Sequence record: MW650886.1
DNA: 64,000 nucleotides
From: Escherichia phage vB_EcoM-ZQ1
Reading direction: 5' to 3' (one strand)
The notes below the pieces were generated by a model. The model was not told where the DNA came from and did not search any database. It saw nothing but the letters and a program-made list of their open reading frames with translations. Positions 1-64,000 of this stretch are shown here, one piece after another; within the stretch, counting starts at the first letter, position 1, and every line of letters begins with the position of its first letter. The translations under genes were made by a program, and so were the position numbers.

Positions 1-502
1 TCGTTAGTAAGTCTACACCCATAACCTTCTGGGACAAAATGTTAACCGCCTCTTGGATGCTCTTCAGGGACATTGTCTCAACAAGTGACGATGCGTCATT
101 ATGCCGGTCGGTTAGGTACATATTGCGCAGATTGTTGTAGTTCGTGCGGTTGATGCACGCAGTGTTCAGTGCTATATTCAGGATATACATCATCTGTTCA
201 ATGGTTATATCCTTTGGTATAGCGTGGATGTAATAGATCGAGCCTTCAAAATAGACGTCTACCAGTTCATCTGGTATCTTGGCCCCACCACCGGCATAAT
301 CTTCGATCATCCTGAACAGAGACTCTGGTTGCTCGCTGGCGATCTTATGCGTAACAGTCGCCGAAAGACCGTCGCCCGGTTTAACAGGCCTGGTGTATTC
401 GGTAAGGAATACATTATGTCCGCCGCCGATGATGTGCTCGGCGAATTTGGAGGATGCCTGAGCAGCGTTCTCCGCATGGTATGAAACGACGACTGTAAAC
501 AT
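1..502 (-). CDS. hypothetical protein, 5' part only; gene runs off the window start
   Basis: Hand-translated open minus-strand frame from ATG at 502-500 (MFTVVVSYHAENAAQ...) with no stop before position 1; TAATG overlap with the stop of the upstream gene. Not in the ORF track because no stop lies in the window. Confidence 0.45.
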   Translation of the reverse strand, partial: MFTVVVSYHAENAAQASSKFAEHIIGGGHNVFLTEYTRPVKPGDGLSATVTHKIASEQPESLFRMIEDYAGGGAKIPDELVDVYFEGSIYYIHAIPKDITIEQMMYILNIALNTACINRTNYNNLRNMYLTDRHNDASSLVETMSLKSIQEAVNILSQKVMGVDLLT

Positions 503-1056
503 TAGAACTCCAGGGTCAGAGGGGTTTCTGCGGACTTGTCGTAATCCGCACCACCAGAAGCACGCAGACGATTGCGATCGTTCTTGCGTTTGTGTGCCAG
601 TATGTAAGTCTCAATGTCGATCTCCATATAAGAACACGCAGACGACAGGAAGAACATGAGAGTCTCAACGCAAGGATCGTTCATGAATTGCCCAAGGCGG
701 TACGTAACATTGCGATGCCCTACAACACCCAAAGCAGATGGGGTGAATTCGCGATTACTAAGGACTTCAAATTCTTCTTCGATCTCACCTTTGGTGCGGT
801 CCACAAGGATGAAGCACAACATGAAGTGTACCACGTCCACCAGCTCATAAACTGCGTTCGTATGGTCAAACCCGATGTCGTTGCCATAGACCTTCCAGTC
901 ACGGGTGGTTTCATCAAGGAACTCTGCCCACTCACGATAGATAGAGTTGATGACTGCGTTCTGACTCCATACATTCTTCCACTCTTCCCCAAAGTAGGCC
1001 ACGTTAGTGGCCTTTTGGAGTTCGAGCAGGCTTTTGATATGTCCTGCTGTGATCAT
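502..1056 (-). CDS. all-alpha NTP pyrophosphatase, dCTPase/dUTPase-like (T4 gp56-like)
   Basis: 184 aa; YELVDVVHFML resembles the ELVDIFHFVL motif recalled for T4 dCTPase; ATGA overlap with the dNMP kinase gene upstream. Confidence 0.5.
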   Translation of the reverse strand: MITAGHIKSLLELQKATNVAYFGEEWKNVWSQNAVINSIYREWAEFLDETTRDWKVYGNDIGFDHTNAVYELVDVVHFMLCFILVDRTKGEIEEEFEVLSNREFTPSALGVVGHRNVTYRLGQFMNDPCVETLMFFLSSACSYMEIDIETYILAHKRKNDRNRLRASGGADYDKSAETPLTLEF

Positions 1057-1622
1057 TTACGTTCTCCGTAGAATTTAACGAACGGTTCCCAACCATCAAA
1101 TGGATTGAGGAATTCGTAGTCCACTTTCATTTGGTCAATGAAAGCCTCTATATCGTCCTCTATGATACCAGCACGGTCGGCCTTTGAAATACGGGTGATA
1201 GGGCATTTCGTACTCAGCGCCCATTCATATTCCTGAGGGGTACGCAGATCACTCACGATATAATGGACGTGGGGGTTCTGCTCTACCAGAGGAAGCTGGA
1301 AGCGCTTGAAGAATGCCAGGAACAGATCGGGTTGTACGTAACGCAAGCCCGTATCGCTGCCTAGATGAAGCCAGATCTGCCGTGGAGTTAAGCCCTTGGG
1401 ATTATCAGGGTGCACGTAAGGAACGTCCTTCACGGCATCCTCTACCTCCGCTGGGAGCCATGGGTAGATGTAGTTGGCTACACGGCGCAGTTCATCAGAG
1501 AAAGAAAGGCGCTGTATGTCCATATCACCCTGTAAGTGGTGGTAACTGATCAGGGACTCCAAACAGAAGTCCTTACCGGAGCGCTTGCGCCCCGTAAAGA
1601 ATTCAAGATTTGGGTACATCAT
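1053..1622 (-). CDS. deoxynucleoside monophosphate kinase (T4 gp1-like)
   Basis: 189 aa; N-terminal FFTGRKRSGKDF P-loop matches T4 gp1 FLSGVKRSGKDT; YIVSDLRTPQEYEWA resembles YIVPDTRQDHEMDAA; start overlaps the stop of the next gene. Confidence 0.7.
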   Translation of the reverse strand: MMYPNLEFFTGRKRSGKDFCLESLISYHHLQGDMDIQRLSFSDELRRVANYIYPWLPAEVEDAVKDVPYVHPDNPKGLTPRQIWLHLGSDTGLRYVQPDLFLAFFKRFQLPLVEQNPHVHYIVSDLRTPQEYEWALSTKCPITRISKADRAGIIEDDIEAFIDQMKVDYEFLNPFDGWEPFVKFYGERK

Positions 1623-2665
1623 ACTACACCTTCCAGGAACTTAGGATCAATGATCTTGCGGTCAACCGGGGAATGGGTGAGCGCGGTGTTCAAGCCATGA
1701 TCCTGAATCAGGTCCAGGTTAATGAGCTTTTCGTTCAGTTTACAGTGCAGACAGTACGCCATCTGTACAATCAGGCCGCGATCCGCATCGTATTCCTTCA
1801 GGTGAGCAACCACAGTTTCCCACGGGCTACCGATATCACAGTGATGAAGCACACCAGTGAACAGATTGCGGATATGGTTCTGGTTGGTCACGTTCGTGAA
1901 GTGAATCATGGAGTTGATGAACCCAGCTTCTACTTTGGTGTCCTTCGTGATCTTTCCCAGCTGCTTCTGGCTGACTTCATTGTTGTAGTAATGAAGATTG
2001 TTAGAGAATAGCTTGTACTGACCGACATCAACATCCAGCACCCGAGCAATCACTTCCTGAAGAATAGAGAACTCAATGAAGTTAATTGAACTCATCCCCC
2101 ACAGAACATCCTGTGAGCGGTTGATGACCGTCAGGTTCAGACGACCTTCAACGATGGCGAACAACAGAGCCAGGTTACACACCATGTCCTTAGTCTTTGC
2201 TTCGCCGCTCTCGCTGAACTTCGCCAGACCAGCATCCGAATCTAGAGCCGGGTCATAGATGGTGAGGTACGCCTGGCGAGTGTTTGGGTTCTTGCGCAGG
2301 CGGTTGATAACGCTATCCAGCTGGCCATGGGCGTACAGACGCGGACCATAAGCAGCTCGCCATGTTACCCCATCATCCGAAAAGTTAGCAGCGCGAGGCA
2401 ATACGCGTGACAGGAACTTTATGTCGTTGCGACCTGACAACACCCAGAAGGTCTCGCCGATGGCAGCGATAGCCGATGAGTTGCGACCTTCAACGGAGAG
2501 CCAGCGGTCACGAATATCGGAAACAGTGATCGTCACACCATCAAGGAAGCGGGTGCTATCAGTATTGATTTCAGCATTACCAGGATCAGATTCGATCCCG
2601 AATTCACGGATAGCCAAGACAGCCTGCTTCAGCATGTCATTGTTGTTAATTGCTTTGATTTCCAT
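1619..2665 (-). CDS. thymidylate synthase family protein (possible deoxypyrimidine hydroxymethylase)
   Basis: 348 aa; core aligns to ThyA (VCNLALLF..RSQDVLWGMSSINFIEFSILQEV..SNNLHYYNNE versus [43 protein letters not shown]) with about 100 extra C-terminal residues; coupled to the flanking kinase genes. Confidence 0.6.
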   Translation of the reverse strand: MEIKAINNNDMLKQAVLAIREFGIESDPGNAEINTDSTRFLDGVTITVSDIRDRWLSVEGRNSSAIAAIGETFWVLSGRNDIKFLSRVLPRAANFSDDGVTWRAAYGPRLYAHGQLDSVINRLRKNPNTRQAYLTIYDPALDSDAGLAKFSESGEAKTKDMVCNLALLFAIVEGRLNLTVINRSQDVLWGMSSINFIEFSILQEVIARVLDVDVGQYKLFSNNLHYYNNEVSQKQLGKITKDTKVEAGFINSMIHFTNVTNQNHIRNLFTGVLHHCDIGSPWETVVAHLKEYDADRGLIVQMAYCLHCKLNEKLINLDLIQDHGLNTALTHSPVDRKIIDPKFLEGVV

Positions 2666-3324
2666 CAGATACTCCCAAAATCACGACAGAGGAATGCCAT
2701 CACAGCCTGGTCTACTGTTAGGCCGTGAGACTTCATCATACCCGCAGCCACCGTAGGGAACAAGTCTTTATGTCGTTGACGATGGTCATGAACTCTCTCC
2801 CACTTCTCGACCACCAGACTTTCATTGAAGTCCACACCGCCGTTACGTGATTTAACACGAGCGATACACGTTTCAAGAGGAGTGTCCATAAAGAGCACAA
2901 CCAATTCACGTGGTGGGCGTGTCAGACGGGGGATCCAAGAACTCAATAATGTGGATGGAATGATACCTTCGAAAATCACATCATATTTCAAGTATTCTGG
3001 TTGGTCAGCAATAGACAACGCGAACAACATCTGCTCAGTGTCCTTCAGGGAATCAACCCCCTTGGACTTCGACTTGTCATATTTACCGATACAGACCACG
3101 TTGAACGAAGGACAGACAGTCAGCATGACCTTGCCGTTATGGGTCACGACATACGCCTGAGGATCCCTCTCCGCCAGCTGAGACGGCACAGTGGATTTAC
3201 CGCTACCATTGGAGCCTTTGACGTAGTAGATTTGCCCTCGTGCTGGGTAGATCCCCTTTACGACGGGTGGTTTAAAGAATGTGTGGACGGGGCGCTTCAT
3301 CAGCCCCTTCAGGGAGTAGGACAT
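2665..3324 (-). CDS. P-loop kinase (nucleotide or DNA-base kinase candidate)
   Basis: Walker A GSNGSGKST; ATG re-set to MSYSLKG because the listed first codon is TTG and an SD (GGAG) precedes the ATG; its stop overlaps the TS-family gene start. Confidence 0.5.
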   Translation of the reverse strand: MSYSLKGLMKRPVHTFFKPPVVKGIYPARGQIYYVKGSNGSGKSTVPSQLAERDPQAYVVTHNGKVMLTVCPSFNVVCIGKYDKSKSKGVDSLKDTEQMLFALSIADQPEYLKYDVIFEGIIPSTLLSSWIPRLTRPPRELVVLFMDTPLETCIARVKSRNGGVDFNESLVVEKWERVHDHRQRHKDLFPTVAAGMMKSHGLTVDQAVMAFLCRDFGSI

Positions 3325-3333
3325 AAACTGCTC

Positions 3334-3368
3334 CAATAAACAAAAGGAGCTGCTATTATAGCAGCCCC
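3334..3368 (-). terminator. intrinsic terminator
   Basis: GCTGCTA-TTA-TAGCAGC hairpin followed on the minus strand by TTTTGTTTATT. Confidence 0.5.
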
Positions 3369-3399
3369 TTCATCTATTGAACAGTTTCTGAACTTAAAT

Positions 3400-4236
3400 T
3401 TACACAGCTTTCGCTTCAGCCAGAGCCTGTGGAAGCCATTCATTGATCGCCTTAACCAGAGACTCAGCATCAGACTCTTTGATCTTCTGACGTTTGGTGA
3501 AGGACTTGCCGTTCACATACAGACTGAAGCCCCAGCCACCGGAAACGATAGGCGCAACGTCGACATACGTATTGGTGCGGGCGTGAAGGTTTTCAGGGTT
3601 AGCCAGTTCGGTGACCGGGAACTGGAACCAACGCATGTCTGGGTTCACGTAGCTCAGGAACACGCTGGGAACAACACCAGCTTCAATCGCCGCCAAGACC
3701 GGACCGTGATCAGAAGCGCGAGCCACGTCAACCATTTCCTCACGTTTGGTGTGACGGCGTTTACGCTCTACCAGCGCCGCCTGCGGGGTCAGGGTCTTAC
3801 CCTTCGATGCTTCTTTCAACATAGAAGACGCCAAGGAACCGATTTTCGCGTCGGACGGCTGATTGCCTTCTTCCAGCGCCGCGTTGACTGCATCTTCAAC
3901 CGCGTCTACCGGGGCGTCGGACACTGAGGCTTCACATGCATCGGCAGAGATCGGTGCTTCAGCATCAATAGTTTCAGCGACTTTCAGGGATACTTCAGCT
4001 TGGGCTTGCTCTTGGGCTTGCGCCAGAGCCTGCTGAGTTTCTTCCTTCTCTTCGGCGCTCAGACCTTCAATCAGTTCGAAGCCGTTGGCAGCCTGAAGAA
4101 CACCTTCAACCATACGGCGCAGGGTAACGTTTCCGATGATCAGACCTGCTTCTTTGATTTCAGCCTGAATAGCAGCAACGTCTTTGCCTTCAATTTCAAT
4201 TTTGGTTCCAGAATCCACATGAAGAATATATGACAT
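3400..4236 (-). CDS. hypothetical protein (acidic, Ala/Glu-rich)
   Basis: 278 aa ORF with ATG and AAAGGG SD; sigma70-like promoter upstream; hairpin terminator downstream. Confidence 0.5.
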   Translation of the reverse strand: MSYILHVDSGTKIEIEGKDVAAIQAEIKEAGLIIGNVTLRRMVEGVLQAANGFELIEGLSAEEKEETQQALAQAQEQAQAEVSLKVAETIDAEAPISADACEASVSDAPVDAVEDAVNAALEEGNQPSDAKIGSLASSMLKEASKGKTLTPQAALVERKRRHTKREEMVDVARASDHGPVLAAIEAGVVPSVFLSYVNPDMRWFQFPVTELANPENLHARTNTYVDVAPIVSGGWGFSLYVNGKSFTKRQKIKESDAESLVKAINEWLPQALAEAKAV

Positions 4237-4305
4237 AATAAAAAACCCTTTCGTTATTAAGACCGTATCCGCGGCATATTGTTGTTCTGACTGTGTAGTG
4301 AGAAC

Positions 4306-4334
4306 ATAATATACTGCATTTTCATAGATGTAAA
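4306..4334 (-). promoter_or_regulatory. sigma70-like early promoter (-35 TTTACA, 17 nt, -10 TATTAT)
   Basis: Hexamers read directly on the minus strand upstream of the 3400..4236 gene. Confidence 0.4.
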
Positions 4335-4426
4335 CTACTTTTTATTGAAAAGAAAGTTAACACCTTAGTGTTATAAGGTGCGCGACCAAGCGGAGCGCGA
4401 ACTTGCGTGAATATTAACTTTCTACG

Positions 4427-4702
4427 TCAATATAGAAAAACCATTTCCGGCGGCCAACAATTTGTTAGCTCGACTTTTGCGAACCGTGGTTGGCAGTACG
4501 CATCAACCGACTCATCAAACAGACAGTGTTCTACATTTGCAATCATCAGATCATCACCCACCACTTCAACAGAATGGACAATGATCTTGTGGTCATACGT
4601 CAGGCAACCGTCTAAATGCATGTTGTCGGCGCGGAGGTGTTGCATGATGAAATACTCTATTATCGACTCAAGGACAGTCGTCAGCTTCAGATAACGTTTC
4701 AT
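4427..4702 (-). CDS. hypothetical protein
   Basis: Listed ORF starts on GTG; re-set to the ATG (MKRYLKL) preceded by GAGAGGTG. Confidence 0.4.
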   Translation of the reverse strand: MKRYLKLTTVLESIIEYFIMQHLRADNMHLDGCLTYDHKIIVHSVEVVGDDLMIANVEHCLFDESVDAYCQPRFAKVELTNCWPPEMVFLY

Positions 4703-4722
4703 ACACACCTCTCACAGTGGAG

Positions 4723-5472
4723 TTATTTGGACAGATAGAAGTTTGGAACTTCAGGGAAATGCTCTGGTAGATATTCCCCTAGAACATCCTGTTTCACCTT
4801 CCCTTCGATATCTTCGCGGATACGACGAATCACGTCTTCCTGTTGTTCTGCTGCCATCACTTCTTCCATGGCTGAGTACAAGTTTTCTAGAATGACACCT
4901 ACGTAGTTGTGGATGGCACGACAGGAGTTCTGATCATACTCCATATCCGGATGAATCGCCAGGTCGACCTGATCACGCCCTACCAGCAGATGTCCAGACA
5001 CCAGATTTATCGGGTATTTGAATACTTCACTAGATTTGACAGCAACTCCGTCGGCTTGCTTCAGCAGAAATTCGGTTTCAGAGAAGCGTTCAAGCAGTTC
5101 CGATGGGAATACCATATCGAGATTCTGACGCTTGCGACCAAAGAAGTATAGACAATGCGCCAGTTTCAGGCATGCATCGGTGGCCATCTTCATGTGTGCT
5201 TTAGCGTGTTCATAACCAGCGATCACATCACGGACATAATCGTACAGGTCGGAATGACCAAAACGGATGTCCTCTTCGAAGCGGATTGCTGTTTCACTGT
5301 CCGGTTTCACACCCAGAACATCGAAAATATTTTGTTCGCGAACGAATCTGCCGTTTCGATCGAAACCCAGAACACAACCTACTTCGAATCCACTCTTTTC
5401 AAAATTTGGGAGTTTCATATCAAGGCGAGCTGGGGTAAACTCTAACCCGAACATACGATAAATTTGTGACAT
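4723..5472 (-). CDS. hypothetical protein
   Basis: 249 aa; ATG with GAGG SD 8 nt upstream. Confidence 0.5.
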   Translation of the reverse strand: MSQIYRMFGLEFTPARLDMKLPNFEKSGFEVGCVLGFDRNGRFVREQNIFDVLGVKPDSETAIRFEEDIRFGHSDLYDYVRDVIAGYEHAKAHMKMATDACLKLAHCLYFFGRKRQNLDMVFPSELLERFSETEFLLKQADGVAVKSSEVFKYPINLVSGHLLVGRDQVDLAIHPDMEYDQNSCRAIHNYVGVILENLYSAMEEVMAAEQQEDVIRRIREDIEGKVKQDVLGEYLPEHFPEVPNFYLSK

Positions 5473-5534
5473 GTTATAGCCTCATCATTTAGGATTACCT
5501 GTTCACGAATTATCCCTCGGAACGGGTTATAGAA

Positions 5535-6239
5535 CTATTTCTTCTTATGCATACGACGTGCATCTTTCCACACAGACATCTGGCTCTGTTTCTGGAAGCG
5601 GGCAGTGCGCATGAAGAGAACGATCTCCCAGTACTGTGGCTCAATCTCGTAAAGCTGTGAACGGAACTGATCGGCGCGGTACAGCTTCACACAGTGATTG
5701 TACAGCGGATGGTTGGCGAAGCGCTTCAGGGCTTCCCAGGTGAGCTTCAGACGCGTCTTTGAGCGGTATGCCCGTTCGTTACGCAACTTGATCAGATCCT
5801 CAAACACCAACAGCCTGAGCTTCGGTGGCAGGTAGTGCATGTTGAGCCCCCAGAGGTATGTCACACCCTTCTCTCCAAAGGTGATACCATCACCCTTGAC
5901 AAAGTTGAAGAAGAACACCAGAGGGTACATATCCCAGTAGGGTAGTTCATTCTTCGTCAGAGCATCATATTTGAAATAGAACATGCGCCCGACTATATAC
6001 CGCACACCTTGTACCGGACGTTTGTGATCAGCAAACGCCTGTTTCATATGGTTGGGACTCAGGTTGGCGTCCTTAGACACACGCTCCATGAACCACACAT
6101 GCGAACGGCGGATGTTACGCTTCGCCTCTGGACCGAAGTGTTGACGGTACTTGCGGATGTAACGCTTGACCAGCTCGGGGGCGTCCATCTCGGCCGGAAA
6201 CAGCAACGGATCTTCTTCGCCAGCTGCATTCTTTGCCAT
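5535..6239 (-). CDS. hypothetical protein
   Basis: 234 aa; ATG with AGGAG SD. Confidence 0.5.
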   Translation of the reverse strand: MAKNAAGEEDPLLFPAEMDAPELVKRYIRKYRQHFGPEAKRNIRRSHVWFMERVSKDANLSPNHMKQAFADHKRPVQGVRYIVGRMFYFKYDALTKNELPYWDMYPLVFFFNFVKGDGITFGEKGVTYLWGLNMHYLPPKLRLLVFEDLIKLRNERAYRSKTRLKLTWEALKRFANHPLYNHCVKLYRADQFRSQLYEIEPQYWEIVLFMRTARFQKQSQMSVWKDARRMHKKK

Positions 6240-6250
6240 TTGTCAACTCC

Positions 6251-6258
6251 TATAAATA
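6251..6258 (+). promoter_or_regulatory. T4-type late promoter motif TATAAATA
   Basis: Exact TATAAATA 34 nt upstream of the start of the 6293 gene; gp55 is encoded in this window. Confidence 0.5.
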
Positions 6259-6292
6259 ATAACAGTTATTTTATTTAAGTGGAGTCCTCACC

Positions 6293-7237
6293 GTGGAAGA
6301 CTATCGCAATTTTATCACACAGATATTACAGCGGGGCTTGTCGCGCAAGAACCGCTTCAGAGTGACCATCCCTCTACCACCAGGGGTCTTTGACTCCAAC
6401 GCCACTCTGGCTAATGACGGAAAGGCGTACAGAACCAATTCATCTTTTGGTGACTTGTTTAAGCAGTCAGCCCGTATTGTAAACGCTTTCTTTGGAGGGA
6501 CAAACCAGACGTCCCGTTCCCTTCAGATGATGTGTATGGTTGCCTCATTGCCAGGGGTTGGTATCGACACCACTCCAATGACAAACAACGGTAATCACAT
6601 CAAGATGCCAAACAACAAGTCCAACGTCGACCTCGACTTGTCATTCTTATTAGCCAATGACTATTATGAGAAGTCTGTGATGGACAAGTGGAAGAGTCTG
6701 ATCTTTGATCCTCACACCACCAAAATGGGATATTACGAAGACTTCGTGACTGACATATGCATTGAACAGCTTGACACCGAAGATCAAGTGGTCCACCGCG
6801 TCTACATCGTCGAGGCTCACCCAATAAATTTCAGTTCTATTGAGCTGGATAAAGGCGCCACAGACCAGTTCAACCAGTACAACATTTCTTTCTCTTACAA
6901 CAAAGTGCTTTCGGAGACAGAATATGAAACACGCAGCCTTTCCAGCGATTTTCTTCCTCTCGGCATTGCTGACGCTCTTACCAGTGGTGACTGGGAAACT
7001 GCGGCCTCAAAAGCTGGACAGCTTTATCGCAAGGTGAAAGAAGGGAACTTCACAGGGGAGGCTCTCCTGGCTTACAAACAGCTTGACCAACTTGTAAACA
7101 ACCTGGCTGGGATAAGCATACAGGACTTCGAGCGCATCTCGGTAGGTATCTCTCGTGACATCATGGGCAACGATAACCTGACGGCGGCGGAGAAGACAAG
7201 CCTGTTGGGAATATTGCAAGACGTGATGGGAAAATAA
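6293..7237 (+). CDS. hypothetical protein, probable late gene
   Basis: 314 aa plus-strand ORF with GTG start and GGAG SD; TATAAATA late-promoter motif 34 nt upstream. Confidence 0.5.
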   Translation: MEDYRNFITQILQRGLSRKNRFRVTIPLPPGVFDSNATLANDGKAYRTNSSFGDLFKQSARIVNAFFGGTNQTSRSLQMMCMVASLPGVGIDTTPMTNNGNHIKMPNNKSNVDLDLSFLLANDYYEKSVMDKWKSLIFDPHTTKMGYYEDFVTDICIEQLDTEDQVVHRVYIVEAHPINFSSIELDKGATDQFNQYNISFSYNKVLSETEYETRSLSSDFLPLGIADALTSGDWETAASKAGQLYRKVKEGNFTGEALLAYKQLDQLVNNLAGISIQDFERISVGISRDIMGNDNLTAAEKTSLLGILQDVMGK

Positions 7238-7257
7238 AAAGCCATCCGAAGATGGCT
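7229..7257. terminator. intrinsic terminator between convergent genes (gene 32 and the 6293 gene)
   Basis: AGCCATC-CGAA-GATGGCT hairpin with a TTTTTATTTT tract on the minus strand; weaker T tract on the plus strand. Confidence 0.55.
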
Positions 7258-7263
7258 TGTTGA

Positions 7264-8274
7264 TCAGTTAGACTTGAGATACTGCTCGAATTCGTCAATG
7301 GAAGCCGTGTTTCTGGCATTCGGTTGAGCCTGAGCCTGCGACGGCGCGGCCTGTTGCTGTTTCAGGCTGTCTTGAGCAGTTGGCTGATGTGTAGTCTGGG
7401 TGCTAGGAGCATGAGCCATCGTGGCTGCACCACCTTCAACCAGAGGCTGGTCATCAGGGATTGCCAAAACTTTGCGCAGGCGCTTTTCCAGGGAGTCGTA
7501 GTCTTTGAAGTTAGCCGGATTGAAGAATTCAAACAGGCTGTGCTCGCGAGACCAGACGTCTTCCATATACGCTTCGTCATCACTCAGAGGGGCAGGGTTC
7601 TCCCACACCACCTTACTGAAGTTTGCCACCAGACCTTCCCAGTTCCCAAACTTCTTCTGCTCGCCAAAGAGCTTCAGGTTCAGGTTGGCACCTTCCCACA
7701 GATCGAACGGATCGAATTTAGGGTCGGTTGGGAACTTAGGATTCTGCGCCTGATCCAGGATTTTCTTGATGGCGTTACCAAATTCCAGCAGGAAGACCTT
7801 GCCGTTGTTTTCCGGTACGTTGACATCTTTGATCACCAGGATGTTAGCGTAGTATTTGGTGTCGGGTAGACGTTTCTTCAGGATGTCCTTCAGCTTTTCG
7901 TCGTTCGTTTCTTTCTGCTGTGTCCACAGCGGACGGTCATGGTCGCGCACCGGATCGTCGTTACCGAACGTCTGAGGTGAGTTCTCAATGTACCATCCAC
8001 CAGGTCCCTGGAACTGATGTTTCATGATCATGGCACAAGGGGTGAGGATCTGATCTTTATCGATCGTCCCTTCTTCCTGTGCCTTGAGGTCTACCAGCGG
8101 GACTGGCAGGAAGCGGATGATGTTCTCGGAGATACCATCTTTATTCCAAGTCCATTTCCAGATGCGAGGATCCTTCTGGAAACCGGACTTCTGGCCTTGC
8201 TGTGCAAGACGCGCCTGCATAGCTTCAGTTTGCTGGCCACGGGACGCTTTCAGACGATCGAATAAATTACCCAT
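7264..8274 (-). CDS. 32: single-stranded DNA-binding protein (T4 gp32-like)
   Basis: 336 aa; IRFLPVP, WYIE, YANILVIKD..PENNGKVFLLEFG and WEGANL match T4 gp32 (IRFLPS, WYIE, YIANILVVKD..PENEGKVFKYRFG, WEGANF); acidic Gln/Ala-rich C-terminus. Confidence 0.8.
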   Translation of the reverse strand: MGNLFDRLKASRGQQTEAMQARLAQQGQKSGFQKDPRIWKWTWNKDGISENIIRFLPVPLVDLKAQEEGTIDKDQILTPCAMIMKHQFQGPGGWYIENSPQTFGNDDPVRDHDRPLWTQQKETNDEKLKDILKKRLPDTKYYANILVIKDVNVPENNGKVFLLEFGNAIKKILDQAQNPKFPTDPKFDPFDLWEGANLNLKLFGEQKKFGNWEGLVANFSKVVWENPAPLSDDEAYMEDVWSREHSLFEFFNPANFKDYDSLEKRLRKVLAIPDDQPLVEGGAATMAHAPSTQTTHQPTAQDSLKQQQAAPSQAQAQPNARNTASIDEFEQYLKSN

Positions 8275-8342
8275 TTCTTGTTTTCCTATGTTTCCGCCCC
8301 TCAGGGCTATTCTGTTACATGTATTTTCAGTTTTCTACAAAG

Positions 8343-8360
8343 CGGGGTAATTATACCCCG
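8343..8360 (-). promoter_or_regulatory. 5' UTR hairpin of gene 32 (candidate translational operator structure)
   Basis: CGGGGTA-ATTA-TACCCCG hairpin followed on the mRNA by about 35 nt of AU-rich sequence before the SD. Confidence 0.4.
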
Positions 8361-8373
8361 ATCTTATATTGAA

Positions 8374-8613
8374 TTAACCTTTAAGCACTTGATTTGCTGG
8401 GTCAATTTCAATAATGTCGAACACGTCCGAAAACGTCTTCTTACCTTCGTCGTGCGTGTGATACTCAACGACATATGAGCGACCATCAGGGGTAACGTAA
8501 CGAATACGATCCGTCTGGTCGGCATTCTCGTTCAGACTACCCACACGCCAGCGCATGGAGCCAGGAAGGAACTCGGAGGCTTTCATTGCGCTGTAAATTG
8601 ATTCTTTGCTCAT
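8374..8613 (-). CDS. hypothetical protein
   Basis: 79 aa minus-strand ORF in the gene array. Confidence 0.4.
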   Translation of the reverse strand: MSKESIYSAMKASEFLPGSMRWRVGSLNENADQTDRIRYVTPDGRSYVVEYHTHDEGKKTFSDVFDIIEIDPANQVLKG

Positions 8614-8620
8614 AATAGAC

Positions 8621-8866
8621 CTACACTAATTTCTTGGACTTTAGCGCGTCTTTGATCAGGCGCGCATCGGAGCACTCAGCTGTCAATCGTGACAACAATG
8701 GTGCTGTAATCATCTTTTTGACTTTGGTCTCGTCTATGTCGTTCTCTTCACAGACAGATGCCAGAGTCTCAAGGATACTATCCTTGGTTTGGGCGGCGCG
8801 TAGTAGGACGATTTCAGAAAATAATTCTGGTGTCATCACAAGCGCTGGCTGTTTTTCGTCAGACAT
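8621..8866 (-). CDS. hypothetical protein
   Basis: 81 aa minus-strand ORF. Confidence 0.4.
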   Translation of the reverse strand: MSDEKQPALVMTPELFSEIVLLRAAQTKDSILETLASVCEENDIDETKVKKMITAPLLSRLTAECSDARLIKDALKSKKLV

Positions 8867-9104
8867 CGATTGTGTTCCCCTTACCCGAACCCTTCTTTAT
8901 CGTACGCAAGACGTCCTTGAAGCCGTCTGGAGCTGATTGTGGTCCCTTCACCCCAGAGACAATCTTGGGAGCACCCACGATCATTTTAATCTCCCCTCCG
9001 CACTCAGTGCAGGGGTTGGATTCAGGCTCGTGGCGATCTGCAATAGATTTACGCAGAGTCATCGCGTTACCACAGCCCTTGCATTGATAATCATACAGCG
9101 GCAT
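8859..9104 (-). CDS. zinc-ribbon protein (CxxC...CxxC)
   Basis: 81 aa; YDYQCKGCG...CTECGG; ATG with G-rich SD. Confidence 0.45.
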   Translation of the reverse strand: MPLYDYQCKGCGNAMTLRKSIADRHEPESNPCTECGGEIKMIVGAPKIVSGVKGPQSAPDGFKDVLRTIKKGSGKGNTIDV

Positions 9105-9405
9105 GGAACACCCCCACGGTTGTCAGTACGAAACGTACCATAATGATAACCAGCAACATCACTGTAGAAAACACTACACGCTTGATCATTTTATCGCGCA
9201 TGTGGATGAACTGATATGAGAGGATAGCCTCGGCCTGTTGATCGGCACGAACGTTCGTGTCACGATGTGGGGACAGTGTGTAGAAGTTGATCTGGTACAC
9301 ATACGCATGAACCAGAGTGAAGAACGACTTCACCCAGACCAAGACAACCACTAACAACAAAGCGAACGTCAGGAAGTTCGCCAACAACCAATAATCGACC
9401 ATCAT
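9091..9405 (-). CDS. small membrane protein
   Basis: 104 aa with hydrophobic segments at both ends; AGAGGT SD; start overlaps the stop of the upstream gene. Confidence 0.4.
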   Translation of the reverse strand: MMVDYWLLANFLTFALLLVVVLVWVKSFFTLVHAYVYQINFYTLSPHRDTNVRADQQAEAILSYQFIHMRDKMIKRVVFSTVMLLVIIMVRFVLTTVGVFHAAV

Positions 9406-9992
9406 ATACCTCTGTTGAAGTCTGGATTATTCTCAATGAAGTAAGAGCCACAAGCCATTATCGCAAACGAATCCACGAGGTCATCGATTGGCTTGGGATC
9501 CTTAACTTCCAACATATCCATTATACCGCGCATGCTAACATTGAACAGCGACTCGAAGTGAGCGATCATGGCGTGTTTATCCGCGTTGCCCTTGTCGGTG
9601 AACATCTTCTTCACATGGGATGGCGTCACGATCTGGAAGTCGAAATTGTTACGGCGCAGGGCTTGCTTCAATAGTGAGGTATTCTCTGCGGTCTGGCATA
9701 TGTTGTTGGAGTTCTTAGAGTTGCCCATAGCATACCCTTCAAGAGCGATCGCATCCGGCTTCTCAGTCAACAGAACAGCCTCAGCCCATTTACAGATATT
9801 ATAGAAGCGTTCTTCTGGGGTCTCCCACTTCGGTTGCTTCATGATAAGGATGTTCTGACGAATCTGAGTGCAATACTTCTCCACAGTATAATATGCGTAG
9901 AAGCGCAGATGATCAAAATCAAGAGGGTCTTTATCATCCCAGAAGCACAGGGATGGACAGCCATAGGAGTAGTCGATTCCGCAATATTTCAT
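9402..9992 (-). CDS. RuvC-like Holliday junction resolvase
   Basis: N-terminal MKYCGIDYSYG (RuvC GIDPG-like) and C-terminal DDLVDSFAIMACG (RuvC D..AD.LAIA-like); listed start is TTG, re-set to the internal ATG. Confidence 0.5.
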   Translation of the reverse strand: MKYCGIDYSYGCPSLCFWDDKDPLDFDHLRFYAYYTVEKYCTQIRQNILIMKQPKWETPEERFYNICKWAEAVLLTEKPDAIALEGYAMGNSKNSNNICQTAENTSLLKQALRRNNFDFQIVTPSHVKKMFTDKGNADKHAMIAHFESLFNVSMRGIMDMLEVKDPKPIDDLVDSFAIMACGSYFIENNPDFNRGI

Positions 9993-10043
9993 GTAAATAG
10001 CCCATAACAAAGTTTCATTGGTGTATGGGCTATTTACGCTGGG

Positions 10044-10535
10044 TTAACGAGTGATGATTTTGCTGTCAGGCAGGATCAGACCAGGGTGGTCCAGGTTCTT
10101 CTGCATCTGTTGGATACTCTGCAGGATCACGGTAGTGTCGATGTGGCGTTTCACTTTGCGCGCTTCATCACCGTAGGAGATCTGCCCCTGAGGATCGATG
10201 TAGTGGGCTGTCACAACCTGCAGATCATAACCACACTTGATCAGGTACTTAGCAATGTTGCTAACTTCGAGAGACAGGGACTCACCGTCCACACCAATGT
10301 TGGCTGAGTAGACGATTACGCCATTTTCTACTGCTTTCGGTTCAAACAAAACCATACCAGCGATCGTCTGGATCAAAGGAACTCCCTCGGTATCGAAAGC
10401 CACCTGATCGAACGCACCGATGAACTCATCCGGCACTTTACCTTCGGCATCAGAAACTGTGTGTTTCATAAGGTCCAGGACGTGTTGTTGTACTTCCTCA
10501 ATCGGAGCACGTTCAACGGGTTTTTCGTTTTGCAT
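10044..10535 (-). CDS. hypothetical protein
   Basis: Start re-set to MQNEKP, which has a GGAG SD 7 nt upstream; the longer listed ORF overlaps the upstream gene. Confidence 0.4.
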   Translation of the reverse strand: MQNEKPVERAPIEEVQQHVLDLMKHTVSDAEGKVPDEFIGAFDQVAFDTEGVPLIQTIAGMVLFEPKAVENGVIVYSANIGVDGESLSLEVSNIAKYLIKCGYDLQVVTAHYIDPQGQISYGDEARKVKRHIDTTVILQSIQQMQKNLDHPGLILPDSKIITR

Positions 10536-11037
10536 TACTTTTCTCCAGTTCATAATCGCGCTCCACAACGTATTGGTAGACACGCATCTTAATATAGTCA
10601 GCACTGCCTGCTGAAGACAGCACCATCCATCCACTACTAAGGGCATTCATCTTATATTGACCAACACCCTCTTGAAAATAACTTTTAATCTGTTCTAGCT
10701 TTCGAACACGATGATAATACGAGATGAGTTCGCCGATGACAATACAATCTGGATAATGCTTTTCCAATGTATTGATGTTGCGGTGAACATATACGGGTAG
10801 AACTTCTTCATCGTCGATAGGGCTGTAGTATGGGTCTACGATGACCACTTGTAGACCATAACGCAGCAGGTCTTTGACACCCAGCCGACAGAACTTATAA
10901 TCTTCGTGTTTCATTGCCACATGGAGGATATTCTCTTTCTTGGCATAATCGGTCAGGAAGATAAAGAAGTCTGTGTTGGGATCGGGATATTGTATAGACA
11001 GTTCTTTGCCTATTTCACTAAAACAAAATCCGCGCAT
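10513..11037 (-). CDS. hypothetical protein
   Basis: About 174 aa; start MRGFCF chosen for SD spacing; divergent from the plus-strand gene at 11087. Confidence 0.45.
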   Translation of the reverse strand: MRGFCFSEIGKELSIQYPDPNTDFFIFLTDYAKKENILHVAMKHEDYKFCRLGVKDLLRYGLQVVIVDPYYSPIDDEEVLPVYVHRNINTLEKHYPDCIVIGELISYYHRVRKLEQIKSYFQEGVGQYKMNALSSGWMVLSSAGSADYIKMRVYQYVVERDYELEKSNAKRKTR

Positions 11038-11086
11038 TTTCATTCCTCGTTATAATTACTCTTACAATATACCGTGGAGATACATT

Positions 11087-11893
11087 ATGAATTTACCATC
11101 ATTGCCCAGAACAGAAAAGACATATAAAAGCGACTTTTGGCCTACTGTGATCAAATATCGCGCCTTTACTGCAGGGCAACAAACTTTATTACTTCAGGTG
11201 TCAGATCCGCAAACGCCGATTGAAGAACGCGCGGCCATGATGGAGAGTCTCTTTAGCGAGTGTGTAAATGCAGGCGCACCTTTCAGTAAACTGCCAATCG
11301 GCGTTGTTGAGGAAGTGTTCATCCGCATGCGCATGATCTCCATCGGTGAATTGATGAAGATTCGCTATAAATGCAATAATCAGATTGAAGAAACGATCGA
11401 TCTGGGAGATGGTCAAGAAAAGCACCAGATGGTTCCCTGTGAGCAGGAACTGACTCTACCTATCCCGTTGAACAACGTCAAATGCATTGCTCAGGACGGC
11501 TTCCGGGAGACGTTTGACCTGCCAGGTGGATATCACCTCAAGATGCGCCAACCTTCCTTCTCGGACGCTACGGCACTGTCTGATGCTGCAAGCGTTGAGA
11601 TGATGCTGGCCACCTTTATCGACTGCCTGTACGATGATGACGGTCAGGTGTGGAAGGTTGAGAATCCTGAAGAAATCGGAATCACTCCGGAAGAGGCTAC
11701 TGAGCGCCGCCGTGTGAAAGAAGCGTTTGTTGAGTGGGTGAAGGATAACATCGAATCAGATGTTATTGACAGCATTACGAAGAACTTCTTCCACAAAATA
11801 CCGCGCATCCACTACAAGAGTTCGATCAAGTGTCCGAAATGTGGTAAGGATCACAAAATCGAATTCAATAGTATTAATGAAATTTTCATTTAA
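11087..11893 (+). CDS. hypothetical protein with C-terminal zinc ribbon, immediately upstream of the gp5-like spike gene
   Basis: ATG MNLPSLPRTEK preceded by GGAG; C-terminal CPKCGKDHK; the listed ORF starts earlier on a non-ATG codon. Confidence 0.5.
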   Translation: MNLPSLPRTEKTYKSDFWPTVIKYRAFTAGQQTLLLQVSDPQTPIEERAAMMESLFSECVNAGAPFSKLPIGVVEEVFIRMRMISIGELMKIRYKCNNQIEETIDLGDGQEKHQMVPCEQELTLPIPLNNVKCIAQDGFRETFDLPGGYHLKMRQPSFSDATALSDAASVEMMLATFIDCLYDDDGQVWKVENPEEIGITPEEATERRRVKEAFVEWVKDNIESDVIDSITKNFFHKIPRIHYKSSIKCPKCGKDHKIEFNSINEIFI

Positions 11894-12042
11894 TGTTTGA
11901 AACTGATTTATTATCCTACTTCGTGATGTGTGATGAATTGAAGTTACACGGCTATAGCATATTTGAAATCAACGAGTCGATGCCATGGCATCTTGACTTG
12001 TTAACCGAAGCCCTCAAGGTCAGGTTGTCTAAGAAACAGTAA
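11893..12042 (+). CDS. small hypothetical ORF (49 aa)
   Basis: TAATG-coupled to the previous gene (MFETDLLSYFVMCDELKLHGYSIFEINESMPWHLDLLTEALKVRLSKKQ), followed directly by an intrinsic terminator; below the ORF-track size cutoff. Confidence 0.25.
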   Translation: MFETDLLSYFVMCDELKLHGYSIFEINESMPWHLDLLTEALKVRLSKKQ

Positions 12043-12066
12043 TCCCGCTTCGGCGGGATTTTTATT
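12042..12066 (+). terminator. intrinsic terminator
   Basis: ATCCCGC-TTCG-GCGGGAT hairpin followed by TTTTTATT. Confidence 0.6.
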
Positions 12067-12112
12067 GTCTTAACTGCAAAATAGGTTAACACGCGTTCTC
12101 TTTACCTGAAAT

Positions 12113-12121
12113 TGCTATAAT
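12113..12121 (+). promoter_or_regulatory. possible extended -10 promoter (TGcTATAAT)
   Basis: TGCTATAAT in the long non-coding stretch upstream of the gp5-like gene; no clear -35. Confidence 0.25.
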
Positions 12122-12277
12122 GGGCTTGTTCCCGAGTCATTTGTTGGTGTTTGTCTGTTTTGAATCAGATTGTCAGTAAAATACCATTTTTCAAGGAGTG
12201 TTCTGGGGTGTACAGTTATTGCCTCGCCCTTATGCCTCCATGGCATTGGAATGGTGCTGCCCGCATAGGGCGGTTTG

Positions 12278-12296
12278 ATGAGCGAAGCGAATAGGA
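12278..12296. repeat. 19-mer shared with 54425..54443 in inverse orientation
   Basis: ATGAGCGAAGCGAATAGGA is the exact reverse complement of TCCTATTCGCTTCGCTCAT; each copy is flanked by ATAAAACAAATA. Confidence 0.55.
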
Positions 12297-12363
12297 TCGA
12301 ATAAAACAAATAAAATGAACGGAAGCAGAGCTTCCTATAGTATATAAGGCAAAATCAGCTGCG

Positions 12364-12371
12364 CATAAATA
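12364..12371 (+). promoter_or_regulatory. late-promoter-like motif CATAAATA
   Basis: 7/8 match to TATAAATA, 34 nt upstream of the gp5-like ATG; same spacing as the motif at 6251. Confidence 0.4.
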
Positions 12372-12405
12372 CCTTCAAATCCTTGTTTGACAACCGGAAC
12401 TCAAT

Positions 12406-14016
12406 ATGTTAGACAATATGAGATGGTTTTACGGCACCGTTGAAGATGTCAACGATCCAGACCAAAACGGGCGAGTTGCTGTTCGCATATATGGCGTACA
12501 CACCGACGATCCCGTCCTCCTGCCTACGGACAAACTCCCATGGGCGAAGGTACTGATGCCTGCTTCAAACGCCTCCTCTGCTGGTTTAGGTTGGTCTCCA
12601 ACGGGTATCATTCCTGGTACTGAGGTTATGGGGTTCGCCCTTGACGAAGCATACCAGAATTTACGCATCACCTGGACTTGGACTGGTTCAAGTCCTACTG
12701 ATGGTGCCGACACAAACCCACTGGCTCTCGGGCAGGTCGTTCAATCTGTGGAACGTCAGGCGTACAACGCCGTCACTGACGTTCCTGTGAAACAAGAAGA
12801 CGAACCACAACCAGATCCACAACCACCTGTTGGCGGGTATGATCCAGAGAAGTGGATGACAATCGCTCGTGGCGAATTGGGTATCAAGGAGTACGCTGGA
12901 AAGTTCAACAACAACCCGCGCATTATAGAATATCACAAGACAACCTCCCTTGGTGCTTCTGAAGATGAAGTGTCGTGGTGTGCGGCGTTCGTGGGTTGGG
13001 TTATGATACAGGCTGGATACACGTCTACACGCTCCGCTCTTGCCCGATCTTACCTTACATGGGGCACTCCACTGTCAGCACCACAATATGGCGCTATCGT
13101 AGTCTTCCGGCGTGGTAACAACCCTACATTTGGACACGTAGCGTTTGTGCAGAAGTTCGATGCAAACTATGTCTGGTGTATTGGTGGCAACCAATCCGAT
13201 TCAGTGAAGGTTAGTCGTTTCAGACGTTCTTCGGTCTTGGGATATCGTTGGCCTGGTCCTGCTAACACAGCCACAGCCGTGCCTGCGCAGCAGAATGGTA
13301 AATGGTCAGAACCTATCCCAGATCGTACTCCAAAGGAACAACCGACTCCGGCTCCTACTGGGCGAGTACAGGATATTGACAACACTGGAGAAACCATGGT
13401 TCCGGCTGCGGGTGGCTCCAAATACCCGTACAATAACGTCATGGTGTCCCGAGCTGGGCATATTATGGAAGTGGATGACACCCCTGGTGGTGAACGTCTT
13501 CATTGGATGCATAAGTCTGGGTCTTACAAGCAAATGTTGCCGGATGGTGATGTGGTCAACAAGTCCGTCAAAGACCACTATGACCTGACGATGTTCAACA
13601 AGCGTTATTATGTCGGCGGGGACCACAACCTGACGGTCAAAGGAACTGAAGTTCAGCGCAAGACAGGTGAGGTCTATCATTTGCATTCCAACAACTACTC
13701 AAATGTGGTTGCGGGCACAGCGCTGATGAAATTCAGTGACCTAGCGGAAATGCAAGCGCAGAATATTCTGCGCATTATCTGCGAGACTCTGGAGGTCGGC
13801 GGGACATTGAAGGTTCCTAAGATTCTAACGACTGAGATCATCGCTGACAAACTGACTGTCGCTCAGACGATCAATGGTAACATCATATATGCCGAAGGTG
13901 CTGGTCGCGCTTCTTCTCTGTCAGGTGCAACCCCTGCATCCCCTACGGGTCCGGGTGAGATTGACATCAAGGCAGAATTAAAAGACAATGGTGGTAATTT
14001 CGGCACCAAAGAGTAA
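12406..14016 (+). CDS. baseplate central spike protein (T4 gp5-like N-terminal OB domain) with cysteine peptidase (CHAP/NlpC-P60-like) domain
   Basis: WFYGTVEDVNDPDQNGRVAVRIYGVHTDDPVLLPTDKLPWAKVLMP matches the T4 gp5 N-terminus; internal SWCAAFVGWV...GHVAFVQ gives the Cys/His peptidase signature; Gly/Ser-rich C-terminus. Confidence 0.8.
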   Translation: MLDNMRWFYGTVEDVNDPDQNGRVAVRIYGVHTDDPVLLPTDKLPWAKVLMPASNASSAGLGWSPTGIIPGTEVMGFALDEAYQNLRITWTWTGSSPTDGADTNPLALGQVVQSVERQAYNAVTDVPVKQEDEPQPDPQPPVGGYDPEKWMTIARGELGIKEYAGKFNNNPRIIEYHKTTSLGASEDEVSWCAAFVGWVMIQAGYTSTRSALARSYLTWGTPLSAPQYGAIVVFRRGNNPTFGHVAFVQKFDANYVWCIGGNQSDSVKVSRFRRSSVLGYRWPGPANTATAVPAQQNGKWSEPIPDRTPKEQPTPAPTGRVQDIDNTGETMVPAAGGSKYPYNNVMVSRAGHIMEVDDTPGGERLHWMHKSGSYKQMLPDGDVVNKSVKDHYDLTMFNKRYYVGGDHNLTVKGTEVQRKTGEVYHLHSNNYSNVVAGTALMKFSDLAEMQAQNILRIICETLEVGGTLKVPKILTTEIIADKLTVAQTINGNIIYAEGAGRASSLSGATPASPTGPGEIDIKAELKDNGGNFGTKE

Positions 14017-14089
14017 GTTGGTATAAGTTTGGTGGTAGAGGGGCAGCACGTCTCTCTGCTCCTTATAGGCATCCTGAGAGGATCGCGAA

Positions 14090-14470
14090 ATGAAAGAGTA
14101 TAAAGATGTCGATCTGAAGTTCGGCATGCATCCAGTGACCAAAGATGTCACCATGAAATCAGGTGTGTATGCTGTCTTACAATCCGTGCGGAATATCGTC
14201 ATGTCTTCAGTCGGGGACTGGCCCACTTATCCTGGGATCGGCGCGGGGCTTTATGGGCTGCTGGGTGAAAACACGACACCGACTATCCAGGTAGATGTGA
14301 AGAACAAAGTAGAGGACGCCATCGCCCTGTATGAACCCAGAGCAGAGGTAGAAGAAGTCACGGTGAGTCTGTCAGAGGATTACCACTCTCTGGGCGTGAC
14401 CATCACATTCTATGTGGTCAACAATCCAGATCCAATAACAGACACCGTGTGGTTGAAAAGGACGAATTAG
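14090..14470 (+). CDS. baseplate wedge protein (T4 gp25 / GPW family)
   Basis: 126 aa; YEPR and NPDPI motifs and size match gp25; directly downstream of the gp5-like gene. Confidence 0.7.
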   Translation: MKEYKDVDLKFGMHPVTKDVTMKSGVYAVLQSVRNIVMSSVGDWPTYPGIGAGLYGLLGENTTPTIQVDVKNKVEDAIALYEPRAEVEEVTVSLSEDYHSLGVTITFYVVNNPDPITDTVWLKRTN

Positions 14471-14557
14471 AATTTCTTCCTGAATGCCGGAGCCACGACT
14501 AACATGAAGTGGGGACTGCCAGCTGCATGCCCAGCTCTTTGTAATCTTGCATGAGGA

Positions 14558-15019
14558 CTACTCCGCCAGGGTGATCACAACCATATTTAAGACTGTGTCG
14601 ATAGCTCGGCCTGTTTCCTCTTCATGGAGGGTTTCGGCGCGGAGGTGCACGTCGGTGATGAAATTGTCGATGTGCATTGAAGTCAGGTACGGGCGGTGCT
14701 GGGATAATGGACGGTTGGCCATCACATAATTGCGCAGTGTGTTGAAGTCCTGATGAGAGCATTCTGTGGTATCGATACGGAGGAAGCGTTCGTTGTGTCT
14801 TGTCTTCAACTCAGTTGCTTTCCCGAGGTAGACCAGAGGTCCATTGCGACCGATACGGAACATGACATCAACAACAGACTTGAAGATTTCGCGTTCAATC
14901 AGTGCGGTGGGTGACCAGCAGATCTCTTCTTTGTCGTCGGCGTACAGGGTGTCGATCACCAGAGGAAGCTGAATGTAACCGAAGTTGTGCAGTGGGTTGG
15001 TAAGTACCTTGTTTGTCAT
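14558..15019 (-). CDS. hypothetical protein (possible GIY-YIG endonuclease, EndoII-like)
   Basis: 153 aa; PLVYLGKATELKTRHNE resembles T4 EndoII ELVYIGKTKNLRKR; weak call; carries the conserved leader/start motif. Confidence 0.3.
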   Translation of the reverse strand: MTNKVLTNPLHNFGYIQLPLVIDTLYADDKEEICWSPTALIEREIFKSVVDVMFRIGRNGPLVYLGKATELKTRHNERFLRIDTTECSHQDFNTLRNYVMANRPLSQHRPYLTSMHIDNFITDVHLRAETLHEEETGRAIDTVLNMVVITLAE

Positions 15020-15068
15020 GATATAGTTCCCGCTTTCAATTTGTGGCGAATGCCAATGAATTACTGGG

Positions 15069-15097
15069 AAGTATAAGCGCAGGGATTATAGAAGTAA
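15069..15097 (-). promoter_or_regulatory. early promoter (-35 TTTACT, 17 nt, -10 TATACT) abutting a hairpin
   Basis: GGGGCTTTACTTCT...TATACTTC; same architecture as the cassettes at 27987 and 61083. Confidence 0.5.
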
Positions 15098-15117
15098 AGC
15101 CCCTCAATGAGGGGCTT
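15095..15117 (-). terminator. hairpin after nrdH (terminator element of a promoter-hairpin cassette)
   Basis: AAAGCCCCTCATTGAGGGGCTTT inverted repeat immediately followed by the TTTACT -35. Confidence 0.45.
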
Positions 15118-15124
15118 TGGCTTG

Positions 15125-15349
15125 TCAGCGTTTAAGGCTGGCGGCGAGTCCATTAACGTCGGTCACGGTCTGGTCAGCGAGAACGATTACAGGCATCGAC
15201 ACGCGCGGCTTACCTGTCAACTGCTGAAGTTCTTCCAGCCGGTAATCTTTGTCCAGCTTGAGGATCTTGTGTTCCAGCCCTTTCATTTTGCACAGATTTT
15301 CGGCTGTTACACACTGAGCGCAACCTTGTTTGGAATAGATCGTAATCAT
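15125..15349 (-). CDS. nrdH: glutaredoxin-like protein (NrdH-like)
   Basis: 74 aa; CAQC redox motif near the N-terminus; sits just downstream of nrdB; AAGGTG SD. Confidence 0.7.
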   Translation of the reverse strand: MITIYSKQGCAQCVTAENLCKMKGLEHKILKLDKDYRLEELQQLTGKPRVSMPVIVLADQTVTDVNGLAASLKR

Positions 15350-15358
15350 TTCTCACCT

Positions 15359-16462
15359 TTAAGCGAATTTGAGGCCATCGGATACCGAACCAGTCAGTAC
15401 ACCCATCAGATAATCAGGAGCTTCCGCTTCCTGCAACGCGTACTGCATTGCCTTATTATCTAGCCAGTCATTAATCCATGGGACTGGGTTCTCCTTGCGA
15501 GGTTCACCGGGATATGGATGCCCGATAGCGCCCATCCGGTGGGTTGCCAGCCAGTCTACCATCTGATGAAGGATCTTGGCGTTCAGCCCCAGGATGGAAC
15601 CGTCTTTGAATAGGTAGTTCGCCCACTCCTTCTCCTGATGGACCACGTCCAGGAACATCTGGGTCATCTCACCACGCAGTTCCTCACGGATGATTGCAAA
15701 GTCGGGGTCCATACCAGGCAGGCGGTTTAGAAGCGTCTGGGTCAGGATCAGGTGATCCTGCTCATCACGGGCGATCTGTCGAATGATTTTGGCATTGCCT
15801 TCCATCTTCTTCTGGAACTGTGTGAATGCCCAAGAGCATGCAAAGGACACGTAGAAGCGGATGCCTTCCAGTGTGTTGGCAGCAAACAGAGCACGCCAGA
15901 ATGCGCGTTTGGCATTCATCAGATCTTCTCGGGTGAAGATGCGTCCGGCCATACGCATGCCACTGTACTGTACCATGTCATCGTAGTACACACTGATCTG
16001 GTGAGCACAGTCCACGATCTCCACAACATCCAGTACGTGGTCAAACACGATACCTGGATCGTTCACAGTATTGCGCAAAATGTGGGTGTACGATAAAGAG
16101 TGAATGGCTTCCTGGCGCGTCCATTCAAGGACAGCAAACTGCATTTCAGGGGTAGACGCCCATGGACCAAACGCCTCGAACGGAGCCGCACCCTGGATAG
16201 AGTCCAGCATGGTCTGGCGCTTCAGGTTGCTGAAGTAGACATGTTTCTCTGCTTCGTTCAGAGTAGCGAAGTCTGCCTTGTCCTTGGTGATGTCCACCTC
16301 TTCAGGACGCCAGAACTGGCTGAGACCTTTCTCATACCACTTCTGTACGAATGGCCAGGCCACGACATCGTAACGCTGGATGCTCACTGGGTCACCGAAG
16401 AACGGTAGACCAGTGTTGTCCGAGCTTGGGTCGAATACGGAGAATTGTTTCTGTTCGCTCAT
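15359..16462 (-). CDS. nrdB: ribonucleotide reductase class Ia small subunit
   Basis: 367 aa; ferritin-like diiron protein with EAIHS-type motif; adjacent to nrdA. Confidence 0.85.
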   Translation of the reverse strand: MSEQKQFSVFDPSSDNTGLPFFGDPVSIQRYDVVAWPFVQKWYEKGLSQFWRPEEVDITKDKADFATLNEAEKHVYFSNLKRQTMLDSIQGAAPFEAFGPWASTPEMQFAVLEWTRQEAIHSLSYTHILRNTVNDPGIVFDHVLDVVEIVDCAHQISVYYDDMVQYSGMRMAGRIFTREDLMNAKRAFWRALFAANTLEGIRFYVSFACSWAFTQFQKKMEGNAKIIRQIARDEQDHLILTQTLLNRLPGMDPDFAIIREELRGEMTQMFLDVVHQEKEWANYLFKDGSILGLNAKILHQMVDWLATHRMGAIGHPYPGEPRKENPVPWINDWLDNKAMQYALQEAEAPDYLMGVLTGSVSDGLKFA

Positions 16463-16532
16463 GTTTCTTTCCTGATTAATAAGGGGTGATCTCTCACCCC
16501 TGATGATATAACGGTAGTAGGTTTAGACCAAT

Positions 16533-18815
16533 TTATACAATACAACTATCACAACCAGGTTCCTCAGCCTGCTTCAGCTCTTCGTCTTCCTTGGCGTCCT
16601 TGTTTGTGTTATAATACAGAGTCTTGCCACCCCACATATAGAACGACAAGATATCCTGCATCATCTTGGCGCGAGGGATCTTGCTGTCAGGATACTTCTC
16701 TGGGTCATACCACGTGTTGGTACTGATGGACTGGTCAACCCAGCGCTGGATGACAGCAGCGGTCTTCAGGTACTCAATACAGTCCAGGTCCCACTTGAGG
16801 TCATACATCGGCCCAAGGGTCTCAACGTCCGGGACGACCTGCTTATAAGTGCCGTCCTTGCTACCCTTGATGCTCACCAAGCCCTTCGGTGGCTCAATGC
16901 CGTTCGTTGCGTTGAGGACCTGTGAGGAGCTTTCGGTAGGGGCTACTGCCAGCAGGGTGGCGTTGCGGATACCATAGGTCTTCAGATTGTCCTTCAACTC
17001 ATCCCAATCCAGCCCATATGCCATCCCTTCTGGCTTCTTGCCATTTGGTAGGATATCAAGTGGAAGCGGCTGAAGGTCGGCGGTGACCTGCCCATTATTG
17101 TGGATGGTTCTGCGTTTACACGCCCCGAACTTCATAGCCAGACGGTTGGACGCCTTGACCAGATAGAAGTGCAGGTGTGCCATCCACGCATCTAGCATTT
17201 CAAGACCAGCTGGTGAGCCATAGCCCGTGAAGTTCTTGGCCAAGAAGTGAGCCACGTTCACGATACCAACACCCAGAGGACGATAGTCTTCAACAGCCTT
17301 GCGAGCCTGAATCGCTGGATAGTCCTGATATTCCAACAGCATGTCCAGCGCAGATACCAACACGAACGCCACGTCTTCCATTTCCGTAGGATCTTCGAAC
17401 GCCGTCAGGTTGAAGGAAGCCAGGGTGCACAGAGCCACGCGCCCGTTTTCATCGTTGTACTGCTCAAACTCACGGGTCGGCAGGGCGATTTCTAAACAAA
17501 GATTTGAAGAATAAATCGTGTCTAGGTTGAATGGACTGTATTCATTCATGTGATCGACAAACGCGATGTAGATGCGGCCTGTGTCTGAACGCTGGTCTAA
17601 CAGCATCTGGAACACCTCTTCTGCCTGCAACTTTTTAGCACGAACCAAACCAGCATCAGCGGCCTTGATCATGTTCTCATACAGAGTACGGAACTTGTCA
17701 ACGTCAGCGAAGTATGCTTCATACATTTCGCGGTTGTCTTTCGGGTCGAACAGATACAGAGGCTGCTTGGCAACAAGGCGCTCAAACATCACGCGGTTGA
17801 TCTGAATGCCATAGTCGATACGGCGTTCGCGGTTTTCTTCAGTACCACGGTTGTTCTTCAGAACAACGACGTCATCGAACTGGTAATGCCACAGAGGGAT
17901 GTACGCTGTTGCTGCACCACCACGAATGCCGCCCTGAGAGCACGATTTGAGTGCCCCAGTGAGATACTTGATGAACGGGATCAGGCCTGTGTGAACCATC
18001 TCTCCGCCGCGAATAGGACTACCAATCCCACGGATTGCCCCGACATCGAAGCCGATACCCGCACGTTTGGACACATAGTCAACGATGGTCTTGGCTGTTG
18101 CGTTGATAGAGTTCAGGGTGTCATCAGTCTTGATTAACACACAGGAACTGAACTGACGGGTAGGAGTACGAACACCTGCCATAATCGGGGTGGGAAGACT
18201 GAACTTGCCTGTGCTGGCATATTCATAGAACTTTTTCACCATCTCCAGGCGGCTGTCTTTGTCCCAGTTAGAGAACAACGCCATGGCGATGCCCATGTAC
18301 ATGACCTGAGGGGTTTCGTAGAAGATCTTGCTGTCTTTCTTGGAACGGTCGCGCAACAGGTACTTCTCAGTCAGCTGACCCATGGCCGCCCACGTGAAGT
18401 TCTTATCGCGTTTGTGATTGATAACATCGTTCAGCTCGTTGAACTCTTCGATCGTGTAGAGATCAAGGAACTCACGATCATACACGCGCTGTTTGATGTT
18501 CTTGATGAAGATGTCCAGCAGGTGAGGCGGCTTGTACTGGCCGTAGACAGCCTTGCGCAGATCATACGACTTCAGACGAGCAGCCACATATTGGTAATTG
18601 GGTTTGTCTACAGAGATCAGTGAAGCCGCAGCCTGGATGAGGATATCCTGAATGCGATCTGTTCTCATGTTGTCGGTGAACTGAATCTTCGATGCAGCGA
18701 TCACCTCTGACATTGACACACCAGACAGGCCATCACATGCGCGGTCTACGACCGTGTGTGGTTTCTCAATATCAAATGGGACAGAAGATCCGTCACGTTT
18801 TATAACGTTAATCAT
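16533..18815 (-). CDS. nrdA: ribonucleotide reductase class Ia large subunit
   Basis: 760 aa; ATP-cone-like N-terminus (VIKRDGSSVPFD), C-terminal redox Cys pair (CDSC). Confidence 0.9.
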   Translation of the reverse strand: MINVIKRDGSSVPFDIEKPHTVVDRACDGLSGVSMSEVIAASKIQFTDNMRTDRIQDILIQAAASLISVDKPNYQYVAARLKSYDLRKAVYGQYKPPHLLDIFIKNIKQRVYDREFLDLYTIEEFNELNDVINHKRDKNFTWAAMGQLTEKYLLRDRSKKDSKIFYETPQVMYMGIAMALFSNWDKDSRLEMVKKFYEYASTGKFSLPTPIMAGVRTPTRQFSSCVLIKTDDTLNSINATAKTIVDYVSKRAGIGFDVGAIRGIGSPIRGGEMVHTGLIPFIKYLTGALKSCSQGGIRGGAATAYIPLWHYQFDDVVVLKNNRGTEENRERRIDYGIQINRVMFERLVAKQPLYLFDPKDNREMYEAYFADVDKFRTLYENMIKAADAGLVRAKKLQAEEVFQMLLDQRSDTGRIYIAFVDHMNEYSPFNLDTIYSSNLCLEIALPTREFEQYNDENGRVALCTLASFNLTAFEDPTEMEDVAFVLVSALDMLLEYQDYPAIQARKAVEDYRPLGVGIVNVAHFLAKNFTGYGSPAGLEMLDAWMAHLHFYLVKASNRLAMKFGACKRRTIHNNGQVTADLQPLPLDILPNGKKPEGMAYGLDWDELKDNLKTYGIRNATLLAVAPTESSSQVLNATNGIEPPKGLVSIKGSKDGTYKQVVPDVETLGPMYDLKWDLDCIEYLKTAAVIQRWVDQSISTNTWYDPEKYPDSKIPRAKMMQDILSFYMWGGKTLYYNTNKDAKEDEELKQAEEPGCDSCIV

Positions 18816-18840
18816 GGTGTTCCTCGGGTTTGTTTACGCA

Positions 18841-18879
18841 GGTTTTATTATACGCCGCCCTCGTAGATTGAAGGCGGCG
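18841..18879 (-). terminator. hairpin after phoH
   Basis: CGCCGCC...GGCGGCG stem followed by TATAATAAAACC on the minus strand. Confidence 0.4.
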
Positions 18880-18898
18880 GGGAGGGTTGGTGAGTTAC

Positions 18899-19741
18899 TT
18901 AAATGTCGTACAGATCGTTGACTTCCAGCATCAGGCGGGTGAAGTCGCCGCGCCCGTTGCGGTCAGACTTGTCGAACTCGATGATACTGAAAGGCTGAAC
19001 CCATTCAGGGTACTCATCACCGACGCCAACACCATCGATCTTCAGGGTTCCGGCCTCCAGCTTGGCGTTGAAGTCGCGGAAGGAACTGACGTACTTTTCA
19101 AGGGCGCTGTCGCGCAGGCGCTTGTTGGACTGTTTGATGTCACCGTTGACAAAGATGTAAGTCGAGTCAGATGCGCGGGTCAGTAGGTTCTTCAGCTGCT
19201 CCATATCACATTCCTGCGCTTCTTCAATGATCAGGAAGGTGTCGTCGAAGGTCATCCCCTTGATGGTCTCCAGATCCTGGATCTCAATGATCCGCTTCTC
19301 CCACAGATAGTTGAAGAAACCGTCGCTACCTGTGTCAGTCTTCAGCACCTTCTTCAGCGTCTGAATCAGGGGCATCAGATATGGCATCAGTTTTTCGTAT
19401 GTGTCGCCAGGGCGGAAGCCTGCAGTCTGGCCTGTTGGCAGCGGAGAGCGCGTGATGACGATCTTACTGACCACTTTATCGATCAGGAGCTTGGCGGCGG
19501 CTGAGGCACCACAATACGATTTACCTGTGCCTGCCGGACCGATTGCGATGGTGAGGTTTTCTTCAAGAGCAGATTGATACGCGAGGTTCTGATTTTCTGA
19601 GAGGCCATTGAACGGAGCGATTCTGAAGTCACCTTTAGAGAACTTCATCCAGTCATCTTCTTTCTGGATTGTCTCTTTCTTGCGTGCTGACTTGGTCTTG
19701 CCCGCTGGCTTCTTACTTACAACTTTGGTGGCAGATTGCAT
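18899..19741 (-). CDS. phoH: PhoH-like ATPase
   Basis: 280 aa; Walker A GPAGTGKSY and overall PhoH architecture. Confidence 0.8.
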   Translation of the reverse strand: MQSATKVVSKKPAGKTKSARKKETIQKEDDWMKFSKGDFRIAPFNGLSENQNLAYQSALEENLTIAIGPAGTGKSYCGASAAAKLLIDKVVSKIVITRSPLPTGQTAGFRPGDTYEKLMPYLMPLIQTLKKVLKTDTGSDGFFNYLWEKRIIEIQDLETIKGMTFDDTFLIIEEAQECDMEQLKNLLTRASDSTYIFVNGDIKQSNKRLRDSALEKYVSSFRDFNAKLEAGTLKIDGVGVGDEYPEWVQPFSIIEFDKSDRNGRGDFTRLMLEVNDLYDI

Positions 19742-19810
19742 GGGAACCTTCCTATATCTCAGGGTGTCATCACCTCTAATTAAGGTGACAACCCCAGCAT
19801 ACCTGAGGAT

Positions 19811-19840
19811 TGGATAAAGAAAAGGCCGTTTCCGGCCTTT
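19811..19840 (-). terminator. intrinsic terminator after the endolysin gene
   Basis: AAAGGCCG-TTTC-CGGCCTTT hairpin followed by TTCTTTATCC. Confidence 0.5.
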
Positions 19841-19843
19841 GAG

Positions 19844-20638
19844 TTAACTGAAACTCTTGTATGCTGCTGCGAGCTTCTTGTCGTACTGGTTCTTGGCATA
19901 CGCCGGACCATTATAGCGCCGTGCAAATTCAGACCAGTTCTTGTCCTTCAGAGCCTTCCAGAGCTTGGCGTCAGCCTTGATGAACTTCACGAATGCCATC
20001 AAATGAGCACGTTCTCCTGTCAGGAAGTCGTTGAACATCTCCTTGGCGTTGGCATATCCACAGACCTGGCAGTTGAATCCCATGATCTGGAAGAGACCGT
20101 AAGAGGCGCTCTCGTACGCACAATCCTCATCGATGTTGATGGCCGCATGAAGTCGATCCAACTCCGCGTCGCCTCCCGTGTACCCGCCTGCGGAAGGACT
20201 GACCAACGTCGGGTACATATGTCCCATGGCATTCGCCCGAGCCTGTCCGAACTTCGCCATCAGCTTCTTATACATGATGTGACGCTCAAATAATGTCTTG
20301 ATCTTACCTGACTTGGTGAAGCCCGTGCCGCGCGACTCAACCTGATTCACCGCCTTGACAGAGGCAAGGTCAACACCCAGATCATTAGCAGCATCAATCA
20401 GGTCTGACTCAGTTAAATGATCCTGATGGGCGTCTCCGGCGTTGCGAATAGCATAGGAGGTCTTTGGACCCACGATACCATCAATGACAAGCCCCGCACC
20501 CGCCTGAACAGTCTTGACGGCGTTCTCTGTTGCCTTACCAAAGATGCCGTCAGCGACGAGGGTGAAGCCGATTTTGTTGAGGCTATCCTGAAGTGCCTTC
20601 ACTTCAGTACCACGGTTGCCAAATTTTAGAATGGCCAT
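19844..20638 (-). CDS. endolysin (N-terminal peptidoglycan-binding domain, C-terminal muramidase-like domain)
   Basis: PG_binding_1-like N-terminus (GNRGTEVKALQDSLNKIGF...DGIFGKATENAVK); listed start is TTG, re-set to ATG MAILKFG with GGAGG SD. Confidence 0.55.
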   Translation of the reverse strand: MAILKFGNRGTEVKALQDSLNKIGFTLVADGIFGKATENAVKTVQAGAGLVIDGIVGPKTSYAIRNAGDAHQDHLTESDLIDAANDLGVDLASVKAVNQVESRGTGFTKSGKIKTLFERHIMYKKLMAKFGQARANAMGHMYPTLVSPSAGGYTGGDAELDRLHAAINIDEDCAYESASYGLFQIMGFNCQVCGYANAKEMFNDFLTGERAHLMAFVKFIKADAKLWKALKDKNWSEFARRYNGPAYAKNQYDKKLAAAYKSFS

Positions 20639-20700
20639 AAGAAAATACCTCCACAATGAATGTAGAGGTATTTAAAGTGAAAGTGAACTGACTTTGAGGA

Positions 20701-21000
20701 TTACATGGTTTCCAGCATAGAATTCAGCTTAACGATCTGCATTTCAATATTTTTCTTTAGACTCAGATACGCTTCAACTGGGGAAGCGGTTGGGCCAGTC
20801 TGATATTTTCCTGCTTGAGCTGACCAACACCGAGTGGCTTTCCAATAAAAGAGGAATACAGTGGATTCAACGCTTTCTATTTCGATAGCACCAACACCGA
20901 GTGGGCAATATTTGCGTATACCGTATCTCCACTGCTTACCAGTCTCTTTTTCCAGGGCTTGGCAAGCAACTGAACCAATTTGTTCTAGAGTAAGTTTCAT
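20701..21000 (-). CDS. hypothetical protein
   Basis: 99 aa ORF. Confidence 0.4.
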   Translation of the reverse strand: MKLTLEQIGSVACQALEKETGKQWRYGIRKYCPLGVGAIEIESVESTVFLFYWKATRCWSAQAGKYQTGPTASPVEAYLSLKKNIEMQIVKLNSMLETM

Positions 21001-21185
21001 CGCACTACCACCACTGGCATGATTTCTCTGAATGACTCGCGCACCTCAGTGTCGTACCCGTATTTCTCAAGGATTGCCATCATCGCCTGCTCAAGTTCCT
21101 CTTGGAACTGAGGAAAGACTTTGTTCGGGATGCGTTCAACAACCCAGAGAGCGCCCGCAGACGCCTGAATGACTGCTCGTGCCAT
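20997..21185 (-). CDS. hypothetical protein
   Basis: 62 aa; stop overlaps the start of the downstream ORF. Confidence 0.35.
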   Translation of the reverse strand: MARAVIQASAGALWVVERIPNKVFPQFQEELEQAMMAILEKYGYDTEVRESFREIMPVVVVR

Positions 21186-21244
21186 GAGGATGGCCTCCTA
21201 CCAAAAACCTGAAAGGAGGGGAGTTGCCTCCCCCTTGCTACCGC

Positions 21245-21733
21245 TTATGCCAGTTTGCTCACCAGAGCTTCAACTGCGTCGGCGCTCAGTTTACCCATTT
21301 TGACGTACTGAGCTTTTGCTTCGCCACCAACAGCTTTCACGATGTCGGTGTTGTCGTACCCCTTCTTAGGGAAGACCATCACAGAGAAGGAACCGTTGTT
21401 CAGCGGGTTCAGCTGGATGCGACCTTTACCGACTACGATGGTGCCGTAAGTTTCGGTGCTTGCTTCGACAATGTGGATGTCGTGACCCAGGTTTTTCAGC
21501 ATACCAACTTTGTCGGCAGTCTTAGCAACCACAGCTTTATCAACCACAACCTGCTCTACCAGGGTGAAGCCGTTAGTCACTTTCACTTTACCGTTCAGCA
21601 GGTTCATGAAGGAAGTTTTACCACCAGTGAAGCCAGCTGCCTGAGCGATGCGGAACATTTCAACTTTAGCAACTTCGGTGTTCAGTTCGAAAGAGATGGT
21701 GCCGTTGGTGATCAGAGTTTTGGTAGTAGCCAT
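21245..21733 (-). CDS. hypothetical protein
   Basis: Start re-set to MATTKTL with AGGA SD; strong sigma70-like promoter upstream. Confidence 0.5.
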   Translation of the reverse strand: MATTKTLITNGTISFELNTEVAKVEMFRIAQAAGFTGGKTSFMNLLNGKVKVTNGFTLVEQVVVDKAVVAKTADKVGMLKNLGHDIHIVEASTETYGTIVVGKGRIQLNPLNNGSFSVMVFPKKGYDNTDIVKAVGGEAKAQYVKMGKLSADAVEALVSKLA

Positions 21734-21806
21734 GATGTAATTCCTCATAATGTAGTTGGTGCGTTTCACTTTTCATTCGGCGGTGTGTTGCCGCCCTATG
21801 TGAACT

Positions 21807-21835
21807 ATAATAGTGCATCATTATTGAAGAGTAAA
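21807..21835 (-). promoter_or_regulatory. early promoter (-35 TTTACT, 17 nt, -10 TATTAT)
   Basis: TTTACTCTTCAATAATGATGCACTATTAT upstream of the 21245..21733 gene. Confidence 0.45.
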
Positions 21836-21867
21836 GTCTTTTTCAATAATTTTTAAAAATTATTTTT

Positions 21868-21901
21868 GAAGTATTTTAAAAGGCCTCGTCGAATGAGGCC
21901 T
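21868..21901 (-). terminator. intrinsic terminator
   Basis: AGGCCTC-GTCGAAT-GAGGCCT hairpin followed by TTTTAAAATAC on the minus strand. Confidence 0.5.
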
Positions 21902-21929
21902 GGAGGGAAGTAATGTGAAGTAAAAAGTT

Positions 21930-22136
21930 TTAGTTCGGGCGAAATCTTACAAACTCGCGAGCCAATTCGGCTTGCTCATCACTGATGGGAACCCCATGGA
22001 AGTCCGCCTGACCATTCTTCCAGCCGTGGATGAAACTCGGAGATTCTTCCCCAGATAAGACATACCCCTCACGAGATTTCAAGTACCCCCGCACGATCTC
22101 TCCGTCGTCCAGTTTGTTCAGTTCTTCTAACGTCAT
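21930..22136 (-). CDS. hypothetical protein
   Basis: 68 aa; ATGA-coupled to the primase gene stop. Confidence 0.4.
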   Translation of the reverse strand: MTLEELNKLDDGEIVRGYLKSREGYVLSGEESPSFIHGWKNGQADFHGVPISDEQAELAREFVRFRPN

Positions 22137-23191
22137 CGCACTTTCCTCAGTTCAGCGAATTGTAATGATGCGGCCATACCTTGGTAAACGTTCTTGGCGA
22201 TCAGCTTCAGGAGGTCTTGTATGGACATGTTGCCCTTTGATGGCATGACCATGTCGTTGATATCCTTCCAAGGAACGTCTGGTGGGAACAGTACAACCTT
22301 GACACCTTTATCTATCATCTTCTGAATACCGTCACACACCTGCGGGTTCCGGTACTGATTATCAGGGATATAAATGTCACCCTTCACGCTCAGTAGATCA
22401 GCGTCGGCCGATGCAAGACAGTTGGGTAGGAACAGGCTGTCAATCGGACCTTCCACAACCAGCTTGGTCTTGTGAATGTTCACCCGGTCTTCACCATACA
22501 CCTTAGTGTCTTCATCCTTGGGCTTGACTGTTGCGTAGCGTAGTGCCGCATTCTTGTCGAATGCACGCCCCTGAACGATCTTCATGCGACCATCCTGAGT
22601 CCAGAACGGAATCACCAGCCGCTCGTCATCGGGGATCTTCAGCTGCTTCTCAGGGTTCGTTTCGAACTGGAGTAGATCCTGGCGGAAGTGTTGTGTGTAA
22701 TACAGGAGGGACAAAGTGCTCTCCGGCAGTCCACGCCACTGTACGTACTGTCGAGCCTTATGGTCAGGCGGTAGCAGATCAAGCCGTAGCATATTGCCGA
22801 GGAGGCTCTCGTCGCGTTTCGCCGCCACTGAGCCAATACGGGCGGTCTGTGTCAGCTTTGGCAGCGGCTTCAGGGAAGGAAGTGGTCTGCCCGACGTATC
22901 ACCCAGCAGACGGAACTTCTCCATGTTGTACTCTGTTGAGAGGCGTTCGTCGAACTTCTTCAGCCAGAACTCAAATGACCAGCCATTCATGTTATGGCAA
23001 TTGTGACATTTAAACCGGAAGCAGTCATTATCTCGATCGAAGAAAAAATAACCTCGTCGCTTATTAGCACTTTTGAGAGAATCTCCACACAGGGGACAAC
23101 GGAAGTTTGCGACAGCACCAACGCGCTCCCACTTGAATTTATCGAGTCTGGGAGCAACGTAATTTATGAATTGTTCATCAAGAAATTTCAT
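22133..23191 (-). CDS. 61: DNA primase (T4 gp61-like)
   Basis: RCPLCGDSLKS..FKCHNCH zinc ribbon matches T4 gp61 RCPVCGDSKTD..IHCYNC; TOPRIM VVEGPIDSLF matches VLEGPIDSLF. Confidence 0.85.
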   Translation of the reverse strand: MKFLDEQFINYVAPRLDKFKWERVGAVANFRCPLCGDSLKSANKRRGYFFFDRDNDCFRFKCHNCHNMNGWSFEFWLKKFDERLSTEYNMEKFRLLGDTSGRPLPSLKPLPKLTQTARIGSVAAKRDESLLGNMLRLDLLPPDHKARQYVQWRGLPESTLSLLYYTQHFRQDLLQFETNPEKQLKIPDDERLVIPFWTQDGRMKIVQGRAFDKNAALRYATVKPKDEDTKVYGEDRVNIHKTKLVVEGPIDSLFLPNCLASADADLLSVKGDIYIPDNQYRNPQVCDGIQKMIDKGVKVVLFPPDVPWKDINDMVMPSKGNMSIQDLLKLIAKNVYQGMAASLQFAELRKVR

Positions 23192-23435
23192 TAGATCTTC
23201 TGCCTCTGGAACACTTCGGTCACAGTATAGTCTACATCACGACTTTGAGCTATACACAGTGCTCGACAAGCCCTCTATACAAAATATTTGTTTACCAGCC
23301 GTGTTGTGTTCGAAGTGGGCGAAGCTGTCCAAGAGATTCATGTAGCTGCGCATGTGACGGGGTAAAGATTTTGCTCATTGTCCTTTCCTTTCGGTGGATA
23401 ATGAGCAAAATTATATGCCTTTATTTTGTATTGAC

Positions 23436-23789
23436 TTACGACAGCTGCTTCAGTTTGTAGATCGTCTGATAGCACAGCGTCTTGATTTCATCAAGTGTGT
23501 TCTGAAGGTGGGAGTCACACTGCTTGTAGATGCCATCTACGTCTATCACCACACTGTTAATATAGGAGATAGGGTCTGGGTTGTACAATTTGATATTCTC
23601 GAATGATGGAACATACTGGCCACCCGCACCGATGTATGCTTCGGTAAACGTGTCCAGCAAGTCCTCTAGATCCCCGTAGAACTCCCCGAGTGCCTTGTGC
23701 TTGGCATAGGACGTTGTAACGAAGTGTAAGGCATGAGAGTGGGCTATAGCAAGCAGTCCACGGTTGATGAAAATACTCGCATTGACCAT
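23436..23789 (-). CDS. hypothetical protein
   Basis: Listed start is GTG; re-set to ATG MVNASIF with GAGGA SD; terminator hairpin upstream. Confidence 0.45.
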   Translation of the reverse strand: MVNASIFINRGLLAIAHSHALHFVTTSYAKHKALGEFYGDLEDLLDTFTEAYIGAGGQYVPSFENIKLYNPDPISYINSVVIDVDGIYKQCDSHLQNTLDEIKTLCYQTIYKLKQLS

Positions 23790-23799
23790 GATGTTGTCC

Positions 23800-23834
23800 T
23801 CAGAAAAAGAAATCCCCCTGTATTTAAGGGGGAT
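23800..23834 (-). terminator. intrinsic terminator
   Basis: ATCCCCC...GGGGGAT hairpin followed by TTCTTTTTCT. Confidence 0.5.
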
Positions 23835-23874
23835 TGTAATCACTGCTTGACAAGAACCATCTTGATGGTTTCAC

Positions 23875-24180
23875 TTAGTCTTTGTCGGCAGACTTGCCAA
23901 AGAAGAATTCGAAACCGTCATGGACAGCAACGACTTCCTGACCTTGGGAGATACCGTGAGTCTGGTCTGGGGTCAGCTTCACCTTGATGGTGTTGCCATC
24001 GGTTAACTCCAGGTTGTAGACATCCGCCTGATTGTCAGGAGTGATCTGGGTCACGGTAGCGCCGGAACACCACTGAGTGCCATCAGCTTGTTTGGTGATG
24101 GATACGGTCTTACCCTGGACACCAGCATGGGTCTGAGGTTTAGCGGCTTGTTCTTTAAAATATTCGATAAACGGTTTCAT
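23875..24180 (-). CDS. hypothetical protein, probable late gene
   Basis: 101 aa; TATAAATA 24 nt upstream of the ATG plus GAGGAG SD. Confidence 0.45.
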   Translation of the reverse strand: MKPFIEYFKEQAAKPQTHAGVQGKTVSITKQADGTQWCSGATVTQITPDNQADVYNLELTDGNTIKVKLTPDQTHGISQGQEVVAVHDGFEFFFGKSADKD

Positions 24181-24204
24181 CTTAATCTCCTCGGGGATTT
24201 AAGT

Positions 24205-24212
24205 TATTTATA
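24205..24212 (-). promoter_or_regulatory. T4-type late promoter motif TATAAATA (minus strand)
   Basis: Reverse complement of TATTTATA, 24 nt upstream of the 23875..24180 ATG, directly after a terminator hairpin. Confidence 0.45.
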
Positions 24213-24229
24213 AGCCCCCGAAGGGGCTT
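24212..24229 (-). terminator. hairpin after the 1096-aa gene
   Basis: AAGCCCC-CGAA-GGGGCTT stem-loop 8 nt past the stop; followed by the late-promoter motif. Confidence 0.45.
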
Positions 24230-24236
24230 TTGATGA

Positions 24237-27200
24237 TCAGATCTTAATCTGCATGTTGCCACCCAGGGACTGCTCGTACTCGCTGTATGCGCCTTCCCCG
24301 TAGTCTCGTGCCCACTGGTCAGACTGCTGGGCGCTATCCAGAGTCATCAGGTTTGGTTCAGTCGGGTTGTAACCCTTGGACTTCGCATCCCGGTACAGAG
24401 TCTGCAGGTACTGGTTGGCGCGGTCAATCTGAGCTTTGAACTCGCGATATGCCCCTTCAGTTGTGTTGCGGCGGAAGGTGATATCCCAGTCCACGTTCAG
24501 AGTCTGACCATCACGGCTTGCATAGATCTGCCAATCCAGGTCGCGGCCTTTTGGTGCGTTGTCGCGGATGGAGTCGGCGTATGCCGCAAGGTCGTCCTTC
24601 GGATTGTGCGACGTGCTTTTCAGAAGTAGTGCATGACCCATACCACCGTTTGGCTCAAGAGACCATTTTCCTGTTTCTCTTCCCAGGCGTTCTATGTTGT
24701 TGAGTTGGTTTATCGACAATTCAGAAGAGTCAAATAATACCACATCACGTTTTTTGGGGGTTCTCACATAAGGGGTGAGATCAATGTCGATCATCCGGTT
24801 TATAAATTCTACCACTTCAGCTTGTTTCTTTGGCAATGTGGTATTGATATCCGGCTTGTTTGCCACTTTCTCTAGGCGTTTATTTTCTGCGCTTATCATG
24901 GACAGCATAATTTGTGTAACTTTGCCGTCAGACAAGTTGTAATCATTCCAAATCACTTCACCTTTATCCGTGATGGTTATATCGTTCAAGAACACCTGGT
25001 TTGGGTTGTATGACTGACTTTTCAACTGTTGGAGGTTTCTGGAAAGATATACCATTTTTGATGAAATCTCATCAATCACACTCTGGACCATATCTTTGTT
25101 TAAAGGAAGTTCATATGTCTTCGGATTGTTCAGGGTACGCCCTTTCTGAGAGACAATTGGGGTGAATGCAACTTTACCTTTGTCGTAGTAATAGGTCACG
25201 TTGGTTATCATAGAAGTACCGGCGTATTTTCCCGTTTCGGGGAAATTGACATCCCACCGAATGGACATGCCGTTGACAGTCTCACCAAACACCATGGCGT
25301 TGCTTGGTATCTTCAGGGTTCCAGAGTTGACCAGATCAGCGCCTTGGGCATTCAGGTCGATAGAACCATAGATAGCCCCGGTAATACGATCTTTCAACAT
25401 CAGGGTCTTGTCGCCCTTCTCTGGGATGATTTCCAGCGGGTGCTTGCCACGCGGAGGTTCTTTGATGAGTTCCAGTAGAGCAGTTTTCCCTGGTTTCACA
25501 CGATTCAGGACAGCGTCGGACACTGTCAGAGTCCAGTTTGCGGTTTCCACATAACCCCAGCCCCGAGAACGGCGAATGGCTTTGATAGGATATGGAGCGC
25601 TTGTTGGCACTGCGCTAATTTCCCATTTGCCAGTGTACTGGGTCTTGGCAACCTCAAAGATGGACGCAATTACTGCATTGGCGACGTCACGGGCGCTACC
25701 TTTGGCCACGTTCTCCTCTTCAGCAATTTCGCTGAAAACTGAGTATTGAACGAAACCAGCGAGGACGTTTGTGAAGTTGACAACGATAACCAACCCGCCT
25801 GCTGTCGTGTAACGACCAGCGCCCACACGACGGATGTTTTCACCAGGAAGAATAGAAGTGTCCAACCCAACGTTGGTATCAATGATACCCAGAACACGAG
25901 CGATGAAACCACTGTCACGTAATTGATCAACACTGGTTGCACCCTCGGTCGAATCCGATGCGGATTTAGACACTTTGTTCAACTTGATAGAGACAAGGGT
26001 TTCCCCGTTGACACCGATGATATCCCATTCAGTACCCTGCTCGTTCGAGGTGCGGGCAATCTTGCGCTTTGAATTGATGGCACCTTCGTAACGCCCGTTC
26101 TTGACCACAACAGAGGCAGTAGCAGCATCAGTCGCACTTGCTGCATTTGAAAAGTCTGGGTCAGAAATACTGATGTCGACGTCACCGTTTTGAGAACGCA
26201 TGCGAACACCGTTTTTGAATCGTTCAACGTTTACTTCTCGAGCACCAAGTCGTTTGGCATCAATAACAGCAGTTCCAGAACCGATAATGTTGGCTGGGTT
26301 ATTTCTGTCTGAACTGTTTTGAGAACCTTTCCAAAATTTTGTAGACGCCATGGTGAAATCATTCAGGATATTGATAGGGACTTGCGGTAATTTCAACTGA
26401 CGAGCAATGAAATCAGCACTTTGCCCACGCACAGGTTTCTCATTCATGTATGCGCCAACATACACGCCCGGCTCATTGTAGTGGGGAGCGATATTTGCCG
26501 TGTTCGTGCGGCCTCTCTCCTTACCAGCCCATAACAACATGGGCTGATCCCCGTTTGAAGTTAATTTCCATCCGTTGCCATTGCTGGTGTCATTGCTGGT
26601 GTCATTGCTGGTGTCAACGTCCACCACCAGAATTATCTGAGCACCTTTCTTGAAAGTGTACTGATCGTACATACCTTTCTTCTGTTTGGTCATGGACGCA
26701 CCGACCAAGTCTTGGTTGGTGAAGCCGCGCTTCATATTCCAAGATACCTCAGTCCCGTCTGGATATTTGTCAAAATCATAACCATAGAATGTGGCTACTT
26801 CTTTCGAACCGCTTATCAGACGGACGTAATTTCCACGAATCGGGTCTCGCCCGCTCTTCAACTCCAGACCAGTGTCCGAGCTGTTGTACCACTCGCGGTT
26901 GACTTCTATTTCAGAAGAACCAGCCCCAACTCCCACATCCGGAGTATTGTTCTGAACCGGAACGTCACCGACTTTGTCTGGATCATCCCAGGTGATACCC
27001 TGCATCTTCGGACCGTCGAATACCTGAGCCGGATCTTTACCCTTACGAACTAGCCACACATAACCACGGTCAGGAACAGGCGCGTAGGTCAGGTCCATGA
27101 CGTTCAGTTTCTGCTTCAGGCCGGACTGGCGGATGATCTTAGGAATCAGGGTCATACCGCGATCCAGCGCTTTCTTAGAGAAGTTGACAGCAAAGCCATC

Positions 27201-27527
27201 GATGGTCTTACCCAGAGGGGTCGCCATGAATTGTTTGGTCGCTTCGATCATGGAAGCGATAACGCGCATTGGGTTCTTGAAGCGAGCGATGGCGTCAGGA
27301 TAGACGGAGCCGCGCTTCTGGCCGATGAAAACCTGACGAACGCTCTTGCCCAGCCCCTGAGGAGTATAGAACTGAATGCGGTATTCCTTATCATCTTCGT
27401 CGACGAAGGTAAAGAACACATCGCCTGCGTTCTTCTTACCCATGGTCAGCTCATACGGAGCGGAGTTGAACGCTTCGTCTAACTGATCTCTTTCCTGCAT
27501 GAACTGGAGGAAACTTAGCTTTGACAT
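24237..27527 (-). CDS. large hypothetical protein (1096 aa) with internal (DTSN)x3 repeat
   Basis: Long uninterrupted ORF with AGGAGA SD; no family recognised. Confidence 0.6.
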   Translation of the reverse strand: MSKLSFLQFMQERDQLDEAFNSAPYELTMGKKNAGDVFFTFVDEDDKEYRIQFYTPQGLGKSVRQVFIGQKRGSVYPDAIARFKNPMRVIASMIEATKQFMATPLGKTIDGFAVNFSKKALDRGMTLIPKIIRQSGLKQKLNVMDLTYAPVPDRGYVWLVRKGKDPAQVFDGPKMQGITWDDPDKVGDVPVQNNTPDVGVGAGSSEIEVNREWYNSSDTGLELKSGRDPIRGNYVRLISGSKEVATFYGYDFDKYPDGTEVSWNMKRGFTNQDLVGASMTKQKKGMYDQYTFKKGAQIILVVDVDTSNDTSNDTSNGNGWKLTSNGDQPMLLWAGKERGRTNTANIAPHYNEPGVYVGAYMNEKPVRGQSADFIARQLKLPQVPINILNDFTMASTKFWKGSQNSSDRNNPANIIGSGTAVIDAKRLGAREVNVERFKNGVRMRSQNGDVDISISDPDFSNAASATDAATASVVVKNGRYEGAINSKRKIARTSNEQGTEWDIIGVNGETLVSIKLNKVSKSASDSTEGATSVDQLRDSGFIARVLGIIDTNVGLDTSILPGENIRRVGAGRYTTAGGLVIVVNFTNVLAGFVQYSVFSEIAEEENVAKGSARDVANAVIASIFEVAKTQYTGKWEISAVPTSAPYPIKAIRRSRGWGYVETANWTLTVSDAVLNRVKPGKTALLELIKEPPRGKHPLEIIPEKGDKTLMLKDRITGAIYGSIDLNAQGADLVNSGTLKIPSNAMVFGETVNGMSIRWDVNFPETGKYAGTSMITNVTYYYDKGKVAFTPIVSQKGRTLNNPKTYELPLNKDMVQSVIDEISSKMVYLSRNLQQLKSQSYNPNQVFLNDITITDKGEVIWNDYNLSDGKVTQIMLSMISAENKRLEKVANKPDINTTLPKKQAEVVEFINRMIDIDLTPYVRTPKKRDVVLFDSSELSINQLNNIERLGRETGKWSLEPNGGMGHALLLKSTSHNPKDDLAAYADSIRDNAPKGRDLDWQIYASRDGQTLNVDWDITFRRNTTEGAYREFKAQIDRANQYLQTLYRDAKSKGYNPTEPNLMTLDSAQQSDQWARDYGEGAYSEYEQSLGGNMQIKI
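26579..26614. repeat. in-frame 12-nt x3 perfect tandem repeat inside the 1096-aa gene
   Basis: CATTGCTGGTGT x3 on the plus strand, encoding DTSNDTSNDTSN on the minus strand. Confidence 0.7.
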
Positions 27528-27602
27528 TTTATATCTCCTGATTGAATTAATGGCGGTTTCTTCTAATTAGCGAAACCAAAAGGGAGCGTCAGCCCCCTTA
27601 TC

Positions 27603-27938
27603 TTATTTTTGAACTTGGGCTACAGACATCGCCCAGAGCGGGAGGGTGTGGGGGTCCAGGGCTTCCAGTAGATATTCGACGCGCTCTGACATGATACCTT
27701 CAGGGAAGTTTACTTCTTCTGGTTCGTTGTTGGCCGTCCAACCCAATGTCAGTCCTTCAGCGTGATGGATGATATAAACGAAGTCGTCTGGTTCGTAGTC
27801 CTTTTCCATCAGGGCGAAGAAATCTTCCATTTCTTCGTCGGAGAAGTAGTAGATGCGAGGTACAGAGCCGTCAGCAAAGTGCTCAGCACCCTGGAAGGCA
27901 AACATGTCATCGGCGGTGAAGTTCTTGAGTTGTGTCAT
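27603..27938 (-). CDS. hypothetical protein
   Basis: Start MTQLK preceded by the conserved leader TTGAAAAGCAGGAACTATATCATG. Confidence 0.45.
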   Translation of the reverse strand: MTQLKNFTADDMFAFQGAEHFADGSVPRIYYFSDEEMEDFFALMEKDYEPDDFVYIIHHAEGLTLGWTANNEPEEVNFPEGIMSERVEYLLEALDPHTLPLWAMSVAQVQK

Positions 27939-27986
27939 GATATAGTTCCTGCTTTTCAAGTTGGTGTCGTACTGCTTATGGAATGA

Positions 27987-28015
27987 AGTATAGGAAAGGA
28001 TATTGAAGAAGTAAA
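27987..28015 (-). promoter_or_regulatory. early promoter (-35 TTTACT, 17 nt, -10 TATACT) within a promoter-hairpin cassette
   Basis: TTTACTTCTTCAATATCCTTTCCTATACTTCATTCCATAAGCAG, near-identical to the cassette at 61083. Confidence 0.5.
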
Positions 28016-28031
28016 GGGGCGAAAGCCCCTT
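28014..28031 (-). terminator. hairpin (terminator element of a promoter-hairpin cassette)
   Basis: AAGGGGC-GAAA-GCCCCTT; T-rich on both sides. Confidence 0.45.
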
Positions 28032-28044
28032 TTATTGAATTATT

Positions 28045-28683
28045 TTACGGCGTCGGATTCACAACCGGAATGTGGGATCGAATACCTGCGATGATGTCCT
28101 TCAGCCGAGGATTCCATCCACCCACCAAACGGGGGAGAGCGATAGCGCCAGGCTGGACCAAAATGATGTCGCTGCCTGTGATATTGTGCTGAGGGAACTG
28201 AGCAAGGTACTGCTCCATGGCGACACCCTCATCAATCAGAACAGGACCGACATCAGATGACGCGTAGGTTGCACCCAGACCGTCAACGCCCCATGCCAAG
28301 ATACCCCAGTCAGGGATGTTGGCTTCAGATGTGATGGTGAATCCAAACACGGTGTTCAGCGAAGTAAAGGAATAGACATCGTGGGTGATGTCATACACCA
28401 GATACCCCTTGGCCAGCATATCGGCAAAGATCGCGTCCGTATCGCCAACAGCCGGAGTCGGCACAGTAAACAACAGCTCGCCATCAGGAGGAGCAGGATA
28501 CGTGCCGAGGGCATAGAGGCACCATGCATCAATGCACTTCTTAATGAACGCCTCTGGCGCGACATAATCAGCAAGGCGAACCGTACCTGAGTACTCTGAT
28601 ACGATAATGCCTTCCTTCGCACCCTGTAGAGCAATGAAGACCAAGATATGTTCATATCCGGCCTGAGATGGAGTGATGTTCAT
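28045..28683 (-). CDS. hypothetical protein
   Basis: Start re-set to MNITPSQ (TAATG overlap with the upstream gene). Confidence 0.45.
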   Translation of the reverse strand: MNITPSQAGYEHILVFIALQGAKEGIIVSEYSGTVRLADYVAPEAFIKKCIDAWCLYALGTYPAPPDGELLFTVPTPAVGDTDAIFADMLAKGYLVYDITHDVYSFTSLNTVFGFTITSEANIPDWGILAWGVDGLGATYASSDVGPVLIDEGVAMEQYLAQFPQHNITGSDIILVQPGAIALPRLVGGWNPRLKDIIAGIRSHIPVVNPTP

Positions 28684-29297
28684 TATCTTGTCCTCTTCAG
28701 TTTCTCTATTGTGTGCTTGTTCATGGCGATCACCTGAGGATCTACCTCGGAGATGGTCCGGCCTTCGAAAGACACACATTTCTGAAGATATTTAGCTTTC
28801 TTCACGACGTCGGCAGCATAAGCGTTCGATGCAGGATTACGGGCGAAGCCAGCATTGTAAGAGGAGAGGGATTTGCGGATATTCTGATTGTGATAGGTCA
28901 GCCAGAACTGCATCTCATCGAGGGCGGCTTGCGCGGCATATTCTTGGTCGGTCAGCAACTTTATGGCGACATTGGCATAGCACTTGCGATTCTTACAACC
29001 TTCGCGATCACCAACTGTCTTCACCTTGTTCTGAAAGGCTCCCATGTTGGCCGCCTTGAGACCGTATCGCATTGACACTACATCTTCACCAGCGCGGCTC
29101 TCTCGCCAAGATATGGCGGCCAGAGTGTAGCCAAGATCTTGTGTCTTGCCTACGTGATAGGCGGTTGCCATCGTATTAAGTTGTTGCTCGGAGAAATTAT
29201 AAACACATTGACTTGTATTTTGGGAAGCGTGCACATTCCCGCTGGCAATGGTAAAGGTCACGGACAAGGCCATGGCCTTCAACGTTGTCATCGTCAT
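28683..29297 (-). CDS. secreted lytic transglycosylase-like protein (SLT domain)
   Basis: Signal peptide MTMTTLKAMALSVTFTIASGNVHA; AISWRESRAG...GAFQ resembles the SLT catalytic ES...GLMQ motif. Confidence 0.45.
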   Translation of the reverse strand: MTMTTLKAMALSVTFTIASGNVHASQNTSQCVYNFSEQQLNTMATAYHVGKTQDLGYTLAAISWRESRAGEDVVSMRYGLKAANMGAFQNKVKTVGDREGCKNRKCYANVAIKLLTDQEYAAQAALDEMQFWLTYHNQNIRKSLSSYNAGFARNPASNAYAADVVKKAKYLQKCVSFEGRTISEVDPQVIAMNKHTIEKLKRTR

Positions 29298-29393
29298 GAT
29301 GGCGTTCCTTATGTTTGTCGACTTGCAGCTCGATTGAGCCTCCTGACAGGGGTTAAAAGATAAAGGGCACGTGATATTTAGTGCCCTTCAGCC

Positions 29394-29678
29394 TCATTCG
29401 TAGATGAGGTGGTAGGATTCCTCGATACACTCCAGCCAGCCATAGACGAACTGTAGAGGGTCATCCCATGCCGTCTTGGTCGCGACGGTAAAGTTGCCGT
29501 CCAGGATCTGCATATCTTGGTACTTGTTGAAAGCGAGTACAGCATCAACCACAATCAGGCCGCCCTGCTCAAGATAACGATTCGGAGTGACGGCCACTTG
29601 GTAACGAGGATTCCTGTGATTCCATATCTCCACAGCAATGTCACAGGAATCCTGAATTTCATCTTTGGTTTCTGACAT
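29394..29678 (-). CDS. hypothetical protein
   Basis: 94 aa ORF at the end of the gp55-gp47-gp46 operon-like array. Confidence 0.4.
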   Translation of the reverse strand: MSETKDEIQDSCDIAVEIWNHRNPRYQVAVTPNRYLEQGGLIVVDAVLAFNKYQDMQILDGNFTVATKTAWDDPLQFVYGWLECIEESYHLIYE

Positions 29679-29988
29679 ACGTTTGTCTCAGGTGTTCAGT
29701 AAAGGATTTACCCAGCTTGCGGAATAGTTTAATACGACCAATGACTTTGACGTAAACATCTCCGTGGCAGGGGCGTGGCTTACACCAGCACCCCAATACC
29801 TTCCCGTCAAGCTCAAGGAGTTCATCCTCGGTGATATCCCCTTCAATCAGGCGCACATACAGGTCTTCTTCAAACAGTTCGATACAGACGCCTCGTCCAT
29901 GGTCTTTGACCTCAAATGGGTTCCCCCATTTACCAGGCCGACCAATGTAGACGTCATATGGCTCCTTCTTGAAGTGGACGACTTTCAT
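29659..29988 (-). CDS. hypothetical protein (DUF4326-like, GNPF / CWCKP..CHGD motifs)
   Basis: 109 aa; YIGRPGKWGNPF and LGCWCKPRPCHGD; family name recalled from memory. Confidence 0.4.
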   Translation of the reverse strand: MKVVHFKKEPYDVYIGRPGKWGNPFEVKDHGRGVCIELFEEDLYVRLIEGDITEDELLELDGKVLGCWCKPRPCHGDVYVKVIGRIKLFRKLGKSFTEHLRQTYVRNQR

Positions 29989-30149
29989 TTCAGGATTTGA
30001 CCTGCAAGTAGATAACAGAACCAGACAGAGAACCCGAGATACCCCAGTGCTTTCAGGTAGTTTTTCCTTTCGACTTCACGAGAAAATGCAATGATGTCAA
30101 TGATGCATGCAAAGACCAGGATTGCGAGTTTAATTTGTTCGTAGTTCAT
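29985..30149 (-). CDS. small membrane protein (54 aa), not in ORF track
   Basis: Hand translation MNYEQIKLAILVFACIIDIIAFSREVERKNYLKALGYLGFSVWFCYLLAGQILK; starts 2 nt after the gp46-like stop and ATGA-overlaps the next gene. Confidence 0.4.
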   Translation of the reverse strand: MNYEQIKLAILVFACIIDIIAFSREVERKNYLKALGYLGFSVWFCYLLAGQILK

Positions 30150-30151
30150 GA

Positions 30152-32497
30152 TCAATCCTTCTTGATAACTTCAGTCAGGCCGTTTCGCAGGCCGTAGCGA
30201 ATGTTGTGTTGGAAGTATTCCTGGAACTCCTGTTCGCGCTGGCTAATAACAAACAGGTTGTTCCCGCCGAACTTATGCTTCAACATCTCAACCGATTCCT
30301 GCACCCCGCGCTCGCTCATGTTCTCAAGGATCTCGTCCAGCACGAACAGGTTACATTGTACAGACGCCTTGAGGTTAGCCACATCGCGCAGAGCTAATGT
30401 CACAGCCAGGTTCAGACGACTGCGCTGGCCAGTAGACAGGGAGAAGATACTCTGTCCTTTGCGGCCTGCTGCGCTCATGGTGATCTCAAAGGTATCGTCA
30501 ACAACGATGTCCAGGAACATGTTGAGGGCTTCAAGATACTCGTTGATCTTGCTATTGAGGAATGGCAGATACAGGGCGATGATACGCGCCTTGGTCTGGT
30601 CATCTTTCAAGAAGAACAGCAGGTGCTGTAAGTCCTGGAGTTCTTGGTCGGCATCCTCGCGGCGCTGGTATAGATCCTCCAGTTCACCTTCCAACGCAGC
30701 GATGGAGTTCTCCAGGTCGGTGGTAGGTGTTGGCTTTACAGCCAGTTTACGCTCCAGATCGGCAATAGACGCCACGAGAGGAGCACGACGGGCTTTCAGC
30801 TCGGCGATCTTATCATCGACGGCTTTAATCCCGCTAACGGCATTCTCTCGCGTCTGTTGCAGCGACGCAGTGATGTCTTCAAAACGAACGTTCATTGCCT
30901 TACGGATGTCAAGGATCTTCTGTTGGCATTCACGGTTCAGCGAATTACACTCAATCGTGGCGACATCATGAAAACCTTGAATATCACGGCGCAGCTGCTT
31001 GATGTTGTCAACGATTTCGTCGGCCTGCTTGCGCATTGCATCAAGTTCAGCATCCAACACAGCAATGTCAGCAACCAGCTTGTCGTCCTGGGCTTTGTGG
31101 TCATCGATCAACACAGTGACTTCGGCGGTGACTTTATCCAGCTGGTCCAGCTTCGCCTGTAGATCCTGAATCCGAGGATTGTACTCGCTTTCAATGCGCG
31201 CCTTGGTATCGTCGGACACCAGTTGGGTACATGTTGGGCAAGTCCCCATGTCGTGGAAGCGCTTGATGGCCGACTGATGCCCCTCCATTTCAGTCTGGAA
31301 CTTGATACGGAAGTTCTCACCCTGCTGGCGGCGCTGAATAGCAGCGTTCAGGGTGTCCAGGTTTGTGTTGCGCTTGGTGAGCAGGGTGTTCTTGCGTTCG
31401 GCCACTGTAAAGGCGCGGTCACGCAAGACCTGAAGTTCATGCTCCGCAGTAGACACTTCGATGCGCTCATAATCATCGGCCTTTTCCTGAGCGGCATCCT
31501 TCACCGCCTGGATCTTGGCATCAAAGTCTTTCTTGACAGCCTCGATCTCTACCATGGATTCATCATGCAGGCGGCTTTCCACCGTCTTCATTTCCTGGGT
31601 GGCTTCAAACTCCACAGCCGTGAGGCGGGTGCGCTCCTCATTCTGCGCGGCAATGTCAGCATCCAGGGAATTCAGGGCTTCCTGTTGCTGTACAAGGATA
31701 TCGGCCGACTGCTGTTGGATCAGGGCGTTGGATTGCTCGATCTGCTGAAGCTGCGTCTTCTTGTTGGTGTGGTCAACAACCTTCAGTGCGCATTCGTTAG
31801 ATATAGAGTCCAGAGTTGCATTTGTCCTTTTGATGGCGGCCTTGACATCTTCGTTCATCAGGCTGAAGAAGCCCAAGTCCCAGATAGTCTCCACCATGGC
31901 GCGGCGGTCGGCTGTGTACATCTCCGTGAACGGAATGAACTTCTCTTTACCCAACACCAGAGAGTTCTCAAACATCTTCTGGTCTACACCGATGAGGTTC
32001 ACGATGTACTTGTTCATGTCGGCTTTGGCTGCTTCGTTATCGATCTGCAACCACTTGCCGTCCACCATCTGGTAGACTTCAACAAAGTCAGGTTTAATGC
32101 CACGGCGAACCTTCCATTCGCTACCACGGCAGGCAAACTCCACCTCACCCACACATTCCTTGCGGCTCTGTGAGTTAACCAGGCCTGCCTTCTTCTCCTT
32201 CTTGCTGTATGTGTCGTTGTACAGTACGAAAAACAGCAGCCATACCAGCATCGTGGATTTACCCGCGCCGTTGTCATCAGACGTGACAAGGGTGGCCGGG
32301 TTGCGCTGATAATCAATCTCCATGAACTGATTGCCGATGGAGCGGAAGTTCTTGGCGCGGCCTTTGCGGAAGGTCAGTTTGTGTGTAACAACGTTACGCA
32401 CTTCAAATGGGACTTCAACCTCGACCGGGGCGTCGGCTTCCTTCAAAAGATTACCAAATTTGGTCAAGATATCTGTGCTCTGAGTCATGTTATGCAT
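30152..32497 (-). CDS. 46: recombination nuclease ATPase subunit (T4 gp46 / SbcC-Rad50-like)
   Basis: Walker A GAGKSTML; long coiled-coil with CPTC zinc hook (MGTCPTCTQL versus T4 GGLCPTCLSQ); the start could instead be the ATG 9 nt downstream. Confidence 0.8.
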   Translation of the reverse strand: MHNMTQSTDILTKFGNLLKEADAPVEVEVPFEVRNVVTHKLTFRKGRAKNFRSIGNQFMEIDYQRNPATLVTSDDNGAGKSTMLVWLLFFVLYNDTYSKKEKKAGLVNSQSRKECVGEVEFACRGSEWKVRRGIKPDFVEVYQMVDGKWLQIDNEAAKADMNKYIVNLIGVDQKMFENSLVLGKEKFIPFTEMYTADRRAMVETIWDLGFFSLMNEDVKAAIKRTNATLDSISNECALKVVDHTNKKTQLQQIEQSNALIQQQSADILVQQQEALNSLDADIAAQNEERTRLTAVEFEATQEMKTVESRLHDESMVEIEAVKKDFDAKIQAVKDAAQEKADDYERIEVSTAEHELQVLRDRAFTVAERKNTLLTKRNTNLDTLNAAIQRRQQGENFRIKFQTEMEGHQSAIKRFHDMGTCPTCTQLVSDDTKARIESEYNPRIQDLQAKLDQLDKVTAEVTVLIDDHKAQDDKLVADIAVLDAELDAMRKQADEIVDNIKQLRRDIQGFHDVATIECNSLNRECQQKILDIRKAMNVRFEDITASLQQTRENAVSGIKAVDDKIAELKARRAPLVASIADLERKLAVKPTPTTDLENSIAALEGELEDLYQRREDADQELQDLQHLLFFLKDDQTKARIIALYLPFLNSKINEYLEALNMFLDIVVDDTFEITMSAAGRKGQSIFSLSTGQRSRLNLAVTLALRDVANLKASVQCNLFVLDEILENMSERGVQESVEMLKHKFGGNNLFVISQREQEFQEYFQHNIRYGLRNGLTEVIKKD

Positions 32498-33605
32498 CCA
32501 GTTTGTTCAGGCGTTGTTGGGCAGCATTATAGAAGTGCTCTGCCAGTTTACAGACATTGTCGGGGCGCTGAATGTTGTTCCCTGCGCGGATATCCTTCTT
32601 CAGGACTTCCACCGCATCGGTCGCCACCATCTCTTCGGTGACCTCAACCTTCTCGGCAGCAACAGTAATCGTCCGGTCGATGAAGTTGTAGTCGATACAC
32701 TTGCAGCGCTTCATGGCATCACAGAACTTTTCATAATGCTTAGCATTGTCGCGGTTCTGTACAATAACCTTAACGATTTGCCCTTCAATACCCAAGCCTG
32801 TGTTCAACCATTCCGGGTCGATCCAATTACCTTCTTCATCAGAGGACAACTTGGTGTAATCATATTCCACATAGCGGAACAGCGTCTGGTGCTCGGCGTT
32901 CGGGATAAAGATCTCACCACCACGCATGTCGTCTACATAGAAGCCACGGTTAGTGCCGTCTTTGTAGTCTTCCCAGTTCAGGTGATATGGAGTCCCAATA
33001 TATTGAATGTTACCTTCCATCGAACGGGTATGGAAATGCCCCGTGTCGACCCTGGTAAACTTGGAAAGCAGAGCAACGTCGATCTGACCGTGATCACAAG
33101 TAGAAGACTGGTACATTTTGAACCCCGCCAGCTCCAGATGCGCAAAACAGTACTCGGCGTCTGTATCTTGTATCGCTTTAATAGACGCATCATAGTTCTC
33201 CTTGTTGATCCAAGGTAGCAGTAGAGTCTTGACACCCTCGATCATCACTTCGGTCGGTTCGCTGTAATAGCAGTACACATCCGGGTCGAGTTCGTTCAGG
33301 TAGGATGGCCAGTTGATGCGGTTGGACTCTTCCAGGGTGATGTCATGGTTGCCCACGATGCCATTCCACTTGATACCAGCCGCTTTCAATGCAGGGGTGA
33401 GTTCATCCTTCAGCCAGTCTTTGTCACGACCGTACATGAATTTGCGGACATCAAACGTATCACCGAACTGCCAGACCTCTTTGATATCAGAGTCGGCAAG
33501 TTCAGGAATGAAATAATTGATGAGATAGTTCTTGATGAAGTCGCGAACGTATCGAGAACCATTACGGCTCCCGATATGCAGATCACCAATTTTAGCAATC
33601 GCCAT
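32490..33605 (-). CDS. 47: recombination nuclease subunit (T4 gp47 / SbcD-Mre11-like)
   Basis: GDLHIG, GDTFDVRK and IVGNHD phosphoesterase motifs match T4 gp47 (GDWHLG, GDIFDVRK, IVGNHD). Confidence 0.85.
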   Translation of the reverse strand: MAIAKIGDLHIGSRNGSRYVRDFIKNYLINYFIPELADSDIKEVWQFGDTFDVRKFMYGRDKDWLKDELTPALKAAGIKWNGIVGNHDITLEESNRINWPSYLNELDPDVYCYYSEPTEVMIEGVKTLLLPWINKENYDASIKAIQDTDAEYCFAHLELAGFKMYQSSTCDHGQIDVALLSKFTRVDTGHFHTRSMEGNIQYIGTPYHLNWEDYKDGTNRGFYVDDMRGGEIFIPNAEHQTLFRYVEYDYTKLSSDEEGNWIDPEWLNTGLGIEGQIVKVIVQNRDNAKHYEKFCDAMKRCKCIDYNFIDRTITVAAEKVEVTEEMVATDAVEVLKKDIRAGNNIQRPDNVCKLAEHFYNAAQQRLNKLDA

Positions 33606-34333
33606 TATTCTGTTTCTCCTTCGGTTTCGTCTAGGCCGAATTGGGTATTGCCGAAGTCCTGATCTAAATTTTCTTCGGCCTGCGCTGGTGTCGTATTCTT
33701 AGCCTGCGCCATGTATTGAAGTATACCTTTCGCAATCTTTTTATTCGATTCTGCGAGACGAGCTGCCTCCACCTTCTCTCGTTCCTTCTGCCTTTGAGCG
33801 TCCTTTTTGTTCTCAAAGTTGCCGATACGTTCACGGAAGTCCATGCCAATTCCTGTAGCATCAACAAAGATCTCTTGTTGGAAGTCGGGGTCATCTGCCA
33901 GGCCTGCGAACCCACCCGCCTCTTCAAATGAGCGCAATTTAATGTACGTGTGCTCTTCTTCGATGTTCAGTTTACGAGCAAATGAGCGATCAGCACACAT
34001 GGTCACCCAAGAAAAGAAGTTGATCTTCCCTTTCTTACCGATGTGGTCGACGTCAAAGGTGTGGAGGTAACGCAGGATGTTGACGATTGCTTCAGAGACC
34101 ATGTCTTCACGGAAGGGATAATCGCGATAGTTGTAGCGGGTACTCATCTTGGTGATGATGCGCTGGACCTGCAGAGCAACATAGTTGGGGATCTTTGGAA
34201 GCCTGGTGCCCTCAGCAAGTGCTTTCTTGCGGGCGGGGATCCAATCACGAAGGATACTAATGACACGCTCGTTGTCTTCGTCCGTGAAATATTTGACGAC
34301 ATTCTCCCCTCTGTCCACGAAGTTCATTCCCAT
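33605..34333 (-). CDS. 55: late-transcription sigma factor (T4 gp55-like)
   Basis: RYNYRDY..EDMVSEAIVN..YLHTFD resembles T4 gp55 RFNFSGY..EMIADGIEA..GLHNFD; directly upstream of gp47/gp46 as in T4; acidic C-terminal extension. Confidence 0.6.
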   Translation of the reverse strand: MGMNFVDRGENVVKYFTDEDNERVISILRDWIPARKKALAEGTRLPKIPNYVALQVQRIITKMSTRYNYRDYPFREDMVSEAIVNILRYLHTFDVDHIGKKGKINFFSWVTMCADRSFARKLNIEEEHTYIKLRSFEEAGGFAGLADDPDFQQEIFVDATGIGMDFRERIGNFENKKDAQRQKEREKVEAARLAESNKKIAKGILQYMAQAKNTTPAQAEENLDQDFGNTQFGLDETEGETE

Positions 34334-34344
34334 TATGATAGCCC

Positions 34345-34872
34345 TCAGATACCGATAAATTCATCAAAAGATCCAACAACCTTCTTCACCGAGATCTTGT
34401 CATTCTCAATCAGGAAGTTGCTGTCGTTTTTGGCTGCTGTAGCCCAGTCATCGGCAAGTTCGTTGCCTTCGTGCCCCGCATGACCCTTAACCCATTTTAG
34501 TTCAACATCACAAATTGAACAAACGAGATCATAGATTCTGAACAGATCTTTGATGAGTTCAACGTTCTTTTCTGGGAAACCCTGATACTCCCACTTCGTT
34601 CGCCATTCAGTGACACTCTTGATGGCATATTGACTGTCAGACCAAATTGTTGCCTTTGGTATTCTGCGCTCACCCTTTCCTGAGAATGCCCACAGTAGCT
34701 TCAATGCGTTGGTCACACCCAACAACTCGGCGATATTGTTAGTGGACGGGGGAGGTAGATGACCGAAGAACACCTTCCATTGCATACCCGTTATTGGCCT
34801 GATGACAAATGCCCAGCCTGCGGCCTGGTTGGTCTTCGGGTTAGAACCCCCGTCAGAATAAATTTCTATCAT
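34345..34872 (-). CDS. rnhA: ribonuclease HI (bacterial RnhA-type)
   Basis: IEIYSDGGSNP...AGWAFVI and C-terminal WVKGHAGHEGNELADDWA match the RNase HI catalytic core; start re-set to MIEIYSD. Confidence 0.8.
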   Translation of the reverse strand: MIEIYSDGGSNPKTNQAAGWAFVIRPITGMQWKVFFGHLPPPSTNNIAELLGVTNALKLLWAFSGKGERRIPKATIWSDSQYAIKSVTEWRTKWEYQGFPEKNVELIKDLFRIYDLVCSICDVELKWVKGHAGHEGNELADDWATAAKNDSNFLIENDKISVKKVVGSFDEFIGI

Positions 34873-34874
34873 GA

Positions 34875-34882
34875 TATAAATA
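34875..34882 (+). promoter_or_regulatory. T4-type late promoter motif TATAAATA
   Basis: Exact TATAAATA 35 nt upstream of the ATG at 34918. Confidence 0.5.
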
Positions 34883-34917
34883 TCCCAAACTGGTTTTATA
34901 GAAAGAGGAATGAAACT

Positions 34918-35685
34918 ATGGCACCCCGCGCATATCGTTTCAGTCTCACCGCCCCGCAGATTGAGCAATTGCTCCTCTCTATCTATGATGCTATCAAGTC
35001 AGAAGATATCATCTATGATTATGCTGCAGGTGGGACTGCTGGACAAGTCGCAGCAGCGTCTGCTGTCAAGAACATGTGGTTGAAGCTCAACGAGATGGTG
35101 ACAGGCCAAGGTCTCAAAGATGCCATCAACGATGCAGAAGACAGCAACGTGTTCACCGACTATTATAAGTCTTTACTGGATCGCGAAGGCTGGAAATTTA
35201 TTGGATCGCCAGCAGATGAACTTCAGCGAGGCGACATCGATACCTCGAACTTCAAAGGTGGTGAGGTCATTCTACTTCAGAAGAACGCTTCGGGCAACCC
35301 AGAATTCCAATACTGGAAGCGAACCCCTGTTGCTGGGGGTGATCCTACCTTTGCATGGGCTTCGGTCTATGAAGGGAACTCCAATGATTCCAGCATAGAG
35401 ATTCCCGTGGTTGGCACCAGCGTACTCAAGGACATCCCCAAGGCACTCTTCCATATGATCGAGTTCAGAGTACATGTCTACGATGAGACACTGGGTCATT
35501 GGCAAGACACCGACGGGAAGGTAGGGTATCGTGGCGAGGATCTGATCTACAGTGTCTACAACCATATTCAGACCAAACCTCTCGCCACCATTGACTTCAG
35601 CCAAGATACGGACAATATGACGGTTTCTGTGACGTCGTTGGAACCGAATGTCAAGTGCCGTCTGTCCTTCGTTGCGGGTTACTAA
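34918..35685 (+). CDS. hypothetical protein, probable late gene
   Basis: ATG MAPRAYRF with AAGAGGAA SD; TATAAATA 35 nt upstream; the longer listed ORF begins inside the divergent RNase H gene. Confidence 0.5.
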   Translation: MAPRAYRFSLTAPQIEQLLLSIYDAIKSEDIIYDYAAGGTAGQVAAASAVKNMWLKLNEMVTGQGLKDAINDAEDSNVFTDYYKSLLDREGWKFIGSPADELQRGDIDTSNFKGGEVILLQKNASGNPEFQYWKRTPVAGGDPTFAWASVYEGNSNDSSIEIPVVGTSVLKDIPKALFHMIEFRVHVYDETLGHWQDTDGKVGYRGEDLIYSVYNHIQTKPLATIDFSQDTDNMTVSVTSLEPNVKCRLSFVAGY

Positions 35686-37400
35686 ACCTCAAACACGGCA
35701 TCAGTGAACCAAGCGGGGAAGAACTCTGGGTTGCGCATCATCAGTGATTCAAAAGAAGAATCAAGGATGTACGTCGCAGCCCAGTCATTCACGCCCCTGA
35801 CCGAACGCCCACACATCTGAACGATACGCAGTACCGCCATCCTGAAGTACGCCGATGGGTCCACACTGTTGACGTGGGCCACCAGAGGATCACCAAGGTA
35901 ATCGTATGGCACCTTGATCAAGATCTGAAATCGACTATAATCGCCTTTGAAGTCATACCCCTCTTCCATGGCCGGACTGGCGATGACACAAGGCGTCTTC
36001 GTCCTGAACGCGTGTTCCATGATGTCCATCAGAGCCTTACGAGTACGAGGAACGTGAATCATATTCCGGTACTTACTGAACTTTTGTAGAGCCAGGGCGC
36101 GGTCATAACTGACTGTGTGAATGATGCCAGACTGTCCAGGGTGGAACGCGATAATTTCATCCACGTATTCAGCCAGCTTCTTCATCTCGTAGTCACCCAT
36201 GTTCGCTGTCATCTTCATGATGGGCATGTAGTTGACTTTCCGGTTCTCAATCGGGATAGGGTTGCCGATCTGTATCTTGTGGTACTCACCCTCGCGGATA
36301 CCCAGTGACCGGGCGTACGAGTCAATCCCACAAATGGTAGCCGACATGTGAACGTGGTAGTCACCCTTGCGGAACAGGCCGAACTGGGATACATCAGAGG
36401 CGATGACAGGCTTGAACTGAATCATACCCTTGTCCTTCTCCTGTACGATGAAAGTGCTGGCGTTGGTCTGCCCCATGATACCGCAGTAGTCACTGAGGTT
36501 GTGAAGAGTATCAATAATATCAGACAGCTTCATCACCTGGGCTTCAGTCAGGCGCTCGTCCTCTACCAGTTCCTCAAGAGTTTCCAACAGGGCTTCAACC
36601 TTGCCGTGCAGTTCATCAAATATCGCATGCATCTCACCAGACAGGGAATACAGCTTGCCCAATTCATAGTTCTCTGTGCGGATGATGATATCCTTGATGG
36701 TCTCCACGATAGACACTCCCTCGGGGATCGTAAGCAACCCTTCCACAGCCTTTATGTTGTATTCCATGATAGTATGCTCTAGGAGCGTAGAGGGCATTTT
36801 ATGACACTCGTCAAGGATCAGCATATCGGCGCGGTTTTCCGGCTTCATACAGATCGTCGTGCACATCTCCACCATCATGGCGGCGTTGGTGCAGCGCAGG
36901 GAGGAGACGTCGGTCCACTGTCGACGCGCCTGAACATATGGGCAACGATTCTTACTACAGTGGCCATCACGGCATGCCATACGGCACTGAATGGCGTTGT
37001 AGTATAGGTCGGGACTGATGTGGCAACGATAGTTCTTCTTGCCCTTCAGGATGTCTATCGCCACGGCTTTCTCTGCTGCATACTGATCCTGTAAACCTTT
37101 GGTCGGCGTCGTGATAGACGTGCGGAACTGACCATACGGGTTGTGCTCAAGAACCAAATGGCGAAGCACGTTATGGATGGTAGTGCCGATGAGGGATTTA
37201 CCTACACCAGTCGGAGCCTCGATGATCACGTGTTTGAATTTCTTATTCACAAGGGCATCAATGGCTTCAACGATGCATTCCATCTGGCCGGGGTTGGCGG
37301 TGTCATACGGGAAGAACTCAGTGGCAAGAGACTTGATGCGGTCTATGCTGACTGGTCCGACGCCGTCAAGCGCCTTGGTATATTGGTTGAATGCTGTCAC
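35682..37400 (-). CDS. DinG/XPD-like (Rad3 family) DNA helicase with Fe-S cluster cysteines
   Basis: Walker A PTGVGKS, DECH box (LILDECHKM), four-Cys cluster CRMACRDGHCSKNRC; GTG start with strong SD AGGAGGAAG. Confidence 0.7.
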   Translation of the reverse strand: MTAFNQYTKALDGVGPVSIDRIKSLATEFFPYDTANPGQMECIVEAIDALVNKKFKHVIIEAPTGVGKSLIGTTIHNVLRHLVLEHNPYGQFRTSITTPTKGLQDQYAAEKAVAIDILKGKKNYRCHISPDLYYNAIQCRMACRDGHCSKNRCPYVQARRQWTDVSSLRCTNAAMMVEMCTTICMKPENRADMLILDECHKMPSTLLEHTIMEYNIKAVEGLLTIPEGVSIVETIKDIIIRTENYELGKLYSLSGEMHAIFDELHGKVEALLETLEELVEDERLTEAQVMKLSDIIDTLHNLSDYCGIMGQTNASTFIVQEKDKGMIQFKPVIASDVSQFGLFRKGDYHVHMSATICGIDSYARSLGIREGEYHKIQIGNPIPIENRKVNYMPIMKMTANMGDYEMKKLAEYVDEIIAFHPGQSGIIHTVSYDRALALQKFSKYRNMIHVPRTRKALMDIMEHAFRTKTPCVIASPAMEEGYDFKGDYSRFQILIKVPYDYLGDPLVAHVNSVDPSAYFRMAVLRIVQMCGRSVRGVNDWAATYILDSSFESLMMRNPEFFPAWFTDAVFEV

Positions 37401-37449
37401 TTTCTTCCTCCTATGGGATTCGCCTATAGTTTACCCGATCCCCAAGAAC

Positions 37450-37478
37450 GAAAAAGCCGGAGCATTGTACTCCGGCTT
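37450..37478 (-). terminator. intrinsic terminator after the HU gene
   Basis: AGCCGGAG-CATTGTA-CTCCGGCT hairpin followed by TTTTTC. Confidence 0.55.
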
Positions 37479-37529
37479 TCTCTTTTGCCATGCCCTGTAA
37501 TGCAGAGCCTGGCCGCGCGTCAGATAGAA

Positions 37530-37808
37530 TTACTTGCCGTTGGCAGCGTTCTTCAGACCTTCGCCCACTTTGAATTTCACAACGTTTTTCGCCGCGATCT
37601 GAATGGTCTGGCCATTCAGAGGGTTGCGACCTTCACGCGCTTCTTGGTGTTTCACTTCGAACGCACCGAAGCCGACCAGCTGTACAGATGCGCCTGCAGC
37701 AACTGCAGTTTTAACACCGTCGATAAAGGATGCCACTACTTTCTCCGCTTCGCCTTTGGTGATGTTCTGGGTCGAAGCAATGTGGGCAACAAATTCAGTA
37801 CGATTCAT
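37530..37808 (-). CDS. HU/IHF-family DNA-binding protein
   Basis: 92 aa; GFGAFEVKHQEAREGRNPLNGQTIQIAAKNVVKFKVG is typical of HU. Confidence 0.8.
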   Translation of the reverse strand: MNRTEFVAHIASTQNITKGEAEKVVASFIDGVKTAVAAGASVQLVGFGAFEVKHQEAREGRNPLNGQTIQIAAKNVVKFKVGEGLKNAANGK

Positions 37809-37933
37809 CTGGATTTCTCCGTTGAGTTAATGTTTACTTTCATGTTCACTACAAGAGGACTACATCTTACCTAACAAAACATATTGAATAAAGCGAAATT
37901 ATTAGCCTTTCACCACGATTACAGTCTTTGTGC

Positions 37934-38374
37934 TCATATTTGCTCCGTTTGTTTCTCAACGCCCAGTGCGGCGGCATAGATACCACGAGCCATGCGATCA
38001 TCACAAAATCCATGCGTGAATAATCCAGCAATGGCATCAAGGCGTTCCTGTGTTGGTGTGACAGGCACAGACACCGTTTGAACTTCAGTCTTTTCGGTGC
38101 CTTCCGGCTTCATCAAGACCTCCATTTCTTGACGGCTAACAATAATGGTTTCTACCTTATCTTCATCGATCAACATTTCGTTCAGAAGATCGTATCCCAA
38201 CACTTGTGTATCGCCGATATATGTCTTCGCGTTCAGTTGTGCTTCGATACTTAACACCCTCTGAGCTGTAAGACCACCAGAGGAGAACGGTACTGGATAG
38301 AAGGCGGAACGCACTTGGGCACACCCATTTACGCTGTAACGAACCAGCAAGACATCACACCATACGCCAGCCAT
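37934..38374 (-). CDS. hypothetical protein
   Basis: 146 aa; GGAGGTG SD. Confidence 0.45.
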   Translation of the reverse strand: MAGVWCDVLLVRYSVNGCAQVRSAFYPVPFSSGGLTAQRVLSIEAQLNAKTYIGDTQVLGYDLLNEMLIDEDKVETIIVSRQEMEVLMKPEGTEKTEVQTVSVPVTPTQERLDAIAGLFTHGFCDDRMARGIYAAALGVEKQTEQI

Positions 38375-38375
38375 A

Positions 38376-39038
38376 TTACACCTCCACCGCGTGAGACTTC
38401 AGGAGTTCATCAATCTCTTTCTGTCCCATGTATGAGAACGGGGTGCGCTGGTAGAACGCCCAGAGTACTAACTGGACAACAGCACGGGAACGGGTTTCGG
38501 CCGTCATCACCAGGCCACTGAAATGAGGAGACTCAGCTGTCCATTGTATATCTTCGCCCAGGTCTTGATTACAGGTCACCGAGATGCGGAACTTGTTGCA
38601 CAGATTGTCGACTTCTTTGTACGCATCGGTAGACACACGAAGTTGTTCCGCATGTACCCACGGAGTTGTGATGATTCTTTCACCCAACGTCTTTTCTGAA
38701 ACGAACCAATCAATAGATTGGGTAAACTCGCTGAAATGGTCGATACGATAAATGCAGTCTCCCCCTTCCATAGAACGCATGGCATGATAGCGAGCGTCGA
38801 TTTCGTTGTTGTGCATCGCGTTGAAGTCGATGAACACGCGACGCGCCAGCACAACATCTTCTGGTTGAAGTGCCAGGAAATCGTTCAGGCGGCTATAATG
38901 GAGGATATTGGAACCGTCGTGGCCACGTGTGCAATATGCGTAATGGCTACCGATACGGGCGTGGGCAATATAAGACAACGGGGCGAAGAATAATCCGTCA
39001 GGATCAGGACCGACGATAATAGAATAAAGTTTTTCCAT
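38376..39038 (-). CDS. hypothetical protein
   Basis: Start re-set to MEKLYSII, preceded by the conserved ACTATATCATG start context. Confidence 0.45.
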   Translation of the reverse strand: MEKLYSIIVGPDPDGLFFAPLSYIAHARIGSHYAYCTRGHDGSNILHYSRLNDFLALQPEDVVLARRVFIDFNAMHNNEIDARYHAMRSMEGGDCIYRIDHFSEFTQSIDWFVSEKTLGERIITTPWVHAEQLRVSTDAYKEVDNLCNKFRISVTCNQDLGEDIQWTAESPHFSGLVMTAETRSRAVVQLVLWAFYQRTPFSYMGQKEIDELLKSHAVEV

Positions 39039-39094
39039 GATATAGTCACTCAAATGAAAGGGCAGCTTTATGATAAGCCGCCCGAGGTTATTGA

Positions 39095-39964
39095 TTATTG
39101 GAAATCGCCAACATACATGTTCAGCTTGTCGTCCCAATTCAGAACGACACGGATCGTTCCGGTATCTTCTGGGAAGGTCAGTTTGTCGCACATGGCGCGA
39201 TTAACATAAGTCCCACTCTGGTTCACGTTGTAGTCCTTGCCTTGCATGATACCGAAACGCTTGAAGTCGCGAGTGACCATCATGTTCAGAGTTGTCCAAG
39301 GGATTGCATCGCGCAGGGCTTTGCACAGGACGATCTTGCCATCCGACCTGAACGACACAAACAGCTCGTTGGCGACACGACGGCGAGTAGGCGGTTCAAG
39401 TTCACGCAGGGAAATGAATTGTGAATTCTTTACCTTTTCTGCCAGCGCCTGTACTTCTGTTGGATCCGGCTTGAACGGCTCCACTGAAGAGTCAGACTTC
39501 ATCACAACGTCACCCTTGCGCTTCTCAACCAATTGCTCCACAGCCTTTTGACTCACGGGCGGGAGGTATTTGGACTCAGGAACAACCGCTGGCTTGATGA
39601 CAGGGCTTGCATCTGGTTTCGCCTTTGGGGTACTCCGAGCCGCACGCAGCTTTTCCTGGGCTTCCAGAATGCGCTCTTGACGAGAAAGTGGAGCCTTTGG
39701 GGTGATCTTCGTACTGAAGTCAGAAACGCCGACCCAGTCACCCTGGTCATTACGCTTGGCGACCAGAGTCAGTTTGTGAATGATACCCTGAAGTTTGCTC
39801 TCACGTAAGTTGTCGGCATACCAGAACTTCGCGCCCATCTCGAACTTCTCGGCGAAGATCACGCGAGCGTCTTCGTGTACCAACATAACTTTGGCTGCGT
39901 TGGGGGCAAAAGCCTTATTCTTTTCGATAATCGCCGCAGCGATTGTTTTGGTCAGGAGCATCAC
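39095..39964 (-). CDS. hypothetical protein
   Basis: 289 aa ORF. Confidence 0.5.
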   Translation of the reverse strand: MMLLTKTIAAAIIEKNKAFAPNAAKVMLVHEDARVIFAEKFEMGAKFWYADNLRESKLQGIIHKLTLVAKRNDQGDWVGVSDFSTKITPKAPLSRQERILEAQEKLRAARSTPKAKPDASPVIKPAVVPESKYLPPVSQKAVEQLVEKRKGDVVMKSDSSVEPFKPDPTEVQALAEKVKNSQFISLRELEPPTRRRVANELFVSFRSDGKIVLCKALRDAIPWTTLNMMVTRDFKRFGIMQGKDYNVNQSGTYVNRAMCDKLTFPEDTGTIRVVLNWDDKLNMYVGDFQ

Positions 39965-40000
39965 GGTGTATTCCTTCAGTTCACAATGTAGGGCTAAATT

Positions 40001-40330
40001 TTAACCCGAAACTTTATTTTGAAATCCGACAAAGTCCTGGGCAATCCCCCGGCAATACATCAGGTCTTTCTTCGTTTGTGGACTGTTGTCAGCCGCAGTC
40101 AGCATCATGGGAAGGTCCAGCGCATTCTCTATCTGATCAACACTGAACAGATCAAGGCGCTTCAGCTCTCCCTCGAAGTCAGACAGTAGGATAGATGTGT
40201 CTTTGTCATCTGGGTGGAACTGCTGATACGTCTCCATCCATGCCACACATGTGTTCAGTTTGGACGGTGGCGCGGCGTTTACACACCCGGCTATCAGTAC
40301 CAACAAGAGCAGGATTTTACATTTCATCAC
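40001..40330 (-). CDS. lipoprotein
   Basis: N-terminal MMKCKILLLLVLIAGC lipobox; ATGA-coupled to the upstream gene. Confidence 0.5.
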   Translation of the reverse strand: MMKCKILLLLVLIAGCVNAAPPSKLNTCVAWMETYQQFHPDDKDTSILLSDFEGELKRLDLFSVDQIENALDLPMMLTAADNSPQTKKDLMYCRGIAQDFVGFQNKVSG

Positions 40331-41013
40331 TCGTTCTCCTTCATCATATTGTCGCAGTCAACACGAGTCTGCTGGAGTTCGCGCGACATGCGGGGATCAT
40401 CAAGGTTCACGCTCAGATTCGTGGCCAGGTCTTTCAGACCGTTCTGAACCCTGTCTTCAAAGTAATAATCGTTCTCAACCAGCCAGGCTCTGAGACCAAG
40501 AGCGCGGGTGCGCCATTCCTTCTTCAGGACGCGATCAGAGGTCTGCGTAGCGCTGTATTCGAATACTTTGACGCACTGGTTGCCATCGTTGATGAGGTTC
40601 AGGTGGCGGCGACCAACCTGCACACCCTTCTGTAATGCCGGAGAAGGGAGCGAACGGCACTGTCTTACGGTCATTCGGCCTTGGGTGCCCATTCGGCCAG
40701 TCATGATTAAATCGCCAGCCTCCATGCCTCCACGGTTAAATTCGTCGTCATTGAGGTAGCCCTTGAGGTTATAGGCTCCCTGTTTGTAACGGTTGAACTC
40801 AATTCCGGCATTGACGACAGCAGTGGAGACGTTGCCTGTGTTCCAGAGTTCAGCGAAGTTCTCTATGGAACCAGACTTGTCGATGGCAACCGCCTGGGAG
40901 AACCCAGCACAATAGGAAAGGTCGGACCACAGTTTATCACCTGTGGAGTTCAGCTTGGCAGCGGCGGGTAATGCCAGACCAGCCAGCACAACCCCGAGGA
41001 TTAAACGTTTCAT
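40327..41013 (-). CDS. secreted protein (signal peptide)
   Basis: Start re-set to MKRLILGVVLAGLALPAAA with AGGAGA SD. Confidence 0.5.
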   Translation of the reverse strand: MKRLILGVVLAGLALPAAAKLNSTGDKLWSDLSYCAGFSQAVAIDKSGSIENFAELWNTGNVSTAVVNAGIEFNRYKQGAYNLKGYLNDDEFNRGGMEAGDLIMTGRMGTQGRMTVRQCRSLPSPALQKGVQVGRRHLNLINDGNQCVKVFEYSATQTSDRVLKKEWRTRALGLRAWLVENDYYFEDRVQNGLKDLATNLSVNLDDPRMSRELQQTRVDCDNMMKENE

Positions 41014-41092
41014 GGCGATTCTCCTTATTTCATTGGATGAAATGATAGGCGGCTCACCATGATGAGTAAAGGGATTCAATAAACTATCGTAT

Positions 41093-41542
41093 TCAGAAAC
41101 GGGTATCGCTGACCGTTCTGTATCGCACACCCTGAAACTGTTTAGCGAGTCTAACAAATTCCATCGCTGGTAAATCAACTTTGTAGACCTTCATGCGCTG
41201 TTTGCCGTCCATGTTCAACGCAGCGACAAATCGGTGAGAACCGTCAACAACGTAATTGTCAGAAGACACCCAAACTCGACCCATAGGTTTCTTATTTCTG
41301 ATCTGCTTCATAATCTTCCAGACCTTCATTTTATTGATTTCGTTCTGGGTAAGACGAAGCATTTTGATGGGCACTTGCGCAGCATCTATGGACACGCCGT
41401 TGTCTTCAAGATATTTGTGAAAATCTTCTTGTTTGTCGGCATCGATTTGCGGCATAGAAGAACGAGAAAGCCCGAGGTTCCCAACAGGGATCCTCAGGCC
41501 GTTAATGATGTTCAACCAGTCAATAAAGGATGTAAGGAACAT
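41093..41542 (-). CDS. ParB/sulfiredoxin-like nuclease domain protein
   Basis: 149 aa; NYVVDGSHRFVAA resembles the ParB-like DGxHR motif; GAGGTG SD. Confidence 0.4.
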   Translation of the reverse strand: MFLTSFIDWLNIINGLRIPVGNLGLSRSSMPQIDADKQEDFHKYLEDNGVSIDAAQVPIKMLRLTQNEINKMKVWKIMKQIRNKKPMGRVWVSSDNYVVDGSHRFVAALNMDGKQRMKVYKVDLPAMEFVRLAKQFQGVRYRTVSDTRF

Positions 41543-41574
41543 GACACACCTCGGGATATAGGGTTATCCCTTAG

Positions 41575-41766
41575 TTAGCGCATCCATCGATCCTTTCTCT
41601 CTTTCTCCTTGCGTTCGCGACGTTTCTGGTCGGATCGGAATAACCAATAGAAGAAGTTCCCACCCAAGATGAAAACCACCGCGATTATTACTAGGACACC
41701 CTTCACAATTTCCCAAACCAATTCTTTATCCAAATTATACCTCGTCTTCTTCAGGTCCACCGTCAA
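41575..41766 (-). CDS. small membrane protein
   Basis: 63 aa; one hydrophobic helix followed by a basic tail. Confidence 0.35.
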   Translation of the reverse strand: MTVDLKKTRYNLDKELVWEIVKGVLVIIAVVFILGGNFFYWLFRSDQKRRERKEKERKDRWMR

Positions 41767-42022
41767 TCAGGATACGAGCGGTGTCGAAAGTTTCCCCGCC
41801 CGTGTTCAGCAGCTTGGTTAGATCATCAAGAGTACCGACAGGGCCAAGATCAGATGACCGCGATATAAACTCCAGCATGCCATACAACGCTGTTTGGAAT
41901 CGGCTGTTGTCGATATCGTTCTTTATTACCATCAGGCGCAAGATGTTCTCTGACTGAGTATGGCCAACACACGCCTTGTCTCTGATCATCTCCTTGATAG
42001 AACTTCTCTCTGATGGTGTCAT
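41735..42022 (-). CDS. hypothetical protein
   Basis: 95 aa ORF. Confidence 0.35.
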   Translation of the reverse strand: MTPSERSSIKEMIRDKACVGHTQSENILRLMVIKNDIDNSRFQTALYGMLEFISRSSDLGPVGTLDDLTKLLNTGGETFDTARILIDGGPEEDEV

Positions 42023-42393
42023 AACGTACCCCCGACAGAGATCAAGAACTCTTCTTGCATGGTCTTGACCGGGTGGTGGTTGCGGGTTTCGAACATGAAG
42101 CCCCAGCCACCGTCGGCGACGTTACCAAAGGTCTTGACACCAAAGGACTTCGTCCCGTTGGAGCAGGAATAGATGTCCAGGACGTATGGGCTACCCTGAT
42201 TGTCGATCCCACGATTCACGTCGTCTGATACACAGCGCTCAATCATCTTCCCGTTCTTATACAGAACGAGGTCTTGACCATACGCCTTGAAAGCATAAAC
42301 ACCGTTGGTAGACACTCCGGTGATGACAGGAGGGGCGGAAACAGCAGCAAAGGAAGCGCCTAGCAGGGCAACAGCGAGGATTAACTTTTTCAT
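42019..42393 (-). CDS. secreted protein (signal peptide)
   Basis: Start MKKLILAVALLGASFAAVSA preceded by the conserved leader motif. Confidence 0.45.
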   Translation of the reverse strand: MKKLILAVALLGASFAAVSAPPVITGVSTNGVYAFKAYGQDLVLYKNGKMIERCVSDDVNRGIDNQGSPYVLDIYSCSNGTKSFGVKTFGNVADGGWGFMFETRNHHPVKTMQEEFLISVGGTL

Positions 42394-42445
42394 GATATAG
42401 TCTCTTGGTTTCAAATGGGCGGGGTATGATTACCCCGCCGTGGGT

Positions 42446-42952
42446 TTATAGGGTAACAAGTGATACGGTAAAAACCATCGTCCCGTCTGTTGCCATTTTT
42501 CTTGAAACTGGTATGACGCGAGGCTGGCAGAATATCCATTCTTTCTCCATGGACGCCAAGTCCAGCATATCCATTTCTGATTCATCGCCTTTGTTCACAA
42601 ATTTTTCTAGAGAACCATAGACATTAAGCCCCTCCGGGAGTCTGTTTCGATGTTTGTAACAAATGCGGGCAACAGCTTTGGTTCCGTACGATTTAGAAAA
42701 TTTTTTGGCCACATGCTTCAGTTCACTGAAGCTAAGACAAGAATCCCATGTCTGGAACATGTCGCCTCGTTCAAACATCATCTCTAAACGCGCAACGTCC
42801 TCTTTAGGCAGCCCGCGATAAAGTGTGGTCGTCTGTGGTTCGCGCAATTCTTGCACCAGATCACGGACGGCAGGGGAAACAGTACCGGGGCGCATGATGT
42901 GGGACTTATCATGGACGAGGTAAAATAAATCTTGAATTTGTTGATCAGTCAT
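42446..42952 (-). CDS. hypothetical protein
   Basis: Start MTDQQIQ with AGGAACTATATCATG context. Confidence 0.45.
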   Translation of the reverse strand: MTDQQIQDLFYLVHDKSHIMRPGTVSPAVRDLVQELREPQTTTLYRGLPKEDVARLEMMFERGDMFQTWDSCLSFSELKHVAKKFSKSYGTKAVARICYKHRNRLPEGLNVYGSLEKFVNKGDESEMDMLDLASMEKEWIFCQPRVIPVSRKMATDGTMVFTVSLVTL

Positions 42953-43011
42953 GATATAGTTCCTGCATTTCAAATAGACGGGGTAATCATACCCCGCCCA
43001 AAGTTATAGAA

Positions 43012-43251
43012 TTAGCTGATATGCTTCAGAAGAGCGAAGAGGATCACGGCCTTGGCCTTTACCTTTCCTACGATGCCTGTCTCGACATCAACTTCTTCAG
43101 CAACCCACTCTTTTCCCTTCTTGCTGATGATAACGTCACGACGCTGTGCGTAGACTTCTTTGGTCGCATACACACGACGGAACCCTTTAGCGCGGAGCAA
43201 TCCCCAATTGCGATCAATCTCTACTGAAGTTTCGACCATTTTGTTCTTCAT
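43012..43251 (-). CDS. hypothetical protein
   Basis: 79 aa; promoter-hairpin cassette upstream. Confidence 0.4.
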   Translation of the reverse strand: MKNKMVETSVEIDRNWGLLRAKGFRRVYATKEVYAQRRDVIISKKGKEWVAEEVDVETGIVGKVKAKAVILFALLKHIS

Positions 43252-43302
43252 GATATAATCTTACCTTTCAACCCGGTGAACCCATCGTTCGCCAGTTATT
43301 GA

Positions 43303-43331
43303 ATAATAGGACATTCCTTAGAGGAAGTAAA
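43303..43331 (-). promoter_or_regulatory. early promoter (-35 TTTACT, 17 nt, -10 TATTAT) after a repeat hairpin
   Basis: GGGGTTTACTTCCTCTAAGGAATGTCCTATTAT. Confidence 0.45.
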
Positions 43332-43367
43332 CCCCTAAAAGTAAAAATCCCCAACGTTTGTTGGGGA
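43324..43367. repeat. 44-bp direct repeat, copy 1 (contains an 11-bp-stem hairpin)
   Basis: GAAGTAAACCCCTAAAAGTAAAAATCCCCAACGTTTGTTGGGGA, identical to 43683..43726. Confidence 0.7.
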
Positions 43368-43384
43368 TTTAATAAAAGTTATGC

Positions 43385-43609
43385 CTATTTAATTTCTCGG
43401 CTTGAATTTTCTAGTTCTAATTTTCTTATAGCAGAAATTCTGCCTTCATCAGTTGCGGGAAACTCCCAAACAGCACGACGCCCGTTGTTGGTATCACAAC
43501 TTGCCAGCCAGCAGAAATTAGAGGGGTCCTTAAACAAGACCAATTTAGGGTTAGCAATATTGTTCAGGCAAAATGGGGTGAGGTCAACAACACATGATAT
43601 AGCAGACAT
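43385..43609 (-). CDS. hypothetical protein
   Basis: 74 aa; promoter-hairpin cassette upstream. Confidence 0.4.
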   Translation of the reverse strand: MSAISCVVDLTPFCLNNIANPKLVLFKDPSNFCWLASCDTNNGRRAVWEFPATDEGRISAIRKLELENSSREIK

Positions 43610-43668
43610 AATATATACCTTCTTTCAATGAACGGGAACGCCCCGCTCTATGAATTCAATAATACGCA

Positions 43669-43697
43669 TTTACATTATAGAAGTAAACCCCTAAAAG
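43669..43697 (-). promoter_or_regulatory. early promoter (-35 TTTACT, 17 nt, -10 TATTAT) after a repeat hairpin
   Basis: GGGGTTTACTTCTATAATGTAAATGCGTATTAT. Confidence 0.45.
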
Positions 43698-43726
43698 TAA
43701 AAATCCCCAACGTTTGTTGGGGACTT
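43683..43726. repeat. 44-bp direct repeat, copy 2
   Basis: Identical 44-mer 359 bp downstream of copy 1; each copy precedes a small gene. Confidence 0.7.
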
Positions 43727-43729
43727 CTG

Positions 43730-44053
43730 TTATTTGCGCAGGGCAACCACGAGTTCAGCGAGTTCACCCATGGTCGGGTCATCGCCTTTACTACCCAGCC
43801 AACCGTCGTCGATTTCGACCTGAAACTCTTCTTCTAGTTCCATTACGATTTCGATGGCATCCAGTTCGTCACCACCGAGGTCTTTCTTGGTACGGAGGCC
43901 AGCCAGCTTGTCCAGGGCGTCCTCGTTCTGAGATGCCACGTCGTCCAGCAATTTGCGCTTGTCATCGTCACGCCACAGATCCATATTCAGATTGTCAGTG
44001 GCGTACTGAGCCAGATGACGCATGACTTCAACATATGTTGGTTTACTGCTCAT
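43730..44053 (-). CDS. acyl carrier protein-like protein with Ser-to-Glu at the phosphopantetheine site
   Basis: DLGGDELDAIEIVMELEEEFQVEIDD aligns with E. coli ACP [26 protein letters not shown]; the DSL serine is Glu here. Confidence 0.55.
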   Translation of the reverse strand: MSSKPTYVEVMRHLAQYATDNLNMDLWRDDDKRKLLDDVASQNEDALDKLAGLRTKKDLGGDELDAIEIVMELEEEFQVEIDDGWLGSKGDDPTMGELAELVVALRK

Positions 44054-44060
44054 GTTATTA

Positions 44061-44086
44061 CTCCAAAGAAAGGCGGGTTGCCCCGC
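44061..44086 (-). terminator. hairpin after the vWA gene
   Basis: GGCGGG-TTGC-CCCGCC followed by TTTCTTTGG. Confidence 0.45.
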
Positions 44087-44094
44087 CCGTTGGA

Positions 44095-46296
44095 TTAGAT
44101 TTTGATTTCTTTCTCTGTCAGTTCGGCAGTGACCTTGTACTTCACGCCATCCACTTCAACTTCCATGGTGGACTCTTCCAGGTCGAGATCGGTGAACCAG
44201 CCATGGCCAGCAACGATACCATAAACCACTTTAGACAGCGTCTTGTTCAGGGCACGGACTTCGGTGATGGCCGCCTTGGCAGCAGCGTCGATCCAGTTTT
44301 CGATCAGCTGTTTCTGTAAGGCTTCAGGCACGGCAGTGATCATAGGAGACTTCACGAATGCTTCGTACTCCTTCAGCGCATTGGCGATGAACAAGTCACC
44401 AGCATTGAGTTTCTTGTTCTCGGCAATCTTCTTCTGTACCGCTGCGATAGACGGTAGAGATGAAGCGCCAGCGATCTTCACGTTCAGCTCACGGCTCATG
44501 TAGAAGTCGGTAGACTCTTTGGTCTCAGTCTTCGGTGAGAATCCGTAATCGCGGATGCCGTAGGAGGACAGGAACTCGGCCGCCTCAGCGCCGTACTGTA
44601 CTGCCAGGCCTTTGGCGTTACCCTTACCAACCAGGGCGTCTCGATAGAACTTCAGCACCTTCTGCTTGCCTTTCAGGGCTTCCAGACGGACATTATCCGC
44701 AAAGAACTGAGCAGCACTGATGTTCTTGACCATGGCGCGGTTGACCAGCGGTACGCTTTCCAGGTTCAGGACAAACACTTCCGGACCACCAAACACGTGG
44801 ACGCCCATTTCGATCAGCTTCTGTACAACTTCGATATCAGCCTTGAACGGTAGAGTCTTCACGTTAATGATACCGTCTTTGACGATGGTGTAGTTGCGCC
44901 ACTGGAAAGTATCCAGTTCTTCAGGCAGGCCAAACTTCTTCTGTGCGAATTCAGGCACAGCCACAGTACCGTGTTGAATTGTACGCACGCTGATGTTCGG
45001 GCGCTCGGAGTTATAGACCAAATCGCTGATTGGCACAACACCCAGGTCGTTGGTAGGTTCGAACGTCGGGTTCCACTCTTCGTGTTCTGCCAGCTTGAGA
45101 GCCAGGGCTTTACGCTCTTCTTTGGACTGAGCATTCGCGATCTGTTCTGCCAGCTTGTCTTCGGTGTCGTCGGTTTTCTGCACAGTACCGCGCCCGATGC
45201 TCTTATAGGAGAACATCGGATGCTTGGTAGCAACAGGCACACCAGCTTCAGCCAGGTACGTCAGCACGTCAACGACGGTCGTCGCATCTTCAGCCGGAAC
45301 CAGGTCATAGTCAATACCGTCAACGCCGCGCAGCTGGTCATCAACGATGGCCTGGGTCAGATCGTTCTTGATGTTGGAGTAGTCCTGCTTGGTGAAGCAG
45401 TTGCTGTACTGTTTGATGAAGCGAACGTCGCCCGTCTTCTTCAGCGCAGCCCAAACCAGATCTGCGTCCATAGTGTGTACGCCGTAGAACGCCAGCACAT
45501 ATGCCGCCTGGATGTCCGTCAGGCTATCCATCTGGTCGATCATGTTGGGGTTTACAACCCACAGCTTGGTGACGCTCTCAGGGATGCTCACGTGGCCGAT
45601 AGGATGGTCTTCATCCGGCTGTACCGCCAGCACAGTTGCTACGCCGTTTTCAACATAGATGGCGTGGGTGTATAGCAGAGGCACATCAACAACCACCTTC
45701 GGCACTGATGACTTCAGCACGTTTTCCAGTTCGGTCTGGTATTCGGTCTGACCTTCGGCAAACACGTGAGTTGCGCCAGAGCGCTCGGACATCTGCGCCA
45801 GCAGTTCACGGTTACAGTGCCAGCCGTATTCGATGAAAGTAATGTTATCGAACGCGGAAGGAAGTTTTTCGGCGGTATCCAGGATTTCATTGGAGTGCCA
45901 GCAGTTGTCATAACCATCGGTCATGAATGCCAGGTTGTTGACGTAGCCAGGTTTCTTCAGGTCACGCGCAGTATCCATCGCCAGTTTCAAAGGCTCAACA
46001 AAGCCAGTACATCCGGACGGTTGCAGGAAGCGATCGATCAGTTTGTTCAGCTCGCTCAGGTCAGACGCAGCACTAACCTGGCGGCCAGCGAACACAGTAC
46101 CAAAGTCTCCTTTGGAGGAGAAATACAGAACGCTCACAGTGTCTTCCGGTTTCACCAGGGAAGGCAGGTTCTCCTTCAGATGCTTACGGACTTCAGGGAG
46201 CGCACGGTACATAGAGCCGGAAATGTCTACAACGATTACATGGTTGGACGGAGCAGCAGTCGCAACCGCATTCTTAAATTCTAATGATTCAATCAT
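44095..46296 (-). CDS. von Willebrand factor A (vWA, MIDAS) domain protein
   Basis: N-terminal VIVVDISGSMY (DxSxS MIDAS) ... MTDGYDN; start re-set to MIESLEF. Confidence 0.6.
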   Translation of the reverse strand: MIESLEFKNAVATAAPSNHVIVVDISGSMYRALPEVRKHLKENLPSLVKPEDTVSVLYFSSKGDFGTVFAGRQVSAASDLSELNKLIDRFLQPSGCTGFVEPLKLAMDTARDLKKPGYVNNLAFMTDGYDNCWHSNEILDTAEKLPSAFDNITFIEYGWHCNRELLAQMSERSGATHVFAEGQTEYQTELENVLKSSVPKVVVDVPLLYTHAIYVENGVATVLAVQPDEDHPIGHVSIPESVTKLWVVNPNMIDQMDSLTDIQAAYVLAFYGVHTMDADLVWAALKKTGDVRFIKQYSNCFTKQDYSNIKNDLTQAIVDDQLRGVDGIDYDLVPAEDATTVVDVLTYLAEAGVPVATKHPMFSYKSIGRGTVQKTDDTEDKLAEQIANAQSKEERKALALKLAEHEEWNPTFEPTNDLGVVPISDLVYNSERPNISVRTIQHGTVAVPEFAQKKFGLPEELDTFQWRNYTIVKDGIINVKTLPFKADIEVVQKLIEMGVHVFGGPEVFVLNLESVPLVNRAMVKNISAAQFFADNVRLEALKGKQKVLKFYRDALVGKGNAKGLAVQYGAEAAEFLSSYGIRDYGFSPKTETKESTDFYMSRELNVKIAGASSLPSIAAVQKKIAENKKLNAGDLFIANALKEYEAFVKSPMITAVPEALQKQLIENWIDAAAKAAITEVRALNKTLSKVVYGIVAGHGWFTDLDLEESTMEVEVDGVKYKVTAELTEKEIKI

Positions 46297-46459
46297 CGTT
46301 ATTGCCTTCTTCAGGGTTGTCTTCGGCCTCACCTTCCGGCTTGGCCAGCATATATTCAAGGAAGTCGCGATTGAGTTCAATCTGACTCATCAGCGTTTCG
46401 CTCGGTTTAAAGCTGAGGTCGATGGTGTCTAGACCAGCTTTCTTGAATGGTTCTGTCAT
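46289..46459 (-). CDS. small acidic hypothetical ORF (56 aa)
   Basis: Hand translation MTEPFKKAGLDTIDLSFKPSETLMSQIELNRDFLEYMLAKPEGEAEDNPEEGNNDD; stop overlaps the vWA start; below the ORF-track cutoff. Confidence 0.25.
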   Translation of the reverse strand: MTEPFKKAGLDTIDLSFKPSETLMSQIELNRDFLEYMLAKPEGEAEDNPEEGNNDD

Positions 46460-46552
46460 GGTTAGTCGACCTTCACTTCAGTAACACCAGGTATTTCACG
46501 GACATGGGCCAGGCCTCTGTTTGTTAGTCATGGCGTATTATACTGCGAAGGG

Positions 46553-46798
46553 TTAATTGAAACGCCCAGCATTTACGCTGGACGTTATTGATATTGAAAA
46601 GGTTTTGACAAACTCAGGATTTGGAGGAAGCACCCTTCCATGTCTGCCGTCGCCATGGGCATGGCAACCGACACGGGCATCACATGGAGTGCACACCCAG
46701 AACTTCAGATTGCGGAGGTCAGGGCGATGAGGGTAGAGAACATCACCACCGACGAATTCGGCTGGGAGGCCACAGTAATCACATATAACAGGTTTCAT
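46553..46798 (-). CDS. zinc-ribbon protein
   Basis: CDYCG...CTPCDARVGCH; start MKPVICDY chosen because the longer listed ORF begins inside the upstream terminator hairpin. Confidence 0.4.
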   Translation of the reverse strand: MKPVICDYCGLPAEFVGGDVLYPHRPDLRNLKFWVCTPCDARVGCHAHGDGRHGRVLPPNPEFVKTFSISITSSVNAGRFN

Positions 46799-46804
46799 AT
46801 TCTT

Positions 46805-46836
46805 TGTCCAAAAGAAACCCCGCACATGGCGGGGTT
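46805..46836 (-). terminator. intrinsic terminator
   Basis: AACCCCGC-ACATG-GCGGGGTT followed by TTCTTTTGG. Confidence 0.5.
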
Positions 46837-46858
46837 GCTCAGGCCGAGGCCAACAGGG

Positions 46859-47230
46859 TTATTTCAGCAGCGCTTCCAGTTCTTCAACAGATTTGCTTTC
46901 CAGCTCTTGCTGTTTCTTACGCTGGATCAGCTCCAGGATAATCTGGTTGTTCGCCTTACGCTCTGCCGCTTCTCTGCTGTCGTCACGTTCTTTCAGCTTA
47001 ACGCCGATGATGTGCTTGACAACGTCGAAGCGCAGCTGCAGTTCGGAGTCAACGTTGCTTTTGGTGCCAATGAAATCTTCTTCATCGGTTTCTGCTGCTT
47101 TCACCTGACGGCTCAGACCTTTCGCCATTTCGTTCAGGGCAGTCAGGCTCAGGTCCCAGACCTGCTCAACAGACAGCAGACCTTTGTTAGACTCGAAGCG
47201 CAGTTTCATACGGGTTGCTTTATCAAACAT
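46859..47230 (-). CDS. hypothetical protein
   Basis: 123 aa charged helical protein; GAGGA SD. Confidence 0.5.
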   Translation of the reverse strand: MFDKATRMKLRFESNKGLLSVEQVWDLSLTALNEMAKGLSRQVKAAETDEEDFIGTKSNVDSELQLRFDVVKHIIGVKLKERDDSREAAERKANNQIILELIQRKKQQELESKSVEELEALLK

Positions 47231-47274
47231 TTTACTATCCTCAATGATGAATGGGTTACAATTTCAAATCAGGT

Positions 47275-49293
47275 TTAGAACACAACTTTCACAGTGCGGT
47301 TGAACGAACCGCTCACCTTCACGAACACGTGGTTGCGTTGGGTGGTAGAGAAGCCCAGACCGGACAGCTGCTCAGTGCTTGGCTGTACTTTAATCTTACC
47401 ACCTAACATTTCAAAAACCTTGCGGTGTTTATCAAGTTCCGGCTTCAGATATTCGTTATAGAAACCACGGGTGCCGACAGGGTTAGCACAACCTTCCAGG
47501 ATGAAGAACACGTGCTTGTTGCCAGTCTGCTCGCCGTCCCAATGGTTTGGTGAGTTCAGAACCAGCTGTACCTTCTGGAAGACGGAGGTCTTGATACCCC
47601 AGATTTCCTGAGAGCGAGCGTCGTCTTTCAGGGTAGAACTGATGTCAACCACCTGACCAGCGCGAACCTGAACCACAACAGCCAACGTGCGATCTTTGTT
47701 ACCCAGGCCAGGGTGTGAGAAGCGCTTAGTCTGACCTTTGTATTCAACTTCGATTTCGAAACCAACGTCACAGGTTTCACGCTTGTTGAAGTTGGTGACA
47801 TAGAACTCATAATTCCCGTCGCGCAGCTTGCTTTCATCGCTAAAGAAGATGTTCTCCACCGGACGGCGGTTTGGATCAATGCCGTCCATACCGTTCATGT
47901 CGATGTCCAGAGTTGCGCCAGTTGACGAACGACGGTTGCGAAAATATACGTGGTTGTGAAGAGGATCGTTCATGCTCAGATCCAGGTCGTCGTTGTTATG
48001 CCAAGCCAGTGACACGCGGAGGAAGCTGTCGACATTGCCGCCTGCGGTCTTCACGCGCTCTTTGATGGAGTCGGCCACTTCGCCATTGTACGACCAGCTG
48101 AAGCCGTTGTTCCACTTGAACAGGTTAGGAGCGCCTGCGGTAGCCGGAGCGATCAGGGACATCAGGTTGCCAATGTGAGAGTTTTCAACCAGTACTTCCA
48201 GGGAATGCGCCTTTGGCAACACGTTGGTCAGGAAGTCGTCGATCGTGATCTCTTCAACCTTGTCCAGGGACTTGGTCGGAGTCTTCACTTCAGACGCCAG
48301 CTGAGCAAACGGGTCCATCTTCTTCTGAGCTGCCAAATCGGCGAACAGAACGTTGTTGATGGTCAGATCGTCATACACGGCATAACGGCGACCCAGTGAA
48401 TCAGTCAGACCCAGCGCTTCGACTTCTTTCTGCGCGTTTTCAATCATCGACTTCGTGACCAGCGCGGTTGGGCGCTTGTAGTTCGTCGGAGCGACTTTGG
48501 CTTCAAAGGACTTCACGGCGGTTTCCAGATCCCGGCCTTCATTGAGGTCTACCAGCAGAGAGCCAATCACGGTATTACGAATGCCGTGAGGGATATGACC
48601 GTTTGCACGGTAGCCAGTGCGCCAAGCCCACAGAGCGCGTTTCTCTTCTGCAGTTTGTTCGTACAGGGTCTTGTTCACCACGAACGCCTGCACTGCCGCT
48701 TTGTGCTCTTCACCGCGATACAGAGAATTCTGGTCAATCAATTCCAGAACGATTTCAGCCGATTCCAGAGACAGTTCACGCAGGCCGCGCTCAAACACTT
48801 CAATCGCCTGGCGGATTTCACCCTTCTTAGAAGCGATGGTATCTGCCCGCAGAACATAGCTACCCAGCAGGTCGGTGTGGAAGTGGTTGTAGGTGCGGAC
48901 AATACCGTCTTTCATTTCGTGATTCGACCCAACACCAACTTTCTTGGTGTCGTTGAAGTACACATCGACGATTGCGTGCTGCTTAACATATGCTGACAGC
49001 GCCGCAGCGACAACGTCGTATTCGTTACCCAACTGAATGTTATCCCAGATAGAGATCACGTTCAGGTCGGAGTCGATGGTGACCACACCGCCGATATTAC
49101 GGATGAATTGTTTACAGCAGGTACAGTCGTGCTCGGTACGCTCACGATAAAGCGGGTTAGTGCCAGCAGGGAAAGAAGACAGATACAGATCCCACAGAGC
49201 ATCTTTATCGATGTTGGTCATGAACAGACCAGTTGCTGACATGGCCAGCACGTTATTGTTGACAGCTACTGCGAAGGGCTTAAAATCTGACAT
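47275..49293 (-). CDS. large hypothetical protein (672 aa)
   Basis: Long ORF with GGAAG SD; no family-B polymerase motifs (DxxSLYPS, YGDTDS) seen on inspection. Confidence 0.6.
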   Translation of the reverse strand: MSDFKPFAVAVNNNVLAMSATGLFMTNIDKDALWDLYLSSFPAGTNPLYRERTEHDCTCCKQFIRNIGGVVTIDSDLNVISIWDNIQLGNEYDVVAAALSAYVKQHAIVDVYFNDTKKVGVGSNHEMKDGIVRTYNHFHTDLLGSYVLRADTIASKKGEIRQAIEVFERGLRELSLESAEIVLELIDQNSLYRGEEHKAAVQAFVVNKTLYEQTAEEKRALWAWRTGYRANGHIPHGIRNTVIGSLLVDLNEGRDLETAVKSFEAKVAPTNYKRPTALVTKSMIENAQKEVEALGLTDSLGRRYAVYDDLTINNVLFADLAAQKKMDPFAQLASEVKTPTKSLDKVEEITIDDFLTNVLPKAHSLEVLVENSHIGNLMSLIAPATAGAPNLFKWNNGFSWSYNGEVADSIKERVKTAGGNVDSFLRVSLAWHNNDDLDLSMNDPLHNHVYFRNRRSSTGATLDIDMNGMDGIDPNRRPVENIFFSDESKLRDGNYEFYVTNFNKRETCDVGFEIEVEYKGQTKRFSHPGLGNKDRTLAVVVQVRAGQVVDISSTLKDDARSQEIWGIKTSVFQKVQLVLNSPNHWDGEQTGNKHVFFILEGCANPVGTRGFYNEYLKPELDKHRKVFEMLGGKIKVQPSTEQLSGLGFSTTQRNHVFVKVSGSFNRTVKVVF

Positions 49294-49407
49294 GATGTAA
49301 TCTTCCTGTTTCAGTTCAAATGTGCGCCCCGTTTGCCAGGGCGCTTCGTTTAAGTGAGGTCAATATACGCTGGATTGAGTTATTGAAGAACGAAGTAAAG
49401 GGAATCT

Positions 49408-50628
49408 TTATTCAGGTTTCTTCAAACGGTCCAGCAAATTGACGGAACCACGTTTGAGCACGACTTCATCACAGCGCTTTTTGTATTCCCCACCGCCGTC
49501 ATATCCAACCTTCCCGCGCGGTTTTTTACCTTGCTGTATGGCCTCTACACAACGAGTATATTTCGACAATTCACAAAAGTGGTTTTCTAATTGTTGAACA
49601 TTCATACACTGATCCCAAGGCTCTTCCGCAGACCAAAATTCTTCCCTGTTATACCCAAGAGGGCCATAAACCGCGTCCTGATTGTCCCGCAACCAGAAGA
49701 TGCATTCTTCATGCGTCATGCCATCTTTGTCCTGGAACATCAGGTCGATCCCTGCGCGACAGCCTGGTCCAGCAACCGTGAAGTGGTTCTCACTGAAAGG
49801 ATATTCAGGAATGTAAGTGAAGTCAACCCATATCTGATAGGCCAGGAATGGGCCAAGCCCTTCGATGTCGTCATACATGCGCTGGTATACTTCCAAAGGA
49901 GTACCAAGGCGCAGCAGGTCATGGAAATAATTTGGATACTTGTTGACGAATGCCTTCAGGGAGCGGATGACACGCATTGGCATGTACGGTTCCCAACCTT
50001 CGATGGTGTAGAAGTCCGGCTCTGCTTCGGCTATCGCCTTGGCTTCTTTATAATCCATGTTCTGGGTTGAACCGTCTTTACAGATCAGATTCACCATCAT
50101 CCCACCGAAGCGCTGCTCCTTGTGGTTGACAACCATCTCAGGGAAAGCCAGGCATTGCTTCAGGCCGCCCGTGTTGAAGGCATTGGTGAATACCTTACCA
50201 CCGTCGGCCTCGAACTTCTGAAGTCGTTCGCGGGTTGCATCGAGGTTGATCTCGGCGAATTCTTTGATCGTCATCGCGCCGCCGATAGCCTGGATTGGAT
50301 CCCAGAGGTTGAACATGCGGAACAACACGCAGTTGAACATCTTGTCGGCCATACCCAGAGCATCATTCTTGGCGATGTTGTTGATCAGGTTGAGAGACTG
50401 CCTGTCGTGCTCTCTCCGGACGTTACAGAATTTAACCTGGCGTAGTATGGGATTATCAGTCCAAGGAGCAGGAAGGCGCTGGACGTCCTTCTTGACGTGG
50501 ATCTGATAACGATCGCGCATCCATTCGTAAGACAGGCGGGTATGGGTCGGGCTGAGAACCGGTTTGGCCGACTTTATCTTTTCTTCACGGACACCGCAGT
50601 ACGGGACGTCCAGGGCTTTATCTTTCAT
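49408..50628 (-). CDS. hypothetical protein (406 aa)
   Basis: AAGAGGA SD; terminator hairpin just upstream. Confidence 0.55.
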   Translation of the reverse strand: MKDKALDVPYCGVREEKIKSAKPVLSPTHTRLSYEWMRDRYQIHVKKDVQRLPAPWTDNPILRQVKFCNVRREHDRQSLNLINNIAKNDALGMADKMFNCVLFRMFNLWDPIQAIGGAMTIKEFAEINLDATRERLQKFEADGGKVFTNAFNTGGLKQCLAFPEMVVNHKEQRFGGMMVNLICKDGSTQNMDYKEAKAIAEAEPDFYTIEGWEPYMPMRVIRSLKAFVNKYPNYFHDLLRLGTPLEVYQRMYDDIEGLGPFLAYQIWVDFTYIPEYPFSENHFTVAGPGCRAGIDLMFQDKDGMTHEECIFWLRDNQDAVYGPLGYNREEFWSAEEPWDQCMNVQQLENHFCELSKYTRCVEAIQQGKKPRGKVGYDGGGEYKKRCDEVVLKRGSVNLLDRLKKPE

Positions 50629-50640
50629 GGTATCCTCTTA

Positions 50641-50673
50641 GAATACGAAAACAGAGGCCATTATAGCCTCTGT
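50641..50673 (-). terminator. intrinsic terminator (loop contains TATAAT)
   Basis: ACAGAGGC-CATTATA-GCCTCTGT followed by TTTTCGTATTC. Confidence 0.5.
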
Positions 50674-50696
50674 TGTTTAGTGAATAACCGTATATC

Positions 50697-51569
50697 TTAA
50701 TCGATACGGGTCAGTTGGGTGATAGATGATTGCACTGGGCTGGCCACATAGATACGGACGTTGGCTTTCCATTCACCCCAGATCAACGGTAGAGTTGGGA
50801 AGTTGTCTTCATTGAAAACAAACACGGGAATGTAGCTCTCGACTGTTTCGCCAGAGAACGCCTGGAAGCCCATCTTGGTGTATCCCATGATCTCGTCAAT
50901 AAAATCGAACGGCGCGTAGGCAACACCAGCATGTTCGTTGCATCCGAGTCGACCTGGGGTAGCCGTGCCTGTCAGAATGATTTCGGTGATCTGGCGCTTA
51001 GGCTCGGTGGTCAACATATCAGAGAAGTCAGGCTCTTTGAAGGTTGCCATGTTCTTCAGGAACTTGCCAGCCGGGTATTCTTTACCGTCGACGGTGATGG
51101 TGTCTACTACTTTGATGCACGCCTGAGGGAATTCCCCTTCGATGCGCAGACTTTCGCGTGGGAAGCCTTTGTTGTAGTAGTAATCCAGTGCTGGCACAAC
51201 TTCACCTTCATTACGGATGAACTTGCTCATGTTAGAGGCATACACGCGCTGTAGGCATTCGTCACCGTCGAAACCAGCAATATGAGCCACGCCGTCGTTG
51301 ACTGTTGTGATGTCACCCTGGGCATCCATGATCTGGCGCATAATGTCTTTGATGTCGACAACAACGGGTTCTTTCAGGACTCGCGGAGATGCAGTGAACT
51401 CAATTTTCACCTCGTGGTCGAAATACGCCGCTTCCAGCAGTTCACGGGTTTCTTCCAGCACCAGTTTCGCCTGATTGCGGATCTTACCAAAGTCGGGCGA
51501 TGTGACGTCGCCCTTTGCATTACCGAAAGCCAGATTCAGATTCACGTTCTTGGAAAATGTAGTTGTCAT
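50697..51569 (-). CDS. hypothetical protein (290 aa)
   Basis: GGAG SD; directly downstream of regA, where T4 carries gene 43. Confidence 0.5.
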   Translation of the reverse strand: MTTTFSKNVNLNLAFGNAKGDVTSPDFGKIRNQAKLVLEETRELLEAAYFDHEVKIEFTASPRVLKEPVVVDIKDIMRQIMDAQGDITTVNDGVAHIAGFDGDECLQRVYASNMSKFIRNEGEVVPALDYYYNKGFPRESLRIEGEFPQACIKVVDTITVDGKEYPAGKFLKNMATFKEPDFSDMLTTEPKRQITEIILTGTATPGRLGCNEHAGVAYAPFDFIDEIMGYTKMGFQAFSGETVESYIPVFVFNEDNFPTLPLIWGEWKANVRIYVASPVQSSITQLTRID

Positions 51570-51585
51570 GATTTAGCGACTCCAG

Positions 51586-52050
51586 TTATTCGCTTTTTGC
51601 CTTCGTAGGCCGGATGATGTATTTTGGAACCAGTTTCCATTCAGGAACCTGATCGTGTTTAACCACTTTAATGCGAGACATATCGGCTGCTTCAGTGACC
51701 TGCTCAGGATGAATGACCTTCACCATGTTCCACTGCTCCAGCAGCTTGATGATGCGGTTCATCCTCAGGACATCTTCGCGGTTAAATCCGTTGTAATGCC
51801 CGTCCAGCATAAATAGATGCTTAAAGTGGACGATATAATACTTACCACACTTATGAAGAATATGGCAAGTCTGATACAGAGTATTCGGCTCTTGGCGCGT
51901 GTTTACCCCAATTCGACTCAGTGTTTCCTTGATCCCCAGGAATATACCTGGCCGATCTTGGTTCAATTGAACTTCAACCATACAATCAACGATGCTGGCC
52001 TCATCGTTGACTGCTGAAATATTCAATATGTCTAGCGTATTACGCGCCAT
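51586..52050 (-). CDS. regA: translational repressor RegA
   Basis: LYQTCHILHKCGKYYIVHFKHLFMLDG and EWKLVPKYII match T4 RegA (LYQSCHILQKKGLYYIVHFKEM, EWKLVPKYTI); the start may be the internal MVEVQL. Confidence 0.7.
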   Translation of the reverse strand: MARNTLDILNISAVNDEASIVDCMVEVQLNQDRPGIFLGIKETLSRIGVNTRQEPNTLYQTCHILHKCGKYYIVHFKHLFMLDGHYNGFNREDVLRMNRIIKLLEQWNMVKVIHPEQVTEAADMSRIKVVKHDQVPEWKLVPKYIIRPTKAKSE

Positions 52051-52079
52051 GACTCATTCCCCTTTTACAATAGTTTGAA

Positions 52080-52502
52080 CTATTTAGCCTTGCGCGGTTT
52101 CGCTTTGGCGTTCAGCTCAGTGCGTCTCATCTTCTCGCGTATCTCGGCCAGGACTTCCTTCGGCAAGAAACGGACGTACTCCGATGCCTTCTCCATGCTG
52201 ATGTAGAAGTACTCTGAGAGTAACTTCACGTCAGGATCAATCGGACCTTTCTTAGACCATTTGTCGTAGCGTTTCCGAGCCGGAATGGTGTAAAAGGCAT
52301 ATGACCATTGCATCCATGGAGTGATAGCATGTAGCTTATTCATCTGTTGCGCAGCCACTAGAGTGTCTTTGCTCTGAGCTAAACCACGCCGCGTCATAAA
52401 CGGGTCGAATCCTTTCAACACTTCTGGGTCATCAGACCGCAAAAGGTTTTCTTTGCTGCTGTTCAGAGCAGCCAGGTAATCGAACAATCCAAGGGCGGCC
52501 AT
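52080..52502 (-). CDS. 62: clamp loader small subunit (T4 gp62-like)
   Basis: PARKRYDKWSKK resembles T4 gp62 PRGKRYGKWAK; sits between gp44 and regA as in T4; start re-set to MAALGLF with GGAAGTGA SD. Confidence 0.6.
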   Translation of the reverse strand: MAALGLFDYLAALNSSKENLLRSDDPEVLKGFDPFMTRRGLAQSKDTLVAAQQMNKLHAITPWMQWSYAFYTIPARKRYDKWSKKGPIDPDVKLLSEYFYISMEKASEYVRFLPKEVLAEIREKMRRTELNAKAKPRKAK

Positions 52503-52506
52503 AATA

Positions 52507-53493
52507 TCACTTCCACTTGATGTTGAGCATGACATTGGTCAGGAAAAACACAGCATGCAGCCAGACATCGCCGACTTGACGGTGTTCAATCTGAGACTGA
52601 CCACATACGCATACCAGATCCGGGATAGACTCATTCTGAACCAACATTTGCTTCTCTTTATCCTGTGGTACACAGAACTGGAAGAAGCGGGAATAGAAGT
52701 CTTCAGTGATATAGTTCTGGTTGTCGGTCACCCACTGCTTCATCCCAGCCCAGTCATTATCCTTCAACATATTCACCAACATACCCATATCGGCCGATTT
52801 TAACACAGCCAGTGCACGTTCGTCGATCTTGCCGTAAGTGGTGACGTTATCCTGTAGAACACCCATGATGCGGCGGTTATCAGGGAAATGGCGCTTGACA
52901 ATAGCAGCCAACACAGGAGGGTCATACTCAACACCTTCGCAGCGAAGGATTTCAGCACAGCGGCGCATGAACTGAAGTTTTACCTCATCAGCCTCAGCCT
53001 CATTCCAGATAAAGTCGATTTCACGGCAACGAGAGCGCAGAGGTTCGTTCACACGTTGCTTGGCGTTGGTGGTCAGGATGAATGAACAGTTCTTGGAGAC
53101 CTTCTCCACAATACCCTTCAGCGACTCCTGTGCCGCCATAGACAGACGCTCTACTTCGTCGAGGATAACGACTTTGCGACCACCGAATACGCTCACACCA
53201 GTAGAGTACTGAATCACGCGGTCACGGATAACGTCGATGCTGTTGTCCAGGGATGCGTTGATCATCAGTGGTTGCTTACAACCGATTTCATTACACACGG
53301 CCAGGGCGGAGGTAGTCTTGCCAGTACCAGGCTGAGGGGAGTAGAACAGCATAGACGGGATGTTGCCGTTGCCGCTGGTGATGTAGCCATGGATTTTAGC
53401 GCGGACGTCTTGAGGGATGATAATCTCGTCCAGGTTGTCAGGGCGGTACTTGTTTTCCCATGCGTACTGGTCGGAAACGATAGTAATATTAGA
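52507..53493 (-). CDS. 44: clamp loader ATPase subunit (T4 gp44-like, AAA+)
   Basis: ENKYRPDNLDEII, PGTGKTT, ILDEVERL and SRC motifs match T4 gp44; start re-set to MSNITIV. Confidence 0.85.
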   Translation of the reverse strand, partial: SNITIVSDQYAWENKYRPDNLDEIIIPQDVRAKIHGYITSGNGNIPSMLFYSPQPGTGKTTSALAVCNEIGCKQPLMINASLDNSIDVIRDRVIQYSTGVSVFGGRKVVILDEVERLSMAAQESLKGIVEKVSKNCSFILTTNAKQRVNEPLRSRCREIDFIWNEAEADEVKLQFMRRCAEILRCEGVEYDPPVLAAIVKRHFPDNRRIMGVLQDNVTTYGKIDERALAVLKSADMGMLVNMLKDNDWAGMKQWVTDNQNYITEDFYSRFFQFCVPQDKEKQMLVQNESIPDLVCVCGQSQIEHRQVGDVWLHAVFFLTNVMLNIKWK

Positions 53494-53576
53494 CATTTCA
53501 GCCTCGTGTAGAAGAATCATTTCAAATAGGCGGGGAACGCCCCGCCCACACATTATAGCATCAGGCTGGAGATTGA

Positions 53577-54245
53577 TTACTCAATCTGTGCGCCGACGAA
53601 GTAATTGATCGTCGCGTCGGATGATTGGAAGTTCACCATCTGTAGATCAGCACAGGCACGCAAAGTGTAGTTGCCTTCGATCATTTTCAGGTTGGCAACA
53701 TCCAGCGGCATTACGAAGTCCGGCAGCGCGGTTTCGCCCAGCTCAACAGTGTAGTTGTTGGAGTTGTCCAGGGTAGTAGTGGTTGCAACCAGGCGAGTTT
53801 TGCCACCCTGAGCAACCAGGCGCACAGTCTTATGTCCGAGGGTAGAACAGGCGCGGGTCAGTTCTTTCATCTTCTCTGGAGTGATGATCGCTTCAAAGTC
53901 GACAGACGGCAGTTCAATAGTATCAGCCGGGACAACCGTGAGTTCTTTAGCAGAACGCCAGAATTGCAGCTGAGAACTTTCGCCCTTCAACAGGATGTAG
54001 TCCTGATGGAATTCGGCTTTGGCACCTTTAAAGGAAGGTAGGCGCTGGATAGCCAGAAGTTTGGTCAGGTCCAGAATCGGGAACTCAAACGGGAAGTCTT
54101 CTTCGATCTGCGCCACGGCGATCACAGTAGAAGAATCATTAATACTGCGCAGCATCTTGCCCGGTGTCAGAACGATAGATGGGTTGATGGTCTCAAAGTT
54201 GGCCAGCAACTGAAGTGTACGTTCGGAGAGAGTGATCTCTTGCAT
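53577..54245 (-). CDS. 45: sliding clamp (T4 gp45-like)
   Basis: 222 aa, the size of gp45; two-domain beta-rich protein directly upstream of gp44/gp62/regA in T4 order. Confidence 0.8.
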   Translation of the reverse strand: MQEITLSERTLQLLANFETINPSIVLTPGKMLRSINDSSTVIAVAQIEEDFPFEFPILDLTKLLAIQRLPSFKGAKAEFHQDYILLKGESSQLQFWRSAKELTVVPADTIELPSVDFEAIITPEKMKELTRACSTLGHKTVRLVAQGGKTRLVATTTTLDNSNNYTVELGETALPDFVMPLDVANLKMIEGNYTLRACADLQMVNFQSSDATINYFVGAQIE

Positions 54246-54377
54246 TTGTATGTATCCTCAAAATATAGTGGGGGTTCAAGTCATGTTTGACGCAATCTAG
54301 TATCGCTGTGTTTTGCTTATAGAACAAGTGGCAAATTGCGCTACGCGTTATTAATAAATGCCTTCGGCATTTATGGA

Positions 54378-54424
54378 CTTTATTAAAGATAATAACCTTT
54401 ATTAAAGATAATAATCTTTATTAA
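54378..54424. repeat. tandem repeat, about 2.5 copies of a 19-bp AT-rich unit
   Basis: CTTTATTAAAGATAATAA(C/T) repeated in the divergent gp45 upstream region. Confidence 0.6.
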
Positions 54425-54443
54425 TCCTATTCGCTTCGCTCAT
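54425..54443. repeat. 19-mer TCCTATTCGCTTCGCTCAT
   Basis: Exact match to the reverse complement of 12278..12296. Confidence 0.55.
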
Positions 54444-54457
54444 AAAACAAATACTCG

Positions 54458-54487
54458 TTGTTCGCTAACGCTCACAACTCGTATAAT
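54458..54487 (+). promoter_or_regulatory. sigma70-like promoter (-35 TTGTTC, 18 nt, -10 TATAAT)
   Basis: Read directly on the plus strand upstream of the 54607 gene. Confidence 0.4.
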
Positions 54488-54606
54488 ACCACGCCATTGT
54501 TCAACAAGAAAGCAGTTTTTATTCAACAGCAAAATTAATTTATTTGGTCTAAACATGCACGCGAAATAATATGTATGTCATGTTAACCAACATACGAGAG
54601 TAATAT

Positions 54607-54978
54607 ATGAAACAGTTCGTAGGATTATACGCAGTTGGGTGTAGTAAACCAGACGCCAAGCTCACCACAGATCAATTTACCACAGGCACCCCAGTTTATC
54701 TGACACAGCTGGCGTCAGACAAGAACTTACCATCGGAGCCGCGATTTGTCCCTCTGGGGTTGATGACAGGTCTGAAAGTTGGTCTGTATGTCGGTGTGGT
54801 GACGTTTGAAAATGGCGTCGAAGCGAAAGTTCTGCCATTCAAATTGGGCAGCGAAGAAATGCTGAAGGATACGATCAGTGAACACCTGAACTCACAATGT
54901 CTGGCTTCTCTGGACAAATTGTTCGGTGTAGTAACTGATGAAGGCGAGGCCACCCCCGCCTATGTGAATCAAGATTAA
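54607..54978 (+). CDS. hypothetical protein
   Basis: 123 aa plus-strand ORF, divergent from gene 45; sigma70-like promoter about 120 nt upstream. Confidence 0.45.
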   Translation: MKQFVGLYAVGCSKPDAKLTTDQFTTGTPVYLTQLASDKNLPSEPRFVPLGLMTGLKVGLYVGVVTFENGVEAKVLPFKLGSEEMLKDTISEHLNSQCLASLDKLFGVVTDEGEATPAYVNQD

Positions 54979-56483
54979 TCGTGATTACCCAGCGCCACCT
55001 TCATGAACTCCACAGGGTGGCGCTCTGCCAGGTAAAACTTGTAACGCTCGTGAGAGTGCCTAAGAGCGTGGTTCGTGCTGGCGTTGTACGATGCATCATC
55101 CACTAAGTCCCATATCCACGCGACGTCCTTAGAGGAGTGCTGACGCATCAGACGACCCAATGTCTGTATGACGCGGATATATGACTTGCTCGGGTGTGCC
55201 AGTACAAGGTGGTGTAGCTTCTTGATCGACACTCCCTGCTGCATTGTCCCGTATGAAGCCAACAACGTGATATCTTCTCCATCCTCCATCGCTTTCTGTA
55301 TGCGGCGGCGGTCTTCGATCTTCACTTCCCCGTTGATGACAAACACGTTGGGCTTGACTGCGCTCAGCATATCGTACACAACCATCATGTGGGCGTCAAT
55401 ACGCTCGAACATGATGGCCACGTTCCCTTTCAGATTCAGTGCCATCTTGGCGATCAGTTCGTTGCGGGACTGGTGTGTGATAAGGTATTCTATTTCCTTG
55501 GAATAATCCCCGTCCAGACCAACAGCATCCGCCGGAGTGTGCTTCAGCTGAATCATCTTCACTTTGATGTCAGTGGCGTATCCGAGATTGATAAGATCGC
55601 GAGCCGTGATGATCTTATGGTACGCCCCGAAGTGAGCCACCACCTGAAGCCCGGCAACTTTGGTATTCGCCAGCGTACCTGTAACCCCCAAGCGCTGGTC
55701 GGCATAGATGCAGTTGTTTAGGATGTAAGACAGTTTCTCAGACTTGGAGGTGTGCACTTCATCCACCACGATATCACCGAACTGGTGGAACCATTCCTTC
55801 GGTTGATCTTGAATGCCTTGCCATGTACTGATGACGATTGGTTTGCTGATCTCCTTTGTCGCGCCCTCAAAAATCAGCTGGGTGTTAACAACGGGCTTCC
55901 AATCACTGCCATGCGCATACTCTTCGAAGTTGTCGTACAGCTGAGTGACTAAGTGGATTGACGGCACCACGATAAGCGTCTTCAGAGGACTTTCGAGAGC
56001 TTCTCTGCGCCGCCTGTAGTACCGCGCCATGACATACAGAATAAAGGACTTACCGGCACTCGTAGCCAGTTCACAGACGCATCTGGTTTGACGCATAGCC
56101 TTGGCGATGGTGTCGTACTGGTAGTCACGAGTCTCGGCATCGATATATTCGTGATTTTCGGTGCGGATCTTTGGATGCAGACTGTCGATGAAGTCACGGA
56201 TTTCTTCATCTGGGATGTCCTGAATGTACTTCAGCGCCGGATCCAGTTCAATGGTGTATCCGTTGTTCTTACAGAACTTAAATACCTCAAACAGCAGACC
56301 GATATCGATTAGACCAGATGACTTGGTAAATAGGCGGACAACCCCGTCCCATTTAGAGAAGGGGTTGGGAACGAAGTTCGGGTCTTCGAATTTGAAGTAG
56401 TCATTAAGTTCTTCCCTGATAGAAAGATCTGCGATGCAACGCATGCGGACTTCGTTAACCTTAACAATCTGAATGTCTGCCAT
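54975..56483 (-). CDS. uvsW: UvsW-like SF2 helicase
   Basis: N-terminal VKVNEVRMRCIADLSIREELNDYFKFEDPNF..WDGVVRLF and ATSAGKS resemble T4 UvsW; length about 502 aa from ATG MADIQ (GGGAGA SD). Confidence 0.8.
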   Translation of the reverse strand: MADIQIVKVNEVRMRCIADLSIREELNDYFKFEDPNFVPNPFSKWDGVVRLFTKSSGLIDIGLLFEVFKFCKNNGYTIELDPALKYIQDIPDEEIRDFIDSLHPKIRTENHEYIDAETRDYQYDTIAKAMRQTRCVCELATSAGKSFILYVMARYYRRRREALESPLKTLIVVPSIHLVTQLYDNFEEYAHGSDWKPVVNTQLIFEGATKEISKPIVISTWQGIQDQPKEWFHQFGDIVVDEVHTSKSEKLSYILNNCIYADQRLGVTGTLANTKVAGLQVVAHFGAYHKIITARDLINLGYATDIKVKMIQLKHTPADAVGLDGDYSKEIEYLITHQSRNELIAKMALNLKGNVAIMFERIDAHMMVVYDMLSAVKPNVFVINGEVKIEDRRRIQKAMEDGEDITLLASYGTMQQGVSIKKLHHLVLAHPSKSYIRVIQTLGRLMRQHSSKDVAWIWDLVDDASYNASTNHALRHSHERYKFYLAERHPVEFMKVALGNHD

Positions 56484-56511
56484 ACAAAATCTCCCAAGGA
56501 TTATGGGGTAT

Positions 56512-57258
56512 TTAGTGATCCGGCCAGACTCCGTTTTGTTCTTTATCCATGCGATGATACAGACGAACACGCTCAAACATCTTTGTCAGAATGTCATCAC
56601 GGTTGAACTCAATGACGGTTGGTAGAGGGGAAGACTCGTTGGCAATCACGTTGATGAGGCGGGTGATCTTGACGCCGAACATCTGCTGGAACATGACCGA
56701 ATATAAGCACAGCTGGATACTGTAATCCTCGATCATGCCCCGCGTCTTCATGGTGTTCGATGTCTTGAAGTCGATGACAGCAGGTTTACCCTCATAAACC
56801 CCGATAAGGTCTACACGACCTGCAAGACCAAGCACCTCGCTATATAATGGGATCTCCTGAGCATAGATCTTTGTCATCTTGTTCAGGTAAGGGAACAGCT
56901 GCTTGAACATGAACATGTATTCGCCAGCCGCTTCCAACACTTCTTTCATTGGGCGGTTCTTTAGATACAGTTCACACGCAAGGTGCAGCTTCTCCCCTCG
57001 GTCAGCACAGCGCATGGTCTCAAGGTCAGCGGCTTCTGCGCCCAGCTTCTTCCTCCAAGACTCAAGCCATTCATGATCTCCAGTGCGTCCCAGCATAGTC
57101 GTGACGGATGTCAGTTTAACACCAGACGGTGAAACATAATGACGACCATTCTCCGTCGTAACACATTCCAGTTCCTTATGAGGAAGTTCGTATTGCTGGA
57201 ATGTGTAATGGCGGTTTTCGAAGTCATTCAGCTTGCGTAGATCCTGGAGAGATGCCAT
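56512..57258 (-). CDS. PD-(D/E)xK family nuclease (RecB/Cas4-like)
   Basis: VDLIGVYEGKPAVIDFKTS and QLCLYS resemble the D...E.K / QxxxY nuclease core. Confidence 0.45.
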   Translation of the reverse strand: MASLQDLRKLNDFENRHYTFQQYELPHKELECVTTENGRHYVSPSGVKLTSVTTMLGRTGDHEWLESWRKKLGAEAADLETMRCADRGEKLHLACELYLKNRPMKEVLEAAGEYMFMFKQLFPYLNKMTKIYAQEIPLYSEVLGLAGRVDLIGVYEGKPAVIDFKTSNTMKTRGMIEDYSIQLCLYSVMFQQMFGVKITRLINVIANESSPLPTVIEFNRDDILTKMFERVRLYHRMDKEQNGVWPDH

Positions 57259-57273
57259 TATGTGTGATCCTCG

Positions 57274-57726
57274 TTATACACCATCAATATATTTTCTCCA
57301 CTCAATAGCATTTTTCACTTCGTATCCCAGTTTGTTCAGGCGATCCAAACAAGTCTCTATGAACTTGACTTTTGCTTTTTGTTCTTGTAACAGAACAGAC
57401 AACTCCACATAGTCATCGTCTGCTTTGACCCATGTATCTAGGTCAGACTTCAGGGGGCGAACCTTCAGGGGGCGCTCTGCGTAGATGTTAGGGGGTAACT
57501 CCCCTGCATAGTAGCGGCGCAGATAGAGATCGATCTGGCGGAAGCGCCCGTTGAGAAATTCAAGATAACGTCCCTCGCGCAGATAATGCCGCTGTACAGC
57601 CATCCAAGAGCGCCCGATTTTCAGTGAGATCTGGTCAAGGTTCATGTCTTCTGGGTCCACTGTGATCAGCGGCTCCAGTTCGTTCATGATGTCCTCGGTA
57701 GCCATTGTCTGTAGTTGTTCTTTCAT
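57274..57726 (-). CDS. hypothetical protein (possible UvsY-like recombination mediator)
   Basis: 150 aa, next to uvsW as in T4; weak resemblance only (LRRYYAGE versus LDYYSG). Confidence 0.3.
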   Translation of the reverse strand: MKEQLQTMATEDIMNELEPLITVDPEDMNLDQISLKIGRSWMAVQRHYLREGRYLEFLNGRFRQIDLYLRRYYAGELPPNIYAERPLKVRPLKSDLDTWVKADDDYVELSVLLQEQKAKVKFIETCLDRLNKLGYEVKNAIEWRKYIDGV

Positions 57727-57768
57727 AAAATATCCCAGCTTGTCAATGTCATAGAATTATACCGCATT

Positions 57769-58269
57769 TCATGGATTAGAATCAATCGCCTTCCCACCAG
57801 ATAGTGGAACCAGCTGTTGGAACTTGAAGGTCACTGTTGTCACCAGCTGAGGTACAGCCGCGTCTACGTCCACCAGTACGTTGTCCAAAGCAGTCGGGCG
57901 GGCTTCCTCCAGCACGAGAGTGAGGCCAATCGGTCGGTTGAGGTTATCCAGCAATTCAATGGTAATGTCCTTGCTGACAGGCAAATCCTTGCCGACGTTG
58001 CTGGTAATCCATTGGTGGATCTGTAACCATGATTTCCAGTCCTCGTCTATAACGAAAGTAAATACGACGGGATCATAGGTTAAACGCTCTGAAGGTATAG
58101 AAACCAACACGTCACCAGGAGACGGACCATCGATGCCTTCGGAGTACACTCCTGGTATACTGAAGTCGTGGATGTTACGGGTTAGGAGTACAAGGTCTCC
58201 GATAGTCAGACGCCACTTATCGGACGCCGCGAAATTAGGGTTTTCGTTCTTGAATTGTACGTTGGACAT
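57769..58269 (-). CDS. hypothetical protein (possibly tail-tube/baseplate-tube family)
   Basis: Start re-set to MSNVQFKNE with AAAGGTG SD; 166 aa, close to T4 gp19 size; DEDW...HQW pattern weakly resembles it. Confidence 0.3.
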   Translation of the reverse strand: MSNVQFKNENPNFAASDKWRLTIGDLVLLTRNIHDFSIPGVYSEGIDGPSPGDVLVSIPSERLTYDPVVFTFVIDEDWKSWLQIHQWITSNVGKDLPVSKDITIELLDNLNRPIGLTLVLEEARPTALDNVLVDVDAAVPQLVTTVTFKFQQLVPLSGGKAIDSNP

Positions 58270-58468
58270 AATAGCACCTTTGCTGTGGAGATATTTTGTG
58301 ACCCTGATGCGCGGGATCAGTAGATTGTTGTTGGCATGCTCGATGCTCTTGTTTACGAGCTGTCGAATCTTTGTCACGCCAATAATTTCTGTTTCCGAAT
58401 TCTGGAACCCAGAAGTGCGCACTGTACCTGTGACGTTGTCGGCCAGCGTTCCCACTTGTAACAAGGGT

Positions 58469-58948
58469 ATGCTGGACATCATCGTGCAAGAGTTCCAGCC
58501 CTTCCAGAAGCTCGTACCTTTAGGTTGCTTTGATGAGAACATGAGCACCCTCAAGCCATACTGGAAGACCACAATTCCTCTCCTGCGGCATGGCGATGAA
58601 GGGAAGATTCCATACATTTCAGCAAGTATTTATTACTCTCAGAACAACAGCATCATTATCACTTTTAATCCATCATTCTACGCCAAGCTGAAGCAACAAA
58701 TGGTTGGACGATTGGGTGCAACATCGGATATAATCGTGACGTTCAAGATCATGAATGACACAGATAAACCAGTACGAATCGCAACTCAGAGTGTGTTCGT
58801 CAACAATGACGCGGTTGGAAATGGGATGAGCATCTTTGAAGTTAACCCAGGGGGAACGATCTTGATCAGACTGAGTAATGTGGGTGTGAACTCCCTGCTG
58901 TTGGATGGCATCGAACCAGTGGGAGTTCTTCCGGCGCGGGAGCACTGA
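58469..58948 (+). CDS. hypothetical protein (coding strand uncertain)
   Basis: Plus-strand ORF in a gap between minus-strand ORFs; convergent stop with the downstream minus-strand gene; weak SD. Confidence 0.3.
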   Translation: MLDIIVQEFQPFQKLVPLGCFDENMSTLKPYWKTTIPLLRHGDEGKIPYISASIYYSQNNSIIITFNPSFYAKLKQQMVGRLGATSDIIVTFKIMNDTDKPVRIATQSVFVNNDAVGNGMSIFEVNPGGTILIRLSNVGVNSLLLDGIEPVGVLPAREH

Positions 58949-59674
58949 TTACTTCAGCGCGTTCTTCAGATTATCGGAACCGATGCTGTTGATGACACCT
59001 CCGGCGCAGATATCTTTCGCCCACTCTGAGATCACGTTGGCAAAAGAGAAGTTAAGACACTTACCAACCATGTCTTGGATATGGGCTAACTCTGCTGCAA
59101 TACCGTTCGTGATGTCTTGAGCAATAGAGGCTACTGATGCGACAGCAGTGTCGATGGCTTGAGTAACTTCAGCAGCCAGTGCCCGAATAGCATCAAGACC
59201 AGCACTGACACCCTGAGCTACCAACTCAGCCAGCTCATTCATCTTGTTTGTGATAGTTGTGAGAACACTTTGCATGGTGTTGATCCACTGTTTGCCGAGG
59301 TTCTGAATAACCCCAAATGCATTATTGATCAGATCACAGTTGTTCGGTTCTCGACCTATAGACTTCAGGGCGGACTTATAAGACACAGATGTACCGATGC
59401 GGGAATATGCCTCGTTCACTGACTGGTCGCCATAGTTGTTCAAAGTAGTGATGCTGTTGTTGGCTGAGTTGAACATTGCTGTAGATTCGTTGAGTTTGGC
59501 TGTAGTCAACCCACCTGCCGTCAGCGCTTCCTGAATCTGCGCATTTCCGGTGTTAGCCAGTGACGCTGTAGTCGCCTTACCACTGGTGATTAACCCCTGT
59601 GAGGCGCTGCTGAGGGACGGGAGAGGATTGGTAAATGCGTTGCCCTGCGATAGGGCGTCATAGATCTGTGCGTT
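58949..59674 (-). CDS. hypothetical protein (Ala/Asn/Thr-rich)
   Basis: Start taken at MNAQIYD, downstream of an 11-bp-stem hairpin; the listed longer start lies inside that hairpin. Confidence 0.4.
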   Translation of the reverse strand, partial: NAQIYDALSQGNAFTNPLPSLSSASQGLITSGKATTASLANTGNAQIQEALTAGGLTTAKLNESTAMFNSANNSITTLNNYGDQSVNEAYSRIGTSVSYKSALKSIGREPNNCDLINNAFGVIQNLGKQWINTMQSVLTTITNKMNELAELVAQGVSAGLDAIRALAAEVTQAIDTAVASVASIAQDITNGIAAELAHIQDMVGKCLNFSFANVISEWAKDICAGGVINSIGSDNLKNALK

Positions 59675-59676
59675 CA

Positions 59677-59705
59677 TAAGAAAATACCCCCATGGATGAT
59701 GGGGG
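59677..59705 (-). terminator. hairpin with 11-bp stem
   Basis: AAATACCCCCA-TCATCCA-TGGGGGTATTT followed by TCTT. Confidence 0.4.
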
Positions 59706-59715
59706 TATTTAGGGA

Positions 59716-59925
59716 TCATGGTAGTTTGTAAACGAAGTTGGACCAGAACTTACGAACAAACTTCTTGACATAAACCATTCGGTTGGCGTATTCCCCATCC
59801 TTCAGGTCATTGTAGGTCTCGATCCCTACCGCGCCCAAGAAGTACGCCGTGAAGATATAGCAGAACAGATTGATGACGACAAACATGATGTATCTCCGCT
59901 GTGTGTTGAGTTTAATAAATACCAT
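59716..59925 (-). CDS. small membrane protein
   Basis: 69 aa hydrophobic ORF; uncertain. Confidence 0.3.
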   Translation of the reverse strand: MVFIKLNTQRRYIMFVVINLFCYIFTAYFLGAVGIETYNDLKDGEYANRMVYVKKFVRKFWSNFVYKLP

Positions 59926-59966
59926 ACAATGTTTTCCGCGAACCAGAAGCCGAACGGGTAGTCACA

Positions 59967-60350
59967 CTACAGGTGTCCCTCCGGAGCTTTCTTGCAACGG
60001 TTGATCATGTCCAGGGTGCCAGTGGACGAACCATCCCACATCGCAATCGGATACACTTCCAGCTTGGTCTGTCTGACGAGATCCAATGCCTTGTCTAACA
60101 TGTCCTGATTGCGTTTGTTGCCCATCCCTTTCCCATACTTTTCATAATAGCTCGGAGGGATCGGCATGGGGGTGATATGAACATAATTGATTTCAGCCCA
60201 GTCACGGCAAATCTTGTCTACACCAGAGGCTTCACCCTCAATCAGTGTATAGACTTCATGAGGATCGAGGAGTTCGTCCAGCTTGGCGAATACCTTATCC
60301 CGCTCGGTGATTGAGCGGGAACCCGTAATGAGAACGATATACTTCTTCAT
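59967..60350 (-). CDS. hypothetical protein (possible SLOG/DUF2493-like Rossmann protein)
   Basis: MKKYIVLITGSRSI N-terminus resembles the GSR motif of SLOG-family proteins. Confidence 0.3.
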   Translation of the reverse strand: MKKYIVLITGSRSITERDKVFAKLDELLDPHEVYTLIEGEASGVDKICRDWAEINYVHITPMPIPPSYYEKYGKGMGNKRNQDMLDKALDLVRQTKLEVYPIAMWDGSSTGTLDMINRCKKAPEGHL

Positions 60351-60355
60351 AGAAC

Positions 60356-60700
60356 TCACAGCGCCCCAAGATTGCCGATTACGTACAGGGAGCACAGAGG
60401 AGTGCCTGACGAACGCGGTTCGATCGTCATCCCGCTCAGGCGGATCAGTTCCAGTAAGCCGTCAGTGGTCTGATACGCGCGTGTCGAGCCGTTCGGTCGA
60501 TATAGCTCCAGCTCAGTTCGCCCTTCCTTTATTGCATTTCGAATGCGAGTGAACACGCTGTGGTCGCCGAACTTCTGTTTCAGAATATCCAGTTTGGTGG
60601 TCAGGCAGCGCGTTTTGCGTGGCTTGCGCTCACTCGGCTTTTCGAATTTGACGATGTGGGGGATCTCCACGGATTTGTTCAGTTTGGTGTCTGCTGCCAT
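60356..60700 (-). CDS. hypothetical protein
   Basis: 114 aa; GAGGA SD. Confidence 0.4.
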   Translation of the reverse strand: MAADTKLNKSVEIPHIVKFEKPSERKPRKTRCLTTKLDILKQKFGDHSVFTRIRNAIKEGRTELELYRPNGSTRAYQTTDGLLELIRLSGMTIEPRSSGTPLCSLYVIGNLGAL

Positions 60701-60759
60701 GGTAAAGTCCTCTATTTGTAGGGGATAGGGTATGCGGTTAACATACCCCGTTCAAAGGT

Positions 60760-61041
60760 TTAGAACAAATGCTCGCCTTCCACATGGTATGCTAACACGC
60801 CGTCAGAACATTCAAAATACATGTTATCATATTCCCACAGAGCGGTGATTTCTTCACCCTGGCAAACCACCGAAAACTTCGGCTGGCTGGCCTTAACTGG
60901 AAATTTTTCAGGGGAAGAGATTGGGGTGAATTTGGCATTTCTGACGGCCATACCAACAAATTGCTGCAATGTTACTTTGTAACGAGAGTGGGTGATAGTG
61001 CCAGCATTCAGGGCTTCGATCAATTGCGCTTTAGTTGTCAT
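60760..61041 (-). CDS. hypothetical protein
   Basis: 93 aa; conserved leader/start motif and promoter-hairpin cassette upstream. Confidence 0.4.
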   Translation of the reverse strand: MTTKAQLIEALNAGTITHSRYKVTLQQFVGMAVRNAKFTPISSPEKFPVKASQPKFSVVCQGEEITALWEYDNMYFECSDGVLAYHVEGEHLF

Positions 61042-61082
61042 GATATAGTTCCTTCATTTCAGAGTCAGTGTTGTGCTGCTTA

Positions 61083-61110
61083 TGGAATGAAGTATACGGG
61101 GTTTATTGAA
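61083..61110 (-). promoter_or_regulatory. early promoter (-35 TTTACT, 16 nt, -10 TATACT) embedded in a hairpin
   Basis: ACGGGGTTTACTTCTTCAATAAACCCCGTATACTTCATTCCATAAGCAG. Confidence 0.5.
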
Positions 61111-61143
61111 GAAGTAAACCCCGTATTCAACTTTTTATTGAAT

Positions 61144-61380
61144 TTATTTAAAACGGTCAGGAAGGGTGTCGTGAACCTCGGCGCTCAGCACCAGAAACTT
61201 ACCATCCGTCGTTGGGAAGCAATAGTCTTTCTTGATGTGACGCAAGTGTTCAGCTACAGCTGCCACGCAGTCATCTGTCACGTCGGTCTTCTCACCAACC
61301 CACATGCTGGTTTTGGTGTTCAACCTGCCCTGGAATATAGTACCAGTGAGAGGACTTGCGCCGATCTTTTTGATAATCAT
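61144..61380 (-). CDS. hypothetical protein
   Basis: 78 aa; GAGG SD. Confidence 0.4.
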   Translation of the reverse strand: MIIKKIGASPLTGTIFQGRLNTKTSMWVGEKTDVTDDCVAAVAEHLRHIKKDYCFPTTDGKFLVLSAEVHDTLPDRFK

Positions 61381-61388
61381 GTTTGACC

Positions 61389-61829
61389 TCAGTTGTTAAC
61401 GCGGAATGCCGCCGGATACCCACCTGGATGCCCTTCTCCGGTCACGAAGACCTCGTACCGGGCACCTTTAACCAAACCGGGCAAATTGCCTGAGTCGAGT
61501 AGATATCGGATTTTATCCATAGTCTCCATCCAGGACTTAGCAGGTTCAGCTTCAGCCTCCCCACGGTTGATTTTGATCACACCCTCTGAATAATACTTCC
61601 CACTGTCCTTCATGTAGTACAGCTTGACGTCGATAAACTGTGGGGATGGAACTTCTGTCCAACCCTCATCGTTCAAATCCTGGCGATCATTGTCGAAACT
61701 CTGAAAATCAACATCACCGCATGCCAGGCGATAATCTTTGAATTTACGGAAACCTTCCGCCTTGTCCCCAACGGAGCTACGGAAGAACTGTTTCTTGGCG
61801 GGACTAATGAAAATGAAATTCTTGTCACA
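61389..61829 (-). CDS. hypothetical protein
   Basis: Start MCDKNFIF with AGGATCTATATCATG context. Confidence 0.45.
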   Translation of the reverse strand, partial: CDKNFIFISPAKKQFFRSSVGDKAEGFRKFKDYRLACGDVDFQSFDNDRQDLNDEGWTEVPSPQFIDVKLYYMKDSGKYYSEGVIKINRGEAEAEPAKSWMETMDKIRYLLDSGNLPGLVKGARYEVFVTGEGHPGGYPAAFRVNN

Positions 61830-61849
61830 CATGATATAGATCCTTCCTT

Positions 61850-62074
61850 TCAAAGAATGTTGTGTTCGTCGATATCGGACTGCGTTGCAATCTCCCAGCG
61901 GACGATGTTCTCGGTTGTGATGAAATCACGGTTCAGGTGAGAGGCTGGAACATACACCATCGTGTCGACCATGAAGTAACACTGCTCATTGTTACAAGAA
62001 TCAACGTAAACCTCGATGAGGCACACCTCGGCAACACCGGCTTTCGGCTTCTTCACGATCTTTTTCAAGTACAT
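61850..62074 (-). CDS. hypothetical protein
   Basis: Start MYLKK with GAGGG SD. Confidence 0.4.
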   Translation of the reverse strand: MYLKKIVKKPKAGVAEVCLIEVYVDSCNNEQCYFMVDTMVYVPASHLNRDFITTENIVRWEIATQSDIDEHNIL

Positions 62075-62137
62075 GGTACAACCCTCGGATAGTAGACGGG
62101 GCAATAATACCTCTCGCCCCGTTATTGAAATGTTCTT

Positions 62138-63610
62138 TTAGTTCAAGACATATTTGATCAGTCCACAATTCCAAATCCTGACCAACCCGGCTTCGGTTGC
62201 TAACTGGCTTTCTGTTTTGCCTTCTACGTCATACCCCATGCGAGCAAATGAACCTTTTCTGAAACCGAATTTGTGCTCACGCATAAATGTGCCAGGCTTG
62301 TGATATTTGTAGTCTGGCTTCTGTACTTCCTCTTCTACGAATCCGTGGGATAGGTAAATGTTGGACAACCTGCTTACAACACACCTATCCCCAAAGGAAT
62401 AGATTTTGGTGTCGGCAAATTTTCTTCTGAAGTGTGAAAGAAGTTTACTGAATGCCCCGTGGCAATCATTAGAGGCAAATCTGACTAATTCCAGGCCATC
62501 TTTCCTTTTAGTGAATAGCATCACGGCTTGTATGACCTCACTCTTGTCAATTAACGACAAATGGTGGGTAGAAGAAACGGAACCTTGTATGTGGTGGTTG
62601 TCTAAAAACTCCCTCAAGCCGCTTATATTCCCCCAAACGACTTTGTGTTGGCGAGCATATGACGCAGGCGTTTTAATGCCAAGTTTAGCTTTCAGAAGAG
62701 ATTTTACCACTTCCTGTTTCTCAACCCATTCATCTTCCCAGATGTGGACCAACTGGATACCCTGAGATTCACATATTTCAGTCTTTTCCAGGTGATAATG
62801 TTTCTCTTTAAAAACTTCTGAATGCCAGTACAGGCCATTAAATTCAATCGCCAATTTGTGTTCAGGGCAATAGATATCCAGTTGTTTACCGGATAATATA
62901 CTGTAATCAGAAACAGTGTTTACAACTCCCATTGAGGTGAGAAACTCGGATATTTCCTTTTCATAAGAAGATTTCTTGTTCCTGATAGAACCATTGCTGA
63001 ACAACGCACGTTTTAGTATGTTCGAGTTTTTCATAGGGTTGTCAACACCATAACGTTCTTGTAACGTTGCCAACGCCTTCTCCCTCACACCAGGTAATTG
63101 TAGTGTGGAGCAGCTTCCGTATTTGGATATATTCGAAGTCTCTATGGCTTTCCGACCAATACCACCTTTACACATAGAAACCTGATAACATTCTTCAGAA
63201 CAATATGTTCTGTAATCTTTATTATTGATGTAAAAGTTGGTTTCCTTGGAACACACCGGGCATATTTTCACGGTTCTATTGTACATCCAAGCTGTGACTT
63301 TACAAGCCAAATCTTGTAGGGTGTTGTGGGCATTGGCGAACACTAAAAGGTCTACATTGATGTGCTTCATAAGCAGTTCAGATTTGCATTTTTGGATATC
63401 CAATTTGTTGTTCTTGGTAAACATATATTTGTAGAAAAATTGGCGATATGATTCCTCGTCAGACAATTCATTCACTGCTTCAAGGAAACCTTCCGGGAGG
63501 TTCTTTAGGGTGTTCGATGCGAAGGTCTTGCAAGCATCTGAACAAAATTTCTTATCTTTCCTGGATGCTTTGAACTGTTCATGGCAGACACTACAGATTA
63601 CCTGATACAT
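62138..63610 (-). mobile_element. putative freestanding homing endonuclease gene (zinc ribbons plus Vsr/DUF559-like nuclease domain)
   Basis: 490 aa; two CxxC pairs (CSVCHEQ..CSDAC and CPVCSKE..CSEEC); KLAIEFNGLYWHSE resembles the Vsr-like AIFVDGCFWH core; the gene looks more AT-rich than its neighbours. Confidence 0.4.
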
Positions 63611-63660
63611 AATTATTCTCCTCCATATGGTATCTAGTATAACCTGTTCGATAATATGAA

Positions 63661-63689
63661 CAAATAAAAACCCCGCCGAAGCGGGGTTT
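63661..63689 (-). terminator. intrinsic terminator
   Basis: AAACCCCGC-CGAA-GCGGGGTTT followed by TTTTTATTTG on the minus strand. Confidence 0.55.
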
Positions 63690-63715
63690 GTTTAGGGTTA
63701 AGGACAACTGTTCTA

Positions 63716-64000
63716 TTAGAACAGGCCTTTGATCAGCCCTTTACGGAAATATACGTTGGTGTCCTTGGCGATACCATCCGCAGTCACATAGACCTGTGGA
63801 TCCTGGTTCGCTGGGATCTGAACGAATGGGTTAGCACAAATCCCGTAGCGGGTCTTGAATGCCATACGTGGTGCGAAGGTGGTTTCACCCTGGGTGCGGT
63901 ACATTTCCAGCGGTACATACGGTGCGAAGAAGATACCAGCGTCCAGTGCGGTTGCGCCTTTGTATGCTAGGGTGATGTATTCTGCTACTGCATACGGGTC
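63716..64000 (-). CDS. hypothetical protein, 3' end only; gene starts beyond the window end
   Basis: Open minus-strand frame continues to the window edge; the listed 62-aa ORF is its C-terminal tail. Confidence 0.45.
   Translation of the reverse strand, partial: DPYAVAEYITLAYKGATALDAGIFFAPYVPLEMYRTQGETTFAPRMAFKTRYGICANPFVQIPANQDPQVYVTADGIAKDTNVYFRKGLIKGLF

Follow-up and report, generated by a model that had tools for sequence, protein, structure and literature searches.

A T4 gp5-Type Baseplate Spike of an Agtrevirus-Type Phage with a Predicted TIGR02594/CHAP Cysteine Hydrolase in Place of the Lysozyme Domain

The gene at positions 12406..14016 (+) of the 64,000-nucleotide stretch of DNA analyzed here (the window) raises the question of which enzyme a gp5-type baseplate spike carries at the position where T4 gp5 carries its lysozyme. 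The original prediction was that a cysteine peptidase domain has replaced the T4 lysozyme in this protein, and the reading frame on which it was based is indeed present as described, with an ATG start and 536 aa plus a stop codon in the ORF list, giving a complete central baseplate spike gene (gp5 homologue). Taking the evidence presented below together, we consider it highly probable that the product is a central cell-puncturing spike built on the T4 gp5 chassis, but with a TIGR02594/CHAP cysteine hydrolase (Cys192-His244-Asn262) instead of a T4-type lysozyme. The parts of the chassis that would be kept are the hub-docking N-terminal OB domain and a putative C-terminal beta-helical needle, and the enzyme lies between two flexible proline-rich linkers.

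Judged by nucleotide identity, the source of the window is an Agtrevirus-type Ackermannviridae phage (ViI-like): the window DNA is 98–99% identical to the Escherichia coli phages LHE287, A221, PC3, and AV101, and 92% identical to the Salmonella phage P46FS4, which is classified as Ackermannviridae; Aglimvirinae; Agtrevirus. The spike protein of PC3 shows 100% amino acid identity to that of the window, and at least 278 phage records contain a homologue at ≥80% coverage, with hosts including Salmonella, Klebsiella, Escherichia, Dickeya, Serratia, and Shigella. The protein matches PHROG 430 (E 1.6e-154), and its gene is flanked by baseplate hub and wedge genes. Upstream lies a gp26-like baseplate hub subunit (11087..11893, +; Pfam T4_baseplate, E 2.6e-46; PHROG 150 “baseplate hub”), the counterpart of which is annotated as T4-like gp26 in AV101 and P46FS4, and downstream lies a gp25-like baseplate wedge subunit (14090..14470, +; Pfam GPW_gp25, 33.7 bits; PHROG 261/43), the counterpart of which is labeled as T4-like gp25 in relatives. 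Together, these three genes form a short plus-strand island amid minus-strand replication genes.

The N-terminal gp5-type OB domain (aa 1–105, 12406..12720, +) was delimited from Pfam Gp5_OB, phmmer alignment to T4 gp5, and the strands of an AlphaFold2 (AF2) model, which fall at residues 6–14, 23–29, 46–49, 73–78, and 86–92. Gp5_OB (PF06714) matches aa 39–96 with 48.1 bits against a gathering cutoff of 25, residues 3–93 align to T4 gp5 6–101 (phmmer, structures 1K28/1PDL), and 41 of 97 positions are identical between aa 1–95 and the T4-type gp5 of phage FL34. We note that the first 50 residues had been described as nearly superimposable on T4 gp5; while the homology is clear, near-identity is an overstatement, as only 25 of 53 residues (47%) are identical to FL34 across an alignment with a 5-residue gap. 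The OB domain is presumed to be the part of the spike that docks onto gp27/the hub.

At the other end of the protein, aa 337–440 (13414..13725, +) are homologous to the start of the C-terminal triple-stranded beta-helix of T4 gp5, based on phmmer (aa 338–432 against T4 gp5 385–477), on alignment to T4-type gp5 386–480 (35/97 identical), and on strands predicted by AF2 at 343–386. The remaining aa 441–536 (13726..14013, +) are divergent and have no Pfam match, and are presumed to form the distal spike/tip end, although the AF2 monomer model of this part is of low confidence and says nothing reliable about needle or tip. The Gp5_C octapeptide repeats and Gp5_trimer_C, both of which the same Pfam scan recovers in T4-type gp5, were undetected here, and a phmmer search of low sensitivity with a T4-type gp5.4 query found no gp5.4 (PAAR-like) spike-tip homologue among the window ORFs of ≥60 aa. 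The spike orthologues of Serratia-, Erwinia-, and Dickeya-type Ackermannviridae (P0014–P0020, P0022, and P0023) are longer, at 605–617 aa, with a C-terminal extension of 70–80 aa that is missing from the protein studied here and in which no Pfam domain was found.

Two linkers, both identified from the sequence, bracket the enzymatic domain: linker 1 (aa 106–149, 12721..12852, +), which ends in the Pro/Asp/Glu/Gln-rich segment KQEDEPQPDPQPPVGG and has no family match in Pfam, PHROG, or NCBIfam profile scans, and linker 2 (aa 284–336, 13255..13413, +), which is Pro/Thr/Ala-rich. The full-length AF2 monomer has a mean pLDDT of only 58 and is informative solely for the cores of the OB and CHAP domains and for the disorder of the linkers; in this model, pLDDT drops below 50 at aa 94–139 and again at aa 290–341, and both of these proline-rich, low-complexity linkers are predicted to be disordered. 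Linker 2 occupies the position of the T4 gp5 linker that bears the maturation cleavage site of T4 at Ser351/Ala352, a likeness that is positional only.

The central domain (aa 150–283, 12853..13254, +) is a predicted TIGR02594/CHAP papain-like cysteine peptidoglycan hydrolase domain. TIGR02594 matches from end to end (NCBIfam, aa 150–282, profile positions 2–132 of 132) with 129.6 bits against a cutoff of 70.55 (E 8.7e-38), and CHAP (PF05257) matches aa 187–262 (Pfam, profile positions 4–81 of 81) with 43.1 bits against a cutoff of 26, such that the domain annotation which had been proposed as a check places both families above their cutoffs. Together with that of Gp5_OB, these scores are far beyond chance. 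Both of the motifs from which a CHAP/NlpC-P60 signature had been read are present, SWCAAFVGWV at aa 190–199 and GHVAFVQ at aa 243–249, and the CHAP, TIGR02594, and fold matches all agree with that reading. In an alignment of 26 diverse TIGR02594 domains that are 31–73% identical to the query (A1), three groups of residues are invariant: W191, C192, and F195 around the predicted catalytic nucleophile Cys192 (codon 12979..12981, +, motif SWCAAF); G243, H244, and F247 around the predicted catalytic base His244 (codon 13135..13137, +, motif GHVAF); and G260–Q263, the GGNQ motif that contains Asn262 and Gln263 (codons 13189..13194, +). His244 is also nearly invariant in a full-length alignment (A2). 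The invariant W191-C192, F195, G243-H244, F247, and G260-G261-N262-Q263 thus constitute the Cys-His-polar signature of the papain-like NlpC/P60 and CHAP hydrolases. By analogy with the general Cys-His-polar triad of this clan, Asn262-Gln263 may supply the third, polar member of the triad and the oxyanion hole.

The model of this domain points in the same direction. An AlphaFold2 model of aa 140–300 (mean pLDDT 86.5, pTM 0.83) contains a papain-like alpha+beta fold, in which C192 starts the helix 53–63 (domain numbering) and H244 sits on the strand 104–112. When this model was compared with the PDB using Foldseek, the only significant matches were NlpC/P60 and CHAP enzymes, including MepS, the Clostridioides difficile autolysins Acd33800 and Acd24020, LysK CHAPK, LysGH15, and PlyC. 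The structural neighbors, with their values in brackets, are Acd24020 (15.3), LytE (14.4), the diffocin “Hub-Hydrolase” CD1368 (13.3), CwlO (13.2), MepS (13.2), Tae3 (10.7), LysGH15 CHAP (10.6), and Tse1 (9.2). On the basis of both sequence and model, the central domain is therefore predicted to be a cysteine hydrolase of the NlpC/P60-CHAP clan (Pfam CL0125).

The most obvious alternative, implied by the common database label “tail lysozyme”, is that a lysozyme or glycosidase, though a divergent one, occupies the middle of the protein. We consider the probability of this to be negligible, and the alternative to be already effectively refuted. Neither Pfam nor NCBIfam finds any lysozyme or glycoside hydrolase family in the spike protein, and no lysozyme or glycosidase appears among the fold matches of the modeled central domain; the outcome that was to refute the original prediction, an assignment of the middle region to such a fold, did not occur. 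The same Pfam scan recovered Gp5_OB, Phage_lysozyme (PF00959), Gp5_C, and Gp5_trimer_C in the T4-type gp5 of phage FL34, and because the lysozyme is found in this positive control, its absence from the window’s spike is meaningful. Furthermore, the T4 gp5 structures (1K28, 1PDL, 5IV5, and others) match only aa 3–93 and 338–432, leaving the 240 intervening residues unmatched, and local alignment of aa 150–283 to T4-type gp5 gives a score of only 28. The replacement of the T4 lysozyme by a predicted cysteine peptidase domain is thus supported, and the widespread label “tail lysozyme” is a misnomer throughout the family Ackermannviridae.

A different concern is whether the domain is active at all, since it could in principle be a CHAP-like domain that has lost catalysis and now only forms a collar around the spike, with a structural or peptidoglycan-binding role. 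The lysozyme activity of T4 gp5 is dispensable under laboratory conditions, and selection for catalysis on a spike might consequently be weak; by the same token, it is not assured that the spike enzyme is necessary for entry. However, loss of the catalytic residues is the usual fate of decayed enzymes, whereas here the Cys, the His, and GGNQ are invariant across phage and bacterial homologues that are only 31–55% identical. Conservation along the protein also peaks here: across 23 Ackermannviridae-type homologues, mean identity to the query is highest in the enzymatic domain (0.85), followed by the beta-helix start (0.77) and the OB domain (0.72), and is lowest at the C-terminus (0.63–0.67). 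This conservation pattern speaks in favor of a working enzyme, and we regard an inactive collar as very improbable.

Assuming that the enzyme is active, the question becomes which bond it cuts. CHAP and NlpC/P60 enzymes include both MurNAc-L-Ala amidases and endopeptidases, and the fold does not tell which bond is cut. An N-acetylmuramoyl-L-alanine amidase, which would hydrolyze the lactyl-L-Ala amide bond and so release the stem peptides from the glycan, would have the same fold and the same entry role as an endopeptidase, and would differ from it only in the scissile bond. We consider an amidase unlikely, if clearly less so than an inactive domain. The closest structural neighbors of the central domain are DL- and DD-endopeptidases. 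The original prediction of peptide-bond rather than glycan cleavage is accordingly sound in that there is no glycosidase assignment, but was worded too firmly in its other half: peptide-bond cleavage is likely, while the fold would also accommodate an amidase.

Building on the domain identities, catalytic-residue conservation, fold, gene context, and family conservation described above, and on the literature for virion incorporation of the orthologues, we infer the trimer geometry, timing, and bond specificity of an endopeptidase-bearing spike as follows. By analogy with T4 gp5, as reportedly established by Kanamaru et al. 2002, the spike would be trimeric and sit at the end of the tail tube, with its three enzymatic domains placed peripherally. 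Sheath contraction would then push the spike and needle across the outer membrane into the periplasm. There, the enzyme would make a local opening in the peptidoglycan by using its thiol to cleave an amide bond of the stem peptide or cross-link, with gamma-D-Glu-mDAP or mDAP-D-Ala endopeptidase activity being the most probable. The opened peptidoglycan would allow the tail tube to reach the inner membrane, and lysis at the end of infection would be left to a separate muramidase endolysin.

This endolysin is encoded at 19844..20656 (−) and combines PG_binding_1 (E 1.5e-14) with an N-acetylmuramidase (Pfam Muramidase PF11860, E 4.6e-59); its counterpart in P46FS4 is annotated as an endolysin. 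The presence of a separate endolysin in the same phage indicates that the spike enzyme is an entry enzyme and not the lysis enzyme. Kutter et al. 2011 identified no lysis enzyme in CBA120 (PMC3184105), a gap that has since been closed by annotation. We also note that the endolysin starts at TTG in the ORF list (270 aa), whereas relatives are annotated with 795 nt (264 aa).

The architecture of the spike is already known, as it is a family-wide feature of the Ackermannviridae that has been described since 2011, and its novelty is nil. In the section “Baseplate Lysozyme” of Kutter et al. 2011 (Virol J 8:430), the CBA120 orthologue is described as a gp5 homologue with CHAP/TIGR02594 at aa 150–282 and flanks shared with T4 gp5 at aa 3–109 and 334–437 (PMC3184105), boundaries that are nearly identical to those of the window’s spike; the “domain swap” of the original prediction is thus already published for this orthologue. 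Hooton et al. 2011 likewise described the ΦSH19 orthologue as “Gp5 OB family & CHAP domain (CL0125)” (PMC3220722). The proteins of CBA120, ViI/Vi01, and ΦSH19 (all Kuttervirus) share ~84% amino acid identity with the window’s spike (P0004 Vi01, P0005), and the gene order gp26-like, gp5-like, gp25-like, nrdB, nrdA is as in the window’s phage; the architecture is alike, and the difference is one of genus only (Agtrevirus-type in the window), with ~16% sequence divergence. In terms of virion incorporation, the ViI orthologue was found in the virion proteome by mass spectrometry (as cited in PMC3184105), and the “tail associated lysozyme” of Sajous1 was detected with 20 spectra in virion mass spectrometry (PMC10892097). 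Some existing database names already reflect the central domain, with one cluster member called “TIGR02594 family protein” at NCBI and the A221 protein called “cell wall-associated hydrolase”. Relative to the 2011 publications, our analysis adds nothing as a discovery.

Literature on TIGR02594 and on Ackermannviridae spike enzymes yielded neither a biochemical or structural study of the spike protein nor an enzymatic assay for any TIGR02594 member, and a sequence search of the PDB yielded no solved Ackermannviridae spike, with only T4-type gp5 entries matching, and these over the flanks only. Against this background, we advance as a tentative idea, and one that we consider more doubtful than not, that the spike domain has a bond specificity so far undocumented among virion-associated lysins of Gram-negative tailed phages, for example that of a gamma-D-Glu-mDAP DL-endopeptidase, and that its exchange for the lysozyme might measurably favor entry into hosts with lysozyme-resistant modified glycan (e.g., O-acetylated). 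If true, Ackermannviridae spikes would become the first cysteine-peptidase puncturing devices to be defined biochemically in Gram-negative myophages. The domain is also a Gram-negative-directed putative peptidoglycan hydrolase, and as such a possible enzybiotic candidate.

Comparison with other systems helps to place this spike. T4 gp5 shares with it the OB domain (42–47% identical), the start of the C-terminal beta-helix (36% identical), an enzymatic module held between two linkers, the baseplate gene neighborhood, and the role of central spike. The two differ in the module itself, which has the T4-lysozyme fold in T4 but is a predicted cysteine NlpC/P60-CHAP hydrolase here, in the C-terminal repeats and trimerization family discussed above, which were undetected here, and in length (575 aa in T4 gp5 compared to 536 aa). 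Papain-like hydrolases are also found in the hubs of Gram-positive systems, namely diffocin CD1368 (PDB 8V3W) and the C51 domain of the Staphylococcus aureus phage phi812 hub (PDB 9EUF/9EUM); however, these are carried by another protein, without the gp5 OB and beta-helix chassis, and are directed at Gram-positive targets, and no sequence relationship to the window’s spike was detected outside the catalytic fold.

The closest nonphage relatives of the enzymatic domain are bacterial TIGR02594 proteins, in which this catalytic domain recurs with up to 57% identity across aa 150–283 (P0026), in agreement with the remark of Kutter et al. that the enzyme appears bacterial in origin (PMC3184105). 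Whereas the domain is embedded in a spike in the window’s phage, the bacterial proteins are free-standing or joined to cell-wall-binding domains, with fusions to PG_binding_1, LysM, or GH108. TIGR02594 also occurs in VgrG-associated T6SS effectors of Stenotrophomonas, which are proposed peptidoglycan degraders delivered by a contractile machine (PMC13055248).

Other modules are found on related proteins. Among metagenomic Gp5_OB proteins, P0030 carries a T6SS VgrG3-like_C module and P0027 an NlpC_P60/CHAP module close to the C-terminus, while P0031 is without an enzyme module; a further metagenomic protein, P0061, has a VgrG3-like_C/GH46 module and no Pfam OB call. These alternative cargo modules on Gp5_OB spikes show that the enzymatic module is generally exchangeable, the “warhead” of a gp5 spike being a lysozyme, TIGR02594/CHAP, NlpC_P60, VgrG3-like_C, or no enzyme. 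Shorter proteins without a beta-helix also occur, namely a 255-aa OB+TIGR02594 protein in the Rhizobium phage RHph_N34 (Pootjesviridae; L004 2570–3337) and gp207 of the Vibrio phage ICP1 (238 aa, with a TIGR02594 domain; L005 2252–2968). Their TIGR02594 domains are 36–42% identical, and the needle may be encoded separately or be absent in these two phages.

The surroundings of the spike gene hold a few further features. At 12041–12060 lies AATCCCGC-TTCG-GCGGGATT, a strong hairpin that resembles a terminator and precedes T-rich sequence, and the ~340 nt between this hairpin and the spike start codon (region 12041–12405) contain no annotated gene, as is also the case for the same gap in AV101 and P46FS4; an Rfam scan of the whole window, this gap included, gave 0 matches. 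Upstream of the spike gene, CATAAATAC at 12364–12372 resembles a T4 late promoter. We left it unassigned, as the motif is not enriched, with 3 matches in the window compared to 1.2 expected and at least 3 in 13 of 100 shuffles; the late promoter of the ViI family is stated to be unidentified in the CBA120 paper (PMC3184105). Beyond the gp25-like gene, 262 bp of AV101 (L001 10513–10774) are absent from the window at the junction 14510–14512. The missing segment belongs to a small hypothetical ORF on the minus strand, located between the gp25-like gene and a 153-aa ORF at 14558..15019; LHE287 is colinear with the window at this junction, and most other relatives have the extra segment.

Follow-up and report, generated by a model that had tools for sequence, protein, structure and literature searches.

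A modular Ackermannviridae virion protein family with a predicted Alt-type N-terminal domain and a length-variable repeat

The largest open reading frame of the 64-kb window (the whole stretch of Escherichia phage vB_EcoM-ZQ1 DNA analysed here) encodes a protein of 1096 aa, the runner-up reaching 781 aa, and carries a perfect triple repeat of 12 nt. A preliminary description, made from the sequence alone, rightly singled it out as the largest gene of the window and took its product for an orphan without recognisable domains, in which the repeat could generate length variation by slippage in a surface-exposed loop. What is this protein, where does it act, and what does the repeat contribute to it? 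The source phage belongs to the Ackermannviridae (ViI-like), which are widely used in therapy and biocontrol against Salmonella, E. coli O157, Klebsiella, and Dickeya, and with the reading proposed here, one of the family's most abundant unexplained virion proteins acquires an identity that can be tested.

Family membership and virion presence

The protein, which starts with MSKLSFLQFMQERDQLDE (Table 1), is not an orphan. It matches PHROG 3867 (E = 0), relatives of its gene at the DNA level occur in 180 phage records and its N-terminal 200 aa in 355, and the family is conserved across Ackermannviridae. Routine sequence searches bear out the claimed lack of recognisable domains: with the whole protein as query, Pfam, NCBIfam, PADLOC, and PDB gave nothing significant, and Pfam over the protein together with 71 relatives and fragments gave no family, only isolated weak matches. 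No paralogue of the N- or C-domain was found among the neighbouring virion proteins or elsewhere in the window. PHROG 3867 (function not given), LIMEstone1 ORF081/082 ('unknown structural protein'), and Sajous1 gp214 are direct orthologues or family members, for which earlier sources offer either no function or a 'tail completion' label without support; the link to Alt and the modular architecture described below are mentioned in none of the papers that could be searched.

The virion membership of the protein rests on orthologues in two relatives, Sajous1 and LIMEstone1, as reported in the literature. Sajous1 gp214, an orthologue by both position and sequence, was detected with 196 spectra in CsCl-purified virions, within the top five proteins, and the products of the next three genes were also found in virions (gp215, 32 spectra; gp216, 20; gp217, 10) (PMC10892097). 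In LIMEstone1, the orthologue is split into ORF081 and ORF082, both annotated 'confirmed structural protein', with 23 unique peptides covering 55% of ORF081 (PMC3296691). The orthologues are thus abundant virion proteins, and a crude spectral-count ratio puts the copy number in the order of 100 per virion. Both proteomes are of whole virions of relatives and do not distinguish the inside of the head from the capsid surface or the tail. Virion proteomes of relatives also contain a prohead protease of the T4 type and the core scaffold. The orthologue is not listed in the text of the EspM4VN paper.

Table 1. Coordinates of the gene, its predicted domains, and the flanking signals in the window (a slash marks a putative cut).
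Feature	Coordinates	Strand	Details
Downstream gene, 101 aa	23875..24180	minus	Orthologue of virion protein Sajous1 gp215
Perfect T4-type late-promoter box TATAAATA	24205..24212	minus	Serves the next gene; adjoins the hairpin
Hairpin directly after the stop, AAGCCCC-UUCG-GGGGCUU	24212..24229	minus	dG -13.1 kcal/mol, z -3.0
Whole gene	24237..27527	minus	ATG start; 1096 aa, 121.6 kDa, pI 8.5, without cysteine
C-terminal domain, aa 978-1096	24240..24596	minus	pLDDT > 90; motifs TFRRNT ... AYSEYEQSxGG
M6 ('insert-2'), aa 897-970	24618..24839	minus	phrog_7673 match, annotated 'internal head protein'
M5, aa 736-890	24858..25322	minus	Model and comparison with relatives
M4, aa 523-735	25323..25961	minus	Model and comparison with relatives
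M3, aa 415-519	25971..26285	minus	Model and comparison with relatives
M2, aa 320-402	26322..26570	minus	Model and comparison with relatives
Repeat GACACCAGCAAT x3 = DTSN x3, aa 305-316	26580..26615	minus	Predicted disordered inter-module linker
M1 ('insert-1'), aa 201-304, beta-rich	26616..26927	minus	Structure model and comparison with relatives
Alt-type N-terminal domain (predicted), aa 19-200 (homology aa 15-180)	26928..27473	minus	AF2 pLDDT 88.5
Predicted propeptide, aa 1-18, ends L16-D17-E18	27474..27527	minus	Putative site LDE/AF, aligned with Alt ITE-6
Ribosome-binding site AGGAG	27535..27539	minus	7 nt ahead of the ATG
Terminator-like hairpin	27580..27599	minus	Between the upstream 118-aa gene and the 1096-aa gene

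Modular architecture and the repeat linker

The architecture of the protein is modular, the ~900 aa after the N-domain comprising six modules (M1-M6) and a C-terminal domain. The modules are small and alpha/beta or beta, and the linkers between them are polar, disordered, and enriched in S, T, D, N, and G; model segments with pLDDT < 50 coincide with the module boundaries, including aa 307-316 within the repeat, and sequence repeats between modules are not detectable. Among close relatives, orthologues measure between 531 and 1124 aa, with modules shuffled, duplicated, or lost. M1, for example, is missing in A221 and Sajous1, but Klebsiella phages of the genus Taipeivirus carry a copy with 100% identity, the C-domains of these genera being 58% identical; M5 is doubled in some orthologue clusters (P0008, P0015), and M6 also exists as stand-alone phage proteins of 70-140 aa. 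The C-terminal domain likewise occurs in many small phage proteins, and its absence from the orthologues of YX22 and SilasIsHot indicates that it is not essential to the role of the protein. The contigs that encode the stand-alone C-domain proteins are short and uninformative. Related phages would have exchanged, duplicated, moved, or lost modules via recombination at the linkers. Through such cassette shuffling, otherwise near-identical phages differ in their repertoire of putatively packaged protein, and this may be one source of the variation in host range or defence sensitivity that is unexplained by tailspike typing.

The repeat itself was confirmed by TRF (array 26579-26616, period 12, 3.2 copies, 100% match, unit CATTGCTGGTGT) and by direct reading of the sequence, which is perfect and in frame; the whole 64 kb contain just one further tandem array, so the repeat is far beyond chance. 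Three copies are present here and in YX22, two in K5lambda5, one in CECAV_050, and 2.75 in Madison, and variants occur as a 15-nt unit in K751 and a degenerate form in LHE287; the length variation suggested earlier is therefore borne out among isolates, and the pattern fits slippage. Its placement in a loop is not, since the repeat lies between two modules, in a segment of pLDDT < 50, and at the very breakpoint of similarity: similarity to relatives ends exactly at the repeat segment, with different modules joined downstream. On the structure model, we predict that the DTSN x3 segment is a flexible linker, variable in length, that connects M1 to M2. It would change length via replication slippage, and such changes probably have little effect beyond spacer length and a recombination-prone junction. 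The repeat is thus a minor feature, a variable spacer and at most a useful strain marker. The preliminary description had named beforehand, as findings that would speak against it, an invariant repeat number and a match of the protein to a known conserved protein; it holds for the first, as the repeat number varies, but not for the second, as the protein matches a conserved virion protein.

Alt-type N-terminal domain and packaging in the head

Since the direct comparison with T4 Alt was collinear yet not significant (BLASTP E 0.87, single HMM E 0.2), we relied solely on profile-profile and structure comparison for homology to Alt. Using hhalign, a profile of 54 N-domains aligned with one of 10 Alt N-termini at a probability of 95.6% (E 1.1e-8, 161 columns), query residues 15-180 falling on Alt 2-181. 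The Alt N-termini for this profile were gathered by tblastn; when the Alt N-terminus was the query of a word-indexed homologue search, only four proteins came back, a number insufficient for a profile, and PF26846 is assigned to them. Foldseek with the N-domain model retrieved the annotated Alt proteins of phiAS5, HY03, 50AhydR13PP, CF1, Henu6, and SP18 (E 1.4e-6 to 5e-5, TM 0.55-0.59). PF03496, the ART family that T4 Alt matches as well, is present in 5/62 distant proteins with the same N-domain, one of which (P0067) also matches the PHROG 'Alt-like ART', and the ART catalytic domain (PF03496, R-S-E type) is absent from the 1096-aa protein. Judged by profiles and models, the N-terminal domain is homologous to that of T4 Alt.

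T4 Alt is a head-packaged, injected NAD+:arginine ADP-ribosyltransferase, with which the protein has the N-terminal ~180 aa in common. Like Alt, it belongs to virions of T4-related myoviruses with a gp21-type protease and scaffolding core, and some family members keep the Alt-type ART domain. Unlike Alt, which is a single enzyme, it has neither an ART nor another recognisable catalytic domain, its cargo being ~900 aa of shuffled modules, and it is seemingly more abundant than Alt (~40 copies), although by a crude estimate.

The alignment also extends to a processing site. By hhalign, LDE18 of the protein is placed on ITE6 of T4 Alt, where Alt is cleaved by gp21 (PMC5694885; GenBank X15811 note), and the motif [LI]-x-E/[AS]-F is kept in ~90% of 79 family clusters. 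Across 80 aligned N-domain sequences, position 16 is L/I in 70, E18 is present in 78, and A/S follows in 76, with a leader of 1 to 45 residues ahead of the site. Cleavage at the putative E18 site is likely: the T4-type prohead protease would cut after L16-D17-E18, thereby removing an 18-residue leader and exposing a new N-terminus, represented by the semi-tryptic peptide AFNSAPYELTMGK. Since the region beyond aa 820 has no [LI]-x-E site, we do not predict a C-terminal cut equivalent to that of Alt at LTE-619.

Our best explanation, which we consider probable, is that the gene encodes a virion protein that is packaged in the head in the manner of Alt and carries polymorphic cargo. The N-domain (aa ~19-180) would bring the protein into the prohead scaffolding core, and after cleavage the mature protein of ~119 kDa would stay in the DNA-filled head at tens to ~100 copies per virion; a location inside the head is, in our assessment, likely. 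A surface-exposed repeat becomes unlikely if the protein is head-internal, as the Alt homology suggests. The T4 internal proteins IPI, IPII, and IPIII offer a parallel: they are packaged by way of the prohead core, are cut at x-x-E/, share the head with the DNA, and have genes that lie apart from the head cluster. The likeness extends to M6, with its PHROG match, and to the adjacent gene with an IP-like targeting sequence. In contrast to these proteins, the protein lacks the capsid-targeting sequence of 10 residues, MKxYxEFIxE, has a folded 180-aa domain instead, and is ~10 times larger.

A position on the capsid surface would make the protein a Hoc-like decoration or adhesin, in which an anchor domain carries small beta-rich modules on flexible linkers outside the head, both the modules and the linker length varying through contact with the environment. 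Such a role would account for the beta-rich small modules with disordered linkers, their extreme shuffling among close relatives, and the ~100 copies of the crude spectral-count ratio, a number similar to that of Hoc; moreover, M1 shows a weak match to an Ig-like group 2 chain, spanning aa 244-338 (E 0.022), the only signal of this kind. However, the N-domain is homologous to that of core-packaged Alt, and the putative site aligns with the proven one of Alt for a protease that acts inside the prohead. The LIMEstone1 virion already contains a separate Hoc homologue (ORF6; PMC3296691), no Ig or other adhesion family is significant in Pfam, and the targeting sequence of the adjacent gene is of the internal-protein type, all of which leaves surface decoration improbable. 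A function as tail completion or terminator-type protein, a label that stems from the Sajous1 paper and the record of Klebsiella phage UPM 2146, would suit the abundance in virions, yet neither label comes with stated evidence, a separate T4 gp3-type protein was detected in LIMEstone1 (ORF127; PMC3296691), and the gene is far from the tail genes. As a ring-forming terminator would hardly tolerate such a range of lengths with shuffled modules, and the N-domain points to Alt, we regard this function as very unlikely.

For the head-packaged protein, the proposed mechanism continues with exit through the tail together with the DNA, as for Alt and the T4 internal proteins, and we hold ejection into the host to be plausible, if somewhat short of an even chance. 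Counting against it, a 120-kDa multi-domain protein must unfold to pass the tail tube. As the ART domain is lacking and the 896 aa outside the N-domain yielded neither an enzymatic nor any other known fold, a host effector role is something we purely infer. Alternatively, the protein could be a structural or DNA-organising element of the head interior, a remnant of the inner body or core that remains in the capsid or aids DNA exit, with modules that are neutral filler. This possibility draws on the same evidence for head packaging, and it agrees with the lack of an enzymatic domain, the mildly basic character (pI 8.5 overall; above 9 for the N-domain, M2, and M3), the high abundance, and a size that makes tail passage demanding. 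Nevertheless, T4 Alt and the T4 internal proteins, which are packaged alike, are injected (PMC9958956, PMC5512222), the rapid exchange of cassettes, with M1 identical between genera whose C-domains have diverged, looks like selection on function, and the observed spread in length is odd for a stoichiometric structural element. We therefore judge a purely internal, non-effector role to be unlikely.

The reading as a packaged protein with polymorphic cargo shares its concept, a conserved packaging N-domain followed by exchanged and presumably injected C-terminal cargo, with the MuF polymorphic toxins and polyvalent proteins (Jamet 2017; Iyer 2017, PMC5512222). It differs from them in that no MuF (PF04233), toxin, or enzymatic domain was detected in the protein, that it has several small modules instead of one terminal toxin, and that the host phages here are lytic members of the T4 superfamily, whereas MuF systems belong to temperate siphoviruses. 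In a more far-reaching and rather doubtful extension, the Alt N-domain would serve T4-superfamily phages generally as an adaptor for head packaging, with ART as one of many cargos. The protein would then be a polymorphic injected protein whose cassettes (M1-M6 and others) are reshuffled from one phage genus to another under a host-defence arms race (e.g., as decoys or inhibitors), with low-complexity, slippage-prone linkers such as DTSN x3 as recombination joints, in a locus of injected proteins with targeting-sequence neighbours and a packaged Dps-like protein. If the Alt-type N-domain alone suffices for packaging, it could be engineered to carry foreign proteins into the heads of these phages, a use to which the T4 targeting sequence is already put.

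Transcription signals and neighbouring genes

The hairpin and late promoter noted earlier downstream of the gene were both recovered: the hairpin, with a 7-bp stem, a UUCG loop, and no U-tract, adjoins a perfect TATAAATA, of which the window contains only three. On the coding strand from 27528 to 29370, none of TATAAATA, CTAAATAnCCC, and TTCAAT-N14-TATAAT occurs. The published annotation of LIMEstone1 has a matching layout: a late promoter follows the orthologue, and the small gene ahead of it has a middle promoter on its upstream side. From the downstream signals, the gene had been read as probably closing an early/middle unit, a reading taken here as that of a non-structural early or middle protein whose repeat lies in a surface-exposed loop. 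Its neighbours are indeed replication/recombination genes (gp46/47-like, primase), the hairpin and late promoter lie downstream, and no late promoter lies immediately upstream; but two independent proteomes place the orthologues with the most abundant proteins of the virion, which largely refutes this reading, the repeat is an inter-module linker and not a loop, and in T4, ipII and ipIII are likewise located among early-type genes (regB, denV, e) and not among head genes. A non-structural protein is hence scarcely credible, and the gene does not just yield an early/middle product.

The product of the 101-aa downstream gene starts with MKPFIEYFKE/Q, which resembles MKTYQEFIAE/A, the capsid-targeting sequence of T4 IPII/IPIII. 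In a six-frame translation of the window, this gene is the sole match to the targeting pattern (0 in 50 shuffles), and in the T4 locus the same pattern picks exactly IPII and IPIII.

Conservation and virion presence of the gene product

The 1096-aa protein, encoded by the longest ORF in the 64 kb, contains no cysteine, has a pI of 8.5 and finds no significant family in Pfam or NCBIfam; to this extent, the preliminary description of the window's largest gene as lacking recognisable domains was accurate. It had also called the product an orphan, which does not hold: the protein matches PHROG 3867, a family with no assigned function (E = 0), megablast links the gene to 180 phage records, and the first 200 aa have tblastn matches in 355, spanning all Ackermannviridae genera together with Vibrio, Serratia, Aeromonas and Ralstonia phages, some genomes holding two or three matching places. 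The source phage itself belongs to the Ackermannviridae (ViI-like, Aglimvirinae-type), and the first 2909 nt of the gene are 98.7% identical to Escherichia phage YX22. As a whole, the earlier finding was real but misread, in that the gene product is a conserved, abundant virion protein of this family.

The presence of orthologues in virions is well supported by published proteomics. In Salmonella phage Sajous1, the same-position orthologue, gp214, yielded 196 spectra in LC-MS/MS of CsCl-purified phage and ranks in the top five by representation; the products of the three following genes were likewise detected (gp215, 32 spectra; gp216, 20; ferritin/Dps-like gp217, 10), and gp214 was labelled a 'tail completion protein', no evidence being given (PMC10892097). 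Normalised by length, its spectra amount to roughly 0.11 of those of the major capsid protein, a crude ratio that would correspond to some tens up to roughly a hundred copies in each virion. The Dickeya phage LIMEstone1 orthologue is recorded as two overlapping ORFs, 082 (the N-terminal part) and 081, each a 'confirmed structural protein', with 23 unique peptides and 55% coverage for ORF081 (PMC3296691). Because Ds25CZ, of the same species, has a single 531-aa ORF, this split (HE600015, 7416-9012) probably reflects a frameshift error in the record from 2012.

An Alt-type N-terminal domain and a putative prohead-protease site

Searched exhaustively with HMMER, 1.84 billion representative proteins gave 137 matches, which were mapped onto the window protein. 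Residues ~5-200 (the N-domain) stand at the front of 79 protein clusters of 279 to 1439 aa, whose remaining sequence is mostly unrelated. The C-terminal ADP-ribosyltransferase domain PF03496, which also matches Alt, the head-packaged, injected ADP-ribosyltransferase of T4, is present in five of the 62 more distant clusters, and one of the five (P0067) additionally matches the PHROG 'Alt-like RNA polymerase ADP-ribosyltransferase'. The N-domain is modelled confidently by AlphaFold from a 54-sequence alignment (pLDDT 88.5, pTM 0.79), and Foldseek searches of viral predicted structures returned, besides orthologues, the annotated Alt proteins of phiAS5, HY03, 50AhydR13PP, CF1, Henu6 and SP18 (E 1.4e-6 to 5e-5, TM 0.55-0.59, ~170-180 columns). 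Direct BLASTP and single-HMM searches against T4 Alt gave collinear, non-significant alignments. Profile-profile comparison of the 54 N-domains with ten Alt N-termini (32-100% identical to T4) aligned query 15-180 with Alt 2-181 over 161 columns (probability 95.6%, E 1.1e-8), and homology of the two domains is well supported. Two T4 Alt N-terminal fragments (P0138, P0139) bear a newer Pfam entry, PF26846, that may already define this domain; the window protein would then score under the cut-off of that entry or simply not have been compared with it.

A conserved motif, [LI]-x-E-[AS]-F-[ND], is equally well supported: it occurs in nearly all family members behind a leader of 1-45 residues, with L/I at position 16 in 70, E at position 18 in 78 and A/S at position 19 in 76 of 80 aligned N-domains. 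The Alt family consensus at the equivalent place is L-N-E-V-F-D. T4 Alt is cut by the gp21 prohead protease at ITE-6 and again at LTE-619 (PMC5694885), GenBank X15811 notes '6 amino acids cleaved off', and in the hhalign alignment I4-T5-E6 of Alt stands opposite L16-D17-E18 of the window protein. Since relatives of the window phage also possess a T4-type prohead protease and core scaffold protein (PMC10892097), we predict that residues 1-18 are removed inside the prohead by a cut at E18.

The scaffolding core of T4 includes Alt (~40 copies), which is dispensable for assembly and is injected along with the DNA (PMC9958956, PMC5512222, PMC9503650). The best-supported identity of the window protein is an Alt-type, head-packaged protein in which the ADP-ribosyltransferase was lost or never present; whereas T4 Alt carries this enzyme as cargo, a polymorphic array of modules stands in its place. 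The protein would accordingly sit inside the head and be ejected into the host. In the literature searched, no paper described the Alt connection or the cassette shuffling of this protein.

A shuffled module array and its variable linker

Homology breakpoints and the AlphaFold model of residues 201-1096 (pLDDT 79.7, pTM 0.49), in which segments with pLDDT < 50 coincide with module boundaries, agree on six modules (M1-M6) and a C-domain. Among twelve phages, orthologues range from 531 to 1124 aa, with the orders N-M2-M3-M4-M5-C in A221, N-M1-M4-M5-C in BRM13314, N-V-M2-M1-W-M2'-M5-M6-C in LHE287 and N-M2'-Z-C in Ds25CZ. In the window and LHE287, M6 is followed by the C-domain; the orthologues of YX22 (6001-8919) and SilasIsHot (1360-4311) stop right after M6 (...GGMGHALFLNVW*) and wholly lack the ~119-aa C-domain, so this domain can be dispensed with or replaced. 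Klebsiella Taipeivirus phages have an M1 copy 100% identical to that of the window and C-domains only 58% identical to its own, a sequence pattern that indicates recent cassette exchange between phage genera.

None of the modules could be assigned to a known family or fold: a set of 71 relatives and fragments showed no consistent Pfam match, PADLOC gave no match, and Foldseek against the PDB stayed at TM < 0.1. M6 matches phrog_7673 ('internal head protein'), and there are small phage proteins that consist of M6 or of the C-domain alone. In two metagenomic contigs (1146-1831 and 1292-1977), C-domain-only proteins directly follow a DUF4326 gene, and a putatively DUF4326-like ORF lies ~2 kb upstream of the 1096-aa gene; the source of these contigs may be related phages that retain just the C-domain of the large protein.

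The perfect in-frame triple repeat of 12 nt reported previously is present as the gene's only array in Tandem Repeats Finder, the coding-strand unit GACACCAGCAAT being read three times as D-T-S-N (aa 305-316). Between two beta-rich modules, residues 307-316 fall to pLDDT < 50. With aa 201-330 as tblastn query, M1 was found in 57 records, of which 51 match only to about aa 300, and similarity therefore stops at the repeat. Five junctions lead into M2 and read DTSN x3 in the window and YX22, DTSN x2 in K5lambda5, a single DTSN followed by SSSVDD in CECAV_050, and DTSN followed by two DTSSN (a 15-nt unit) in K751. In Madison, DTSN x2 followed by DTS leads into a different module (ELTKSKWLNLL...), which in LHE287 (M1 at aa ~432-536) follows a degenerate DTSN-DTGN-DNSG. 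The length variation anticipated from slippage is thus borne out between isolates, and the repeat is a low-complexity, variable spacer at the 3' edge of cassette M1, at a recombination joint; nothing points to a function beyond a flexible linker. The window's only other tandem array is AT-rich (CTTTATTAAAGATAATAAC) and sits in a gap between ORFs ending at 54245 and 54975.

Features of the 1096-aa gene, its product and the surrounding window
Feature	Position	Strand	Remark
1096-aa ORF	24237..27527	-	ATG start
M1	aa 201-304
Linker (repeat)	aa 305-319
M2	aa 320-402
M3	aa 415-519
M4	aa 523-735
M5	aa 736-890
M6	aa 897-970
C-domain	aa 978-1096
DTSN array	26579-26616		period 12, 3.2 copies, 100% identity
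Second tandem array	54378-54424		period 19, 2.5 copies
Dps/ferritin-like gene	23436..23789	-	listed ORF to 23843
101-aa gene	23875..24180	-	immediately downstream, behind hairpin and box
Perfect TATAAATA box	24205..24212
Hairpin after stop codon	24229..24212	-	UUCG loop, dG -13.1 kcal/mol, z -3.0
Second hairpin	27599..27580	-	between upstream 118-aa gene and 1096-aa gene
LIMEstone1 ORF085 orthologue	28045..28683	-	two genes upstream (MNITPSQAGYEH...)
RegB-like gene (relatives' annotation)	28683..29297		short distance upstream
CTAAATAtCaC	29381..29371
DUF4326-like ORF	29659..29988		putative
EspM4VN-type motifs (examples)	9520-9545, 18847-18872, 56505-56515, 59702-59712	-

Genomic neighbourhood and transcription signals

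The product of the downstream 101-aa gene begins MKPFIEYFKE|Q, close to the capsid-targeting sequence MKTYQEFIAE|A of the T4 internal proteins IPII and IPIII; Sajous1 gp216 begins MKGFPDFLKE|A. The pattern MK-x-[FYW]-x-[DE]-[FYW]-[ILFVM]-x-E has one match in the six-frame translation of the window, at the start codon of this gene, and none in 50 shuffles; it finds only IPII and IPIII in the T4 locus (12 kb) and only gp215 and gp216, both virion proteins (PMC10892097), in that of Sajous1. The 101-aa protein corresponds to the first ~100 aa of the 189-aa gp215, a shortened version shared with YX22 and A221. T4 ipII and ipIII sit among early-type genes a few kb from regB, and the 1096-aa gene likewise lies near a RegB-like gene. 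Taken together, the neighbourhood supports a locus of head-internal proteins.

LIMEstone1 ORF085 is another 'confirmed structural protein' with no assigned function, and through its orthologue the virion-protein cluster therefore reaches upstream, beside the RegB-like gene. The Dps/ferritin-like protein, a 'starvation-inducible transcriptional regulator' in relatives' annotation, has orthologues detected in virions (Sajous1 gp217, LIMEstone1 ORF078); packaging of such a protein is unusual, and it bears no obvious targeting sequence. The Sajous1 paper suggests that it has an iron-related role in entry (PMC10892097).

The hairpin and late promoter noted earlier behind the gene are both there, the hairpin, which lacks a U-tract, abutting the box that serves the 101-aa gene. 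Directly upstream, the coding strand has no TATAAATA, CTAAATAnCCC or TTCAAT-N14-TATAAT motif, the nearest promoter-like motif being CTAAATAtCaC. In the published LIMEstone1 annotation, a middle promoter precedes the small upstream gene, and late promoters follow the orthologue (PMC3296691). That the gene closes a unit, as suggested earlier, is reasonable but says nothing about function. Two regulatory motifs of Ackermannviridae, described in EspM4VN, are over-represented across the window: TTCAAT-N14-TATAAT has 22 matches at <=2 mismatches where 4.7 are expected, most of them on the minus strand, and CTAAATAnCCC has seven at <=1 mismatch where 1.8 are expected, two of the seven being perfect (CTAAATACCCC).

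What the first reader, a model, noticed from the sequence alone, without database searches (positions are those of the whole stretch)
27987..28031. Reiterated promoter + hairpin + conserved leader cassettes between small early genes
At least seven intergenic sites on the minus strand carry a GC-rich hairpin fused to a sigma70-like promoter (-35 GTTTACT, 16-17 nt, -10 TATACT or TATTAT): 15069-15117, 21807-21835, 27987-28031, 43303-43370, 43669-43729, 61083-61117 and, without the hairpin, 4306-4334. Several copies share much longer identity, e.g. TTTACTTCTTCAAT...TATACTTCATTCCATAAGCAG at both 27987 and 61083, and a 44-bp identical repeat at 43324 and 43683. This matches the mobile promoter-early stem-loop cassettes described in T4-type phages, which drive small-gene expression and act as recombination sites for module shuffling.
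Basis: partly seen in the sequence, partly recalled or inferred. Interest (0 to 1): 0.6.

Follow-up and report, generated by a model that had tools for sequence, protein, structure and literature searches.

The report
Repeated promoter-terminator cassettes in a phage
This phage carries seven copies of a small switch (terminator hairpin, T4-style early promoter, shared leader) between its genes; related phages have gained, lost or swapped genes exactly at these copies, a behaviour known in T4-like phages but not reported for this family.

Summary
The window is an Agtrevirus (Ackermannviridae) genome segment. The motif TTTACW-N16-17-TATWMT occurs at seven loci (8 hits). All are on the minus strand, all are intergenic and all lie 42-67 nt upstream of a start codon; shuffles give 0.05 hits. 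Stable hairpins abut or overlap the -35 in five cassettes and lie 25-43 nt upstream in two. A shared leader end (TTGAAA..AGGAACTATATCATGA) is also real and recurs in promoter-less gaps.

The anatomy matches every sequence-level feature of the PeSL cassettes of T4-like phages, including the T4/PST promoter consensus. Three gene-content differences with relatives have their breakpoints inside repeated copies: the 74-aa gene 43385-43609, the 168-aa gene 42446-42952, and Ag3 orf112. The gene after the cassette at 61091 has been replaced several times.

That 84-nt cassette is 94% identical across four genera. The neighbouring gene is 78% identical, and the downstream genes are unrelated.

Promoter activity, termination and mini-circle formation are untested. 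Verdict: a real PeSL-like system, a new member of a known kind in a family where only isolated promoters had been listed. Interest is moderate.

The parts
4237..4426 (-). Cassette P4306 (divergent member). Weak hairpin 4360-4381, UP-like TTTTCAATAAAAAG 4338-4351, -35 TTTACA 4329-4334, -10 TATTAT 4306-4311, then a ~63-nt leader to the ATG at 4236 of a 278-aa gene.
   Evidence: It corresponds to Porf069 in Table S2 of the Ag3 paper. Strict motif present at the equivalent position in YX22, AV101 and RPN242.
15020..15124 (-). Cassette P15070. Terminator hairpin AAAGCCCCTCATTGAGGGGCTTT 15096-15118, whose 3' arm and T-run overlap the -35 TTTACT 15093-15098. -10 TATACT 15070-15075, leader hairpin 15045-15054, translation-initiation motif TTGAAAGCGGGAACTATATCATG 15017-15039.
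   Evidence: (dG -16.6, z -4.3). Present in Ag3, YX22, AV101 and RPN242.
21734..21929 (-). Cassette P21807 (divergent member). Terminator AGGCCTCATTCGACGAGGCCTTTT 21878-21901, AT-rich palindrome 21838-21867, -35 TTTACT 21830-21835, -10 TATTAT 21807-21812, leader hairpin GGCGGCAACACACCGCC 21779-21795, ATG at 21733.
   Evidence: Present in Ag3, YX22, AV101 and RPN242. The Ag3 paper lists an out-of-register 'Porf100' here.
27936..28044 (-). Cassette P27987 (the site given in the finding). UP-like AATAATTCAATAAAA 28030-28044, terminator hairpin AAAAGGGGCTTTCGCCCCTTT 28013-28033 running into the -35 TTTACT 28010-28015, -10 TATACT 27987-27992, shared leader TCATTCCATAAGCAGTACGACACCAAC 27960-27986, translation-initiation motif TTGAAAAGCAGGAACTATATCATG 27936-27959.
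   Evidence: (dG -13.5, z -4.7). Conserved in four genera. Ag3 and Det7 carry an extra gene (orf112-like) directly after it. In Ag3 that gene is bounded by a duplicated copy of the initiation motif.
43252..43384 (-). Cassette P43303. Terminator hairpin AAATCCCCAACAAACGTTGGGGATTT 43345-43370, -35 TTTACT 43326-43331, -10 TATTAT 43303-43308, leader hairpin 43273-43295, initiation motif 43249-43271. Contains copy a of the 44-bp exact repeat (43324-43367).
   Evidence: (dG -16.3, z -5.3). It is the only copy retained in AV101, YX22, RPN242 and PC3.
43610..43729 (-). Cassette P43659. Hairpin 43701-43726, two overlapping promoters (TTTACT 43696-43701 with N16 and TATAAT 43674-43679; TTTACT 43682-43687 with N17 and TATTAT 43659-43664), leader hairpin GAGCGGGGCGTTCCCGTTC 43630-43648, initiation motif 43607-43629. 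Contains copy b of the 44-bp repeat (43680-43723).
43385..43609 (-). 74-aa gene (phrog_22629, function unknown) enclosed by cassettes P43659 and P43303. This is a cassette-bounded variable module.
   Evidence: Absent, together with one repeat copy, from AV101, YX22, RPN242 and PC3. Replaced by the unrelated orf139 in Ag3. Found in 31 phage records overall. In the three fetched, one each from Agtrevirus, Kuttervirus and Taipeivirus, it occupies the same slot.
61039..61148 (-). Cassette P61091. UP-like AATAAATTCAATAAAAAG 61131-61148, palindrome ATACGGGGTTTACTTCTTCAATAAACCCCGTAT 61094-61126 enclosing the -35 TTTACT 61113-61118 and the spacer, -10 TATACT 61091-61096, leader 61064-61090, initiation motif CTGAAATGAAGGAACTATATCATG 61039-61062.
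   Evidence: (dG -16.4, z -5.5). Mean pairwise identity across four genera is 94%, against 78% for the adjacent coding sequence. A 41-nt core is invariant.
60760..61041 (-). 93-aa gene (phrog_10263) occupying the variable slot headed by P61091.
   Evidence: The same gene is in Ag3 and Dickeya phage JA15. Other genes sit there in AV101 (330 nt), CBA120 (465 nt), T751 (423 nt) and IME250 (300 nt). It is mostly deleted in YX22, RPN242 and PC3.
42953..43011 (-). Promoter-less hairpin plus leader module HT2. Hairpin GGGCGGGGTATGATTACCCCGTCT 42976-42999, then ATTTGAAATGCAGGAACTATATCATG 42950-42975.
   Evidence: repeat family D6; dG -18.8.
42394..42445 (-). Promoter-less hairpin plus leader module HT1. 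Hairpin GGCGGGGTAATCATACCCCGCC 42418-42439, then CATTTGAAACCAAGAGACTATATCATG 42391-42417. It is a direct repeat of HT2.
   Evidence: (dG -18.3).
42446..42952 (-). 168-aa variable gene lying between HT2 and HT1, with a PHROG match to 'RNA polymerase ADP-ribosylase'.
   Evidence: Present in the window and AV101. Absent from Ag3, YX22, RPN242 and PC3, with the junction inside the repeat. There are two junction types: a hybrid GTCTATTTGAAA+CCAAGAGAC in YX22 and PC3, and GCCCATTTGAAACC in RPN242. phrog_832 E=5.7e-15; no Pfam or PDB hit.
39036..39083 (-). A further hairpin plus ..TTTGA.. plus CTATATCATG leader without the TTTACT promoter (HT3).
49291..49344 (-). Hairpin plus ACATTTGAAC..AGGAAGATTACATCATG leader (HT5). 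The same gap (49294-49407) carries a degenerate TTTACTTCGTTCTTCAATAAC..TATATT remnant with a spacer too long to work as a promoter.
53518..53547 (-). Hairpin GGGCGGGGCGTTCCCCGCC plus TATTTGAAATG (HT4), preceded by an extended -10 sequence TGCTATAAT at 53552-53560.
61830..61855 (-). Leader-only copy CTTTGAAAGGAAGGATCTATATCATG (HT6).

Best explanation
These are PeSL-type regulatory cassettes in an Ackermannviridae (Agtrevirus) phage. Each intergenic unit is built from up to three modules.

1. A GC-rich hairpin with a T-run ends or attenuates transcription coming from the upstream gene.
2. A host-sigma70-dependent promoter of the T4 early type re-initiates transcription. It has an AT-rich UP-like TTCAATAAA box, a -35 of G(G/C)TTTACTTC, a spacer of 16-17 nt and a -10 of TATACT or TATTAT.
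3. A 42-67-nt leader, often a 5' hairpin followed by (A)TTTGAAA, a purine-rich Shine-Dalgarno sequence and CTATATCATGA, provides a common translation start.

Because the same 25-75-nt sequences recur in direct orientation, the phage's own T4-like recombination machinery can cross over between copies. That deletes, inserts or swaps the gene lying between or after them without disturbing its neighbours.

Shown here: the repeats, their anatomy, their conservation, and breakpoints that fall inside them. Inferred: promoter and terminator activity, early timing, and the recombination pathway.
For: Identity of the phage. The window is 97-98% identical to Escherichia phages YX22, PC3, AV101 and RPN242, and 92% to Shigella phage Ag3, an Agtrevirus. 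It carries T4-like gp33, gp55, gp45 and RegA genes.

Motif statistics. There are 8 hits at 7 loci, all on the minus strand and all intergenic, against 0.05 expected. The consensus equals the T4/PST PeSL promoter TTTACW-N17-TAYWAT.

Hairpins. Free energies are -9 to -19 kcal/mol and z-scores -3.8 to -5.5. Their positions (upstream of the -35, overlapping the -35, between -35 and -10, downstream of the -10) match the PeSL subclasses described.

Leader. The motif GGAACTATATCATGA with up to 3 mismatches gives 10 hits against 1.6 expected, all on the minus strand and 9 at start codons.

Recombination signatures.
- The 356-bp module carrying gene 43385-43609 and one 44-bp repeat is missing from four relatives, which keep a single cassette. 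Ag3 holds a different gene in the same slot.
- Gene 42446-42952 is missing from four relatives, with two different junctions inside the hairpin/leader repeat.
- Ag3 orf112 is flanked by a duplicated leader end.
- In the whole window-versus-Ag3 comparison, only these events show junction repeats of 20 nt or more, at 28 and 61 nt.
- The two tandem cassettes in Det7 resemble each other in the spacer more than they resemble their counterparts in the window, which suggests concerted evolution.

Portability. P27987 and P61091 share about 85% identity from the -35 to the ATG but precede unrelated proteins. The slot after P61091 holds at least four different genes, or a deletion, among ten phages.

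Constraint. P61091 is 94% identical across four genera, against 78% for the adjacent coding sequence. Window versus CBA120 shows 1 mismatch in 89 aligned nt of the cassette, against 34 mismatches in 79 third-codon positions of the adjacent gene.
Against: There is no transcription-start, reporter or termination data for any Ackermannviridae phage in the searched literature.

Four of the seven cassettes (4306, 15070, 21807, 43303) sit at fixed positions ahead of conserved genes in all the Agtrevirus relatives examined. No cassette was seen at a new locus in a relative, so there is no evidence that the elements themselves move.

Most of the roughly 18 window-versus-Ag3 breakpoints involve homing endonucleases or gaps without repeats. 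The cassettes therefore explain only part of the plasticity.

In Ag3 the strict motif is confined to this region, with 6 of 7 genome-wide hits. It is absent from the plus-strand rIIA-side region, which probably also holds early genes. It is therefore not the phage's only early promoter type.

From my own knowledge, Ackermannviridae DNA carries hypermodified thymidines. Recognition of these T-rich hexamers by sigma70 on such DNA has not been tested.
Confidence: 0.8

Rival explanations
1. These are ordinary, vertically inherited promoters and terminators. They resemble each other only because all must fit the same polymerase and ribosome. Recombination at them is incidental, since any short repeat would serve, and no 'cassette' concept is needed.
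For: Four of the seven sites are at fixed positions ahead of conserved genes in all the Agtrevirus relatives examined. Many indels in the window occur without repeats or through homing endonucleases. No copy was found at a new locus.
Against: Identity extends well beyond the functional consensus. There is a 44-bp exact repeat extending to 73 nt at 84%, and about 85% identity over 85 nt between P27987 and P61091, including the spacer and the whole 5' UTR, ahead of unrelated proteins. The only indel junctions with repeats of 20 nt or more lie in these elements. Three slots headed by cassettes are polymorphic across genera.
Confidence: 0.15
2. The extra conservation, above all of P61091, reflects a second function layered on the promoter. 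The palindrome ACGGGGTTTA..TAAACCCCGT and the TTCAATAA boxes could be an operator for a phage or host DNA-binding protein. The 5' UTR could be a target for translational control, for example a RegA-type repressor. This would not exclude the best explanation.
For: A 41-nt core, including the loop and spacer, is invariant in six phages of four genera, while the stop-proximal AT-rich tract just upstream is only 60% identical. TTCAATAA recurs at about -50 and about -27. The phage encodes RegA and an HU/TF1-like protein.
Against: No binding data exist. There is no Rfam match. The invariant hairpin shows no covariation, so it gives no information. The test for sequestration of the Shine-Dalgarno sequence in read-through transcripts compared with promoter-initiated ones gave small and inconsistent differences.
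Confidence: 0.2
3. The repeats stem from a single recent local duplication around 43.3-43.7 kb plus chance promoter-like matches elsewhere.
For: The longest repeat pair is a tandem pair 356 bp apart.
Against: The same tandem pair exists in the Kuttervirus Det7. The other five sites are conserved in relatives, and chance expectation is 0.05 hits. The P27987 and P61091 cassettes lie 33 kb apart and both are present in four genera.
Confidence: 0.02
4. They are middle-type (MotA-type) or late-type (gp55-type) promoters rather than early sigma70 promoters.
For: The cassettes lie among replication and nucleotide-metabolism genes, which are delayed-early or middle genes in T4.
Against: There is no TGCTT Mot box at about -30 and no TATAAATA late box. 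A clear -35 is present at 16-17 nt spacing.
Confidence: 0.05

Closest known systems
PeSL (promoter-early stem-loop) cassettes of T4-like phages RB49/phi1, T4/PST and KVP40/nt-1 (Arbiol et al. 2010, PMC2839356; Comeau et al. 2014, PMC4122927)
   Same: Repeated intergenic composite made of an AT-rich region with the upstream stop codon, a sigma70-type promoter, a G..C-rich stem-loop in variable register with the promoter, and a Shine-Dalgarno sequence with start codon. The promoter consensus is identical to the T4/PST type, TTTACW-N17-TAYWAT. Small genes of unknown function are flanked by two copies. Deletions and replacements between close relatives have crossovers in the loop, in the leader or between the -10 and the Shine-Dalgarno sequence.
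   Different: The host phage family is Ackermannviridae, not Straboviridae. There are only about seven copies per genome, concentrated in one 65-kb minus-strand region, rather than dozens in several hyperplastic regions. Several copies are fixed at conserved positions across genera. One copy (P61091) is nearly invariant across four genera. The shared leader/translation-start module also exists without a promoter. Promoter, terminator and mini-circle activities have not been shown here.
Bacteriophage T4 early promoters (sigma70-dependent, -35 GTTTAC, A-rich UP region)
   Same: The -35 is G/C-TTTAC-T/A, the -10 is TAT(A/T)(C/A)T, the spacer is 16-17 nt, and an A/T-rich box lies at about -45 to -55.
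   Different: The conserved extension into the spacer (TTTACTTCTTCAATA) and the initial transcribed sequence (TCATTCCATAAGCAG) are specific to this family. Activity has not been measured.
Morons of lambdoid phages (a gene with its own promoter and terminator inserted between genes)
   Same: Gene 43385-43609 comes with its own promoter and terminator and is dispensable in relatives.
   Different: [quoted passage not shown]
Integron gene cassettes
   Same: One conserved promoter-bearing site (P61091) is followed by a slot that holds different genes in different genomes.
   Different: No integrase or attC-like site was identified. Exchange is most simply explained by homologous recombination between short repeats.

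Membership tests
PeSL cassettes (Arbiol 2010; Comeau 2014) | Repeated composite motif located in intergenic spaces | tested here: met
   Seven promoter-bearing copies and at least six promoter-less hairpin/leader copies, all intergenic and all on the minus strand.
PeSL cassettes (Arbiol 2010; Comeau 2014) | Sigma70-like -35 and -10 boxes with a spacer of about 17 nt (T4/PST type TTTACW..N17..TAYWAT) | tested here: met
   All seven fit TTTACW-N16-17-TATWMT. The consensus is quoted.
PeSL cassettes (Arbiol 2010; Comeau 2014) | [quoted passage not shown] | tested here: met
   TAAAATAATTCAATAAAA at P27987 and TAAATAAATTCAATAAAAAG at P61091; AT-rich tracts at P4306 and P21807. The feature is less clear at P15070, P43303 and P43659, where the hairpin intervenes.
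PeSL cassettes (Arbiol 2010; Comeau 2014) | Stable stem-loop, often G-run..C-run, next to or overlapping the promoter | tested here: met
   Free energies -9.4 to -16.6 kcal/mol and z-scores -3.8 to -5.5 for the six promoter-associated hairpins folded (the two promoter-less HT hairpins reach -18.8). The registers are overlapping the -35 (four cassettes), enclosing the -35 and spacer (P61091), upstream (P4306, P21807) and also downstream of the -10 as leader hairpins.
PeSL cassettes (Arbiol 2010; Comeau 2014) | Shine-Dalgarno sequence and start codon of the downstream gene at the 3' end | tested here: met
   The ATG lies 42-67 nt after the predicted start site. The shared motif AGGAACTATATCATGA is enriched, with 10 hits against 1.6 expected.
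PeSL cassettes (Arbiol 2010; Comeau 2014) | Association with insertions, deletions and replacements between closely related phages, with crossovers inside the element | tested here: met
   Alignments A1, A2, A3, A4 and A6 and overlapping BLAST junctions of 28 and 61 nt. This holds for three of the seven promoter cassettes plus the HT1/HT2 pair, not for all.
PeSL cassettes (Arbiol 2010; Comeau 2014) | Strong promoter activity and efficient termination in vivo | not testable with these tools
   No transcript or reporter data were found for this phage family.
PeSL cassettes (Arbiol 2010; Comeau 2014) | Formation of circular excision products ('mini-circles') during infection | not testable with these tools
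   This needs inverse PCR or deep sequencing of infected cells.
PeSL cassettes (Arbiol 2010; Comeau 2014) | Occurrence in T4-like myoviruses (Tevenvirinae/Straboviridae), as originally described | tested here: not met
   The closest records are Ackermannviridae; Aglimvirinae; Agtrevirus. This feature describes where the family was found, not how the element works.
Integron-like gene capture | Site-specific recombinase plus attI/attC recombination sites | tested here: inconclusive
   The annotations of five relatives list no integrase in the region. I made no dedicated search for a recombinase.

The most novel reading that the evidence does not exclude
The 84-nt P61091 cassette could be more than a promoter. 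It is about 94-100% identical across Agtrevirus, Limestonevirus, Kuttervirus and Taipeivirus, while the neighbouring gene has diverged at 43% of its third-codon positions. It might be a dedicated, actively targeted gene-exchange site, an integron-like 'docking' linker recognised through its invariant palindrome by a phage protein. It would capture different early genes behind one conserved expression signal. Alternatively the palindrome could be the operator of a family-wide switch that shuts off early transcription.
Probability: 0.12. Interest if true: 0.7.

Novelty: new member of a known kind. Interest (0 to 1): 0.45.

Why it matters
The finding extends the PeSL idea, in which regulatory cassettes double as linkers for modular gene exchange, from T4-like Straboviridae to the Ackermannviridae. 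That family is widely used for biocontrol of Salmonella, E. coli O157, Shigella, Klebsiella and Dickeya. In it, only a handful of isolated 'tentative sigma70 promoters' had been listed.

It gives a concrete map of likely early transcription units. It explains several presence/absence differences in small accessory genes between near-identical therapeutic phages, including a candidate RNA-polymerase ADP-ribosylase. It also identifies natural, transcriptionally insulated insertion slots that could be used for phage engineering: after P61091, after P27987, and between P43659 and P43303. The near-invariance of one promoter and leader across four genera is a testable lead to an unrecognised regulatory constraint.

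Tried and rejected
- The generic sigma70 and terminator consensus scans show no promoter enrichment over shuffles. Only the family-specific motif is informative.
- The Rfam gathering scan of the whole window returned nothing.
- I tested the idea that read-through transcripts sequester the Shine-Dalgarno sequence while promoter-initiated transcripts expose it, as for T4 lysozyme. Unpaired probabilities changed from 0.62 to 0.39 at two cassettes and hardly at all at the others. I dropped the idea as unsupported.
- Gene conversion between the P27987 and P61091 leaders was considered. The Taipeivirus counterparts of P61091 carry the P27987-type bases (T, G, CA), but so do all counterparts of P27987. 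Simple divergence after an old duplication explains this equally well.
- The candidate eighth promoter at 41042-41070 (TTTACT-17-TATCAT) lacks the extended family signature and does not appear among the 25 best-scoring positions of the matrix scan, which runs down to 9.4 bits. I did not count it.
- I did not run a permutation test of breakpoints against cassette-bearing gaps. Most breakpoints fall in intergenic gaps anyway, so the test would have little power. I used the junction-repeat signature instead.
- An exact-core scan of IMG/VR found only Ackermannviridae-sized contigs (152-161 kb, plus one 5.9-kb fragment) and no new context.
- A PDB sequence search with the 168-aa protein gave no hit.
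- Tool limitation: loci fetched in parallel, or after the first fetch since the last script, were not copied to the Python sandbox. Whole-region breakpoint analysis could therefore be scripted only against Ag3. The other relatives were compared through DNA alignment.
Full report
**What the window is.** Megablast places the window in the Ackermannviridae, subfamily Aglimvirinae, genus Agtrevirus. It is 97-98% identical to Escherichia phages YX22, PC3, AV101 and RPN242, and about 92% identical to Shigella phage Ag3. About 280 related records from Salmonella, Klebsiella, Dickeya and Serratia phages match at 60-90%. Nearly all genes lie on the minus strand. They include T4-like replication, recombination and nucleotide-metabolism genes, and the T4-type late-transcription set gp33, gp55 and gp45 plus RegA. 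The phage is T4-related but is not a T4-type phage in the strict sense.

**Checking the observation.** All seven sites exist as described.
- The strict pattern TTTACW-N16-17-TATWMT gives 8 hits at 7 loci. One locus carries two overlapping promoters.
- All hits are on the minus strand and none on the plus strand. All lie in the 8% of the window that is non-coding.
- In 300 dinucleotide-preserving shuffles the mean was 0.05 hits and the maximum was 1. Shuffling only the intergenic DNA gave 0.03.
- A matrix built from the seven sites scores them at 22-37 bits and the next best position at 16 bits (self-trained, so the gap matters more than the absolute scores).
- The generic TTGACA/TATAAT scan is not enriched, so the signal is specific to this motif.
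- The 44-bp exact repeat lies at 43324-43367 and 43680-43723, and extends to 73 nt at 84% identity.
- P27987 and P61091 are about 85% identical from the -35 through the ATG, yet the proteins they precede show no similarity.

**Anatomy.** Each cassette lies between the stop codon of one minus-strand gene and the start codon of the next. From 5' to 3' it contains the following.
1. The upstream stop codon, often embedded in TAATTC(A/T)ATAA.
2. An A/T-rich UP-like box, TTCAATAAA(A)G, at about -45 to -55.
3. A GC-rich hairpin.
4. The -35, G(G/C)TTTACTTC, often continuing as TTCAATA into the spacer.
5. The -10, TATACT or TATTAT.
6. A 42-67-nt leader that commonly starts with another hairpin and ends in (A)TTTGAAA, a purine-rich Shine-Dalgarno sequence and CTATATCATGA.

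The hairpins are stable, at -9.4 to -18.8 kcal/mol with z-scores of -3.8 to -5.5 against shuffles. Their register relative to the promoter varies:
- the 3' arm and T-run run into the -35 at P15070, P27987, P43303 and P43659;
- a palindrome encloses the -35 and spacer at P61091;
- the hairpin sits 25-43 nt upstream at P4306 and P21807.

The leader end is itself a repeat. GGAACTATATCATGA with up to 3 mismatches gives 10 hits against 1.6 expected, all on the minus strand and nine at start codons. It also occurs, usually behind a GGGCGGGG..CCCCGCC hairpin, in gaps with no TTTACT promoter: 42394-42445, 42953-43011, 39036-39083, 49291-49344, 53518-53547 and 61830-61855. The repeated material is therefore modular: terminator, promoter and leader, in varying combinations. 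Rfam finds no known RNA family in the window.

**Comparison with relatives.** I aligned the three busiest regions against Ag3, YX22, AV101, RPN242 and PC3, and then against other genera.

*Region 41.9-44.2 kb.*
- The window carries a 356-bp module, made of the 74-aa gene 43385-43609 and one copy of the 44-bp repeat. AV101, YX22, RPN242 and PC3 lack it.
- Those phages keep exactly one cassette, joined inside the repeat. Ag3 has an unrelated 95-aa gene in the same slot between its own two cassettes.
- The 74-aa gene occurs in only 31 phage records. In the three I fetched, one each from Agtrevirus, Kuttervirus and Taipeivirus, it sits in the same slot after the ACP-like gene.
- In Kuttervirus Det7 it is again flanked by two cassettes. 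Their spacers are identical to each other but differ from the window's counterparts, which points to exchange between the tandem copies.
- In the same alignment, the 168-aa gene 42446-42952 (present in the window and AV101) is absent from Ag3, YX22, RPN242 and PC3.
- The junction lies within the hairpin/leader repeat, and two junction types exist. YX22 and PC3 have a hybrid, GTCTATTTGAAA+CCAAGAGAC. RPN242 has GCCCATTTGAAACC. This implies different crossover points.

*P27987.* The cassette is conserved in all phages examined. Ag3 and Det7 carry an extra gene (orf112-like) directly behind it. In Ag3 this gene is bounded by a duplicated TTGAA..AGGAACTAYAYCATGA.

*P61091.*
- The cassette is present everywhere, but the gene behind it changes. 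The same 93-aa gene is in the window, Ag3 and Dickeya phage JA15. Other genes sit there in AV101, CBA120, T751 and IME250. Only a remnant is left in YX22, RPN242 and PC3, where the -35 has also mutated to TTTAAT.
- The exchanged segment begins immediately after the shared ATGA.

*Whole-window comparison with Ag3.* There are about 18 breakpoints. Only the events at 27935-27962 and at 42451/42949 show overlapping junction repeats of 20 nt or more (28 and 61 nt). Other differences involve homing endonucleases or repeat-free gaps. The cassettes therefore account for part of the plasticity, not all of it.

**Distribution and conservation.**
- In the complete Ag3 genome the strict motif occurs 7 times. 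Six of these are in the region homologous to the window. None is in the plus-strand rIIA-side region. This is one promoter family among several.
- The 90-nt P61091 query matches 274 phage records, 214 of them at 95% or better. The surrounding 24 kb matches most of those genomes at only 60-90%.
- In an alignment spanning four genera, the cassette (61042-61125) has 94% mean pairwise identity. The adjacent conserved gene has 78%, the AT-rich tract just upstream has 60%, and the downstream genes are unrelated.
- Window versus CBA120 shows 34 mismatches in 79 third-codon positions of the neighbouring gene, against 1 mismatch in 89 aligned nt of the cassette.
- A 41-nt core, ACGGGGTTTACTTCTTCAATAAACCCCGTATACTTCATT, is invariant in all six aligned phages.
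- P27987 is conserved less extremely, at 82-92% across genera. It is clearly a paralogue of P61091 in all four genera.

**Most likely mechanism.** The hairpin with its T-run ends or attenuates upstream transcription. The T4-early-type promoter restarts it using host sigma70 polymerase. The common leader supplies a uniform translation start. Together these insulate each downstream gene or gene group. Because the same sequences recur in direct orientation, the phage's recombination system (UvsX, UvsY, gp46/47 and UvsW are all encoded here) can cross over between copies and so delete, insert or replace the intervening gene. The repeats, their anatomy, their conservation and the breakpoints are shown here. 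Promoter and terminator activity, early timing and the recombination pathway are inferred from the T4/PST consensus and from the PeSL experiments in RB49 and phi1. I found no transcript mapping for any Ackermannviridae phage.

**Comparison with what is known.** The closest described system is the PeSL cassette of T4-like phages (Arbiol 2010; Comeau 2014).
- All sequence-level defining features are met, including the variable hairpin register and crossovers in the loop or leader.
- In-vivo activity and mini-circles cannot be tested here.
- The original taxonomic setting is not met.
- Prior work on this family listed only isolated sites. Table S2 of the Ag3 paper names Porf069, Porf100 (out of register) and Porf138. 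These correspond to three of the seven sites and were given as tentative sigma70 promoters alongside 40 terminators. The LIMEstone1 paper found five early promoters by similarity to T4. Neither paper describes a repeat family or links it to gene exchange, and no PeSL paper in the library concerns the Ackermannviridae.

**Rival readings.**
- Pure functional convergence of ordinary promoters does not explain identity across the spacer and the whole 5' UTR ahead of unrelated genes. It also does not explain why junction repeats occur only at these elements.
- A single local duplication is refuted by the presence of the same arrangement in other genera.
- A middle-type or late-type promoter does not fit the motif.
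- A second, overlapping function for P61091, such as an operator or a translational-control target, remains open and is the main unexplained point. Its abrupt conservation boundaries fit selection on the element rather than hitch-hiking on a transferred block. Repeated exchange with crossovers at the cassette edges could give the same picture.
- A test of whether read-through transcripts mask the ribosome-binding site gave inconsistent results.

**Verdict.** This is a new member of a known kind, of moderate interest. The most interesting lead is the near-invariant P61091 promoter and leader, which heads a slot where the gene changes from phage to phage.

Noticed in passing
window 42446-42952 (-): A 168-aa accessory gene, present only in the window and AV101 among six Agtreviruses, matches PHROG phrog_832 'RNA polymerase ADP-ribosylase' (E=5.7e-15). 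It has no Pfam or PDB sequence hit. It could be an Alt/Mod-like modifier of host polymerase, carried as a cassette-bounded optional gene.
   Followed up: partly
window 42418-42439 vs AV101 (L006); window 43345-43370 vs Det7 (L013): The loops of otherwise conserved hairpins are inverted, as reverse complements, between relatives: TAATCATA vs TATGATTA, and AAAC vs GTTT. This looks like template switching or flipping within the palindromes.
   Followed up: no
window 61042-61125 (-): This non-coding promoter and leader is far more conserved across four genera (94%, with a 41-nt invariant core) than the adjacent protein-coding gene (78%). The stop-proximal AT tract just upstream is only 60% identical.
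   Followed up: yes
window 3355-3363 (-), 12113-12121 (+), 53552-53560 (-): Three intergenic TGCTATAAT extended -10 sequences, each oriented toward the downstream gene. TGNTATAAT gives 5 hits against 1.1 expected. Two lie in or next to hairpins. This may be a second promoter class. The Ag3 record annotates the first as an 'extended -10'.
   Followed up: partly
window 46494-46641: The window lacks about 3-4 kb that Ag3, YX22 and AV101 carry here, including the nicotinamide phosphoribosyltransferase and ribose-phosphate pyrophosphokinase genes.
   Followed up: no
window 62138-63610 (-): A 490-aa ORF is annotated as a homing endonuclease in RPN242 and PC3. Ag3 has three small ORFs at this position instead. 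Ag3 also has homing-endonuclease insertions that the window lacks, for example after PhoH at window ~19772.
   Followed up: no
window 24237-27527 (-): A very large ORF (1096 aa) of unknown function is mosaic and differs in length among relatives: 2919 nt in YX22, 2721 nt in AV101 and RPN242, and split or shorter in Ag3.
   Followed up: no
window 14471-14557 and 16463-16532: The window lacks small genes that relatives carry in these two gaps. At 14471-14557 it lacks the 327-351-nt gene after gp25 that is present in Ag3, YX22, AV101 and RPN242. At 16463-16532 it lacks the 294-nt gene between nrdB and nrdA that is present in Ag3 and RPN242. No junction repeat was seen in the comparison with Ag3.
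   Followed up: partly
many minus-strand stop codons, e.g. 28041-28047, 61141-61147, 43009-43015, 5532-5538, 8371-8377: Stop codons are frequently embedded in a recurring TAATTC(A/T)ATAA(C/A) motif. This merges with the UP-like box of the next promoter, and it also occurs where no promoter follows.
   Followed up: no
window 49294-49407 (-): A degenerate cassette: TTTACTTCGTTCTTCAATAAC..TATATT has the family's -35 and spacer words, but the spacer is too long to work as a promoter. A hairpin and the leader motif follow. It resembles the 'half PeSLs' described for T4-like phages.
   Followed up: no
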